Part shown: piece after piece, positions 1 through 64,000 of the stretch
How positions within the stretch are numbered: position 1 is the first letter of the stretch
Layout of the letters: each line of letters starts with the position of its first letter
From: Podarcis liolepis
Lineage: Eukaryota
Strand: one strand, 5' to 3'
Length of the DNA: 64,000 bases
Assembly: GCA_965112155.1 (NCBI GenBank)
Contig: OZ218104.1
Notes under the pieces: model-generated
What the model was told of the DNA's origin: nothing
Databases searched by the model: none
What the model saw: only the letters and a program-made list of their open reading frames with translations
Program-made: the position numbers and the translations under genes

Positions 1-739
1 AATGGGTGTGTACCTGTGGTGCTGACCCAGGGAGGCATGCCTAATTGTGACATTGACAAACTCTGCATGCTGATTGCCCTGTGTCCATGACATCATAAGC
101 AGCTGGACGTTGTTTTTGTCCTGGCACTCTGGCAAATGTGGCATTTGGCATTCTAAAGAGCTCAGGAAGCCTCTTGGCCAAAGAGCAATGGACAGCTACT
201 TTTTAGACCCATCGTCCCAGAAGCTTCTCTTGGTACCGGCTTGGTTCAGAGGAACTCCGGCCTTGTCTGGGTGGTCCTTTGCTTTACTCAGCCCCAATCA
301 CACTGCTTTTCTTGTAGTGGCAGCCTGCTCATGCTAAGAGACCTACAATGTACTCTCAGTGTGAACTTGCGCTATTATCTGCCCATTCCCTTCCAGCGCT
401 GCCCATCCCCTACCATGCGTCTGTTGGCTTCCAGCCCCTGGAGAGCTGCTCCAGATGCAAGTCTTTTCACAGAATCATAGAAATGTAGAGTTGGAACTTG
501 GAAGAGTCCCCCAAGAGGCATCTAGTCCAACCCCCTAAAATGCAGGAGTCCAACCTGCCTTGGCCCTTGAGCTGCTTGCTCCTTTGTCCCCTTGTCCAGG
601 TGCACTTGTGCTTTTCAGCCTTGGTAGGGCAGACAAAAAGCCCAAGGGACAAGGTGATCACGAATCAGCACTATAGCACCTTTCCGAAGCAAACAGGCAC
701 CATCTTGGTGTGGAACATGAGTGAGACATGGAAGTCCTC

Positions 740-910
740 TCCTGGTGTCCCCCCCCCACTTGGCACCAGGGTACCATGTTCAACTCTGAATGCAGAACTG
801 AGCTGAATACTGGTTGTTGAACTCTCAAGAACGGCATGAGAGAAGCTGGAAAGAATCCAAAGAAGAGCATCTACCATGACCAGAGGTCTGGAGAATATGG
901 GGAAAGGCTG
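740..910 (+). mobile_element. Degenerate CR1 LINE RT fragment
   Basis: 'gagaagctggaaagaatccaaagaagagcatctaccatgaccagaggtctggag' resembles CR1 ORF2 'KLERIQRRATxMxRGLE'; heavily decayed, boundaries approximate. Confidence 0.5.
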
Positions 911-1579
911 CAGTGCAGAAGCAATGGCTTGCTAGGTCAGGCCAAAAGTCCAGCTAGTGCAGCTTTATGTTCCCAGTAGTGGGCAGCCAGATGCCCTTCT
1001 TCCTCTCTGCCCCAGGAAGCTTACAAGTGATGGGCACCCTTTGCTGTTTTGGCTCAGTACCTAGGACCCCAGTTGCTGCTTCAGTTTGAAGAATATAAGT
1101 CTCTTGAGAGGAGACTGTTTTCAAAATACACAATGAGTTACCTTGAGAGGACCAGGATCAGTTTCTTCCCTTGTCTTTTGGTTGTATTTGCTGGGATTGT
1201 ATTTGCAAGAATTTGGGAATCTGACATTTGTGTGTGAGGAAAAGTCTGAAATGAGATACTTTTGTGAACATCTCCTAGAAAAGGCAGATAGTCACTTTAA
1301 GTGCCTTAAATTTATCTTTTTATGGCTCCTGTCTCTCTTGTGCTTGAGGCGACTCACTACAATATATAAAAACAGCACACATCAGATCCTCATAAATCAA
1401 AGAGTAAAAACCTTCCAGGACAGTAACATAGGTGAGCAGCAGTTTCCTCTGACAGGTCTCCATCAGCTCCAAGAGCTCTCTTGAGGAGGCCATTCTGACA
1501 GACCCTCTTGAAAGCCAGACCTTCTCGTGGGCAGTGAGCATGGTGGGAATGAGTGGCCTCATTTGAATAAATACTGCAA

Positions 1580-1712
1580 GTATTTATTTTTCTTAAAATG
1601 CATATCCTGCCTTTCTCCCAAAGCAGAGATTATGTTGATATGTACATGAGGTTCCCAGGCAGTCTCCCATCCAGGCACTGACCAGTCCTAGACCTGAAAA
1701 ACTTCAGCAAGG
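1580..1712 (-). mobile_element. 5S rRNA-derived SINE fragment
   Basis: Reverse complement of 1646-1712 (ctgaag...caggtctaggactggtcagtgcctggatgggagactgcctgggaa) resembles the 5S rRNA internal control region, followed by an A-rich LINE-like tail; not a complete 5S gene. Confidence 0.6.
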
Positions 1713-2689
1713 TGCTGCTGCCTTCAGAACGTACCTTGGCTTTTGGTGTTTTGGGATTGAGCTGTGTGGTAGTGTAGTGTAGTGGTTAGAGTGTCAGACT
1801 AGGACCCCTCAGAGGTTTTATTATGATCAGTCAGTATATAAATTTTGTTAAATAAAAAATAAATAAGATAATTTTATGGGAGTTGAAGTCCAGCAACATC
1901 TGGGGTCCCAAGAAAGCTGCTTTAGGGAGATGCAAACCACAGTCTCACTCTGTTGGGAAGTAACGCCACACCAAGACTTCCTGCCTGTTACTCTTGCTTT
2001 TGATTGGAAGGAGGGATTGGGCAGTGGACAGCATCCGCCTGCTTGAGCCCAATAAGCCATACACCAGGGCTTACCATGACGTGCAGACTTGCCCTGATGT
2101 GCGTTTGATCTTCTCAAGACAGGCGTACTCTTCTCTGGATCAGCTTAGAAACCTCAAAGTGAGTTGGCTGCAGTTTTCCTTTCTATGGCAGTTCACCACC
2201 CATCCGCACAATTACTGCCTCTTCTTCTGAGTTCTGTTTCTCTACCCTCTTACAGGCACAATTTCCAAATATCGATTCTCAGCACTTTTGCTAGAGTTCC
2301 CCCCAAGAAAAGGCCAGAGAAGTCACAGCCCTTAAGATTCAGTGCTATTGCATGATAGCAAATGCAGATGTACAGACCTCTCATTTCTTTACTGCTGATG
2401 CCCTCTTCAATATTTGTACATGGGCACTGGAGGGCTTAGAGTTACAGGGAAGCATGCTGAAGGGGCTCACTGTCCAGTCAGTGCAGAAAACATTGCCCCC
2501 CCCGAGTCCTACCCTTAAGAGGGACCCATGAATTCCACTCTGATCCTCAGTCTAATCCAGCCTTCCCCAACCTGGTGCCCTCCAGATGCTTCATTTTTAT
2601 CAGCCACAGCTTATGTGAGCTGTAATCCAAAACATCAGGAGGAGATCAGATTGGTCTAATACTAGGGAAAACAGCTTATGTCTCTGCTT

Positions 2690-2817
2690 GTGGGTCTGTA
2701 GGTTGGTGGTTCGAGTCCACCCAGGGATAGCTGTGGGCAGGATTCCTGCATTGCAAGGGGTTGGACTAGATCCTCAGGATCCCTTCCAATTCTACAATTC
2801 TATGAGTCTATGATTCT
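2690..2817 (+). mobile_element. tRNA-head/CR1-tail SINE (Squam2-like)
   Basis: B-box-like ggttcgagtcc followed by CR1 3' end 'ggttggactagat...cccttccaattctac(a/g)attctatg' repeats. Confidence 0.6.
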
Positions 2818-3243
2818 TTGACCCTCAGGGTTCATAGAACCTTTCCAGCTATGATTCTATGACTTAAGGCATCCAGCCTCCTGCCTGCCTCCCTCCCCCC
2901 TGCAATGTAAGGATTAGGCTTATATTGCAATTTATAATTTGATGTGCACTCTGCTTTGCATGGGTATCTCTAGCAGGCAATCACAAGGTGGAGCAGCTTT
3001 TGTGCAGGGCAAGTTTTGTTTCTCAGATTCTGGGGGAGAGGAGAGTGCTATTGACACTTTGGTTTATTTAATTGCAGACTGTTGGTAAAAAAGAAAGGCA
3101 ATACGTCACCTGCCTAATGCTTAGAAGTGAAGCCAGAATATCCTGTAGATTCAGGGATTACTTATTGATCAGTTCCTTCATAAAAGCAGAAGCATCTGGT
3201 TGGCCACTGTGGAAAAAGGATGCTGGGCTGGATAGGGCTATGG

Positions 3244-3371
3244 CAGGCATAGGCAAACTCGGCCCTCCAGATGTTTTGAGACTACAACTCTCATCATCCA
3301 TGACCTGTTCGCGAGGGGTGATGGGAGTTGTAGTCCCAAAACATCTGGAGGTCTGAGTTTGCCTATGCCTG
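3244..3371. mobile_element. Palindromic hAT-type MITE
   Basis: TIRs caggcataggcaaactc / gagtttgcctatgcctg, internal inverted 'ctccagatgtttt..gactacaactc / gagttgtagtc..aaaacatctggag', 8-bp TSD ggctatgg (3236-3243) / ggctacgg (3372-3379). Confidence 0.8.
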
Positions 3372-4799
3372 GGCTACGGCCTCATCCAGGCTCTTCTTGC
3401 ATCTTTGAAGATGTAAGCATACCTCTTTGGTGGGACAGAGGGATGCTGCTCCAGTGGTCAGACTGTTGGTTTGGATAGAGTAAGTGACTGGAGCATAGCT
3501 TTGCAATGGGGAGCAGGGCTGTGTGTTGCACAGGCCACAAATTCAGAATCATGGCTGTTCCAGGTGGGGGCAAATAACCACACTAGTTTCTCAAAATATG
3601 TACCTTTCTATACATCCTGCCTCTGGGAGACCATTCCAAAGCCCTGAGGCCACTGGAAGAAAGGGTTCCTGAGACTGACCTGGCCTCCTGAAGCGATGGA
3701 ACTCAAGGCTGGGATTCTGAAGTTGTTATTTATTGGCTCAGTGACACATGTGAAAGGAGGGGATCCTGCAGACCCCAGGCTTAGAGGGGTTTTTAAGGTC
3801 AATATGACCACAAATAGTCTCTAGAACTGTTGGACCTCTTGGCAAGGAAATGCAAAGAAAAGAAAAGAAAAGAAAAGGCCAAAGTTATTTTTAGTGGTGC
3901 CCTGAAACAAATGTTGGATTTAGTTGATTTTAGTGTTGTATTTTTTATTTTATTTTGGCTTATATTTCTTCACAAGCCATTTTGTTTGTGTGGGAAGGGG
4001 TGAATTCCTGAAAAGTGGTCTACAAATCTGTTAGATGCAAAACAAAGAGGGACAACTGCTTGAAAACAAGGTTCAAATTGAGTGCCTCCTGAGCAACCAA
4101 AAGTGCTTGAAACATGTGGGCAGAAGGATCTGCCGGTGGAAATATTTAGGATTACGTAGGCGAGACGGAAACAGCCATTGGGGTTCTTTCCTTGCCCTCT
4201 TTCAGCCATGCAAGATGGCTTGTTACGATTCCCATGAGCTACTGCTGCTGGATGAAATCACCAAAGTCTGTCATCACAACATACTCTCTGGTTTCAAGAA
4301 GCATAACGCGGAAGAGCCACACCCTGTTCAACCCTTTCAGCTCCGGCTGCTGAAGCCGCTCACCTCCTACCAGGCAGGGCTCAGAAGCTGCCATGGCCTA
4401 GTTAGGAGATGAGCTTCCCAGGGCGATGGTGACTGCCGGCCACGTGGCCTTGGGTTGGTCATGTTCTGTGTTGTGGTGGGTGCCAAGGCCTTCCGGTGCA
4501 ATTTCAGCTGGGCAGGAACTTGGGGACTGGTTTATAGCACCTTCTGACAGTAGAGTGAAAGACCTATAAAAATTGAGATGGTTATTATTAGGTTTTTACT
4601 AGTTTCTTTCATGTAATTTGGGGTGCTGCAGCGCATTCCACTATTGGGCAGTGTGGCTGAAGCTGCATCTGCTCAGGTGGGGACTGGATCTGCTGCATGT
4701 GGGTGGGGGTCAGGCTGGGCACTGCCAGCAGTTACAGCAGGAGGCGGCTGATGGCCCAGATGGCAAGAGGACCATTAAGTTTCCAGCTGAGGGTGTAGA

Positions 4800-4935
4800 C
4801 CAGCCTTCCCCAACCTGGTGCCCTCCAGATCTTCCAGACTACAACTCTCACCAGCCCCTAGCATTTTATGACTATGCTGGATGAGGCTGATGAGAGTCCG
4901 AAACGTCTGGAGGGAACCAGGTTGGGAAAGGTTGG
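4800..4935. mobile_element. Palindromic MITE of the 'ccaacctggtgccctccagatg...gactacaactccc' family (representative; related copies near 2560, 6430, 8120, 17700, 20820, 24310, 29390, 33320, 39900, 56750, 60000, 61190)
   Basis: Same inverted-repeat motif recurs many times in the window with variable decay. Confidence 0.65.
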
Positions 4936-6534
4936 CAGAGAGAGAATTTTGGCTCCATGCTGACTTTTCTGCTCTTGAAATGATGCTGGTGCGTACATTT
5001 ATGTTCCCGCTCCTTGATTTGATATCTCTTCTGTTCTCAGTCTTCTGTCTGGCAATGTAGGGAATGGAAGAGAAATCAGTTTGGCCCACATTTTGAAGCA
5101 AACCAACCTAATATGCTAGTCTTGAACACAGCTGTCCATTGGATTACACCCTTCTCTGAATTTTGTAGTTCCGGTTCAAAAGTGCACAAGAATGCCTATT
5201 TCATATGGGTGGGTGGGTGGGTGGGGAAAAATAGTACAAAATGCATATTTTAGGGGAAGAATTGTGTGTATATGTTTTCAATCTCCAAAAAGCCTATGGA
5301 TGGAATGGACCTAGGATTGACTCCATGCAAAAGTAGCATCCCTTCCCAGGACAAACATTTAATGAGAGCGTATTATCAACACTTCCTCTTGTCCTATGCC
5401 TAGAAAGTATGGGTCTGAGTGGTGTTCCCCTTGCTCTGCTCCTTTCCCAAGGAAAGCCTGCCCTTAAGCTCACAACAACAACAACCTGCAGAAACCCAAT
5501 GGCTGTTTGATCCAATTGAGCACTAAAGAGTTGTTTTTCCCAGAGGAAAGCAGCGGGACAAGAGGAAGTGTGGATAAGCCCTGAGTCAGACCACTGCCCT
5601 CAGAAGTGCTGGCTCTTTCCCTGTCCTGAACCTTGGATCCTTTTTAACTGGGATTGAACCCAGGTCTTTCTCTGTGCCAGGATTGCTCATCACCACTTGT
5701 GCAATCCAAAGGTTGCATGCCTGGCACGCTCTGCAGCATTGCAAGGGATCCTGCACAAGTCTTGGACCACTTGCTGCTTCCCTGCCACTGATGTTGCCAT
5801 GATGTGCTGCTTCCCCAGGCAACAACTTTGCCTGCTTGCAGAGTGACGGTCTGGCTGAGCTTGCTGACAGCAACCTTGGTTTGCTGCTCAACCTTGAACT
5901 GAACTCGGATCCTTGCACACCATTCAGCTTGTCACCAGCACTGCTAAGGAAAGGGCAGCTGCTTTGCCCCTTCTAATTGCTTCTGTTCCTTCTTTCTGTA
6001 TATTGCATCTAGTTTGCAGGATACTCTGCAAGGCATTCCCCTCTTGCTACCTTTTTACAGGCTGGGGTGTGGATTTTCCATGATGGAGCTGGGCCTTCCA
6101 GGTGTTGAAAAATCTATGCTCAACTCTGTTTGTTTTTCCCCTTTGTGAACCAGACCCCACCACTGTGGGTCAGCCAAGACCAGACACCTGTTGCTCTAGG
6201 CACCCAAGAGGGATCATCGCAAAGGGCCTTGGCTCCACAAATATGTAAAGGGCCTCTATGCTGAAATCCAAAGCAGTTTGAAAGCGATTTAGATGTCACA
6301 CCTCCCTCCCTCCACCCACATGTACTGGTGTTATGCTCAGCTTTGTGCAGGGAGGGCAGGGCACCGCCTGGAGCACAGGCTCAATCCCCTACTCAGGCCA
6401 CCAGGACAGGACCCCCTGCACTGAACAGCCTCCCCCAGCCTTGGCTGGGGCTGATGGGAGTTATAGTCCAGTCCACCTGGAGAGCACCAGGTTGGGGAAG
6501 CACCAGTTCCCTGGCTGAGATTCAGGGCAGTTAA

Positions 6535-6830
6535 GGCGTTTTCCAAGGGCTTAGTATATGTACTGTGGCAATAGAGGTTTTGTATACCAAAAGCAAATAA
6601 TTAAACTTGGCCCAGTGGCATATTGGGAGCCAGTGCAATTTGTTTAGCAAAGGCATTACATGTTGGGGCTTAGGGTGCTGTGTTAAGCAATCTGCAGCAG
6701 CTGTAGCAGCTGCAGCCTCTAGACCCACCTTAAGGGCAGCCCCACATAGAGTGCCTTGCAGTAATCCAGCTTTGATATTAGCAGTGCATGTGGTCAAGGA
6801 ATGGTCATAGTTGGGATACTAGCCGAAGCT
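6535..6830 (-). mobile_element. Degenerate L2 LINE RT fragment
   Basis: Minus-strand translation 'HVMPLLNKLHWLPICHWAKFNYLLLVYK' matches the L2 C-terminal motif also seen intact at 58605-59368. Confidence 0.7.
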
Positions 6831-7306
6831 GGCGAAAGAATCCTCTATCACTTTCCAACATACTTGAGCTTACCTTATTGTATCCTCCTCACAACTACTC
6901 TATGGAGTAGGCTTAGGCAGGGGAAGAGGGGCTGAAGTCACCCAGTGAGCTTCCTGGCTTGTTGGGGCTTGGCGTCCAGTTGAAGGGCAGCCCACTCTCC
7001 TTGGCTGTGCAATGCCTCCTATTCTGGACTAATGAATACAGCAGGCAGGGGGGTAAGTGCAGGTATGTGGCACAGAGCCACAAAAATATCCCAGCAAGGC
7101 CGTCTGCCCACAAGCCAGGCATGAAACAGGATTTCTTGGCTAAGCTGCCCATTCTGAAGACTCGCAGGGCGTGTTCACGCATGAAGTGCTTGGTGAAATT
7201 TTGTCTGGTGCTTGTGTTCTTTCTTTTTTCTTAAGAAGAAAACTCTCAAGTGCTGGGCCAGGTGATTTCCTGGGACCAGTTTGTTCCCATCTATCTACTG
7301 CAGTAG

Positions 7307-7645
7307 GGACACGGGTGGCGCTGTGGGCGCTGTAGGACTTGCTGATCAGAAGGTCCGCCGTTCGAATCCCTATGACGGGGTGAGCTCCCGTTGCTCGGTC
7401 CCTGCTCCTGCCCACCTAGCAGTTTGAAAACATGTCAAAGTGCAAGTAGATAAATAGGTACCGCTCCGGCAGGAAGGTAAACGGCGTTTCCATGCGCTGC
7501 TCTGGTTCGCCAGAAGCGGCTTAGTCATGCTGGCCACATGACCCGGAAGCTGTATGCCGGCTCCCTCGGCCAATAAAGTGAGATGAGTGCCACAACCCCA
7601 GAGTCGGTCACGACTGGACCTAATGGTCAGGGGTCCCTTTACCTT
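7307..7645 (+). mobile_element. Sauria SINE (Squam1-type), essentially full length
   Basis: Starts gggacacgggtggcgctgtgg, B-box-like gttcgaatcc, body 'aaagtgcaagtagataaataggtaccgctccggc', ends cctttaccttt; 15-bp TSD tatctactgcagtag at 7292-7306 and 7646-7660. Confidence 0.9.
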
Positions 7646-10600
7646 TATCTACTGCAGTAGAACCCCCAGAGCCTCACACAGACATCTCCCTTGCTTCGTA
7701 TGTTAAAACAGCCTTTCCTAATGGCTGGCTGGGACTGATGGGAGTTGTAGTCCAAAAGCATCAGAAAGGCTGCATTAAGTCTTCTCCCTACCACCATATG
7801 AGGGCTCTTGAGTTGCCCCCTCCTCCTTAATGATTGCTCCAGCAACCTGTGTTAGCCACACATCCATCCACTCTGACTGTGCCTGCAAGCTTTAACAAAT
7901 TAATTGGTGCAATTTGTCAATGGATGGTTTAAAAGGCACCTTCGCTGTAATTTTGTAATTTGTATATTTATATAGATGCCATTGATTAAAGACCAGGCTG
8001 ATTACAGAATCTTTTCTTGACCTCTCTACCCGCTGCGAGCTGAGATTGGGGGAAGGCCAGAGTTGGAAAAGTCCTTTTAAAAATTCCTCACCGTCATGTT
8101 GCACAGAGTGTGAAAGCAGCCTCTGCCAACCTGGCGCCCTCCAGATGTTGTTGGACTGCAAGCTGGTGTGCTGACCTGGGGCTGATGAGAGTTGTAGTCC
8201 AACAACATTTGGAGGGTGCTGGGTTGGCAAGGACCCAATTGGCAATTAAAAAAAAAGATTTCTATGTGACTGCCTCAAACTATATCTGATTTCTCTGTGC
8301 TCCGGAGACCAGCTAGGGAATTCACACAGGTGCCAGCTGTCAGAAAAGAAAAAGCAGACTGCATTTGTGCAGTGCAGAGTTGTCATAATGAAACAAACTT
8401 GTCTGCAAGGAAGGAGTTCCTCTTTGTGCCTGTCAGTTGGAAGTGGGCTTCTGTGACCAAAGAGAAGAGTCATTGTTAATATTTCCCAAAGTCTTCATTG
8501 TCATTTTAGCAGCTTGCAACTGCATATTTATTTGTCCTCACGGGCTGCAATTGCAAGGCAGAGTTGGTCTGTTTCAATAAACAGAAAACATTTGTGCGCA
8601 CAGATGCCTCTTCCTTCCACAGCTCAACCAACAGACTGAGGCTGTTGGTGCTTATATCTGTGTTCGGGTTCTTTTTGTTTTAAAAGCAAGCGGAGCTCTT
8701 GGCTTGGCTGTTATTTTGTGGCAAGGAGTTCCACAAGTCAGTTGGTGGGAAGAAAAGCTGCTCCCTGCTTTTTCCCCATTCCTTTCTTGGCCTGGGCATC
8801 CTTACCTGGAAACAAGTAAGCAGAAATCTTCCATAACAGAATCCAGAGAACTGTAGTTTCTGCTCAGAGTTGCAATTCCCAACACACTTCGCAAACTTCA
8901 TTTCCCGGGGTTCTTTTGTGGGATCCCTGAGGTTTAAGTGTGTGTCTCATGTGGTGTGCACAGGATGAGAGAATGCATAACATTGTGCTGTTGAAGTATC
9001 TTCCCTTCCCTCCTTTAGGCAGGCTCCTGGTAACTTTTATTTTTAAAAGTCTGAAACAGTCGGGGACCCTCCCTGTTTATACAAACATTCATCCCAACTG
9101 CTGCTTTTAAACTGCATTTTCCCCTACAGCTACCTGGCTGAGTTCCTCTCGTCTGTTAATAAATAGTATCCTTGCCATCTCTTGGCTCCTCAAAAAGGAA
9201 GGGTACAGTCCGCTTAACCCTTTCATGAATGACAGGTTACACGACCCGGAAGTTAAAATTCAGCCTACTTTGAAAAACGCCTTTTCCAACAAATGGGATT
9301 ATTCTCCTTCTCCTCCAACCCCAGCTGTGCATTTACACACATAGGATCTGACATTGCATTGCTGCAAAACCTGCAAGTGTTGAAATACGTGGTCTTGTGT
9401 GCACTTCATTTTCATCACAGAGCAGTGCTAGTTTGAAGCTCATGTCTCTTTTCCTGTACTAGGAATGCCTGGGAATTTGAGTGGGTGTGAAATTTAAAGA
9501 GAGTTTGAGGTTACTTCGTTGAATCACAAGGGATGAAAGAGACCTGTAAGCTTGGTCCAAAGGCAGGATGCCTATGGGCATCAACGCCACCCCCTCCGCC
9601 CCGAGATCTGACTCCCATAATCCAGGCCACAAATGGCATACCAAGGCATCTGCAAAGCAACTAGATCCAGATGACTCAAGCAAGCGAGTCTAGCTCAGTA
9701 CTGTAGAGAAAAGGGCCATTCTGCTTCCATACAGTTCCTCTTCTGAAGAACACTGGCCAAGCTACCCAGTGTTAGAAACTCAGATATATTAGCTAGACGC
9801 CAAATGGCTCATTAAACCAGGGTTGCAGTCGCCAAAACGGAATGCCTAGTTGTCATTTTTGGGCCAGACATCTCAAAAGTCGTATTTTTCAATATGACTT
9901 TTTGGCTCCTGAAATTCTTTCTGATCAAATATAACAAATAAAATTCTACAGGATGTGTTGTCAGTATCTGAAAACAGTCAAGACCCAAGGATCCCCAGGC
10001 ATGCACCTCCAGATGGTGGAGATGTCAGGCGCCATCCTGGCAACCAAACATCTTCACTTGGTCGCAAGTGGCCAATAGCCAGGTGCAAAATGGTAGATGG
10101 TAGATTTCGAGCGCTGATGATAGTTCTGTTGGAGGCAGCATGCTTCTGAATGCCAGTTGCTGTGATGCACAAGTTGGGAGAGTACCCTTGCTCTCAAGTC
10201 CTGCTTTTCAGCTTCCCATTAGGGCAGCTGGTTGACCACTGAAAGAGCAGGAAGCTGAACTAGATACCTGCCCCCTTAATCTGCTAGGGCTCTTTTTTCA
10301 TTTCTTCTAGGTAGGCTTCTTGATCTGCCTGGCACAATGGCACCTCCTGCATCAGTTGTGGACCCCTTGTCTTAACTGTGTAATATCAGTGGGGCGGGGG
10401 AGCAGCACAGCACACTTGGCCTGGTTTCCAGGCCATTCCCAGACCAAATGATGCCTAGCAGCAGGGCTGGGGAAAATCCATCAGAGCTGGGCACAAAGTG
10501 GTAGAGGGCACAGCTCAGTGGCAGAGTCCCCTGGGAAAGGGGAAGAGTCCTGCTAGGGAGCCTAGAGAGTCTTCCCTAAGCGGAGCAGGGAATGCCAGAT

Positions 10601-13600
10601 GGATCAGTGCTCCACTTCATTCCAAGGCAGCCTGAAGCAGAGCCGGCCTGGTCGTTAGGCAAAGTGCGGCAAAATGTCTTGGGCCAGCTGTGGCTTCATG
10701 TGAACATGAAACAGCAGGTGAGAGCAGGATATAATAAATCAGCATCTATCTACCTACCTACGTACCTACCTACCTATCTATCAGATTTCTTACCTGCCAT
10801 GAAGCTGCAGGGTTGGTCACAACAATATAACTTGCAGTTCAAAAAATAGTTACTATAAAACCATTACAATGATAAAAAAACAAGGAAAACCATTCCAGAT
10901 GAACAGAAGAGTATACATTCAGCAGAAATAGGTGAGTCCCACAAAACAGAATATTTTAGCTGTCAAAGGCTGGGGGAAAGTGTTGTATCTTTTAGCATTA
11001 AGTCGGAAAATGTGGAAAGGGAGCATTTTCACTGAGACTGTTTTAAGGAGAAAGGGTTTAACTCTCCCTAATTTGCAAGGGCCAGATGCTGCAATTTCTT
11101 CTCCCACCCTCCATTGCTTGGCTGCTGTTTACTTTTCTGTAAAAAAAACCTCAATAGTGCATGTTAATTGCACTATTTAATTGTTAATTGCCCAATTAAG
11201 TCCCATGTAATTTGGTCCTCAGGTAACAGTGCTAAAGGGATCCTGGCTCAGAGGTAGAGAACAATTCTGGGTTCAGAGGGACCATTGGCTTGGCTAGGCA
11301 TAAGACAGCTTGCTAAATTCCTAAGATAGCAGTGGCTTTCCCAATGAAACCACCCAATGAGGCTGAGATGGGCCTGTAATGGAGACTGCACTCCTACCTG
11401 GCACTGTCTCTCTCTAGCTGCATCAGTCTACTAAGCAACCAGGACGCATAGGAAGAATGCAGAGATGTGAGATGTTGGTGACAAGGTGATGTGTGACAAG
11501 ATGCCATTTATTTTGTAGGGTTCAATTGCATGCTGTGCTAGAATGGCTCCCTGGTTCTTTCAGCTGTTACTAAGCACACTGTTCCTGGCCTCAACCTTAA
11601 TTGCTTAAATAGTTTCCAAGTGTTTGTGAAATAATTTTGTTAATCTGCAGGGCGCAGAAGGCCAAGAGTGACATTTCTGAAAATGTGGGCAACAGGAATC
11701 CAGTGTCTGGTTTGAGCTGGAAACCAGGGTGAGCTTCTCAGACTGAACAAAGAGAGGTGTGCCTCTTCCACCTGGAGGGGAGGGGGAAGTGCAAGAAATG
11801 CTTTTGCAAACAGCATAATCTGAGATCTGATTTTTTAAACTCACCAAATTGTTTTGGAGTCAGATTTCTGTGTATGAGGAACGTGCTCTTTCTTAAGACA
11901 ATATGATCATTGACATGGTCTCTGGCACAAGAGAGGGTGAGAAATGAAGGTGAAGAGCTGAACAAATATGAATTAGAACGGATTTGACTTGCCAAACCGG
12001 TGTAGGTGCCTTTGAGTTTCTGTATTTCTCCAGCTTCAGGTGAGGAAGTCAGGGGCAATTCAGTGAGGGCTGCCATCTTAGGCACTCTTACCTGGGTGCA
12101 AGTCCCATGGAACCCAGTGAGCTGACTGCACGGAATCAGGTGGAATGGGAAACATTTCTTTCCATCGATTTGGATCTTGGTTTCAGCAGGAGGAAGGCAC
12201 AAGCTGCAGGGACCGAAATCAGGTCTCAGCAGGAAATAGCTGGCAAACGTTTAGCTTATTTCTGTTAATGATTTCAGATCTTAACTTAGGCTTTTTGGTG
12301 TTAGGCTTTTGTTTTCACCCAGAAGGGTTTTTGTTTCCTTCTTGAGGGACCCAGAAACTCAAGTGCCTTTCTGTAAACTGCTTAGACTCTCCCAAAACTT
12401 GGTTTCACCCGCTAACCCCCAATGACCCATAACATACTCAGGAGTTTCATTTAATCAGCTTTACTCATTAAGCTTTCCTTCCATTCCCTTTTACAGATTT
12501 CAGCCCTTGGCAGGGAGGGGGTGTCCTGCTGAAATAAATTCCAGATTTGGTGCCCATTTTTAGGGCAGTGCAAGGCTGCCAGTTTGCATACATCTGCTTT
12601 TCATACATTCTGTTTTCTTCGAATTTTGAATTATTGGCAATGGGCAGGACAGATGCTGCCATGGCATCTTAGGCAAAGGTAAAGGACCCCTTAACTTGTG
12701 TATAGTATTGTATGCATAATAATATAATTTGTGAGATTTCCTTGTATTTGTAGCAGAACAGGGGACCTCATTCTAGTCAAGATTAAGGAGCAAGTTGGGG
12801 TTGGGGGTAGGGGATCTCTTGAGATAGTCAGAAGATTGCACCCCTTTTTGGCATGCTGAAAGCCCAAAGATTAGAATCTATGGCATTTTAAAATAATTTT
12901 TTGAATAGGGCTGCTAGGAAAGAAATACTGCCCCCCCCATCTTTCTGAAACCTTGGAGTCCCACTGCTGGCCTGATGCTAGGCCTGGCTCAGTAGTACAA
13001 GGCAGCTTCCTGCATTCACTGAAAGACTTGCCGAAGGCCCTTCCTGGATGCTGACATTTCTTTAAAAGCACTTGTGATGTGATATGTAATTTGAGTATTT
13101 TCCACCTGCCAATCTGTCTCGATCAGGGATAGACAGTGTGGTGCCCTCCAGATGTTCAGCAATCAGCTGTAGTCGGCAGATTGGGATTTCTTGTGCCCTT
13201 GGCATGGAGCTGTATTGGCACCCCCCCACCCCCCCCAAAAAAACACTTTACCGCAATAGCCACATTAGAAATGACTACATTTTACTCGACCCAAATACTC
13301 GAAGCATCCAGAGTGAGTGCGAGGGTGAAGGGCAAAAAATAAAAGTGCATGTCTTTATGCTGTGAGAAGAATGGGAAATTTCTCCCACATTTCAACTTGC
13401 TGCAACAGGAGCGTCACGTCAGCACACACATTTACACCATGTTCTCCAATGTCTGTTAGGTGATTTTTTGCACCCGTACTCATCCCAGGCGTGTGTCCCA
13501 GCAGAGTTTGGTTTCACACAACCCCTAGGTACGCCTCTGGCAGGCAGTATGGTCAATGGTCAGGGCTGACAGGAGTTTGAGTCCATCAACATCTGGAAAC

Positions 13601-13699
13601 CCCTGGCCTAGAGCCACAGAAGACCATGGGATATATTGGGGAACCCCTAATCACACCAGGATCTTCAGCCTTGCTCCAAACTATGAGCAAATGTTAAGT

Positions 13700-14060
13700 C
13701 ATGCCATAAAATCTATGTACTGCTAGATTGTGAGGGAAAAACCTCCGAGCAGTTCACAAAAGAATAAAACAATAAAATTGTCAATAAAAACGGTTAAAAC
13801 AGCTGTTTAAAACGTTCAAAAGATAATTAAACAATAAGCTAAAAACTGATTAAAACACAAGTCAGCATTCTACATATCTGGGCAAGCTTGCCTGAAAAGA
13901 AAAGTTTTTAGTAGGCACTGAAAAGAAGTGAAGGTCCTTGCCTGCTTCATATCAATAGGCAGGGAGTTCCAAAGTGTAGGTGCTGCCCCACTAAAAGATT
14001 GATATGTTACAACTGCAGAATGAGGATTATGAGGCACCTGCAACCGTACCAGTTCCACTC
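13700..14060 (-). mobile_element. L2 LINE 3' fragment
   Basis: 'FSGAAPTLWNSLPIDMKQARTFTSFQCLLKTFLFRQA' is the L2 ORF2 C-terminus, followed by a T-rich 3' UTR on the minus strand. Confidence 0.75.
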
Positions 14061-14578
14061 TTGTGCTCAGGGGGTTGTCTGGTGGATGTTGCTATACCTT
14101 CACTGCTAAACTTAAGTGAAGGCGGCTGTAAACGGGGGGATATTCAACCTGGTGCCCACCAGAGATGGGCTGAATGAAGCAGCTGCCACCATTTTCATTT
14201 TGAGGGGAAGGTAGCGGCAGAGAACAGCCTACCTAAGGCCCTCTTATGCATGGCACTGGCACTTGCATGGGCCAGAATGTGCCAACTTGTAAGCTTCACA
14301 AAACTGTTTGACATAGGTGATAAATAATGGCCGGGTTTGCACATTACATTTAATCGTGGTTGAAGAAACCATGAGTTGTCCCAGCGAGAATCAACCAAAC
14401 CATAGCTTGTTTGTCCAAAGTCTGTTTTGTTTCCCAGCTGCTTCTGCTTTGTGCCTTAGCAGTTTGGCAGTTGCGTGGGGAAATTGCCAAGGAAATCAAA
14501 AGGTGACAGAAAATTAAAGTGGGACAGAATGTTGGGGAAAGAGAACAAATGAATGTGCATGGGTGAAGGAGGGAATTG

Positions 14579-14602
14579 AGATGGATGGATGGATAGATAG
14601 AT

Positions 14603-14634
<32 letters not shown>
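14579..14634. repeat. (GATG)/(GATA)n microsatellite
   Basis: Directly visible tandem repeat. Confidence 0.95.
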
Positions 14635-14635
<1 letters not shown>

Positions 14636-15350
14636 GCTTCAGACAAGTAAAATTATAATGCTTTTGACTGTAAAGGACTTCCACAAATATGGTGAAGGAT
14701 AGCTAGATTCTGAGTCACTTTTTTGTCCTCCCCTAAAATGCTGCCGCCTTGTGGACTCTGTCAGCCAAGGCTTCCACCTGTGCCTGGGCATGGCCCCAGA
14801 ACATGTAAATCAGGAACAGGGCTTTGGAGCATGTGGAAAATCTCTTTCCTGCTCCAGTGAGCACCCCCAAGTCAGAGGGGTGCAATATTCAGGCAAACTT
14901 TTAGCTGGGTCACCCCTCACTTTTTGGAAATAAAACCCTTCTGGTGACAGTGGAGGAGTGAGATCGAGAGATGGAGCTAGGAGGCAGCAAAGCTGTCAGG
15001 GCAGGAAGAAGACAAGAGGCCACCCCCCCATGCGCCCCTCCCCTTTGCCTGCTGCGATTGGCTCCGTGACCAAGCAAGGGAGGGAGCGAGTGGGTGCTGA
15101 AAGCAGGCAGCGGCCCAGAGACACAGGGATGGGAAGGCAGATCTGAGCCCTGCGCGCCTCTCCCTCTTTCTCTCTCTCTCTCTCTCTGCGCCACGGAAAC
15201 CCAGCCAAGGAGAAAGAAGGCTTGCCTGGCTCAGTCATGTAAGCACCCTGTTCCTCCTCCTCCTCCTCCTCCTCCCAGCAACAAGGGGGTGGGTGGGGCA
15301 GGGTGAGGAGGAAGAGACGGGGAAAGGTGCCTGTTGCACCTACGGGCACC

Positions 15351-15438
15351 ATGGGCAACTCGTACCACAAGTGGAGCCCCCCAAACGCCAAGGGCTGGTC
15401 TCTCTGGAACTTTGGCCGCTCCGCAGGGCTGAAGACAG
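15351..15438 (+). CDS. NHSL3: NHSL3/KIAA1522 alternative first coding exon 1a (MGNSYHKWSPPNAKGWSLWNFGRSAGLKT|G)
   Basis: Strong Kozak (caccATGg), 88 nt ending in a phase-1 donor AG|gtac compatible with shared exon 2; resembles the MGNSHHK...FWRFGRSA isoform N-terminus recalled for mammalian KIAA1522. Confidence 0.8.
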
Positions 15439-16919
15439 GTACGGGCTTGTCAGGTGGGGAGCCTGTGGGAGGCCTGGCAGGGAGGGTGTCGCTGGGGAGT
15501 TGCCGTGGGGCAGCCACTTTGGGGAAGGGACCGAAAGGGGCAAATATCCTCCTGACTTACCCCTGCCCCTGCCCAAATCTCCAGAGTACAAAACTCCTCC
15601 GTGGGCCCTTAACTTCCAGGTTCATCCCTCCTCAAAGTGGCAGATACGGTGGGGGCGGACTCTGGCTTTTCTCAGGTATGAGGGGAACCTAACCTGGCAT
15701 GTGCTCAGAGGCATTCCTGCCGTCACATGCTACAGAGCAGCTTCCTGTGGCTGCTGGGAGTTGTAGTCCAAAACACTGAGCTGTGGCCTAGCTATGAAGT
15801 CAGATTCTAGGGTTGAATTGGAGCTCTCATTGCTCCGGCAGTTCTGAAATCTGAGGTCCAGAGATGCTCTCCTACACCTGGCTCTTTACCCTGTTGTCCC
15901 AGAGTTCCTGGCGCCTCTTGCTTGGGGACCCAGCTAGGAAATTGCAGCTGGGAAATACACTTCACCATTGCAAGATCCTCACGTCAAAATGCTAGGGAGA
16001 CGGTCTCCCGGTTTCATTGAAAAAGCAATTTGTGAAGGTGTTCTACAGTCCTGAAGGAACCGAATCTGAAATTAAACCAGGGCTCAGTTTTTATTTTATT
16101 TATCACAAGATCTGCATAACACTTGTCCGTTGGCAGATTTGTAAGGCAGCTACGAAAGCACCAGAAAAGATCCAGCAGTAATTTTAAAAAATGATGAATG
16201 TAACAATCGTGCATTTGCAAACACACGTGTCATATAGGAACACTGAACAGAGAACCAGGTTGGGCTGTGGCTTTTGGTTTGATTGTGCATTGAATGGCAA
16301 ACTTTGGGTTGTTGCTGTGCTTTCTCCTTGTTGTTGGAGCTCCTTTGCTGTTTCAAAAGAGCTGCTTCCCTGCCATGTTCTGAGAAACCTGGGGCCTGTC
16401 CTTGGGCCATCTCTGTGTTGCAACCAGCCCTGAGGCTGCTTTGTGGGTTTCTAGGGCTGGTGCTTTGCTAATATAATCACCCCACAGAGAAGATCACTCC
16501 CCTGGAATCAGCCTAACTAATGTGGGCCTAACTAAGGACTGTTCTTCTGTAGAGTCACTGGCCTGGATTAGAATATCCTCCCCATCCATTAGGAAAAAAT
16601 CAGAAGGCCAGGGAAACGCAAGCTCTTCCTCTTGCTTAAAATCTTTTAGAGCCTTCCACCCTTTTACTACTTGGTGTGTGAATGCCATCCTCAAAACGAA
16701 GGTTGCCAACTGTTTTTCCAGCTTACAGGTATTAGCAGAATAGAAAGCTTATCTCCATGTTGTGAAGAGCTCAGTCTATAGGTTTCTGCAGATTATTCTG
16801 ATATTAAAGGCAAAGGAGCAGGTCTCCCCCACCCCACCCAGGTCAGCTTGTAACCCCAATATCCACCTTCTCATTCACACCCAATATTACCAGCCGGTAT
16901 CTGAAGGCCATTGTACAAA

Positions 16920-17365
16920 TCCAGGTTTGACTGCACTTGGAGTACTGTTTCAGTTCTGGTCATCTCACCTCCAAAAGGACATTGTAGAGTCGATTCAGAA
17001 AAGGGCAACCAAAACATTCAAGGAAATGGAGCAATTCCTCTATGAGGAAAGGTTGCAACATTTGGGATTTTTTAGTTCAAAGGAAAGGGCAAATAAGAGG
17101 TGACATGATATAAGTTCATAAAATGATGCGTGGCAAGGAGAAAGCGGATAGAGGAAAGTTTCCCTCCCCCTCTCATAGCACTAGAACTCATGGACATTCA
17201 ATGAAGCCAAATGTGAAGATTCGGGACAGATATTAAGAAAGTATTTCTTCATGTAGCACATAGTTAACTGTAGGAGAAGGTGACGGCCACCAACTTGGAT
17301 GGCTTTAAAAGTGGAATGGACAGATTCATGGAGGAGAAAACTATCTGTCGCTCCTCGCCATGATA
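16920..17365 (+). mobile_element. CR1 LINE 3' fragment
   Basis: 'FQFWSSHLQKDIVESIQKRATKTFKEMEQFLYEERLQHLGFFS' is a CR1 RT C-terminal motif; downstream 'aactcatggacattcaatgaag...ggctttaaaagtggaatggacagattcatggagg' is a typical squamate CR1 3' end. Confidence 0.85.
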
Positions 17366-20300
17366 GCTGTGCCCTGCCACTGCTGTCAGAGGGAGTAAAT
17401 TTCTGAATACCAGTTGCTGGAAACTGCAGGAGGGGACAGTGCTGCTGTGCTCAGGTCCTGCTTGCGTTCTTCCCATGGGTAGCTGGTTGGCCACTGGGCT
17501 AGATGGGCTATTGGCCTGATCCAGCAGCAGTGGTGGACAAATTTCAGCAGTGCCCTGTGCGATGCAAAAAATTGGCACCCCGCCCCCCACCTCTCACGCT
17601 CTGTTCTACAGCATTAATGTGGCGCCCCGTGTGGCCGAACCCTAAAACCGCCTCTGCCAGCAGACATTTATATTTTCATCCAGCTGTTTCTCTGTGTTTC
17701 AGCCTCTCCCAATCTGAATGCCCTCCTGGCTGGGGCTGATGGGAGTTGTGGTCCAAAACAGCTAGCAGGTACCCAAGTTGAGGACGGCTGCTGTATTCGT
17801 TGCTTGTTCTCCTTGCCCCACCTCTTAGTCTCCCTCCCCATTGTCAAAGTATAGATTTAACATGCAGAGCAGCTGACACCCCTCTTATTTGCTTATGCCA
17901 ACTTGCAAAGTGTCAGATACATTGATGGATTACAATAATAATATTATGTTAATATCTTGATACATTTTTTTAATGCCGCCTTGGGTACTCCTGTGTGTAG
18001 AAAGACGGGATAAAAAGTCCCCTGCTTGTTTCAAGGATATTAAGAAGCAGCTAATTGGTGCTCAGGTGTCCTTGAGTGTGCTGAGCGCTGGTCTTTTGGA
18101 GCATAAGGAGAGACTGTGGCTGTGAATACACTTTGTACTTTTTTTCCCTAGCAGGCTGGTAGTATAAATGTTGTTTGCCTAATTAACAGCCGCTGGATTA
18201 GGGACTCAAAAGTTCACTTTATTTTTCAGTCTGTTGATGCGCTTGTGGTTATAGCATGTGATGGGGAGGTCAGGACTCCTGAGTTTTTGTTTTTGGTGTT
18301 GCTGCTGATTCAGGGAAGCCAAGGCCTCTTACCTCCACCCCCACAAAACAGGAATTTCTGTTTAGCTGATGTTTTTCCCCCCAAATGAAAACCTTGACAC
18401 AAATGGGGTGATAATCCCTGTAAACAGGATAGTTCAGTTCCTTAATTTTTTACCATATGGTGCTGTTAGTTTATTCCCCTGCACTAAAGGCCCCTCTCCC
18501 CTTCTCTGTTTAACAACAAAGCTTACTGTTTTTTTAGAGGACAGGTTGTTGCAAATGCATTTTCCCATAAACAAAACAGGCAAATGTTAGAGGATCTTCC
18601 CTGGTGATGCTGATGTTATTGTACAGGGATGATGTTTTTTCCCCTCCAGGCGCCCTTGGGTTCCTGATCAATCTGCCTGCTAAGATAAACTGTACTGAAG
18701 AAGTAAGAAATGAAACTTTTTAATGTTCATTAAATCTGTGCTAGGATAAGGACCTTGCCTCGTTCTTCACCCACCCTTTTAGTATGAATAAATTGTAATT
18801 CATCTCTAAAATATGAGACTCTTAAGTTTGTGAGTTGCTTGTTGGTGATGGAAAGGCAGAAACTCTGGGTTTTTTAAAATAATAAAATCTTCCGCTTCCC
18901 ATGCTGAGCCTTGGCACCAGGGTTGGCTTGAGCATGATTGACTCAGATTAAGTCCTGCTTTCCTGGCTGAATTCAAAGCCGTGTGGTCACCTGGTCATGT
19001 GCCTCTAAAAGCCACCTGATACGCAAAAACCTAGCAAGTGAAACTTCCTCCGCAACTTATTTGATTGATTTCTGCATGCGAGGCTTCGGTGAAAGGCCCA
19101 GGGGGAGCAGGACCAATAAAAATAGTTGGCGGCCCTAACTCAGAGTTGCCACCTGTAGCCAAGTATGAGAAGCACCTTTATGAGTTTGATTTGGGATATG
19201 GGATGGCACCTGACTTGGCCTGATGTCTTGGCAGAAGAAAGGTTGCTGAGAGTCAGACATGGATTTTGCAGGCTTCCTGGGCTGATTTCTGAAACCCTTC
19301 TGTGAAGTGACCTTGGCCAAGACAGCCCTGCTTATTTGCCTGCTGATGCGTCAGACTTTCCAGGCAAGGTATTTTGCAAGATGTCATTGGAAAAACACTG
19401 TGTGACACGTGTAGCAGTAATAGTGGTGGAAGAACACCTATTGCAATGCCAACGTTTTGGCTCTTGGCACTGTACCAGACCTTGCTGAAGAGAGGGAGAA
19501 AGCCCTGGGCATGGATGGATGGAGTGGTGGCTGAGTCATCCCCCAAAGTTGGCATTGCAGGAGTACCCTTGACGCTGCTCTTTGGGTGATCCAATGCCAA
19601 GGAGGAGAGCTGAACTTTTGTACTTTCAATTGAAAAAGGAATCTGGGCAGATGTGGCCTTTCTGTCTTGCAGGGACTTGAGACAAACAGGTGCCTGCAGA
19701 AATCCCTGTTCTGTGCTCCTGTTAAACCGCCTGCCCTTCCCATTCCACATGTGCTGTCTTCGAAATTTCCCCGTTTTGGAACTATGATTACATAAAGGAA
19801 CAGGAAGAGGGCCAAACTAGTCATGACACCATTTGAGCAATGAGCAATTGTGCAAGTGCTTTTTTATATTTTAAAAACTGGATAGCAGATACGGCATTGG
19901 GATTGGGAATGCAGGAGGGTGGATCTGGCAAAGTGTTAAAGGCCCCCTTCCCCTGCATCCAGCAGCATCCTAATCTGCAGTTTAGTACAGACAAGCCAAC
20001 ACCATCCACAAATTGCTAATTGCCTGAATGGTGTCATGTCTAGTATGTGGAGTCCTTTGACCTTGACCTTCGCGATACTCTGTGAAGTGGGCGAGACTGC
20101 TCCGCAGCAGATGGTTTGAGGTTTGCATTGGGCTCAACTTGTTGCTTGTTCCAGCGCTTTCATTCTGATTTCTCAGGGTTGACTGTAAATGTCTTCTAGT
20201 GCATGGCCGAAGCTGAGGTTGGTTGCTGAAGTGGCATACAAGGTATACACAGTGGGCCAAGGTTCAAAACACTCTCCAGGACATACAGGGAATCCACGCA

Positions 20301-23039
20301 GTTTAGAGGTGACCTAGGAAGCTTGTGCATGCAGATGCTGGGCAGAAGAAAGGGAAGGGAAATACCGGTAATTTTAAAATGTCATTTTTTAAAAGAGAGG
20401 GACTTAATTTGGGGTTAGCCCGTGCATTAAGCAGCACAGCAACAAGCAGGGATTCTGCAAACAAATGCAGTGATTGGGAAACTTTCCTGCTTATTGTGTT
20501 GTGGCTTCCAGAGACTGGGATTCAGAAGCATTATGGCCCCCAGCTGTGAAAGGAGAGCATTAGCTGTTGATAGCCTTGACCTCCATTAATCGGCCCAATC
20601 CTCTTTTAAACCCATCCAAGTTGGTGTGGCCATCACTTTTCATGTTGAACTTGTTGCTCATGAGATGCTGCTGGACTCCAGCTCCCATCATCCTGGCCTA
20701 TTGAGCATGCTGGTTGAGTCTGATGGGAATTTGAGTTCAAGAACATCTGGCATAGACAATTCTGAGCTAAGTGGACCAATGGTATTAAGGCAACAGCTTC
20801 CTGTGTTCCTAAAGCAGACTTTGCCAACCTGGTACCCTCCAGATGTTGTTGGACAACAACTCCCATCAGCCCCAGCCAGCCAACAAGGCTGTGCTAAAGC
20901 ATTTCACATCCTGTATAGAAAGGGATGAGTGGCATGATCCCAGACAATAATGATAATGTTGATGATGATAATTGTTGTTGTTTCTGTTTCCCTAAAGGAG
21001 CCGAGGGTGGCAAACAGCACCCCCCTTAAAAAACAAAAACAAACCCAAGCAAATCTCCTCACAGCTGAATAAGTTCAAGGCTGCCATTTGCTTACAGCAG
21101 GGGTTTGTTGTCAAGATAGAACATGAGGGCATGGGGCCACAGCACTATACTTAAACCTTTCCTGGGGTTAGGGTAAGAAAGAGAAGTTTAAATATTGCCA
21201 GTGCCTCAGAAGAGAGCAGTCTTTTATCTCAGGTAGGCCTGTGTGTTGTCAGTCCCCATAGCAATCCAGCGAGATGTGGGCAAGGCCAGACGGAGGCCCT
21301 TCCTTTCAATGCCACATTCATCCCCTGACAAAGGAGGAGATGGGGCCTCTGCTGATAAGGCATATTGTGGCAGAAGAGTCGGCCACATGTGTGAACAGAG
21401 AGAGGGCGATAGCAGGGAGTGGTGGCGGTGGGGCAGGCAATTGTCTGGAAAACGTGGAGCGCGTTTTGGTCTGTTCTCAGTCCTAGCGCCATAGCAACCG
21501 ATCATCGGAGGCCGCAGAGCAAAAGAATGTGCATTGTGTTGCTTCAGCGGTTTTTCAGGCGCTCAGCTGGGATCGATTGGTGGGGGCCGGGGTGTGTCTG
21601 CCCCTGCAGGATGGTCTAAGGCTGCCTGGGGGCCCCCCAATTCTCCGTGTGTAGCAAAAAAAGGAGGGGCAATGGTGCGGTTGGCTCCCTGTACTTCCAG
21701 TCTCTCAGAAATGGGAGAGTCTTGGCCGAAAAGCAGGCAGGAGAAGTTGTTGCCTCAAAACAGTTAATTAATTGGGGAAGGTGTTGTCATTGTGGGACAC
21801 ATTCCACCAGGGCATCCTTGAAATGAGGGAGAGCAAGTAGAGGTGTGTGTGTGTGCATGCGCTCAATGCCCATGACTGTGCCTTGGTTCCTCGTGTGTAG
21901 GGCTTGTATGTGTAGGACTATTATGGGAATAAAAAATGTGGGTGGGGGAGGGTTAGAGCCATTTTGGAGGAAATATTACATAAAAATGCATTAAATAAGT
22001 TAGATTTGATTCCCTTGCCCCCGATCAACTATGTTTACAGAAGTACATCTGTGAAATTGTGTCATGTTCAGAACAATAGATTTCACCAGGAAATGTCACT
22101 GGACAGGCTGGTGCACTCTGCACATGTTTAGCGGTGTTCCCTTCTTTGTTTTGTTGGCTGAGCCCTGGCACTGACTGCAGACTGTAGGGTTGTTCATTTG
22201 CCCAGCTGGTTTTTCCTTTGCTCCAGGAAGCTTGCAATGTTTCTTCTTCCTCATACCAGGACCTTAGCAATTAAGTGCTTGGATGCATTAAGCAGCCTTT
22301 GATCTGAGCGATGGTCCGAGACTTCTTCCGCTATGCCTTTGGCTGCTGCATCTCCTCTAGGTGGCCAGAAGGGGGCAGAAGCAAACTCTGAACCGAGGGG
22401 TGGGGGTGGAATTCAAGCAAACACCCACTGAATATTTTGGTTCTGCCATCACTGGGCATCGCTTTGACCCCTAATCCCTAAGATTGAGGGACCTGGTTCA
22501 GTTATTTAGTAACGACAGAAAGGCACTCTGCACAGGCCTTGTGGCACCCTTTTAAAAAAATTATTCATAGACTGAGCCCTGGCACAAGTTAAGCCCAGAA
22601 TTAATTTGGAGAGTTAATCGGGGGTGTATGTGTGTATTTTCAGGTAACTAAAATGAGATCTCAGGTTGGGCTGAAGTCTTAGCCCTTGAATGCTCAGTTC
22701 CTCTTTCAGTATCACCCTGGTTTGGTGCCCCAAATATTGCACTGCCTTGGAAACTGCCTGGTTTCCTTTGGGAACTTCTGTTGCCCATGCTGAGCTGGGA
22801 AGTAGTTCCCTCCTGCCCCATTTGACTTCTGCTACCACATTAGCTGGAACCCCTGCTAGGAAGGCCTTGGAGGCTATGGAGATAGGAGAGCAGGATCACG
22901 GCCTTATGGGGGATGGGCACACCAGGCATGCCACTGAGTCATCCTGGTGGAATGCAGCCTGTGGCCAGATGCCACCCATTGGGAACAAGGTGTGTGTGGG
23001 GGGGGGAGGGAAACATCTGGTTTACAGGAAGGGCTGCTG

Positions 23040-23215
23040 CTCATTGTATCCAAAAGGTCCCAGGTTCAATCCCTGATCTGATGGCATCTCCAAGTAGGGC
23101 TCAGAATGTCCCTTGCCTGGAACTTAGAGACCTTCTGCCAGTCGGTATAGAGAGTGTTGAATCCTGAGGACCAGTGGGTCTAACTTGTGGCAAGGCAGCA
23201 TCCTGTATGCTTATG
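23040..23215 (+). mobile_element. tRNA-derived SINE (Squam3-like)
   Basis: 'aaggtcccaggttcaatccctg...gcatctcca..tagggct...ggacca.tgg.tct.act....aaggcagcatcctgt' motif shared with other copies in the window. Confidence 0.6.
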
Positions 23216-23479
23216 TGACTTGAAGCACAGAGGGGGCAGGGTTTCGCTGTCTGGAAGTCCCTGTCTGGAAGTGCTTCGAGGGGCTAGTGTAGGACTGGGG
23301 AGTAGATTGACTGACCCCACCTGAAAGCCACCAGCCCCTTTGGACTGCTTCCTCCAGGACCTTTGAAGGTGACTTCCACCATGCCCCTTCACAGGCACAG
23401 AGATGCACCACTGGGCATTTTTGTGGGAGAGCCATCACTATTGTGCCATTCAAACATGTGTAGTCCTACCCAGGCAAAT

Positions 23480-23800
23480 TCATAGGCCTGTAGAAGTGTC
23501 TAGTCCCAACTCCCTGCAGTGCAGGAATCACTGCTAAAGAATCCCTGACAGATGGCCATCCAAACTCCAAACTTAAAAACCTCCACTGAAGGCGCGTCCA
23601 CCGCCTTCCTAGGGAGTCCGTTCCACTCTTACCACCAGAAAGCTATTACTAGGATTTAGTTGGAATCTCCATTCTTGTCATTGGAATCCATTGGCTTGGG
23701 TCATCCCTTCTGGAGCAGCAGAAAGCAAGCTTGCTCAGTCTTCCATGTGACAGCCCTTCAGATATTTGAAGGTAGCTATCATATCACCTCTCTCCTCAGC
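23480..23800 (-). mobile_element. CR1 LINE 3' fragment
   Basis: 'RGDMIATFKYLKGCHMED' on the minus strand plus CR1 3' UTR. Confidence 0.75.
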
Positions 23801-24744
23801 TGTTAATCCTCTTTCATTTAGAGGGGGTGTGTGTGTGTGCAGAAGGAACTTCTTTTTTTCATCTAAGCCAGTTTCCAGAATGAGAAGAGAGGTGTGCAGT
23901 TTGAGAGGAAGAGTCCCAGCTGATGGGCAGCAGAATAGCACCTGCTTGGCAGGTAAAATGTCCCAAGGTGCTTGGCAGGTAAAATGTCCCAGTGGCATCT
24001 CCGGTCAAAAGGGTAGCAAGGCTGGGGAAGGCAGTTCCTGTTATTGTTTGTTGCTGTTGTTGTTAATTTCTTTACTTGCCCTTCACCAGCAGGTCCTAGG
24101 GCAGGTCATAGCCATTTAAAAGTCAGAATTAAAAACAATTAAAACAAATTGCAGCCACTGGAAGAGGGTGGGCCCTGAAAACATACACCTCACATGTCAA
24201 AGGACAGGGTGAAAACAGTGCATCTTTGGCATTCCCCGAAAGCTGCCGTCTGCACCTACCTCTGTGGGGAGGAGGAGGGTTCCATTAAGGGGCTGATAGC
24301 TGAGGTAGAGCCAGCCCTTCTGCAACACAGTGCCCTCCATATATTTTGGACTATAACTCCCATCAGCACCTGCCAGCACAGCTGTGTCATCCAAGGCATA
24401 AATTGTGCATGCCAGTTGCCAGGGGCACCAGGTTGGCAAAGGCTGAGTACTGAGCTAAATGCCGTAGTGGGCTGACTCAACACAGGGTGCCTCCATGTGG
24501 CAGAATTGTACCCCATTGCCCTATTTGTGACGTTGTAAGGGATCCTAGGGCGCCTGTACCTTATAGATTCTGCTCCGCTCCAATAACACTCAAACAGAGC
24601 TATTACCAAAGCATCAGTTGTGTTCTAGGCTTTTTGTTCCTTGGGACTCTTGCATATCTAGTTTAGGAGAGGCAGTTGGGATGCAGCCCCTTCCCGTAGC
24701 TCCCTGAGTGATGTGTGGTCTGAATGTGATTTCTATCGGTCTAT

Positions 24745-24753
24745 GTCTGTCTG

Positions 24754-24803
<50 letters not shown>

Positions 24804-24820
24804 AGCTATCTATCTATCTG
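24745..24820. repeat. (TCTG)/(TCTA)n microsatellite
   Basis: Directly visible. Confidence 0.95.
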
Positions 24821-24850
24821 GAATTTGCCATATATACATACATATATATA

Positions 24851-25099
24851 CCGTATTTTTTGCTCTATAAGACTCACTTTTTCTCTCCTAAAAAGTAAGG
24901 GGAAATGTTTGTGCATCTTATGGAGCGAATGTAGGCTGAGCAGCTATCACAGAAGCCAGAACAGCAAGAGGGATTGCTGCTTTCACTGCGCAGCGATCCC
25001 TCTTGCTGTTCTGGCTTCTGAGATTCAGAATAATTTTTTTCTTGTTTTCCTCCTCCAAAAACTAGGTGCGTCTTGTGGTCTGGTGCGTCTTATAGAGTG

Positions 25100-25109
<10 letters not shown>
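24851..25109. mobile_element. Tc1/mariner-superfamily (Tc2/pogo-like) MITE with internal hairpin
   Basis: TIRs ccgtattttttgctctataagactcac / gtgcgtcttatagagtgaaaaatactg, preceded by TA; internal 31-bp inverted repeat 24950-25020. Confidence 0.75.

Positions 25110-25154
<45 letters not shown>
25108..25154. repeat. (TG)n(TA)n microsatellite, left flank of the PLE insertion
   Basis: Directly visible; (TA)n resumes at 29311-29330. Confidence 0.95.
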
Positions 25155-26170
25155 GCTTTCGTAGATTTTCACGGGTACAGGAATGCAGGTTTTGGTGTCT
25201 TCGGGTGTCTTCCCGTGTAAGAGTTGGGGTGTCTAGGCGACGTTTCGACGAGGTCTCACTCGTCATCTTCAGGCTGGTGCTTTCGGCTTCTTGTTACTGG
25301 AACAGAGCAGGATCTCAGTGTTTGAGTTCCTATAAATACTGTTGAGGGGGTGTGGTGTATAGCCTCCAACGTTCTGGGCAGAGAGGAAGTTCCCAGGTTA
25401 GTGTGCCTATTCTTCTTTTGTTCCTTAATTACTTGAGGGATATCTTGGTTGATTTCTTGAGTGATATTCTGAGTACCACTTAGGTGGGTCATTAAGTGTG
25501 GAGTAGTTGCTAAAGCTTTCGTGTCTTGACCTCTTGAGCTTGTGAAGAGTTTTTCTGAGAAGATGGCTGTACTGCACTTAGTTGTGCTCTGGCTTGGCTT
25601 CGTGTATAGGGGCGAGCTGTGGTTTTGTGCCCTGTGCCAGCCAGATCTGTGTAGGGATTGCAGGGGGGTGCAGCATCCGGAGGTGCCACTATGGTTTGGC
25701 TACTGGATGGTGTCTGTAATTTATCTGTGGAGAGGGTCTGGGTTTGGGTCTGGTGTGGTTGATTGGTGATGGCGTTCTGTGTGCCTCTGGTTCTGGTGTC
25801 GGTTTTTGTGGGGAGGGCTAATTTCCAGATGTCTGGCAGGCGGGACGTGTCGTCACGCTTGTTCATGTTGTGAGGGTGTTTCTCTATCTCGATGGCTTCC
25901 ATGATTATTCTCTTGTGGTGATGTTCCATGTTAAAGAGCAATTTGGAATCTGCAAAATTAATTTCGTGTCCTGTTTCTTTCATGTGTTGGAAAAGAGAGG
26001 AAGTTTTTTCTTCTTTTTTGACGGCATTCTTGTGTTCTGCGATACGTGCATTTATTCGTCTGTTTGTTTGTCCAATGTACGTGGCTGGGCAGACTTTGCA
26101 GGGTATTTCATAGACCCCTTGGTTTTCCAACTGGATTTTATCTTTGGGGTTTCTGAGGATATTGGCTATT
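25155..26170 (-). repeat. Inverted 5'-truncated PLE copy (endonuclease region, 3' UTR, pLTR and ~28-nt tail)
   Basis: Reverse complement of 28325-29312 (paired coordinates sum to 54495 at both ends, so no net indel), extended by sequence equal to 26349-26376; ORF 25510..26181 reproduces the C-terminus of the main ORF. Confidence 0.95.
25239..25272 (-). ncRNA. Minimal hammerhead ribozyme motif in inverted pLTR
   Basis: CUGAAGA-U-GACGAG-ugagac-CUCGUC-GAAA-CGUC on the minus strand. Confidence 0.75.
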
Positions 26171-26348
26171 ATACACCACACCCCCTCAACAGTATTTATA
26201 GGAACTCAAACACTGAGATCCTGCTCTGTTCCAGTAACAAGAAGCCGAAAGCACCAGCCTGAAGATGACGAGTGAGACCTTGTCGAAACGTCGCCTAGAC
26301 ACCCCAACTCTTACACGGGAAGACACCCGAAGACACCAAAACCTGCAT
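26170..26348 (+). repeat. PLE 5' pseudo-LTR (direct repeat of 29134-29312)
   Basis: Identical to the 3' repeat except one C>T seen at 26281; period 2964 bp. Confidence 0.9.
26259..26292 (+). ncRNA. Minimal hammerhead ribozyme motif in 5' pLTR
   Basis: CUGAAGA-U-GACGAG-ugagac-CUUGUC-GAAA-CGUC; stem II kept with one G.U; palindromic ACGU in place of stem III; predicted cut after 26292. Confidence 0.72.
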
Positions 26349-28985
26349 TCCTGTACCCGTGAAAATCTACGAAAGCAAATATCTCACCTCTACGGGGAGG
26401 AAACCTTCCAGCTGACAAGAACCTACGAGAAACTAGAAATCCGAAGAGCCACCATCTTATGTGATCTCTTGTTCCTACGCAACTGCCGAGACAACAACTT
26501 AATTCCCACATGCTTCCAACTTAAATTCCACTCTAAAACCCCAGCTACCGAAAGGATCCTGAAACGAACTGAACTATCCCTAATCAGAAACGAAATACAT
26601 AAGAAAAGATACCTACTAAACCAAACCAACAAAGATCTGCTCACTCTTCACCTCAAACTCTGTAACAAAATCCACCCTGCACTCTGGGACAAATGCAAAC
26701 AACTAGCCGTCTGGAGAGCTGAAACTGAGACCTCACATAAGACAGACAGACACACCAACAAACTCCACAAACTAGAGAAACGCCAGAAGCCCAGCCACCC
26801 TCCACAACAACCCATGAAACAAACAGTACATAACATATCAGACAGGATCCTCACCTCAACTGAAACCAAAGTACTCTCCAAAGGTTTCAACTTTGCAGTC
26901 GCCCCGAGACGCATCCCCACGGAAAACATCATATGCGGAGTCGAAGCTAGCCTAACCAAAATCAACCCAGATGAAGCCAATAAAATCAGACTTGAAGTCA
27001 CCAACATCCTCTGCTCCAGCAAACCACCCAGAAGCAATTTACACAAAGAAGAACAGAAAGCACTCACCAACCTGAGGAAAGACAACAACATAATCATTCT
27101 CCCAGCAGACAAAGGTAATGCCACTGTTGTGATGAACACATCGGACTACCAAGCAAAACTATCAAATCTACTCCAAGACCCTACCTACCAACCTATAAAA
27201 ACAGATCCCACCACCTATCTGGAAAAAACCACCAAATCCAAAATAAAAGCCTCTCCTATCAGTGAAGAAATCCAGCTAAGAATCATCCCCAGAGAAAAAT
27301 CATCCAGATGCCCCAAACTCTACGGTCTCCCCAAGATACACAAAGAAGGAACACCACTCAGACCAATAGTCAGCTCCATAGGCTCACCTCTACAAAATCT
27401 CGCTAAATTTCTCGCTAAGCAACTTCAGCCCTATGCAGAATCCATCGCTTCACACGTTACTAACTCCTTCCAGTTCATAGAAACAATAAAGAAGCAAAAC
27501 CTACATCCCGATGACCTACTTGTGAGCTTCGATGTTGTATCTCTCTTCACACAAGTGCCCATTAATGAAGCCTTGACAGCCATTCAAAACAAATACAATC
27601 CCCCCGAATACATCCTGGACCTGACCAACCACTGCCTAACCAACACGTACTTCATCCACAATGGACAAAGATACAAACAGATAGAAGGAGCACCTATGGG
27701 ATCACCCCTCTCACCGGTCATCGCAAATTTGTACATGGAACACTTTGAAACCAATGCTTTAGACAAGTCAGAACACAAACCCAAACTTTGGCTCAGATAT
27801 GTTGACGACACCTTTGTAATTTGGCCACACGGGAAAGAAAAACTAGATAGCTTCCTCACACATCTCAACAGCCTACACCCCAAAATACAATTCACTATGG
27901 AAATAGAAGCCAACAACCAACTTCCCTTCCTTGACGTCCTAATCTACAAAAAACCTGATGGCTCCCTAGGACACACTATCTACCGGAAAAAAACACACAC
28001 CAACCGCTACTTACATGCACAATCACACCACCACCCTGCACAAATAAACTCCGTAGCCAAGACTCTCATCTCCAGAACCAAACGCCTGGCTGACAAAGAC
28101 CACTTGACAACTGAGTTACAGAATCTCTCAAATGTGTTAATCGCCAATGGATACCAGCAAAACAGGGTTACGAAGCTAATCCAAAAAGAAACACCCCCCA
28201 AAAACCAAGACACAGAAGAAAACAATGGCATGGCCCTCCTTCCTTATATCAAGGGCACTACAGACAAAATTAGCAAAATCCTCCATAAACACAATATCAA
28301 AACAGCCTTTTGCACCAACCAAAAAATAGCCAATATCCTCAGAAACCCCAAAGATAAAATCCAGTTGGAAAACCAAGGGGTCTATGAAATACCCTGCAAA
28401 GTCTGCCCAGCCACGTACATTGGACAAACAAACAGACGAATAAATGCACGTATCGCAGAACACAAGAATGCCGTCAAAAAAGAAGAAAAAACTTCCTCTC
28501 TTTTCCAACACATGAAAGAAACAGGACACGAAATTAATTTTGCAGATTCCAAATTGCTCTTTAACATGGAACATCACCACAAGAGAATAATCATGGAAGC
28601 CATCGAGATAGAGAAACACCCTCACAACATGAACAAGCGTGACGACACGTCCCGCCTGCCAGACATCTGGAAATTAGCCCTCCCCACAAAAACCGACACC
28701 AGAACCAGAGGCACACAGAACGCCATCACCAATCAACCACACCAGACCCAAACCCAGACCCTCTCCACAGATAAATTACAGACACCATCCAGTAGCCAAA
28801 CCATAGTGGCACCTCCGGATGCTGCACCCCCCTGCAATCCCTACACAGATCTGGCTGGCACAGGGCACAAAACCACAGCTCGCCCCTATACACGAAGCCA
28901 AGCCAGAGCACAACTAAGTGCAGTACAGCCATCTTCTCAGAAAAACTCTTCACAAGCTCAAGAGGTCAAGACACGAAAGCTTTAG
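26265..28985 (+). CDS. PLE reverse transcriptase + GIY-YIG endonuclease polyprotein (906 aa)
   Basis: N-terminal LLFLRNC..NLIP block, ILPADKGNATVV, LYGLPKIHK, PLRPIVS, SFDVVSLFT, GAPMGSPLSP, RYVDDTF, LPFLDV; endonuclease GVYEIPCKVCPATYIGQT...RIAEH...HMKETGH...EAIEI...N; no Cys-rich RT-EN linker (unlike Neptune); no stops or frameshifts. Confidence 0.95.
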   Translation: MTSETLSKRRLDTPTLTREDTRRHQNLHSCTRENLRKQISHLYGEETFQLTRTYEKLEIRRATILCDLLFLRNCRDNNLIPTCFQLKFHSKTPATERILKRTELSLIRNEIHKKRYLLNQTNKDLLTLHLKLCNKIHPALWDKCKQLAVWRAETETSHKTDRHTNKLHKLEKRQKPSHPPQQPMKQTVHNISDRILTSTETKVLSKGFNFAVAPRRIPTENIICGVEASLTKINPDEANKIRLEVTNILCSSKPPRSNLHKEEQKALTNLRKDNNIIILPADKGNATVVMNTSDYQAKLSNLLQDPTYQPIKTDPTTYLEKTTKSKIKASPISEEIQLRIIPREKSSRCPKLYGLPKIHKEGTPLRPIVSSIGSPLQNLAKFLAKQLQPYAESIASHVTNSFQFIETIKKQNLHPDDLLVSFDVVSLFTQVPINEALTAIQNKYNPPEYILDLTNHCLTNTYFIHNGQRYKQIEGAPMGSPLSPVIANLYMEHFETNALDKSEHKPKLWLRYVDDTFVIWPHGKEKLDSFLTHLNSLHPKIQFTMEIEANNQLPFLDVLIYKKPDGSLGHTIYRKKTHTNRYLHAQSHHHPAQINSVAKTLISRTKRLADKDHLTTELQNLSNVLIANGYQQNRVTKLIQKETPPKNQDTEENNGMALLPYIKGTTDKISKILHKHNIKTAFCTNQKIANILRNPKDKIQLENQGVYEIPCKVCPATYIGQTNRRINARIAEHKNAVKKEEKTSSLFQHMKETGHEINFADSKLLFNMEHHHKRIIMEAIEIEKHPHNMNKRDDTSRLPDIWKLALPTKTDTRTRGTQNAITNQPHQTQTQTLSTDKLQTPSSSQTIVAPPDAAPPCNPYTDLAGTGHKTTARPYTRSQARAQLSAVQPSSQKNSSQAQEVKTRKL

Positions 28986-29133
28986 CAACTACTCCACACT
29001 TAATGACCCACCTAAGTGGTACTCAGAATATCACTCAAGAAATCAACCAAGATATCCCTCAAGTAATTAAGGAACAAAAGAAGAATAGGCACACTAACCT
29101 GGGAACTTCCTCTCTGCCCAGAACGTTGGAGGC

Positions 29134-29312
29134 TATACACCACACCCCCTCAACAGTATTTATAGGAACTCAAACACTGAGATCCTGCTCTGTTCCAGTA
29201 ACAAGAAGCCGAAAGCACCAGCCTGAAGATGACGAGTGAGACCTCGTCGAAACGTCGCCTAGACACCCCAACTCTTACACGGGAAGACACCCGAAGACAC
29301 CAAAACCTGCAT
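29134..29312 (+). repeat. PLE 3' pseudo-LTR
   Basis: Direct repeat of 26170-26348, ending in (TA)n. Confidence 0.9.
29223..29256 (+). ncRNA. Minimal hammerhead ribozyme motif in 3' pLTR
   Basis: CUGAAGA-U-GACGAG-ugagac-CUCGUC-GAAA-CGUC with perfect 6-bp stem II; stem I is weak (about 2 clear bp). Confidence 0.75.
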
Positions 29313-32237
29313 ATATATATATATATATATTCATTATATATTCAAAATATATTATTTTTTTGTTGTAGTTTAATCCTGAATATATCCAAGAGCAACCAAA
29401 CTGGTGACCTCCAGTTCCCATCCGTCCAGCAGTACCATGCAGGGACTGATGGGAATTGTAGTCCAAAACACCTGGAAAGCCTCCGGTTGAGGAAGGCTGC
29501 ACAAGAGCATTTCTTTGAGTTTTGCTGTGAACACGATACACTGCCCATGGAAATCCCACAGCAGAGTGTGATTTAGCTGTGAATCCTAAACTGGAGAGGA
29601 TTGCACTCAATAACCCTTTGGGTCTCTTCCAACTCAACAGTTCCATTATTAAATTTCTATACTGCCCTTCATCTGAGGATTACAGGGCGGTTTACAATAG
29701 AGAAACACAAAAATGCATACCATAATAATAGACAAAAAGCATACCCCCCGCCAGTATTGTTGTTTATTTAATTTCTATGATTCTGTGACTCCCTGGTAGG
29801 GAAAGGAGATCACTTGTCCTGCCTGAAATTGAGCTTGTGTGGCATGGGAAGACCAAGAAGGGACTGAGACATCTTTTCCCTCTCAGATGGTGACCTCTGC
29901 TTCCCATCTGCCTAGGAAATATCATCTGGCCCTGGGCTGCTGCATGAATAGGCTCAGTTCCTGCAGCAGGAAGAGTTCCACATGCTGTGTTGCTCCTGGG
30001 GTTCCTTCTCCTTGGATGCCACCCTTCTGCGGCCTAGCCTGCCTTCTCAAGTGGCCTCGCATCATGAAAGCAGGCGGGCAGGCAGGCAGGCAGGCAGGCA
30101 ACCTCCTGCCTTTTGCTGTCTCTCCGGCTCTTCCTGTTCAGCCTGGGAAGTCTGCGTTTAGACATAAACCTGTTTGGTAGCTTTTCTAAGAATGGAGGGG
30201 AAGGCAGGGAGGCAGACGGGCTGACCCAGGGAGGAGCAGGGGGTGATGATGTGGCAGGCTGCCATGCAGCTGCTAATGCTATAGTGCCCAGCTCTCCTTT
30301 AGCCAAGGCCCAAAAGCACATTCTGCCTGAACTCTCCAGGGCAGGGAGATGTGCTGCCCTTGTTGTGCATTGTGGCACAACAAGAAAACCACCCCATTCT
30401 CTGGCTCTCTTTGCAGTCGCAAAGTGCCAGTGCAGTGCCCGTGAGTATGTTTCCTAGTGGTGCCCACAGCCTCCCCCTCTCTGGCTGAAATTAGGCTTGA
30501 AAGAAGCCATTCATTGTAGTCAACAGGGGGGGGGGGTTGTAGTACAAACAGGAGGTTTGTATATATTATGAAACAGAAAGTGATTAAAATAAGTATGCAA
30601 AGTGAATGCCAACAGATAGGAAGGCTGTGGGCTGTGCAGGTACCTGGATGGACAGCTCATTGGATTACTTCTGGGAGAAAGAAAGGCGGGGAAAATTAGT
30701 GTTGTGGTATAAGGAAAGAGGCTGGGCACAAAGCAGGAGGAGAAACCGAGATCAAAGTGGATATAATTATTATATTCCATGGTGCAACCTGCTTGGCTTC
30801 CGTGGGCGCTGAAGCCGTCTACAGAGGTCATCTGAACTTTGCGTCTTCAGGATGTTTGTGGCAATTGTAGCATTTTGGGTGTCATGTGGGAACCTCAGAG
30901 AACCATTCCCCTTTCTTTGCAATGCAGGGACATCCATGCCTCAAAACCAACCCTGGACCTCTTGATGCCATTATTCATAAATCATTTTCTAGAGCACTTT
31001 TTGGCATGCGCGGAAGTCCATAGCTATGATCTCATCTATGCTCAGTTGTCTCCTGCTGGCCGTTTCCTCCTCATTCTTGCTGCTTTCCTCACACATGACG
31101 AATTTGGCCCCGGGAATCTCCTGCTGCTGCTCCAAGCCGGGCCTGAGTTTTGTGATGTATGAAAATTGGAATGTGTTTGGGGAGAGTGACGGAGCTGGGG
31201 TTACAGAGTTCAGGCGGCAACATGCACATTATTCTTCATTTCAGTGACACACACTTCAGCAAATGGGAATGTAAGAAAGAAGCATGTACAAAAAAATTAT
31301 TTATGCCAGTGCTTATTGGAACTAAAGACCTTCCCTTGAACAATCAGGGGTCCGCTTTCATTTGCAGAGGAGCAGCATGTATATGAGGGATGATCTTGCC
31401 ACTTCATGGCCTGTGCCAAACCCTCTGGACAAGGGCTTCATAGTGTTGTTCACATGCAGGGTACAGAATGGAGAGGAAATAATAAACTATAACTGAAGTA
31501 AGAGCAGAGAAAATGAGGTGGGAGGGCCAACAAGAGCGATCTTTTTGGTGCAAGAAAGAAAGTGATCAGGAACTCTGAATTATATGGGTGGGTAACACAT
31601 GTCCCTACCCTGATAGTGAATTTTACTGAACGCAGTGGGATTTTCCACTGGAATGGTGGTTGCATGTGTGTGAGCTTTTTCTGTAGGACAATGTTGACTT
31701 CGGGACACCAATTGGCAATGTCAAACAGCTGGCTGGATCACACTTGCATGTCTTGTTACATGACAACCACAACATTGCATGTTTGGGATTTTTTTTAGTT
31801 TAATTTAGTTTCTCTTTAGAGAAGAGGTGAGTAAGAGGTGACACGGAGAAAGTGAGTAGAGGAAAGTTTTCCTCCCTGTCCAATAACACTAGAACTCATG
31901 GACATCCAGAAATGACTGGCTCATCTTTTTAAAACGATTAAATAGGCCTGTTAGCATAAAAAGGCCTCCCAAGAGATGCCTGAAAGTTCACAGTGAGGAT
32001 GTTTTATAGTGCAACCCCTAGTGTGGCTGTGCCATATCATCAATAGTCCAAAGTGCACTTGCTTTTCTGTATTGCTCCCTCTCCCCCAGAACGCAGGACA
32101 CAAAGTGCTCCACATCCATTCTCTCAGTAACAGCCTTGCAAGGGTGTCTAGTACTGCTGGGGCTGTAACTTCAGTGGTGTGGCCTGAAAGGCCTTGTTGA
32201 TTATGATTGCCTCTGGATGCAAAGTGGTGTCACTGTA

Positions 32238-33075
32238 TTTTTTTTTAATAATATTTATTAAAGTTTCATAAAAAGGAATTACATAAAAACAAAAAATACA
32301 AAAGTAAAAGACAAAAATAAAAATACAAGAAAAATACAGAATAAAAAAGTAAGTACACTTACAGAAAAAAGGAAAAAAATAAAAATAAAAAAATCAATCT
32401 TTCCATATCTTACATTCATATCCTTGTTTCCCTGACCTCCTCATACCTCCCTTTTTTGTGTTCCAATTCAGTTAATTAATTCAGCAATTTCTTTCCCTCC
32501 TTATTATCCTGATCTTTAATCTTAATATATTGTAACATTAAATTTTTACCTATTTAGAAATCTAATTTTCCATATTCTTTTATATCATTACAGCTAGAAA
32601 CCACTTAACTTCAATCAAACATCACTCTAACATTCATTAATTTTGCAATATTTCTGTAAATAATCTTTAAATTTCTTCCAATCTTCTTCCACCGACTCTT
32701 CTCCCTGGTCTCGGATTCTACCAGTCATTTCCGCCAGTTCCATGTAGTCCATCACTTTCATCTGCCATTCTTCCAAAGTGGGTAGATCTTGTGTCTTCCA
32801 ATACTTTGCGATGAGTATTCTTGCCCAGGAGAAAGGCCTCTGGTTTCTTCAAGAAGGTATATTTAAATACCTTTTTCAGTTCATTATATATCATTTCCCA
32901 GAAAGCCTTAATCCTTGGGCACGTCCACCAAAGGTGAAAGAATGTACCTTCAGTTTCTTTACATTTCCAACATTTATTATCGGGCAAATGATAGATTTTT
33001 GCAAGCTTGACTGGGGTTATGTACCACCTGTATATCATTTTCATAATATTCTCTCTTAAGGCATTACATGCTGTA
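32238..33075 (-). mobile_element. 5'-truncated L1-clade LINE with 19-bp TSD
   Basis: ORF2 Cys-rich end 'KMIYRWYITP..CWKC..GTFFHLWWTC', then 'ARILIAKYWK...INEC*' in another frame, T-rich 3' UTR, AATAAA and poly(A); TSD gcaaagtggtgtcactgta at 32219-32237 and 33076-33094. Confidence 0.9.
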
Positions 33076-34241
33076 GCAAAGTGGTGTCACTGTAGGCTGG
33101 GTTGGGCAACCCTTTGTCTCTCAAGAGCTACTTTCTCAAGGGGATAATCTGCCAAGGGGGGAGGCTACATGCTGATGGGGAGGCCACCCTCTTTTCTCTC
33201 CTCCGCATCCAGAGGACTGCAGGGGGAAGGACTGAGTTTGCAGAGGGCTTCTGAACTTAGGCCAAGGGCTTTGGATTGTCCTCCTTGGCATCTTTGTTGT
33301 GAAAGGGTTAAATCAGCCTTTGTCAACCAAGTGCTGCAGCTGGGGCTGATGGGAATTGTAGTCCCAAACCTCTGGAGGGCACCAGGCTTGCAAAGGCTGC
33401 CCTGTATACCTTACACTGGAGAACAGAGGGGGAAGCCAATTCAGTTTTAGACCAGAAGGCCTGTGTAGACACCCTTAAGGAGTTCAATGACTCATCATTT
33501 GAACCAGGGACATCCTGGTTCACAGTCTTTTCGGTGCTGCCCCAGCATCACACAGTACCACAATCTAAAGGTGCCTCATTTATGCCAGAGGTTCAGGACC
33601 GATGAGCAAGTCTGATTTGAGATGAGCCACTGGCTCTGTCTGGGCATGTTGCTGGCAGAACAAGAGGCTGCAAATGAAAGTCAAATTCAGCAGGAAATCA
33701 GCAGCTATTTCTGGAAAGCCTTTGAGGGCTTCTCTCCCTGTTTAGCCTCTTTCTTTTGATATTCTAGTGCCCAATCAGTCTGGGAGAGAATCACAAGAGA
33801 CAAGGAGCTTGGGGTGAGTGAGGGGAGCGGGTCGCAGTGAAACCATTTTGCTCCTTGGGAGAAGAGCAAGGCAGGTGTGCAACAGTTACCTGCATTTCAG
33901 ATGTTTCTGTTTTAATTCAGTTCAACCGCTTCCCCCAAAGAATCTTGGGAACTGCAATTTGGTGCAGGGCGGGGTGGGTGATAATGCTTCAGAAGCCAAG
34001 AAGCTCCTAATTACACAAGGCTAAGAGTCAAAGGGGCACGTGGCACGTTAAAGACTATTATGGCTTTCTGCATCCTTTGCCCTACAGGTGTTTTGTACTG
34101 AAATAGACCATCATCCCAGGCATTCTGGCTGGAAATTGTCCAAAATATCTGGAGGGCAAGCACCAAGTTGGCAAAAGCTGCCCTACTTCTTCAGAGTCAG
34201 CTTAAGAGCTGCATTGTCCAGAGCACCAGGAAGAACTTTTC

Positions 34242-34242
<1 letters not shown>

Positions 34243-34297
<55 letters not shown>

Positions 34298-34299
34298 TC
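34243..34299. repeat. (CTTT)n microsatellite
   Basis: Directly visible. Confidence 0.95.
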
Positions 34300-35193
34300 G
34301 AAATATTCTCTCCCACCCCTTTTGCTAATGGCATATGAATGTTTATTTCTGCCTCAATGGTGGTGTGGCTTGATCATCTTATGCCCTGGACTCTAGGTAG
34401 CCATGTGCATTACTTCCATTGTGAAGCACCACATTTCAGATCCTCCCCACTGCCATTCCCTGCTTTGCAACTGCTTCTACGTTCCTGACATGTTAGAGCA
34501 ACAAACAAACAAAAAAGCAACTTAACAAGCCTGATTTTTTAAAAAAGAAAAGAAATGCTCTGAGCATGTGCAGTTACACTTTTGAAGCACAGCACAACAG
34601 GAGTAATCAATCAGTCAGTCAGTCAGTCAGTCAATCAAAACAGAGTGTTTTTGTTATGCTCTGTTGACCCATAAACAAAGTGCAACTACAAAATCACAGC
34701 CTCCATGGAGCCCATTACTAATTATTAACACTGGCAAGCTAGCAAGTCTGAGAGGTAGGACAGCATTCTGACTTATTGCTCGCTGTTCTGGGATAGATTT
34801 ATTAAGTCCCCTTAAGGAAGAGGCTCAGTAGGGTCTGTAACAAAGGGAGCCACCGCCTGGTAAGAGGATAAGTTATGAGTTCTCTAACCTCTTGATAAAA
34901 ATCTACAGTGGATGAGAGACTGTTTGAATCTCCAAACCGTTACAAAGATGGCATCTGCCCTTGAAGGGAACTCTGGCAAATCTAAGATTTTGGAGGATGA
35001 AACAATAAAATGAGTGAATGAAATTGCTTTTTTATACTTAGGTATATTAAGGGAATTTGTATATGGCATATGTGCTTGATTGAGGCAGAACCAAGTGAGG
35101 CCGAGTGACTACAGGAATGAAATGGAGTTTGATTTTCTGCCTTGAGGCTAAACACATTTACTTGTGAATGAGCACTGTTCTGATGCAGAAAAG

Positions 35194-35195
<2 letters not shown>

Positions 35196-35229
<34 letters not shown>
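35196..35229. repeat. (TA)n microsatellite
   Basis: Directly visible. Confidence 0.95.
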
Positions 35230-35231
<2 letters not shown>

Positions 35232-37344
35232 GGGGGAGAACAAAAAAAACCATGAACGTGCTGCGATAGCAACCAGTGCCAGTTCTGCTATGCTCGTGCC
35301 ACCTTCTCTGGGTGGTCATTTTGAGGCAGCAGGGGCTGGGCTAAAGAGCCCTGGACTTGGGCTCAGAGACCCAGCCCTGCTCAGCAGGTAAACAGAGACT
35401 GCCTGGACCTGAGTTGCTATAGGGTTTTTATTTTATTTTCTTTTTTTGCCCTTTAATAATTTCACATAGGCTGATAAAGAAGTACTGTAGAGCAGGGGTA
35501 GGGGATCTCTTTCAGCCCACAGGCTGCCTTCTCTCATGGGGAACCTTCCAGGAGCCGTCTAGGGGCAGGTGATAACAGCAACAACAACAACATTTATATA
35601 CCCCACCCATTTGACTGGGTTGCATTGGATGTGGCTATTAACTTTGTACAGTAAGGCTGCATTACAGAGCCACACCATACATTTACAGCATGTCCAACAC
35701 ACATTTAAAGTGCATGACTTTCCCCAAAAGAATTCAGGGAACTGTAGTTTGTTTGGGGTGCTGGGAATTGCCACTCTGTGAGCGTGGAAGCTAAAGTTGG
35801 GGGTGGGGAGCCATGCGCATTGAGTGGCTCTGCCCATACAACCCATCCCCTGCTGCAAAGAAAAGGCAAGCACACATCCTCACTAGGCAAAAGCACTTGA
35901 GGGCACGGAGCAGGATTGGGGAAGGGTCCAGCCTTGAGGGGAGTCCCAACAGCTGGACAAAGAGGCCCAGAGGGCCAAATCATTCACCACTCACAAGCCT
36001 GAGGTTCCCCACCCTTGAAGTGGAAGGTGGCCTTTGCCTAGCAGAGTCCCAGTCCTGGTTGCATTTCCTTGAGCTAAACTGTAAGGAGAAATCTCAAGAT
36101 GGAGACCCAGAGATTCATGGGTAATGTTGAGGGAGAAGGGGAAGGCCCAGAAAGAATGCAGGAGTCTCTGTATCTGTCTCTGTATCTGCCCTGGGCTGGA
36201 CACAGCCACCTTAAATAGATGATTAGCTTGGCTGGTGTCCAAGGTGGTTGTTTTGTGATGCCATCAGGTTACGGTTTTTTTGGAGCAATACAAACCTAAG
36301 TAAAAAGCTCCTGCCTGAAGGAAGTTACAGTCGCAAGTAGACAGAGAGAAGGCAAGGCCGAGGCGAGGAATGTCTGTAATTCCACCTAGATGGCTCCTTG
36401 GGGTTGGGTTCGGTTCAGTTGGGGGGGGGAGCACTGATAAGTCCTTGCCCCCAGCTGCCCCCCAGGTCATACACCTTACTGCCCCTGCCTCCCACCCCCA
36501 ACTCAGTGCTCTCCATATGTTTTGGACTATAACTCCCATCAGCCTCAGCAGGGGCTGATGGGAGATGTAGTCCAAAGCATGGCACAGGGGCAGGCATTTC
36601 TAATGGATCACTTTGTTGGCTTGAGTAGGGTCCCTCTCCATCCTTTCCCCCCATCCCTGTCTTAGCTCCCCATTTGGTCACCCAAGTGCCAGATGACAAT
36701 GGTTGTTGCTGCTGGAGAATGAGCCAGCAGCACCTCTTCTCTCTCCCAGCCCTGCATGCTTGGAGCGCCCCTTGTCTGAGTGCCTTGCCGCCTGCCAGAT
36801 GGCGTGGGCCTGACCTGCCGGGGTCTCCTCTCTTTCTAAGTGGCCTGATGAATATTCAGCTGTGGGGTGGGGGGGGTGAGGTTCTCCAGAAGGGTGAAAA
36901 GACGACCCTGACAGCTGGCAATGAAAAGACTTAATTTGCTCTGCAATGAAAGTAAGAGGAAGAGCTGAGGCTGAGCGGAGTTTAAGAAACAGAGTCTGGG
37001 AGAGGCAGGCCGTGTGCAGGAAACCCTACAAGATAAAGCATCCCCAGCTGGAGAAAACTGCTGCAGAGAAAGGAGACTGCATTGATGGCACACATTTCTG
37101 CATTTGGAACTTCTGGCTCTTCCCTAGTGCCTGAAATCTGTCTGTGGGGGAATTTTACTCTGCACGCCCTCAGTTGCACATGGGGATGAGGGCCTCTCCT
37201 GTGTGGGGAAGCTGCTCCTTGCTATGGGTGTGGGGGACGAGTGTTAGTACAATGGAGTCCAGGCACAATGCAATGTTCACACATGGCAAAGAGGAAAGGG
37301 ACGGGAGAGAGAGTCGTAACAGTTCCAATTTGTAGCAAGAGGAT

Positions 37345-37920
37345 CATAGGAAGCTGCCTTATACAGTGGTACCTCTGGTTACGTACTTAATTTGTTCTGG
37401 AGGTCTGTTCTTAACCTGAAACTGTTCTTAAACTGAAGCACCACTTTAGCTAACGGGGCCTCCTGCTGCTGCTGTTGCGCCGGAGCACGATTTCTGTTCT
37501 CAACCTGAAGCAAAGTTCTTAACCCGAGGTACTATTTCTGGGTTAGCGGAGTCTGTAACCTGAAGCGTATGTAACCTGAAGCGTATGTAACCTGAAGCGT
37601 ATGTAACCTGCGGTACCACTGTACTGAGTCAGGCTCACTGGTCCATCCTGCTCTGTGTTGTGCAGTCAGGGGACTTCAACCTTTTCAGACCTGGTTTTAA
37701 CCCAAATGTGCATTTGGGAACCTGTTTTTTAAAAATATTTTACCATATGTTTGCATAGTGCTCCTGTTGCAACTCACCTTGAATAAGGCCCTGTCCCACC
37801 CATCTGTTGAAGAGCAGTGGTCTACACTGACTGGCAGCAAGCGTCTCTCTAGGGGTTCCAGCAGGCATCTCTCCCAGAGACGCCAGCGATTGACTCTGGG
37901 ACCTTCTGCATGCAAGGCAG
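37345..37920 (-). mobile_element. Squam3-like SINE interrupted by later insertions
   Basis: 'cataggaagctgccttata|ctgagtcag...ggtccatc' split at TA by the MITE; continues 'tctacactgactggcagc...gggaccttctgcatgcaaggcag'. Confidence 0.6.
37364..37621. mobile_element. Tigger/pogo-like MITE
   Basis: TIRs cagtggtacc.c.ggttac / gtaacctgcggtaccactg, TA TSD on both sides, 16-bp subterminal tandem tgtaacctgaagcgta x3.6. Confidence 0.85.
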
Positions 37921-38259
37921 AAAGCCTAACTTTCTAAGCTGGTCTTCCTAAGGCTCCCAGACGGGATTCATGTGTGCACATTTGCAGCTGCTTCCTCACT
38001 TTCTGGCTGCTCCTGAGGAGCCTGGAGTGAGGCCACTGTGAGGGGGCTGCCTGAGACAATGCCCCCATTCTTTACTGTGGCCCTTTTGCCCCCCCACCTC
38101 CAGTCAACAGGTGAGGAATGGGTGCTCCTGCGAAGCTGCCCAAGTTGTGTACAGTTCACGTGCTCGCTACTCACTAGTTATTGTTTTTACATTTCCAAAC
38201 CTGTTCTTAAAGCCTTTTTGTTATCATGCTCCAAAAGGCAGGCCTTTACAGGTGAGCGG

Positions 38260-39350
38260 TTTCCCGAGTGCTCGCGCAGCCTCAAGCTAAAGCAGTTTTG
38301 AATGGGGTACCCTGGGAGGAGGGAATTGGGCCTGCATGACCCGGCCCTGAGCCTGGAGGGTCCGCGTCCCTTCCTGCCGCCCAGATATTGCGGGGGGAGG
38401 GGCTGAGAAGCGGAGAAGTCCCCCCCGCCCGCCCCTTCCATTGTTGCCCGCGCCGCCTTCTGAGGACCCCGACGGCGCTGGCGGCGGCGGCGGCAGCAGC
38501 AGGAGCGGCGCTCTCTCTCCTTCGGCGCCCAAACCCTCCCGGGGCGAAGCGGCGGCAGCGGCTGCGCTGGTCCCGCCCCGGCGAGGGAGGCGGCCGACGA
38601 GGGATGCTGAAGGAGAAAGGGACGAAGAGGCGCCTCGCCTCACCGTCGAGGGTTGGCTGAAGAGGACGCCGCCGGAGCAGCTGCAGCAGCCGCCCGGAGC
38701 GGGCCGGGCCGGGGGTCGGGATGGTGGTCTTCCTCGGGAGGAACCTCCCGTCGCTGCTGAAGCTCTTCAAGAAGAAGGGTGAGCCGGGGCGCGGCCGGGG
38801 CAGGGAGGCGTCCCGCCGGCGGGCTGGGCACCGGGGAGGGAAGCGAGCGAGCCCGAGACCCCCACCCTCCTCAGTCTTCGTGAACTTCTTCGGGGTCTGC
38901 AGCCGAGCGCAGGATCGGGCTTGCCCGGGGATTTCCCATTAAGCCCCCGGCCCTCACCCCCGCGCAAGGGTGTGTAGATATACTCGAGAGTAAGTCTCAC
39001 CACCATCCGCTGCGTGCGCGCGCGCGCGCTTAGGATCGCAGCCCTGCAGTGCAATCCTTACGGGTCTACTCGGAAGTAAGCCCCACGCGCTCCTTTGGAG
39101 TGGGGGGTAAACTCGGGGAGGCGGCTGACTTGGGGGTGCAGCTGAAAGACCGGAAACTCTGGGCGGCGGAGCTTGCCCTTTGTCACCGTCGGGATGTTCG
39201 GCCTGGGGTTGGCTTTGCAAAGGGGGCTTGTGTCTATGGAGCTTCGGGGAGGGGGCCGGGGGGAGGTATGTGCCACCCGAGGCCCCTCTGCACGGCGTCC
39301 TTGGGATCCGCTGCCTGCGTCTGCCCCAGCCAGCGGTGGGGAATCTGCGT
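38260..39350 (+). promoter_or_regulatory. NHSL3: CpG island promoter of NHSL3 exon 1b
   Basis: Abrupt rise in GC and CpG density, GC boxes (ccccgcccgcccc), surrounds the first coding exon. Confidence 0.85.
38721..38778 (+). CDS. NHSL3: NHSL3/KIAA1522 first coding exon 1b (MVVFLGRNLPSLLKLFKKK|G)
   Basis: Matches the recalled KIAA1522 N-terminus [20 protein letters not shown]; Kozak gggATGg; phase-1 donor G|gtgag. Confidence 0.92.
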
Positions 39351-40164
39351 GGTGATGGAGGAAGGGGGGTGACTGGAAACAGCATCCCCCACCCCACCCA
39401 GCGTGTCTCTCCTGTGTTCTTTTCCAACAGGGTAGAGGTCCGTCCCCCCCATCCCTGGTTGTTCTCAGCTGCCTTCCTTGCCTTGTTGAACCCAGCAGCA
39501 TCTAAGCTTTTAGGAAGCAGGGCTTGTTTGCCCATCTCTGCAGCGATTCTGCAGCCTCCTGCCTCTCCCCCCACCTTTCTCCGCTCAGATTTTGTTTTTC
39601 TCCTCTTTGGATGCTGGAAGCAAGAGAGGAGGATGAGTTAAATCTGATTCGGCAGGAACTGAACAGTTGCGCTCTCGCTGGCCAAGGGGTAGAAATTGCA
39701 AGGTCAACGCAGCGTTCCTGAAGCATCTCAAGGTGCACTTTGAGAAGCAGCCTAGCCCAGTGGTTAGTGCAGGTGTAACCTAGTGTGGTCTCCCAGTTCC
39801 ACGTGGCTTTTCTTTATCATAATGCTGGCCGTACATTAAATATGTGGCTGTCTGAAGAGACACAGAGATAATTTGTGTTCATCTTCCCCACCCCAATTAC
39901 TGTTTCGCGGGTTTTTGAGACTACAACTCCCATTAGCCCCAGCCAGCATGAGTTATAGTTCAAAACAGCTGGAGGGGCACCAGGTTGGAGAAGATCAAAC
40001 ATTTTAAAGCACGAAGTATTCTACTTGTGGGAGAAAGTTGCAGGAATCCAGTTGACCTGGGTTCAGAAGTTCTTCTCATTTTAAGGTGAGGCAACATTTA
40101 ACAAAAGATTGGAGGGACTTTTGCGAACTAAGAGCATTACTTAGAAGTGAGGAGTACCTCTCTT

Positions 40165-40304
40165 CATGGGCATAGCTAGGATTTTTGTTGGGGGGACAGG
40201 CCTTTTGCTTGTGTGGAGGGGGGCAGAACCCCCACTGTGTATTTTTATTGATTTGGGGGGGGGGCAGCTGCCCCTCCCTGCCCCCCGCCCCGGCTACACC
40301 CATG
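40165..40304. mobile_element. GC-rich hAT-like MITE
   Basis: TIRs catgggcatagc / gctacacccatg; 8-bp TSD cctctctt / cctttctt. Confidence 0.7.
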
Positions 40305-43300
40305 CCTTTCTTGAAACTGAAACCATTTTTGGTGAAGCATCCCACAGCAATCTGAACAGCCTTGGATCAACCCCAGCTTCTACGGGCTTCACTGAATAAG
40401 GAGGTCTAGGCACATATTAGACCTTTGCATGCTTTTATGTGCTTTGATGGGCAGATCCTGACTCACCTGCTGCCCATATCTGCTCTCAGAACACTACAGT
40501 ACTGCTAAGTCTCAGTTTAGATGATGAGATCAAGTCCTGTGCAGTTCCTGGTTGCTGTTTGGCATCCTGTCTCTGGTATCCTTTTGACCTCAGAGCCCCT
40601 CCCCATTCTGTTCCCCAGCTGTGTGGTTCTCCATGGGTCAGGCACCCTAGACAGGTTCCTTTTGCTTTCCAGAGAGAGGTTGGTGCGGAGAACCTGCTTT
40701 ATTTGCTTTGCTTTGCATTTGCCCAGGGAAGAGAATGGATGTATGAGCAATACTTTAGTAAAGAGGCTCCATCAGTATTGATCTTGCTCTTAACACAGAG
40801 AACAAAGATGGAGCTTGGGGGGGGGGGGAGGGTGAGTGGCAGAACCAAATCCAGTGCAGAGTCAGCATCTCCAGGCCTGCAGGGATCAAGGTGACCTTGG
40901 AGAAAAACGGTTCACTTCTCTCTCATCTCGGCATGGGGCTGGGGGCCTTGTGTAGGCAGGGAGATTCTCCCATTCTTTATTTTGTCTGGGTTTTCTGTGT
41001 GTCGGCGATGATGAAGTTGTGGCCCTCCAGGTGTTGTTGGACTCCATCCTCTGACATGACCAGTGGGCAGGGATGGTGGGAGCAACTCCCGAAGGGCCAC
41101 AGGTGCTCAAAGCTTTTCTTAGCTCCTGTTGAAATCTTGTGATGTTGGTAGTCTTTTAGGGGTTGGTGTGTGGAGTTCCCTGCTCCCATTCCATAGCCCA
41201 GTCCACTGAGTCCTTAGCCAAGGGGCAGATCCTGGTAGCTCATATCCAGCAGGCACTTTTCTGCTTGTTGTCTCTCCTGATGACTTCAGGCTCTCCAGCA
41301 ATGAAGCAGTCTCTTTCCTGTGGGCTTGGAATGAACTTTCTGCGCTAAGGTTGAACCTCTCATCATCAAGACGCAGAGGAATGTTAAGTAGCCTAATTGC
41401 TAGCTTTGTGTTTGTTTCTGATTGATGCTTAGTGCTTGAGAGGCACATAATTGTTGCCATGTTTAGAGGTTCAGTCTTCAGCATCCCAAATATGAAAGGA
41501 TATTGGGGGTGCGAGCTGGGAAGGACTTCCCTTCTGGGATATTGCCGGGTGTGGGCTACGGCAGGGGTGGGGAGATGGGCCACAAATCTTTTTCTGAATG
41601 GCCCAAGTGGTTTTTGTGGGTAATGAACTTGGGGAGAAATTGAATGCGTATGCATGATCTGGGTTACTCAGTGGGATAGTTGTTCCTCAAAAAGTCAAAT
41701 AAATTTATCTAGGGAGCGATAGATTGGGACTGTTGAGTAGATTTGTAGCAAGATCTGGTGGGGAAATTAACTGGGTAAATTAATTGAATTGGACCTGATT
41801 TGGATGGCTTGGGATGAGGTGCAAATGAATTTATTTGGGGTGATTTGCATAGGAAATTCTTTGGTTTTCATTCTACAACAAATGGAGATCTATACGTATC
41901 AATGAGCACATGCATGTCCTATGCAAGTGCTTCCAGTCTCTTTAAGTACATAGCAACACAGCTTCACTCTACCTGGACCAGGAATAAACAGGACTGGGTT
42001 ACTTAGACAGGTGGTCCAATTTGTAAGGTGGTTTCAAGGTGCTCTAACACCACACATAGCTCTTCTAGGATACTCCCAACTGCACCTTTTTCAGGCAGCC
42101 CTAAGTGTGAAAAAAGGTGTAGTGAGTGTACAAACAGGTGTTGGAAGAGAGGAATAGTCGCTTCCACCAAAGGGCAACCTCATAATCTGGTTCATCTCCC
42201 CTTGGGACAAGCCCCTTACCTGGTTGCCCTCTGTTTAAATGCCAAGCTGTATGCTGTGTTGGAGTTCCATGTTTGGCACACTGAAAATAATATGTTTGTA
42301 CAAGCAATTGTGAGGGGCCCTGATTTGAAGCAGGACTGTGGAGGAGGGGTCTAATCAGAGGCCCCCAGTCTAAATCTGCCTCCCTTGGAGCTGCTATTAG
42401 CCAGAGAGGGAAATTGTGTTGGTTTAAAACCCACCACCCTTTGTGATGGGCCTAGATGCACAGAGACTAGAGTGGCAGACTGAGTTGGGGGATGTTGTTG
42501 GAGGTGCTGCGCGCTTTTCCATATATCTCCATGTTTTGCAACACCTCCCCTGTGCAAGCTGTGTGGCCGTTGCCCACCAGATATTCGGATGACAGTTCCT
42601 ATCAGCCAGGTGATGGCTGGGCTCTAGTTAGGCGTTCCCAGAGTATCAGCCAGCAAGTTGGGTTATATATAACTATCTAAATACCTCTTAAGAGCTGAGT
42701 GGGTGGGCAGAAATGCCTGGGGAGTTCCCGGGGTGTGTTTTGACTTGCCAGGGTAGAGGCATGCAAAAGCCTCCTATAATTGTTTGGAGACAGTGAAGAG
42801 TTTTGCACAAGGGCTTTCCTCTTGGCACAGTTTCCCTTGGCAGCTAGATTCCGCCGCCCCCCCCCCCCACTCTGAAGACTCAGGCAAGGTAATGGTGTTT
42901 CTGTCTTTCAAACCATTTTCATACAAAAGGTTAAGACCAGAGTGGAACATACTGTCTGTCTTTCTAATAGTACAGTAAATGGAAAGGCAGGACTTTTTGC
43001 ACGGCTTCATTCTGTCCTGGTGTAGGATATTCCATTTAATCCCAAAACTGCCAGTAAGGAGTGTGTTGTTCTCACCAACCATCCTGTGAAAGGAAAGAGC
43101 TTCCTTTCCAGTCGGCCTCTCCTGTCTAAATGATGGTGCCTGCTGCCAGTTCTCCCTACCATACCTCTTCCTAAATATGCCTTTTTAACGAGCTATTCCA
43201 TCGCCTGCTTTTGGCTCTTCCACACACAACTTTTGGCCAGTGTGTCCTAGGCTGTAAATAAGTGCTCAGTACAGGAACAGAGTTGTGTGTTCAATAAAAG

Positions 43301-43719
43301 AGTCGTGGGAATACTCATCCATCAAAACTAGATACTTGCTTTTATTTTGGTAAAAGATCAGCAGCTGATATTCTTGGCATCATACTGTAGTCTAAAAAGA
43401 CAAAGTTGTTCCCTTTGTGGCATCCTGCTTTTTAGCTGGCCAATAATAATATAGTTACTTTATTTCTAAAAGAATCCCAGGTTGTGGGGTTCTGACTAGT
43501 CAGTGGTTGTCCAGACTTAAAAGTCATGATTTTTGCCTTGATTGGACTAAAGAAACAATCTGGGTGGTTTGGGAGAGTAACCTTTGCCTTGGTAGAAAGG
43601 GCAGGGGGCCGTTTATATGCTTGCGTGCAGCTCCTTTCTCAGGAGGCAGGCCAGGAAATAAAAAACAGAGAGAACCACCAGCAGCTTAATCCCCTACTCA
43701 AACCCCTGGGAAACATTTT

Positions 43720-43878
43720 CCATGCAGGTCCCAGCTTCAATCCCTGGCATCTTCAGGTAGGGCTGGGGAAGAACCCCTCCCTGAAATTCCCAAGAGCTGC
43801 TGCGAATCAGTGTAGATGGTCCTGTGTTTGATGGACCAATGGGCTGACTCCAAATAAGGCAGCATCCTGTGTTCCTAT
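43720..43878 (+). mobile_element. Squam3-like tRNA-derived SINE (other copies near 10505, 45515, 61000, 63660)
   Basis: 'ggtcccagcttcaatccctggcatc..caggtagggctggg...gatggaccaatgg.ctgactc..ataaggcagcatcctgtgttcct'. Confidence 0.65.
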
Positions 43879-44070
43879 GGCGACTGGCACACAGGAGCAA
43901 ACTGTTCCTCCTTCAATAGGCTTGTTCGGGAATACACCCGATATCTGCTTCTCTGTCCTCCCCTCCCTCTGAACTCACCCCCCCTTCTTCTGGAAGGTAG
44001 CTGCTGTTGTTTTGGTGTGTGACAAAATGTGCTGAGCACTGCCCCTTTAAGCTGGACTGCCTCGCTGGTG

Positions 44071-44071
<1 letters not shown>

Positions 44072-44107
<36 letters not shown>
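44072..44107. repeat. (TG)n microsatellite
   Basis: Directly visible. Confidence 0.95.
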
Positions 44108-44108
<1 letters not shown>

Positions 44109-44394
44109 AAGGTGCACAGATATTTCTGGTATCAGTCATGTGATCCTGCCCTGGGGTGCTTTCGCTTATTCAGAGCACTGGCTTTAAAGGCTCAGGCTTT
44201 GGACATGCAGAGCCTGCAGCCTCCCACTGCTGAGAGCAAGGGCAGTGAATGCTGGTGTCAGATCACCTCTGTCAGTGGAGAAGGGTTGTAAAGAGATCCC
44301 AGGGACTGTCATGGTTACGCTGGGCAGGGGGTGGCTCTCCTGCAGCAGAGATGCAGGAGTCACTAGTTATTCCTCCCAGCAAAGTATTGAGCTA

Positions 44395-44640
44395 CAGTGG
44401 TACCTCTGGATGCGAACAGGATCCGTTCCAGAGCCCCATTCGCATCCTGAAGTGAACGCAACCCACGTCTGTGCGGGTCGCGACTCGCTGCTTCTGCGCA
44501 CACGCGTGACGTCATTTTGAGCATCTGCACATGCACGAGCGGCGAAACCCAGAAGTAACGTGTTCCGTTACTTCCGAGTCGCTGCAGAGCGCAACCCGAA
44601 AATGCTCAACCTGAAGCAACTTCAACCCGAGGTATGACTG
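44395..44640. mobile_element. Tigger/pogo-like MITE (second family)
   Basis: TIRs cagtggtacctc.gg / cccgaggtatgactg with TA on both sides; CpG-rich interior unrelated to the 37364 copy. Confidence 0.8.
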
Positions 44641-45714
44641 TATTGCTTAAAATATCCCTCCAGTTTATCCTGTTCCTCCACTAGGCAAAGTGGCTCATCA
44701 TTGGAACGTAAACATCCACAATAGATCAGTGAAATCATGCATGACAAGAGCAAGAGGCCAATGGCTGCAATCCTGAGTGCACATTTACTTGGGAGTAAGC
44801 CTCTCTGAAATCTGTTGGACTTGCTTCTGAGTAATGCACAGCAAAGCTCTGCAAAGCTGGTGTCTGCTTGACTGGTCACTGGCTGTTCTTGAACCCTTGA
44901 CCCTCGCAAGAGTTCCATGCAATGGCTGGGACGAGGCGGGGGGGGGGCACAATCAGCACAGGTACCACTCCTGATGTTTTTGCAAAACTCCCCAGCCTCT
45001 GGCTTGCATGTGCTTGGTTAAAATACATGTCACTAATTATGCATAGCTCAGGCATTAAAATACAAAAGAGTTAGATGAACAGTGGCTAATACTGCCTTGG
45101 TAGTGATGACAATGGTCTCAACCATAATTGTAGAAGTTGTGACAGCTGATAGTAATTAGCTGTTTATAACTTTGGTGTTATGACATAACTGTGGTGTTGT
45201 GACAGTGTAATCATTGTGACAATGATTATGTATTGATAAAAAGATTAGATGTCCACATTCCCATGTCTCTGGGTTAGCAGCACCATTCCTTGCCTTTGTG
45301 GGATCATGGCTATCCACATTTTACTGCGGGGCAACTGAGTCTAAGACTTGCCCCTGCCTTATGGACAGGGTGCTCCACCAGCAGTGATGAAGTGTGCGGT
45401 GTGTGTGTGTTTGTAATCGGTTGAAAGCCTTTCTTCCTGGTGCTCAGGATTTGGCACTTAGGGTGCCTGGATTTAGTTTCTAGCCTGGGAAGGTTTCCGT
45501 TAGTGGAACCAGATCTCAATGGTAGCACACCTGCCTTGCATGCAGAAGGTCCCAGAAGGTTTGACTTCCTGGCACCGCTGGCTAAGAGACTCAGCTCGCA
45601 GTTGATGGGCAAGACTCTGCCTGATGCCATGGAGAACCATTGCCACTTAGAGCGAGCCATGCAGGACTATGTGGGCAAGTAGCCCAGCCTGATGAGTTTA
45701 CACCTCCTTTTTGA

Positions 45715-46026
<312 letters not shown>

Positions 46027-46062
46027 TAGGCCATTTTGTCTCTGAGCCCTCTGAGCTCTCAC

Positions 46063-46188
46063 AGAATCATAGAGTTGGAAGGGACCACAAGGGTCGTCTT
46101 ATTCAACCTCTTGCAGTGCAGAAATCATTGGCCCAACGTGAGGCTCAGAGCCATGAGATTAAGAGTCTCATGCTCTACTGATTGAGCC
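46063..46188 (-). mobile_element. tRNA-Lys-head/CR1-tail SINE (Squam2-like)
   Basis: Reverse complement gctcaatcagtagagcatgagactcttaatctca...cacgttgggc resembles tRNA-Lys(CTT), followed by CR1 tail ending ctatgattct. Confidence 0.75.
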
Positions 46189-47423
46189 ATTTGCTCTGTT
46201 TTCCTTTCATAATACTCTTGGCACAAAACCTCCCTGGCCCAGGGTCCTCTGGGTGGGGAGCAGTTGTTTCTTTGCTCTCTGTTGTCACTTGGGATGCTAA
46301 ACTATAGCATCAGCCCTCCCTCACGGTAAATGGTACTCCTGTTCAGAACAGCCTGGGACTGGGCTCTTGCGAAACCACAGCTTAGTTCGGTCAGAAACAA
46401 GTAGCTGTGTTGGCCTGATAGGAGAAAAACTGCAGAGACAGTTAAAATTGTGCCTGGCTCAAAATGCAGCATGCAAACTGTAGGGCAGGGTCACCGATGT
46501 GGTGGCCACTAGGTGTTGCTAGACTACAAATCCCATCATCCCTCAATATTGACCATGCACAGAACTCTACCACAGGCAGTGTGTGTGTTTGTTTTGTGGG
46601 GTGGAATACAAGGGGAAAATATAAGAAATCTCTTAACACAGATACCTCCCCCCCTTTTTAATTAAATACAAACTAGCAACCATTTGGTCTAATGTGTAAC
46701 TTGAAAGTTTGAGTGGTGCAGAATAGCTTTGTGTGGGCTTCTCAAAATGGATCAGCATCCTGTCCCAGCTGAATCTGAATCAAGCTTTGTGCCCTGAGCT
46801 GATTTATAGGGTCTGGGTTTAGGCCTGGAATTTGCCACCAAAAAAGCAACCACCTCTGTGTACATGCAAAGTACATTTCTGATTTCCGTAACTGCTAAAG
46901 AACTGCACCCTCCATGAGCACACCTGAGCCAATGGGAAGAGGTCCCTCTGCTCCAGGCATGGTACATCATGTTTAGAACTGTGGCTGTGAGGAGTCCCAT
47001 CTGCCTCCTTATACTACTGGGTGGGGTTCTTCCCTCTGCCCCTGATTGTGGTTCTGCCCACGCTGGAGTTCAAACAGCACCTGCCAAGCATGGAAAGGCG
47101 GTTGCAGCTGCGCAGTGCCGGATGGGCAGGTTGCCGTCTCAGAGCAGAGTCCAGTGCCTGTGAGGCCAGTGGCCTGCCTGCCAGGGAGAGCGGCTGCCTG
47201 CTCTCTTCCTCTGAGGCTGGGCTGGGTCATGAGCAGGATCTCCAGGAGGGTTCTTGAGAAGCCCCTTCCCTCCCAGGACAGCAGGAGAGGCAAGCAGGTG
47301 GGAGACTATTCCTTCCTGCGTTCTCTTCTCTGCTCCCCGCTCCCGGCACTCTGGATCAGCGCTTAGTGGCCTCCAGCCCTCCCCGGGCTGGCAGACGATG
47401 TTTTTTCTGCTGTTGCCTTTCAG

Positions 47424-47479
47424 AGAAACACAAGCAGAGCAAGAGGGTCTGGGACCACAGCGACACCAGCAGCATCCAG
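47424..47479 (+). CDS. NHSL3: NHSL3 exon 3 (EKHKQSKRVWDHSDTSSIQ)
   Basis: tttcag| ... |gtaag, 56 nt phase 1-0, matches recalled EKQKLNKGGWDHGDTQSIQ. Confidence 0.93.
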
Positions 47480-49018
47480 GTAAGCCGGTTGCATGTCAGG
47501 CAGCAGCTTGCGTTGCCCTCTTTCCTCCACAACCCCCATGTGCACGTCACACCCTTGCAGTGCCGTTGCATATTTTCCATTGGCCTGTGTTGTGCTAACT
47601 TGCAGCGTCTTCACCACCACACCTGCCACCCTGAGGATAAGATACCCGGGAAGCCTTGGGGTTGTTTTCCCATACCCATCTTCCCTCCGCTGCAAACAGA
47701 AAAGCATTTGTGCTGTGTTCCTCCAGCCGCGGCATCCTCTTTATAAAATGATCCTGATTTTGCACAATATGAGATCAAGAGCTGATCTTGTGCCTTCTTG
47801 AAATTGCCCAGAGGTGGATGAGGGAGTCTGGCAGCTGATGGACCCTGCAGTGGGACCTGGGATCGCTCGGGAAGGTCTTCTTGTGGAAGGAGCCAGCAAA
47901 TGCGGAGCCTCCACCAGCACCGAACTCGGGTGGGGTGAAAGCTGGCCTCTTCTCTTCTGTTTATCTTGGCTGCAACCTGGTGGACTTTGTCCCCAGCACT
48001 TCCCTGCAGCTGCACTTCCCTCCTCCTGGCTGCTGATTCCAGCAAATCCTGCCTTCAGCTCTGCTTTCCTCGCAGATGACCCTTCCTGAAGGGGTCTTTG
48101 CTTCTTGCTCATGTAGCCCTTTTCGAGTTCAGGGAATAAAACTAGACAGGTTAGAAAGAGGAAGCCAGACTTCAGCAGAGAAGACTCTTCTGACCTCTTT
48201 GTTCCTCGTGTTCTAGGTTATGCAGAATAGGTGAGAAACACCTCTCTGTGTGTTGCACAAAGCAGTACCAAATCTGTGATTATTAATCAGCAAAAGCTTT
48301 AAATCTTTTTCTTTTTTAAAAAAGAAACAATGTTCTGGCTGATTGGCAAACCATATTGGAATATCCCTTTTTCTTCTCAAAAATATATTTGGTTGTGCAA
48401 AGGAATTTGAAGCAGCAAACAATCTCCTGCATGTTCTGGCCACTTGAGTGTTCAAGCGGACAGCTGGTGCTAAATTGAAATTCTGTAACCTGACAGTAAA
48501 ACCAACCAACCAACCAAGAAACCGAATTCTGCAATCTGCATGAAGTATGTAAAGCCCCCATTCCTCTGGCTTTTGAGATTTCAGCAGGCTTTCCAGAGCA
48601 CTGTCAAGCATTTCCACACAGCCACAAGGCCTAGAAAATTTAAAAAGGGCACTTGAGACTCTTAGCTTCATGCTGCACCCCGTGCCACATCCTTTGTTTA
48701 CATGGAATGGCAGGGCTTGCGATGTCCTGATCATATAGCTGAGGAATACTGGCTAAGTGGGAAACAAGCACCCAGGCCTTGTCATTGTCGGAGAGCATGC
48801 CTGCTGTTGGAGCTTCACCGACTGTTTTTACAAATGTGCAAAACCAAGGCAACTTCTGATGTGCCCTTTTACACTGATTTCATGGTCCTTTAATCAGAAA
48901 GGAGTTTGTGCCCTTGAAAGCAATGCCAAGGCCGGCCCAATGGCTTGGCTTCTGTCAAGCAGCGCCACCTGGCGGACAGGAAGGATGGTCCTGTCTGCAA
49001 CTTGCTCCCTCGCTCATT

Positions 49019-49165
49019 TCATAGAATCAGAGAACTGTAGAGTTGTAAGGGACCATCAAGGGTCATCTGGTCCAACTCCATGCAATGCAGGAATCTTTTG
49101 CCCAATGTGGGGCTTGAATCCACAGCACTGAGATTAGAAGAGGCTCATGCTTTACTGACTGAGCA
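49019..49165 (-). mobile_element. tRNA-Lys-head/CR1-tail SINE (Squam2-like)
   Basis: Same organisation as 46063-46188. Confidence 0.75.
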
Positions 49166-49504
49166 ATTAATGCTTCTGTTTTTTTATGGAGGCAAGAGGG
49201 GGGCACAGCAGGCAGACTCCTGGGGTCTGCCTCTTCCTTGCCCATGGAAGGATCCTGGATAGGTTGGATGTCCATGCCTGTGAGACCCATCTCTGGGCTC
49301 CAAGGGGGAACCTTCTATTAAGGTTACCAGATTTTTTACAATGAATCTGGGGACACTTTTCAATTTCAATGGATTTTGTATGGGGACTGATTTGTAAATC
49401 CAGGGACTGTCCCTGGGAAATGGGAACCTTACCTTCTATGGGTGAACAGGACTTGGTGGGAAATTTACCCTCTTGCCTTCATTTCCTTCCCTCTCGGCAT
49501 GCAG

Positions 49505-49625
49505 TCTTCCCGCTCATCCACAGAGGGTGACGACCTCTCGGTCCGGAGTCAGACCCCATCATGTGCCACGGAAAGCACCTCCGAGGATGCCCTCTCGGTG
49601 CGCTCAGAGATGATCCAGAGGAAAG
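49505..49625 (+). CDS. NHSL3: NHSL3 exon 4 (SSRSSTEGDD...EDALSVRSEMIQRK)
   Basis: 121 nt phase 0-1, canonical sites, conserved EDALSxRSEMIQRKG. Confidence 0.95.
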
Positions 49626-49773
49626 GTACTACTGCCAGAAGCCTTGGGTTCAGGAGCTGGGCTTGGTGCAGGGAGGGAAACTGCAGCTGTTTTTTCCAGA
49701 GACCACCACAACCCCTCGCAAAAATTCAGAGGGTCTGCTTGAAGGAAGGGTCAAATGCAAAGTTGAGCTGTGA

Positions 49774-50133
<360 letters not shown>

Positions 50134-51078
50134 TGATGGAAACTGGATAAGCATGCATGGACTTAAGTGCACACTTGAGTCTGGCGGTGTAAGCTGGGAA
50201 ACTGCTTTGGCCAAACTTGTGGATTGTTAGGCTTGGCTGGGTTTGGAAAAGTGATTTGTGCACACTTGAGGTGGGATGAGATGTGGGAGCAGGGAGAGGC
50301 TTAGGAAGCTGGATGCTGTTTTGGGGCAGAAGTCTAATGAGAAACACAGATGTCTGGTTAAATATATGCAAAGCATATGCTTTGTACTCTTAACATGCAA
50401 AATGAGTTAAAATATTAAACCTCAGCAGCACAACTATGTGAGTTAGTAACTGCGGGGGTTTGCTTCCAAGGGTTCTGAAAATGTGTATGCTCAAAACACT
50501 TGGAACTGCTCCTGTGTCAGCATCCCTTCCAGAGCCTGTGCGCTGAGCAGGCCTTGACTTCCAAGCAAGGCTAAGAGCTTAAAAGCCCTTCCTGCGCTGT
50601 GAAAATGAGGCACAATAGAGCTTTTAAGCTCTCTGCATTGCATGCATTTAACATGTGCATTTTGAACCGGCCTGCCTTCAACTGTGCAAGGTTTAAATGA
50701 CACACGTTAACTGCGCATAAGATGCCACCATGCTATATTTTGCAAGGTGGAGACTGGAAGTTGAGAGGGAGTTGTCATGTTCCTGGTCATCCACTGAGCT
50801 GATTGCTCACTTGGTGCTGGGACCCTTCCAGCACCAGGACAGACCCTTCCTTTTCCTCCCATTCTCTTCTCCTGGCTGGTGGGACCCAGGAGCTTCAGCA
50901 TGCAGTTTTGGTGTCCAACCGCTGGGACTTCCTTCTCCATCTTATCAGTTACCCAATAAGGTGACTGAGAAGCATTTATGGGACTTGAGAGCACTGAAGT
51001 TCATTTCTTCTGCTTGCGCTATATAGTTTTTTCCCACTGGCCCCTCATTCCTTATTTCCTTTGTATTATCTGCTTCAG

Positions 51079-54000
51079 GCCTGAGCAACGGATATGAGGC
51101 GAAGAAACGCCCGGGCAGCATTGCTGTCCGACCTGATGCGACCTCTCCGGCCCTCTCGAATGGTGGTGAGGTCCACGGCAATGCCATCCACATCCCCACC
51201 GTTGATGGGAAACTACGGCCCACCGTCATCCCCAAGGGCGGTGCCCGCGTCTCCCTGCAGGCCCTGGAGGCCCTGGAGGCCGACACCTCCCTCCAGCGCC
51301 ACATCAACTGCGTCTACTACGACGACTCACTCCTGGGGCGCAAGACGGCGGCGAAGCTGTCCCCCTTGGCCAGGCCCAAGTCTCTGGCTGTGCCCTGGAT
51401 GACCACCCAGCCAGGCTCCCCCGAGCTGCTGGGCCCCGTCATGTCCATCTCTCCGCAGGGCACCTACCTGTCGAAGATCATCCCCAACGCCGTCATGCCT
51501 CCCATGGTGGACGTCATCGCCCTCTCGCGTAACAAGGTGCGCACGCTGAGCCGCTGCAGCCTCTCAACTGCCAGCCCGGCCTCCGTGCGCTCGGTGGGAC
51601 GCTTCCCTTCTGGCCCCCGCAGCCGCGAGCACTCCTCCTCCAGTGACAACTGGAGCCATTCCCAGTCCACAGAAACCATCGTTTCGAACACCTCCACCAT
51701 CTCCTCACACGGGGGAACCGACAGCAGGAAAGGCGAGGCCAGGCCCGATGGACAGGTACAGGGGGCGGCTAGGCCCGACTTGGACCAGCTCAGTACCTTC
51801 AGCTCCATGAGCGGCACCAGCTCAAACTGCCACGGTGGCAAGGCCGCCCCTGCCTCCCCCCACCTCCTTGGGGTGCGGCCCCCCGGAAGCAGCGGGCGGG
51901 CCTCCCCTGCCTACAGCACCGGCAGTGCGGCAGAGGGCTCAGACAGCATGAGCGTGCGGAGCGACCGTTCCTCCACCCGCAGCGTCTCCCTCAGGAAGAT
52001 GAAGAGAGCCCCCGCACCCCCGCGCAGGACGTACTCCCTGCACAAGAAGGCTCAGCAGCTGGAGGCCGAGGGGGCACCCAGAGCAATGGGCCTGCCCCCC
52101 ATGCCAGAGCGCAGGCCCCCACGGGAAGGCAGCGAGGCGTGGGCTGTGGGGCGGCTAGGGAGCCCCAGCCTAACCGGGGACGACGAAGTGTTCTCCCCCT
52201 CCTCGCAGAGCGAGACCAGCAGCCTCCGTTCTGACAGCCTGGCCTGCTCTCCCAACGTCTCTCACCGGAGCCCGACCATCCGAGAGGAGGGGCAAGTGGA
52301 TGAGACGTCGGAGGTCCCCTCGAAGCACAGCTCCCCCGACCACTATGGCCGCACGATGTCGCCCTCCAGCGGGTACTCGAGTCAGAGCGGCACGCCCACC
52401 CTCCACACCAAGGGCCTTGTGGCCCACGCCTCGCCCTCCGGGAAGAAGAGGCCCCAACCAAAGAAGCCGGAGCGGGTCTGCTCCTTGCAATCCCCGGGGC
52501 CCTCCGTCTCCTCCTCCCTGACATCCTTGTCCTCCTCTGCCTCGGATCCAGCCACTGTGGAGGGGACGGCCCCGCATTCAGCAGGACCCTCTGCCAACGC
52601 TGCCCCCGCTCTGAATAAAATGGACAGGTTCCTTATCCCTCCTCACCCCAAGGTGCCAGCTCCTTTCTCCCCTCCACCCACCCAGGGCCAACTGGCGGAA
52701 CCCAAACCTGCCAATGCCCCGGCCCCCACGGGCCAACCTCACCAACAGCCCGCTGTCCTTACGAAAGCTAGTCGCAGGTCGCCTCCTCCGTCTCCCCCTC
52801 CGGCCTACCACCCGCCACCACCCCCAGCGAAGAAGGCCAGTGCCATTCCGGAGGCCCCAGCTGCCCCTACACCTTCTGAGACCGTGCCGGACGCTCCCGC
52901 GGATCCTTTGTGGCCCCCTCCACCCCCACCAGTGCCCGACGCCCATGACCTCTCCATGGCTGACTTTCCTCCCCCGGACGAGGCCTACTTTGTGCCACCC
53001 CTGCCAGAGCCCCAGCTGCAGGCTGTGGGGACACCCTCCCTTCAAGTCACTGTGGCAGCTCCTGCAGAGAAGGAGCAGCCGGCCAACCAAAGAGCAGCCC
53101 TTGCGGAGGAGGGCCAAGTGCTGGCCTCTTCGCCCTCCTTCTCCACAAGAGTGTCCTCCAAGATCCAGCAGCAGGGGGCGCCGGACGCCGCACCACTGCC
53201 AGCTCCTCAAGCAGAGCCGCCGCCACCTCCTAAGTTCCCTGCGGCAGGAGAAACTTCCCTCCACTGGAAGCCCACTGGCCCGGCGGCAACAACCTCCAGC
53301 CTCCAAGCCCAGCCCAGCCTTAAGAAGCCTGCCGCCAGCGCCCACCCCGACCTCAAGAAAGAGCCGGCATCTCGCAGCAAGAGCAACTCCACGCCAAAGG
53401 AGGACGCCAGCCTCCCCATTGTGACCCCTTCCCTGCTGCAGATGGTCCGCCTGCGCTCGGTCCACATGGACACCCACGCCCCTTCTGCGAGCCCAGCGGC
53501 AGCCAACCCCGTGGCGGAGCAGAACGGGCCGAGCACTGGGGTCAGCGGGAAGTTGGGGCAGCCTGCCCCACAGAAGCCTGTCCGCAAGTCGCTCTCCTTG
53601 AGGGCCCCGAAGGACAGCAGCGGTCCATCTTCAAACCCCCTGCACGATGCCGTGCGCCTGAAGGCCTCCACACTGTCTTCCAGAGACGCGCCAGGCCTCA
53701 GAGGGGCTGAGAAGAAGGCTGGCCACCGGCTGACGCTGCCGGCTTTCCCCACCGCAGCAGCTGCTCCCGCCGGCGAGGCGAAAGAGGACCAAGTGTCCCC
53801 CCACCACAAGTCCCCGGCTTCGACGGCCAGCTTCATCTTCGCCAAGAGCCCCAAGAAGCTGGTCATCGACACCTCGGCCTCCCCAGAGGCCCAGGCCAAC
53901 CTGAAAAAGAACCTGGTTGCGGAACTGATGAATGTCTCTGGTCAGCGGTCCACGGCAGCCCTGGGGCTCCCCCAGCAGGGCTCAGGAAAGCCCCAGGCCC

Positions 54001-54228
54001 GGAAGATCCCTCCACCCATAGCCAGGAAGCCCTCGCTAGGGCCAGGCCAGCTGCCGTCTCCCCGGAGCCCCAAGCCAGCAGGAGCTGAGGAGTTGAGCTC
54101 CACCCTGCCAGTGGCTGGGGACAGGACTAAGAGTGAGGGGTCTGGTCACCAGGCCGCTCTCCTTGGGGATAGCAGTGACAGCCCCCCAGCAGGGCCTGCA
54201 ACACCACTACAGAGCCCCCCAGCACAAG
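51079..54228 (+). CDS. NHSL3: NHSL3 large exon 6 (Ser/Pro-rich region)
   Basis: 3150 nt open frame, ttcag| ... G|gtaag, motifs ARVSLQAL, MSISPQGTYLSKIIP, SPSSGYSSQSGTPT, IVTPSLLQMVRLRSV, KSPASTASFIF. Confidence 0.95.
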
Positions 54229-54895
54229 GTAAGGGGCTGAGCAGGGTGGGGATTGAGTGGTCCCGATTCAGCTGTGGCAACACACTTGATATTGGAAGGT
54301 CTGTCCTGGGGGTTGTTGGGCAACTGTTATTGACTGACCACGGTGCTTTATACTCACACCGTTTGACCAATGCAGGCCCTGATTTCTTGCCCTTTTTCTG
54401 CCAGTCATGTTGACTATGTCTCCAGATTCTCCCTGGGCAAGAACAGGAGGGGGTGGGTTGCCATCATGCCCTGCTTGGGGGCTCCTAGTAACAGGAAAAA
54501 GAATGCTATGCTGGAGAATTTTTTAAAAATCTAATTATGTATTTTGTTTTACAGTTGCCCAGTGATGTAAGTGCAGCATTACTGCTGTTTGTTACAGTGT
54601 AATCCTTCTTAAAATATAGTACAATTTCATCTTGCACAGGGGTTATGTTCTGGGGGTGGTGCATATACGTAAAACGACACACCTGGTAGCATTTACCCCC
54701 ACCCCCAAACAAGGCAGAGAGCTTTTAAGTTTTTGTCTCTGGTGTGGATTCTACATAGCTCTCTTGCTTCCTTTCTCCACAGCTGATTAACTGAGGTTGA
54801 GGGAGAGTTGTAGGCTTGGGAGGGGAGGTGCAGTCCCGTCACAAGGCGCTGGATTCCAGCTCTGAAACCCATTGCCTCTGCTTTTCTCCTTGCAG

Positions 54896-54918
54896 ATTTA
54901 CAGGAGGAGATGGCCTGA
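54896..54918 (+). CDS. NHSL3: NHSL3 last coding exon (DLQEEMA*), then long 3' UTR; spliced CDS 1226 aa (1b) or 1236 aa (1a)
   Basis: Strong acceptor ctgcttttctccttgcag|, phase-compatible, short C-terminal peptide similar to recalled DSQKELA*. Confidence 0.85.
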
Positions 54919-57733
54919 AGGGAGACCCTGCAGCATGGTTGCCCCTGAAATACAGGAATTGAAAATAATTAACATACACAGAAAGGAAAAAAAATCTCAG
55001 GGACCTGAGCAGGCCAGAGGAGGTCCTGGATGCGACGAAAAGGAAGACAAAACAGCCTTAGCCTCTGATGGCCTTGATATTTATGCAAAAATTGTGTCGG
55101 TTTCACTTTTTCTTCAGTAATACGGCTTTATTTTACATACAGAGACAAAAGTAGCACAACACCTTTCCTTGCTGCCGCCTCCTCCCTCAATGGGGCAGCT
55201 TTTCTCAGCTGGGGTTTTACTTTTCCCATTGTGGGGTGGTTGTTTTTTTTGGTGCATAAGGAAAATGGCTTTTAAGAACAATGGACAATGAGGACGGTTT
55301 GCGCTTCCTGCTCCCCCTGCCCCATCCCAAGGAGAAGCTGGCAGAGTCGAACCAACCTGGGCTGTGTGTGTGTGAGTGTGTGTGTGTCCGTCCCCCAGAA
55401 GAGCCCCCTCCCTTCTTTTCTCTTTGTGGTGGGGTTGGGAGCATCGCCTGCTTTTGCACCCCTGGAATTGTACAAAACAAGCACTTTCTCAAATCGAGGC
55501 TGGAGACTGCAAGGATGGCTGCTTATGGAGAGCTGCTTAGGCTTCCCAAATGCTGCTGGGGCCCAGATCCTTTCTGCTTCTCTCCTGTGTGCTCCTGTGA
55601 AGAGCTTGCACTGAAGGGACCCTGCAAGTTAGCCTTGCTGTTCTAGTGGTGGGCCCATGTGGTGATGCACCTGGCTAGCCCAGGTAGGGTTCCTTGGTGC
55701 AAACTGGTCAACAGCTGATTCTGGGTGGAGGGTGAGCTGCACCCTTCCCGTGGGAGACAGCTAGGAGGGGACCTAGTATAATTCCACCATAGCACAAATA
55801 GGGACACATAATTGTTCTACTCTCTCTCCTTTTTCAGACGCCACTTATGTTACCTTCTTTGTGCCTAGAACTGTCCCCCAAGGGTGGGTCGTCTCCTTGA
55901 GGGTCCAGGTACGAGAAACCCTTTGAGAGGCTCACAAGACATAGCAGGGCATGTGCAAGAGGTGTGTGCTGGTCTAGCTGGTTGGTGCCTTTAGCAAACA
56001 GCTGGAGTGGGGGGAGACTTGGCGGGAGGGGCAGCCAGAGCCCCTTGGAGCTTAGCTCTTCACTGCCAAAACGCTAAAGGTCCGGGGCATTTTGCAGCAA
56101 AACATTCCAGGCCTAGAGCATCCTACCTTGGAGCAAGGGGATTGAATGGGTGATTCGGGGTGGGGTAGGGTGGGCAAAGGCTCTTCCATTCGGCAAGCAA
56201 AGCTCTTCTCCTCCTTCCCATTCAGCATGGTGGATGTGGTGTGATTCTGGCTTTGGCAGTATCATTTTCTTTGGTGAATTTGAAACTTCCTGGAGGGGAA
56301 GGGATAGCAGGAGGTCATCAGGTAAGTATTAAGGCAGCTTTGAGAGCCAACCTGGGTCAGGGGTTCGTGTGCATCCCTTGTGAGAAGCCCGCTGGCTTGC
56401 AGAGTCCAGCTTCACCCAGGGCACACCTGCTGCTACAGGCAAATAGTGTGTTGAAGTGGATATGGTTGCCCACCTCTCGTCGTCAGTGGCGTGTTGCCCT
56501 GATGTTGGCCACGGAAAGGTGCAAACTCTGCAAGCGGTGCCAGGGGCAGGGCAGAACCCCTCTACTCCCAGTTGCTACATGAAGCTACCAAGAAGGGTTG
56601 GGCATCCCAGGGTCACTACTAAACCTCTGAGGAACACAAGAATTCATTCAAAGGGTTTGTAGGCTGACTAAGTGCTCTGTGTGCACATAATCTTTGATGA
56701 CAAAAGGGCGTTGGGCGGTTGCTGCCGGCCAGGGTAGACCGAGCCATCTTTGCCAAGTTGCTGCCTTCCAGATCTTCAGGAATGGCAACTCCCACCAGCC
56801 CCTGCCAGAGCAGCTGCTTCTGCTGCTGGGAATTGTGATCCAAAACACCCAGAATGTAAGTTAGGAAAGGGCTGGAATAGAGCACTGAGCTGACCAGGCA
56901 ACATGGTCTGAAGTAGTTGCCTGCGTTTGAAAAGCCCTGCTCCGAAATGTGATGGCAGGTGATGGTTTTTAGGTACCCCAAACTTGTGGCTGTTCATTCA
57001 TTTTGCCTCCCCCCCCCCCAGCCTAGGGCCATTATTAGGTGGCAAGGTGGGAGACTCAGCTGTGTGTTGCCACCATACCGAACCCCCCCCCCCGCCTCCA
57101 CCAACCTGCCTCCTTTTCCTGGTGCTGTACTTACGACCGTGTGTGCCTGATGTTACAAACCCCAGCAGTGAGCCTCTCCCAGGAAGCGCTCTTTTCCTCT
57201 GCTGGAGACCCCCCCCTCCCCTGAACACCTTCTCCAGGCTACATCAGCTGTCAGGAGCTCACGCCTAGCTAAGAGGCTTTCCTTCTCACCCTTCAAGCGG
57301 GGGGTGGGGTGGGGTGGGAATATCGTAATTTCCCTCTGAACCTCAAGTTACTCTTACCCCAAGGCTGCAGCCTCCTCCCAGATTGTTCTGCCAAGAGCCA
57401 ACACAGCACTTTGAAGGCAGGAGAACAGACAAATCAGAAGATGAGTTTGGTGGGGGTGGGGGTGCCCCAGTGGGGCTGGGCACAGCATTTAGAAATGACA
57501 CCAAGCACCTGAATTTGTCCCCCACCCTCAATGCCTTTGTTTTCTATTCTTTAGGAACATTAGACAGCTGATTTATATAGAATTTTGAAGAAGAAAATCT
57601 TGGGTCATTTGCTTTGGATTTTATCCCTCATGATTGTAAAACAGGAGTGGGGGAGGGAGCTACCTTTGAGAAAGGGATGAGAGGGGGGAAAGATGGTGAA
57701 ATACATTTTTAAAGACTGTCTTTGTAAAGATAA

Positions 57734-57739
57734 ATTAAA
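57734..57739 (+). terminator. NHSL3: Candidate NHSL3 polyadenylation signal (ATTAAA)
   Basis: Preceded by TGTA elements, followed by U/GU-rich tract. Confidence 0.5.
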
Positions 57740-57920
57740 GCTTGCTTGCTTGCTTGCTGTCTCTCTTACCTTTTCGCTGTGGTGTGAATATATTTGTTGT
57801 GGGAGGATGAGATTTTATTACCAACAAAAAAGAGGGAAGAGTCTGGAGTGTGTCTGTGCAGAAGGTGCTGGTGTGCAATGGAGGAATCCCAAGAGCAGCC
57901 AGGGCAAGTGAGGTCTAACC

Positions 57921-58061
57921 TAAGGTTACCAGATTCCCCCCCCCCCCCCAATTAATCTGGGGACACTTTTCAACTTCCTGCTAAATAGATGGATTTTGTC
58001 AGGGGACTGATTTGTAAATCCAGGGACTGTCCCCAGGAAAGGGGAATGTCTGGTAACCTTA
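57921..58061. mobile_element. hAT-like MITE (related copy at ~49319-49434)
   Basis: TIRs taaggttaccaga / tctggtaacctta; shared interior 'atctggggacacttttcaa...ggggactgatttgtaaatccagggactgtccc'. Confidence 0.7.
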
Positions 58062-58485
58062 GTCTTAATAATCACACCCTGCAGCAGAGGGGATGCAGTA
58101 AGTGTGTGCAACCATCCACAAGTGATCAACCCACTTGCTGGCCATCCTGCCTGATCAAGCAGAAGTTTCTCTGTCTTCCATCTGGTGGGGATGGGTAGGC
58201 GGCTTTGCAGCCTATTCCAGTCCAAGCAATGTTACCCCCCCCCCAAGTGAACAGAGTTTGCAGCTGAGTGCATGAATGCACATCATGCCGGCTGGAGCTA
58301 ATGGTGGTTGTAGTCCAGAACAAACCTCCGTAAGCATATAAAATGCAAGTGTGCCGGTTACAGCAAACGGAGGTTTGCTCAAATCCCTCTCATTAAGCAT
58401 GTACAGGCTCACTCACAATAAAAGCAAAGTCTCCGAGTGCTACCACAGTAAATATTCCTTATGGAATAAGCTGAAGTGAAGGCCC

Positions 58486-58521
<36 letters not shown>

Positions 58522-59368
58522 TTATTATTTGTACCCCGCCCATCTGGCTGGGTTTCCCCAGCCACTCTGGGCGGCTTCCACAGAAACCAAAAAACACTAA
58601 AATATCATACATTAAAAGCTTCCCTGAATAGGGCCGCCTTAAGATGTTTTCTGAATGTCAGGTAGTTGTCCATCACCTTGACATCCGATGGGAGGGCATT
58701 CCACAGGGCGGGCGCCACCACCGAAAAGGCCCTCTGCCTGGTTCCCTGTAGCTTCGCTTCTCGCAATGAGGGAACCGCCAGAAGGCCCTCGGCGCTGGAC
58801 CTCAGTGTCCGGGCAGAACGATGGGGGTGAAGACGCTCCTTCAGGTATACTGGGCCGAAGCCGTTTAGGGCTTTAAAGGTCAACACCAACACTTTGAATT
58901 GTGCTCGGAAACGTACTGGGAGCCAATGTAGGTCTTTCAAGACCGGTGTTATGTGGTCTCGGCGGCCGCCCCCAGTCACCAGTCTAGCTGCCGCATTCTG
59001 GATTAGTTGTAGTTTCCGAGTCACCTTCAAAGGTAGCCCCACGTAGAGCGCATTGCAGTAGTCCAAGCGGGAGATAACTAGAGCATGCACCACTCTGGCC
59101 AGACAGTCAGCGGGCAGGTAGGGTCTCAGCCTGCGTACCAGGTGGAGTTGGTAGACAGCTGCCCTGGATACAGAATTGACCTGTGCCTCCATGGACAGCT
59201 GTGAGTCCAAAATGACTCCCAGGCTACGCACCTGGTCCTTCAGGGGCACAGTTACCCCATTCAGGACCAGGGAGTCCTCCACACCAGCCCGCCCCCTGTC
59301 CCCCAAAAACAGTACTTCTGTCTTATCAGGATTCAACTTCAATCCATTAGCCGCCATCCATCCTCCAA
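58486..59368 (-). mobile_element. Young 5'-truncated L2 LINE
   Basis: Uninterrupted RT C-terminus 'WMAANGLKLNPDKTEVL...SRLDYCNALY.GLP...LHWLPV...AFSVVAPALWNALP...FREAF', 3' stem-loop region and trinucleotide (TTA/TAA)n tail. Confidence 0.9.
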
Positions 59369-59451
59369 GACAGGTGTTGATCATAATGTGAGCTGTGCAC
59401 AGGTGGGCTGGAGCGAGCGAGCGAGCTACCACCATTCCTGTGGAGCCTCCT

Positions 59452-59457
59452 TTTATT
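59452..59457 (-). terminator. YARS1: Candidate distal YARS1 polyadenylation signal (AATAAA); proximal candidate at 60325-60330
   Basis: TTTATT on + strand downstream of the YARS1 stop; usage not determinable from sequence. Confidence 0.4.
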
Positions 59458-60836
59458 GAGACAAACATGCAAGCTAGGCAAATACATTTTTGGGCTGTGA
59501 CCTTTACACATCTTCCATCCCGAAATCGTGGGGTGGTACAGAGCTATTTTGGCACCTGTTCCACAGCGTCATTTTCCCCTTGCACAGTGTATGACGTAGG
59601 AGACAAAAGGTCTCAGGGAAAAACTTACAGACAGGACACCGCTGACTCTGAGACCGCAAAAGGTCAGACATGGGTGGAACGATGTACCAGACAGCTGTGG
59701 CTTGTCTGGGGGGGGGGTTTCCCTGCACCCCAAGGTCACGCATGCAGGCAGATTGTGGCTGCCTGCTGGTGGGGAAGTGAGCTCCCTCCGGACCCCACTC
59801 CCCACTCCGCGATATCCCTACATAAGCTTCTATAACCTACATGCACAAAATGTTCTCCTTGTGCAGATAGATTCATGGTAAAAGGTAGAGACAGATGGCC
59901 TCGAGTTTGGACACTTCTACCAGGAAAAAAGTGTTCCTGGTTTGCTTTTTATGGCAGCTACTCCAGCTCCTCATGTCTCTCTCACACACACGCTATCTGC
60001 CTTTGCCAACCTGGTAACCTGCAGATATTCTAACCTACAAAACCCATCAGCCCAATCAAAATTGTCCAAAACGTCTAGAGGCACCAGGATGGGGGAGTCC
60101 GACTTAAAGTACTACATAACCCTTAGCTATAAAACATGCCCATCCCTCTGCTAGTTAAACAACCAGTTTAACTACAACTACATGGGGTATTTATCACCTT
60201 GTGCCATTTCCCTGTGAAAAATGAACTATTTGATCGGTTACCAAGCATGTTAGAAAGCAAGTCATCTTGGGCTGAATGCACCTGCTACCACAGAAAAGCA
60301 CCAGGAACCACATGGTGTGACCATTTTATTTGGGGAAATGACAGATGATTTGGAATTCAGTGTTTATGCCAGATGGACCTAACCGTTGCCAATCTGGTAA
60401 GAGATCCTGTCCAAATTTTGCCAGCCTGAGTCCGAGCTCAACATCATAGACCTGTTTTAAGCAGAGTATGACAAACATCCTGGAAGGCATGTGGACCAAC
60501 CCATCATAAGAGGGCAGATCTGTGCCAGCAGCATTTCCTTTTTCTCCTACAACATCTGGAGAGGTTTCCATCACTGTCAGAAGGACGAGGCCATTGGCTC
60601 TTTTCTCCTCATTATAAATAAGACGTGCTGGAGAGAGGGCCTCATTGCACCGGCCACCTGCTTCTAGGTGCCCTTCCCCATTCTGTCCATGTCAAAAGAT
60701 GGAAGCCATGTCAATTTTTTCATGGGTCAGGTCCAGCTGGGTTGGAATCTCATGGCTGGGAGTACAATGTAAGTATGGAGGATGTTTGTCGGGCAATAAC
60801 TGGCACGCATAAGCTGAAAGTGCGAGGCAGAGGCAG

Positions 60837-60947
60837 CTAGCGGATGCTGCCGCTTTTCAGAGTTTTGCAGGTGAGGTTCCCCAGTTTGGTCATTAAGTTC
60901 TTCCCCTTCCACTGGGCCACAGAAGCCTCAGAAATCTGGAAGTCTGC
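60837..60947 (-). CDS. YARS1: YARS1 last coding exon ([36 protein letters not shown])
   Basis: Acceptor ttctcttctcag|, 111 nt to TAG, matches TyrRS C-terminus [23 protein letters not shown]... Confidence 0.95.
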
Positions 60948-61977
60948 CTGAGAAGAGAAAGAACAGGCAGGGTGATTTTTCCAGTCCTGTCATGCTGAGG
61001 GGCCACAGCTTTGTGGCAGAATACTCGACAGTGCAGAAGGTCCCAGGTTCAATCCCTGGCAGGTCCAGAGAAGACTTCTAATCAGGAATCCTGCAGAACT
61101 GCTGTCAGCCAGTATAGGCAATAGTGAGTAGGATGTACCAAATGTTTGATACAATAGGAGGAATAGCAGGAACAGCCTCCTATGTTGACATCAGCTTTGG
61201 CTGGCCTGGTGCTCTTCAGATGTTCCAGACTACAAGAGTTCCAGGCAGCTGAGGGAACTTGTAGTTTAAAACAACTGGAGGGCACCAGGTTCGCACAGGC
61301 TTGTCTACCTTAGTTAAACATGGTGGACAAGGGAAACCAGACCTTACTAGCTTAGAGGAGGAGGAGGTGACAACCTCCTTGATCCTTTTGAGCAAAAGTT
61401 ATTTTCATCCTAAAATATTCACATACTACAGCCATATATTATCAAGCTAACCAACACACCGCCCACTCCTTTATTAACTGCTTGGGACTGCTTTTATTCT
61501 TACATTTAAAAAATGTATTAGATTCTCTCTCCAGTTTAAAAATGCCTAATGGGGCATCAGCGTTTTGTTTTATGAAAAGAAGTTGCAGGAATAGGTTAAT
61601 CAGAGCCCCCATATTTTGCACCAGTCGGAAGGCTCAGTTCTCCATATTTAAGAAGATCAGGGTCGACTTGCCCTTTTTGCAGAATCTGTGATGCTCCCTA
61701 ATAGTACGAGACAACCCTCTGCAGGCACGGCACACAGCTCTGAAGCCTTTTCTACCTGCCCTGCAGCAGAAACTCTGCCCTCCTGCAAGGGCGGTGATTT
61801 AGGATTGCAGAGCAATTCCTGGACTAAGGAATGTCTGCCTTTGCTTTAAGCCAGTGTGCCTCATGCTGGTTGGAGCCAACAGGAGTAGTAGTCCCCAAAA
61901 CACCTGGAGGGCACATAGTTGCTCAGCTGCCCAATATGGAGGTATCTGCCACTCGGAGGAGCCTCTTCCTTGCTCAC

Positions 61978-62119
61978 CTGCAGCTTCTCAAAGACCTTTT
62001 TCTTGGGTTTCAGCTCCTCATCAGGCTGGCCTTCTTCGTAGCCCTCCACAAACACCCGCTCACCGGGGCAGGAGCCGGCCGGGGGGTCCAGGGGCTCTAT
62101 TTGGCAGGGCTCCCCAGCA
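61978..62119 (-). CDS. YARS1: YARS1 exon (..[40 protein letters not shown])
   Basis: 142 nt phase 2-0, canonical sites. Confidence 0.95.
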
Positions 62120-62307
62120 CTGGAAGAAGAGGATAATCATGTTAGCGGCAAGCAGGCTTCAGTCGGCCTCTTGCTTCGCCTAACAGGAAAACATAGCCAA
62201 GGGATAACTAATGCCTGCTTATGCCCCCAGTAAGTGGAACGTTGATCCATTTGCAGCCCCCTCTGCATGAGCCAAAGTCTGCCTGCCCTACTGTCCACTG
62301 CACACAC

Positions 62308-62501
62308 CTGCAAGCGCAGAGCAGCATGGCCTGGGACTCCAGTCCCCGCATCTTTTGAGGCTTCAGGTTGCACACCAAGACCACCAGCCTGTCCTGCAGC
62401 TCCTCTTTGGGCACGTGCTCCACCAGCCCACTGACCACCGTCCGCGGCTCAGGCTCCCCCACATCAATCTTCTCCACGTACAGCGTGTTGGCATCAGGAT
62501 G
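62308..62501 (-). CDS. YARS1: YARS1 exon ([27 protein letters not shown]...[20 protein letters not shown]), EMAP-II-like domain
   Basis: 194 nt phase 0-2, canonical sites, OB-fold tRNA-binding motifs. Confidence 0.96.
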
Positions 62502-62757
62502 CTGCGAAGGGAGAAGGGCGGCGTCACAGCCCTTTTGTGAAAAGCTGAATGGCCCGTCCAGGGTTGCAGGCACCCCGCAATCTCCCACGCACCCCAAGCC
62601 CAGTACAGAAGCCCAGGGAGCGTGATGGAGACCTCTGCACGCGCTCTCAAGAGTCCTGATGCCAGCACCCTTCTGTCAAGAAGAGCCCGCTTAGTCCTGC
62701 ATCTTGCTCTCCCAGAGGCCAACCAATTGCCTCTAGGAAGCCCTCTGGCAGGCTTAC

Positions 62758-62855
62758 CTTCTCTACGCTGAGCACTCTGCCAACACGAAGGTCCACCCGA
62801 GATGGCACCACTTCCTCCGGGTCAGAGTTCTTCGTGGGGCCTTTCGCTGAAGGCT
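62758..62855 (-). CDS. YARS1: YARS1 exon ([33 protein letters not shown])
   Basis: 98 nt phase 1-0, canonical sites. Confidence 0.95.
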
Positions 62856-63841
62856 CTGCAGACAGGGAAGGGAAGGGAGGTTTTTAGGGGAGCTGCAGTT
62901 GCAAAGACTGGCAGCAGCCTGGAAAGACTAGGCCTCAAAAACGGTGTTGGACGGGAGACTGATAGATGGGAAATGGACAGCCCTGTGAGAAAAACAGGGT
63001 AGAGAGGATCTTCCTGGTGTGGGAGGCTGGGAGGAGAGGGGCAAGCTCCCAGGTCGGAGCTGGGAGGGTTCACTCTTTTGTGGGTAGAATATGGGGTATG
63101 ATCCAGTTGTGACAGAGGGCTTTTTATTTGCTTTTTCCTCTTTATTTTCTTTCTTATTCTTTGTTTTTTAAAATCTTTTCTCTTTAGATTAGCTTGGCTT
63201 TTATTGTATTTTATGTGGGAAACTTGCAATAAAAATTGATTTTTTAAAAAAAGATGCTGGTATCCTCTTGCATGAGCAAGAGGAGATGAGGGTGGGATGG
63301 GGAGGAGAATTAAAGCAACGGGAAGGCATGGGAAACCGAGTGGTACAAATGACCCAAGTAACTGAGCAGGAGTCTATTTCAGAGAGAACTCAGACTCACG
63401 TCCAGTGTTTGCATATGCCAAAAAGGACCAAGACATACAAGGGAGTCTGGCCAATCGAAGTGAACCTAGGAACGAGCCACGCCACAGGAGAGGCGCCTAG
63501 CAGGCCCACTTGCTTTGCAGACAGCGAAGGAGGCAAGTCAGATCTTCCAGACCCGGGCAGGGCCTAGTGGGGGCAGAGCAGCATCTGCATCAGCCTGCCA
63601 AAAAGAACTTGCAGGGCTCTTGGTCTCAGAGAGTGCCAGGGCATCTGTGGGAAGCTCTGGAGCCTCAGGGGTGGAGCCCCTGCTTTCCATGCAGAAGATC
63701 CCAGGTTCAATCCCAAGCAGCATCTCCTCCAGGGAGGGCTGGGAATGCCAGCCCCTGCTTAAAACCCCGGAGAACCTCTGCCAGCCAGGGTCAACAGTAC
63801 TGAACTAGATGGACCAATGGCAGATGCCTTTCAGCCCTTAC

Positions 63842-63977
63842 TTGCTTTGGATGGATCAGGATACGCAGAGCTGGCCAGTTTCTTCATTTGTGAGCTGCTG
63901 AACTTTTCCCTGATGGGCTCAAGGAGCTTGTTCAAGGCCACCTCCACAGAGTTCTTCAAGTCCCCAGGGTGGACAAC
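63842..63977 (-). CDS. YARS1: YARS1 exon ([26 protein letters not shown]...AYPDPSKA); gene continues beyond window end
   Basis: 136 nt phase 0-1, canonical sites, TyrRS HPGDLK motif. Confidence 0.95.
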
Positions 63978-64000
63978 CTGCACCCACGGAGGAAGATGGA

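Follow-up and report, generated by a model that had tools for sequence, protein, structure and literature searches.

An intron of NHSL3 in the lacertid Podarcis liolepis was found to host a Penelope/Poseidon insert inside a (TA)n tract, and we lean modestly towards the view that its head-to-head layout arose during insertion itself, when both sides of a single break were used for priming. The window, the whole 64,000-nt stretch of DNA analysed, holds no N, and no further PLE remnants or copies were found in it, leaving this single copy. An amniote host had been named in an earlier sequence-only reading of this DNA, and the lacertid NHSL3 intron bears this out. The insertion, its parts and its target lie as follows:

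25154..29312, no strand: whole insertion, a truncated inverted copy (5' part missing) head-to-head with a longer-than-unit forward copy
25154..26170, minus strand: inverted arm with EN region, 3' UTR, pLTR and tail, equal to 28325-29312 plus the 29-nt tail, its outer end mapping to ORF +112/113
25154..25182, minus strand: 29-nt tail, at the left end only, equal to 26349-26377
26170..29312, plus strand: forward arm of 3,143 nt, one 2,964-nt unit plus 179 nt; 5' end at ATG -95
26164..26172, no strand: inversion junction, with 1 shared nt (26170) and GGCTAT as a 6-nt microhomology, which a 3-nt duplication shifts out of register; palindrome absent
25108..25153, no strand: left target, (TG)12 and then (TA)11, the TA tract being 25132-25153
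29311..29330, no strand: right target, (AT)10

Reverse-complemented, segment 25183-26170 matches 28325-29312 at 988/988 positions and without indels, in agreement with the claimed duplication of about 990 bp without net indel. The two arms are spaced 2,154 nt apart. Element 3' ends form both host junctions, and each reads GCA and then (TA)n. Because (TA)n tracts adjoin both outer ends, a target-site duplication was unreadable, and the outermost 1-2 nt at each limit (25154/29312) may be target-derived. The 3' end of the forward arm falls at +84 in the ORF of the following unit, and the two ends of the insert (ORF +84 and +113) bracket the 29-nt tail sequence. In EN+ Penelope-like elements an optional tail of 30-40 nt is found at one end, and the tail here is 1 nt short of this quoted range; direct and inverted pLTRs from partial tandems are present as in those elements. 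According to passages of PMC2377424 and PMC8557442, Penelope occurs most often in this inverted partial-tandem form, and the origin of tandem and inverted PLE insertions is described as an open question in PMC8557442.

The coding part of the element comprised the following features:

26265..28985, plus strand: ORF of 906 aa, ATG at 26265, TAG at 28983-28985, no internal stops
26316..26786, plus strand: N-terminal long-helix domain, aa 18-174, with a predicted homodimer interface at aa 83-113
27336..27872, plus strand: RT core, Pfam RVT_1, aa 358-536, E 2.8e-15, with D423 and YVDD at 512-515
28377..28634, plus strand: GIY-YIG endonuclease (EN), aa 705-790, with C711, C714, H749 and H755 (CCHH)
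28796..29239, plus strand: second open frame, spanning the 3' UTR into the pLTR

The product is ordered as N-terminal helical domain, RT, thumb, GIY-YIG EN and a disordered tail (aa 810-906), with a DKG motif at aa 282-284 just before the RT core. The intact 906-codon ORF with YVDD and GIY-YIG residues that had been read from the letters was thus confirmed. The EN residues G705, Y707, Y718, G720, R729, H733, E778 and N790 were invariant in all 20 alignment rows, as were C711, C714, H749 and H755; the Pfam GIY-YIG match itself (E 0.0011, 19.6 bits) lay under the 22.6 cut-off. The RT is telomerase-like: Foldseek placed TERT at ranks 1-3 (best E 1.8e-10), with L1 ORF2p following closely as fourth. 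A PDB sequence search with the ORF protein returned 4 distant RTs and no PLE structures. The copy can probably encode a working protein.

A homodimer was predicted for aa 25-270 with a score of 0.50, the highest among 3 controls being 0.00 (agreement between runs 100%, pLDDT 66), and the predicted interface at aa 83-113 falls inside residues 27-173, the corresponding prediction in the anole protein. In benchmarks a score of 0.50 was reached by 21/30 solved homodimers and 0/23 monomers of microbial origin, and by 17/29 eukaryotic pairs (animals 7/16) and 0/30 single chains; among eukaryotic pairs with no older solved relative it was reached by 1/7.

At the far C terminus, the Podarcis muralis relative enters the second open frame after aa 897, so the 906-codon ORF is maybe a slightly shortened form, and a frameshift there is possible. 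The [TL]RS motif, present in 22 of 46 tails of at least 60 aa, is retained in the 906-aa form. That the ORF generally reads through into the hammerhead across the family found no support: 3 of 117 motif-bearing matches were flagged for an acidic end, none of them convincing. By eye, the end of P0007, which was not flagged, resembles a hammerhead translation.

The insert is, by its sequence traits, a Penelope/Poseidon-clade element. One criterion for this clade is the lack of a CX2-5CxxC finger in the RT-EN linker (PMC8557442). In the linker here (aa 600-704) there is a single Cys (683) and the finger is absent, and the EN is C-terminal with CCHH, both as in Penelope/Poseidon. Neptune and Nematis were ruled out by the missing linker zinc-finger motif, and Naiad and Chlamys by the C-terminal EN together with the hammerhead. 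Membership in the Poseidon_Ac family of Anolis was also ruled out, at 45% identity and with one clade including the Anolis rows rejected (AU p=0.00046). The trees were made of search hits alone, among which there were no Neptune, Nematis, Naiad or Hydra reference rows.

The closest relative was P. muralis LOC144326219 at 98% aa identity (differing at 14/656 aa), followed by gene models of the snakes Vipera latastei, Crotalus adamanteus, C. tigris and Ahaetulla prasina at 75-89% aa. Support for the lacertid-snake clade was 100/100, and the start Met of Crotalus P0122 coincides with the ORF start Met here. These relatives are partial or chimeric gene models, whereas the copy in the window is full length with its flanking structure intact. 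The nearest named non-squamate relatives were beetle PLEs (the chrysomelids Diabrotica and Leptinotarsa 54-67% aa, Cylas P0103 46%), joined to the lacertid-snake group with support of 96/88 and 99/98 in two trees. The family nests among the beetle elements, to which it seems more closely related than to the anole element studied before. The pattern is a candidate for horizontal transfer. Long branches, with a path of about 0.8 changes per site, separate beetles and squamates, so a transfer, if there was one, would be old, and its direction is not given by the tree. A literature search with subscription papers outside its coverage found no paper on the lacertid-snake PLE family, and the passages of PMC6050309 consulted do not mention Penelope transfer.

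Three pLTR copies, each with a minimal hammerhead core, were located:

26170..26377, plus strand: 5' pLTR, truncated, with tail sequence, overlapping the ORF start
29134..29312, plus strand: 3' pLTR without tail, next-unit ATG at 29229
25361-25154, minus strand: third pLTR copy, within the inverted arm
26259..26292, plus strand: hammerhead core copy 1, carrying the C>T at 26281, with the ATG at the base of stem II and cleavage predicted after +28
29223-29256, plus strand: hammerhead core copy 2, in the 3' pLTR
25239..25272, minus strand: hammerhead core copy 3, part of the inverted arm

The cores were identified by comparison with PMC4209133 and PMC11167929, and the cleavage site is predicted. 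All three pLTR copies share an extra nucleotide after A9, a 6-bp stem II and a palindromic minimal helix III; stem I is weak, at 2 bp only. Folding of the hammerhead and RT-start regions was better than shuffles in 0/6 cases (z -0.93 to 0.15); the stem-loop at the right end and the hammerhead regions gave z values of -0.78, 0.15 and -0.33. An Rfam scan of 24000-30500 at E<=5 gave 9 matches, all miRNA-like hairpins under the gathering score, none a hammerhead and none within the element body. With RT, EN, pLTRs, the 29-nt tail and hammerhead cores in place, the PLE identity and hallmark architecture stated in the sequence-only reading stood.

The same holds for its single substitution among the three pLTR copies. 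The only differing site has T at 26281 where 29245 and 25250 have C; the change turns a G-C pair of the hammerhead into a G.U pair and codon 6 from Ser to Leu. This CpG transition is the one change among 2,212 nt compared. Together with arms identical at 988/988 and a CpG observed/expected ratio of 0.51 in the element against 0.22 and 0.18 in the flanks, it upholds the proposed recent insertion, for which these sequence comparisons provide support. The arm identity could be inflated by gene conversion or assembly polishing. Inverted repeats are able to undergo gene conversion, and an older fixed insertion of a family no longer active, its arms homogenised in this way, would also yield identical arms; the 14/656 aa by which the P. 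muralis relative differs give the family some depth. We consider this highly improbable, as the unduplicated 2.15 kb is equally free of stops, the 5' pLTR differs by 1 nt only and CpG is still undepleted. An inverted arm made by the assembly or by chimeric reads would explain 100% identity across 988 nt, and such structures trouble assemblers (PMC8557442). With arms 2,154 nt apart, ends that differ and are biologically expected, both in TA tracts, and 0 N, an artefact is extremely improbable.

Only 95 nt precede the ATG in the 5' pLTR, out of 243 nt from stop to next ATG, and the 3' pLTR ends at ORF +84. The anole protein required template up to +172 in vitro (PMC11167929). Because of this short upstream part and of a 3' end at +84 against the needed +172, our comparison speaks against this copy as a source element.

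In the account we lean towards, a longer-than-unit RNA, from tandem read-through or a hammerhead-cut circle, would be bound by the RT-EN protein, probably as the predicted dimer. EN would cleave both strands within the (TA)n tract, the target being observed and two-strand cutting taken from the anole protein, which in AT-rich DNA cleaves both strands and extends them (PMC11167929). The right-hand 3'-OH would prime in the RNA at ORF +84 with 3,143 nt copied, beyond one unit, rebuilding the short 5' pLTR; the left-hand 3'-OH would prime at +113 with about 1,016 nt copied. The ends and copied lengths are those of the insert itself, from which we infer two separate priming events. The two cDNA ends may then have joined near the 6-nt microhomology, with second strands filled in; the junction is observed and this route is proposed. 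The one CpG deamination, a visible change, would have come afterwards.

In PMC11167929 the tail is described as what lies between two RT start sites; steps following priming were left unvalidated. The N terminus of P0021 is, by eye, the translation of the published anole template, one residue apart, and P0021 aligns to the ORF with an offset of one codon; the RT start published as +111 to +118 thus becomes +108 to +115 here. The left end (+112/113) lies within this interval, and the match suggests priming from both sides of the break. The assignment of +84 to the second RT start is made from tail length. In passages of PMC2377424, inverted repeats of variable size arise often in Penelope-transformed flies.

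Under two priming events the arm identity requires a common RNA or a common source locus. It would follow automatically if priming was single and the cDNA folded back, or switched to an antisense template, at the microhomology and copied its own start, with EN trimming one tail. This predicts the same junction, and both self-priming (PMC3846280) and EN-mediated resolution of tails (PMC8557442) have been proposed. From one locus, two priming events cannot be told apart from a single folded-back cDNA. We nevertheless regard folding back as unlikely: the junction has no palindrome, unlike the rotifer cases, the inverted arm has 29 nt missing from the end of the forward arm, so an extra trimming step is needed, and both cut strands are extended directly by the anole protein (PMC11167929). 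Microhomology scores of at least 6 were found at 9 of 2,700 alternative truncation points, with a scoring devised post hoc, after the junction was seen. Given the 3-nt offset of the microhomology, plain annealing does not produce the exact junction. The inverted composite might also have existed at a parent locus and been copied as one unit, in which case arm identity dates the parent, not the insertion; in rotifers, host sequence has been carried between pLTRs (PMC3846280). This is quite improbable, since both ends are RT-start-like and in TA tracts, and published inverted arms differ in size between copies, according to passages of PMC2377424. Two-sided priming in a young family with clean ends can be compared with folding back by counts.

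L1 twin priming offers a related case of two primers at one break, with the inversion joined at microhomology. There, one RNA serves both primers and a single junction is the element 3' end. In the present insert the 3' end forms each of the two junctions, and the 3' region is duplicated by the inverted part.

As a system, the locus is of a known kind. Amniote Poseidon was already reconstituted in vitro: the purified protein of Poseidon_Ac (PAc) of Anolis carolinensis performs TPRT (PMC11167929). Shared with PAc are the domain order, the ATG at the base of hammerhead stem II, an AT-rich target, a predicted N-terminal helical dimer, a predicted cut 25 nt past the ATG codon (26 in PAc), one end mapping to the homologous RT start and, for the PAc-like P0021, 45% identity across 773 aa. 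The two differ in stem I (2 bp here, 3 bp in PAc, by eye), in the EN (C-x2-C here, C-x-C in PAc) and in the length past the EAIEI motif (124 aa here, 58 aa in PAc). Penelope of Drosophila virilis resembles the insert in its truncated plus full copy, variable inverted repeats and short terminal tail (passages of PMC2377424) and in a hammerhead helix I of 2 bp (PMC4209133); its tail is 34-37 nt against 29 nt here, where the upstream pLTR part is 95 nt. Its protein was not among the alignment and tree rows. The ORF product would be a second reptile PLE protein for biochemistry, 45% identical to PAc, and no cell-based assay of a vertebrate PLE appeared among the few papers listed by a literature search.

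Only tentatively do we entertain the wider proposal of a second squamate Poseidon lineage of separate insect-type origin, passed horizontally between lacertids and advanced snakes and still jumping in lacertids, with two-sided priming by a dimer at the tail boundaries. If true, such priming would account at one stroke for the inverted architecture of PLEs and for a tail on one side only. For the host, a perfect 988-bp inverted repeat now lies within NHSL3 pre-mRNAs initiated at the upstream first exon, and these transcripts could form double-stranded RNA.

The insertion at 25154-29312 consists of an inverted left arm (25154-26170, minus strand) and a forward arm of 3,143 nt (26170-29312, plus strand), the latter carrying an open reading frame (ORF) of 906 aa from an ATG at 26265 to a TAG at 28985. 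The sequence-only reading had proposed this uninterrupted ORF, an indel-free duplication of about 990 bp and one substitution among three pLTR copies, and all three were confirmed: 25183-26170 is the exact reverse complement of 28325-29312 (988/988), and the single differing base is a T at 26281, with C in the other two copies. The unit length, 2,964 nt, follows from a direct repeat (26170-26348 = 29134-29312). The left arm has an extra 29 nt, the tail, identical to 26349-26377. (TA)n adjoins the element at both ends, and the only other TA tract of at least 10 nt in the window is an empty (AT)17 at 35196-35229, a potential target. The insertion is real, young and a textbook Penelope/Poseidon, a new copy of an already known kind of Penelope-like element (PLE). 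A 258-bp MITE (24851-25108), presumably TcMar/Tc2-like, stops at the microsatellite that the PLE inserted into. Its terminal inverted repeats are imperfect and ~27 nt long, and it encloses a 35-bp hairpin (24946-25024, 94% complementary) with weak miRNA-like Rfam scores.

The host gene is NHSL3 (KIAA1522), whose large exon (51078-54227) is 95% identical to a Lacerta agilis cluster representative and at most 76% identical to other reptiles, which identifies the host as a lacertid.

15351-15446, NHSL3 alternative first coding exon
38721-38780, NHSL3 alternative first coding exon
45796-54251, NHSL3 shared exons

From these positions, the PLE is intronic for isoforms starting at the upstream first exon. 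The N terminus of Lacerta NHSL3 isoform X1 matched nothing in the window and is probably encoded farther upstream. The PLE ORF has the same sense as NHSL3.

Pfam analysis of the ORF protein found RVT_1 at aa 358-536 and, below threshold, GIY-YIG at aa 705-744. The endonuclease residues noted earlier as intact held up, as a 20-row alignment had 17 invariant endonuclease columns, among them the catalytic set and CCHH. A cysteine linker was looked for in the protein sequence and not found, which points to Penelope/Poseidon by criteria in PMC8557442. The predicted structure (mean pLDDT 84; aa 810-906 mostly disordered) had telomerase reverse transcriptases (RTs) as closest fold matches. A minimal hammerhead core occurs in every pLTR, placing the ATG at the foot of stem II, an arrangement also described in PMC4209133 and PMC11167929. 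Stem I is just 2 bp, the Rfam search did not detect a hammerhead motif in the PLE, and the folding energy was no better than that of shuffles. These sequence features, together with 45% identity to a protein (P0021) like Poseidon_Ac of Anolis carolinensis, are the basis for placement in the Penelope/Poseidon clade; the trees contained search hits only.

At the C-terminal end a second frame is open at 28796-29239, and openness over the 243 nt from the stop to the next ATG was seen in 0.8% of shuffles for one particular frame and in 2.5% when any frame counts. The P. muralis model switches to this frame after aa 897, which implies that the two differ by a 1-nt indel and that the ORF of the family may be ~991 aa long. 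As the frame difference is in the disordered tail, past a basic motif common in relatives, it probably has little effect.

Both host junctions are 3' ends of the element, at +84 on the right and +112/113 on the left, counted from the ORF start. According to PMC11167929, the anole protein cleaves AT-rich DNA on both strands and extends each, and it has two start sites for reverse transcription inside its own RNA, one of them at +111 to +118, the tail being the stretch that separates the two. Allowing for a one-codon offset in the alignment, the first anole site corresponds to +108 to +115 in this element, compared with the left end at +112/113, and the right end at +84 may, judging by tail length, be the counterpart of the second. 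Two-sided priming with cDNA joining is the simplest account of the inverted layout: if each side of a single break primed once, the resulting cDNAs would measure 3,143 nt and 1,016 nt and would join near a 6-nt microhomology. In a post hoc comparison, 9 of 2,700 alternative truncation points scored equally well. Dimer prediction for aa 25-270 scored 0.50 versus 0.00 for the best control, which supports predicted binding as a dimer. In calibration, 21 of 30 solved microbial homodimers but 0 of 23 monomers attained this score, as did 17 of 29 eukaryotic pairs (7 of 16 from animals; 1 of 7 lacking an older solved relative) and 0 of 30 eukaryotic single chains. As the main text of PMC11167929 uses 'inverted' solely for a blocking nucleotide, we infer the link from two-sided priming to the inverted layout here; it may already be in print elsewhere. 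The main rival is a single cDNA folding back on itself, as proposed in PMC3846280. The forward arm is longer than one unit, a length compatible with either a tandem transcript or the circular template that PMC4209133 proposes. Two hammerheads are required according to bioRxiv 10.64898/2026.07.22.740005, and the forward arm has two, spaced one unit apart.

The change at 26281 is a CpG transition (TCG to TTG) that leaves stem II paired, now as G.U, and replaces Ser with Leu at codon 6; the T is derived, since the Crotalus relative carries Ser at this codon. If the change post-dates insertion, divergence is 1 in 2,212 nt, or 4.5e-4 (95% interval 1e-5 to 2.5e-3). On the same assumption, and taking the neutral rate as 1-5e-9 per site per year, the insertion is about 0.1-0.45 Myr old, at most ~2.5 Myr. 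The CpG observed/expected ratio is 0.51 in the element versus 0.22 and 0.18 in the flanks and, like the single change, supports the recent insertion proposed at first reading. Conversion or polishing could bias the estimate towards young, and the change could alternatively have been a copying error of the RT or already present in the parent. It is plausible that the insertion is polymorphic in the population.

Relatives were taken from the best 120 of 1,482 and best 120 of 1,273 matches. Among these, P. muralis was the best (98%, 642/656 aa), followed by snakes (Vipera 83%, Crotalus 75-89%, Ahaetulla 77%), chrysomelid beetles (54-67%) and Anolis (45-51%). Trees used named records only (55/59 rows; 4 with <200 filled columns removed), and later ones hand-picked sets of 34 and 23 rows. 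Lacertid and snake rows, several of the latter with under half of the columns filled, formed a clade (100/100) nested in a beetle clade (96/88; 99/98), and Anolis clustered with other beetles (99/98; 98/97). A single squamate clade, named after the earlier trees were seen but still the natural vertical null, was rejected (AU p=0.00046). Lacertid-snake identity in the RT region was mostly 81-91%, except for one Vipera window (72%) where the gene model diverges, compared with 57-63% for full-coverage snake NHSL3 matches; the NHSL3 exon is a weak control because it is low-complexity and fast-evolving. We rate horizontal transfer, of either direction, as a candidate at roughly even odds. Old paralogy with losses is a possible explanation of the same pattern, and transposable element proteins enter these databases solely through mis-annotation. 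Two Crotalus tigris fragments (P0156 and P0158), which barely overlap, took different places in the squamate clade, with P0156 (89%) lying closer to the lacertid copy than the remaining snake rows do; this is a weak sign of multiple subfamilies or transfers. An Ahaetulla prasina protein named P2Y purinoceptor 1 isoform X3 (P0123) is a PLE-family fragment (77% over aa 478-791), either mis-annotated or an exonised insertion. The lacertid-snake family should serve well for testing the origin of inverted PLE insertions, and also for a squamate transfer study.

In favour of this copy being a source element are the intact ORF and catalytic residues, a layout shared with the active Drosophila Penelope form described in PMC2377424, and possible read-through transcription from NHSL3. 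Against it, the upstream pLTR is just 95 nt, the 3' end stops at +84, short of the +172 up to which RNA was required by the anole protein in PMC11167929, and the 988-bp hairpin would likely draw silencing. A TATA-like box at 26192-26199 (~70 nt upstream of the ATG), with copies in the other two pLTRs, reads both ways, and in the inverted arm its antisense reading faces the forward ORF. Speculatively, the head-to-head layout might thereby give that ORF an upstream promoter.

Elsewhere in the window, an exon at 62208-62675 (minus strand), convergent with NHSL3, has a translation that resembles the C-terminal domain of, presumably, the tyrosyl-tRNA synthetase YARS1. A 312-codon stop-free 3' fragment at 58605-59543 (minus strand) gave no convincing Pfam match and presumably resembles an L2/CR1-type LINE ORF; it is adjoined by (AAT)12 at 58486-58521 and is possibly another young insertion.
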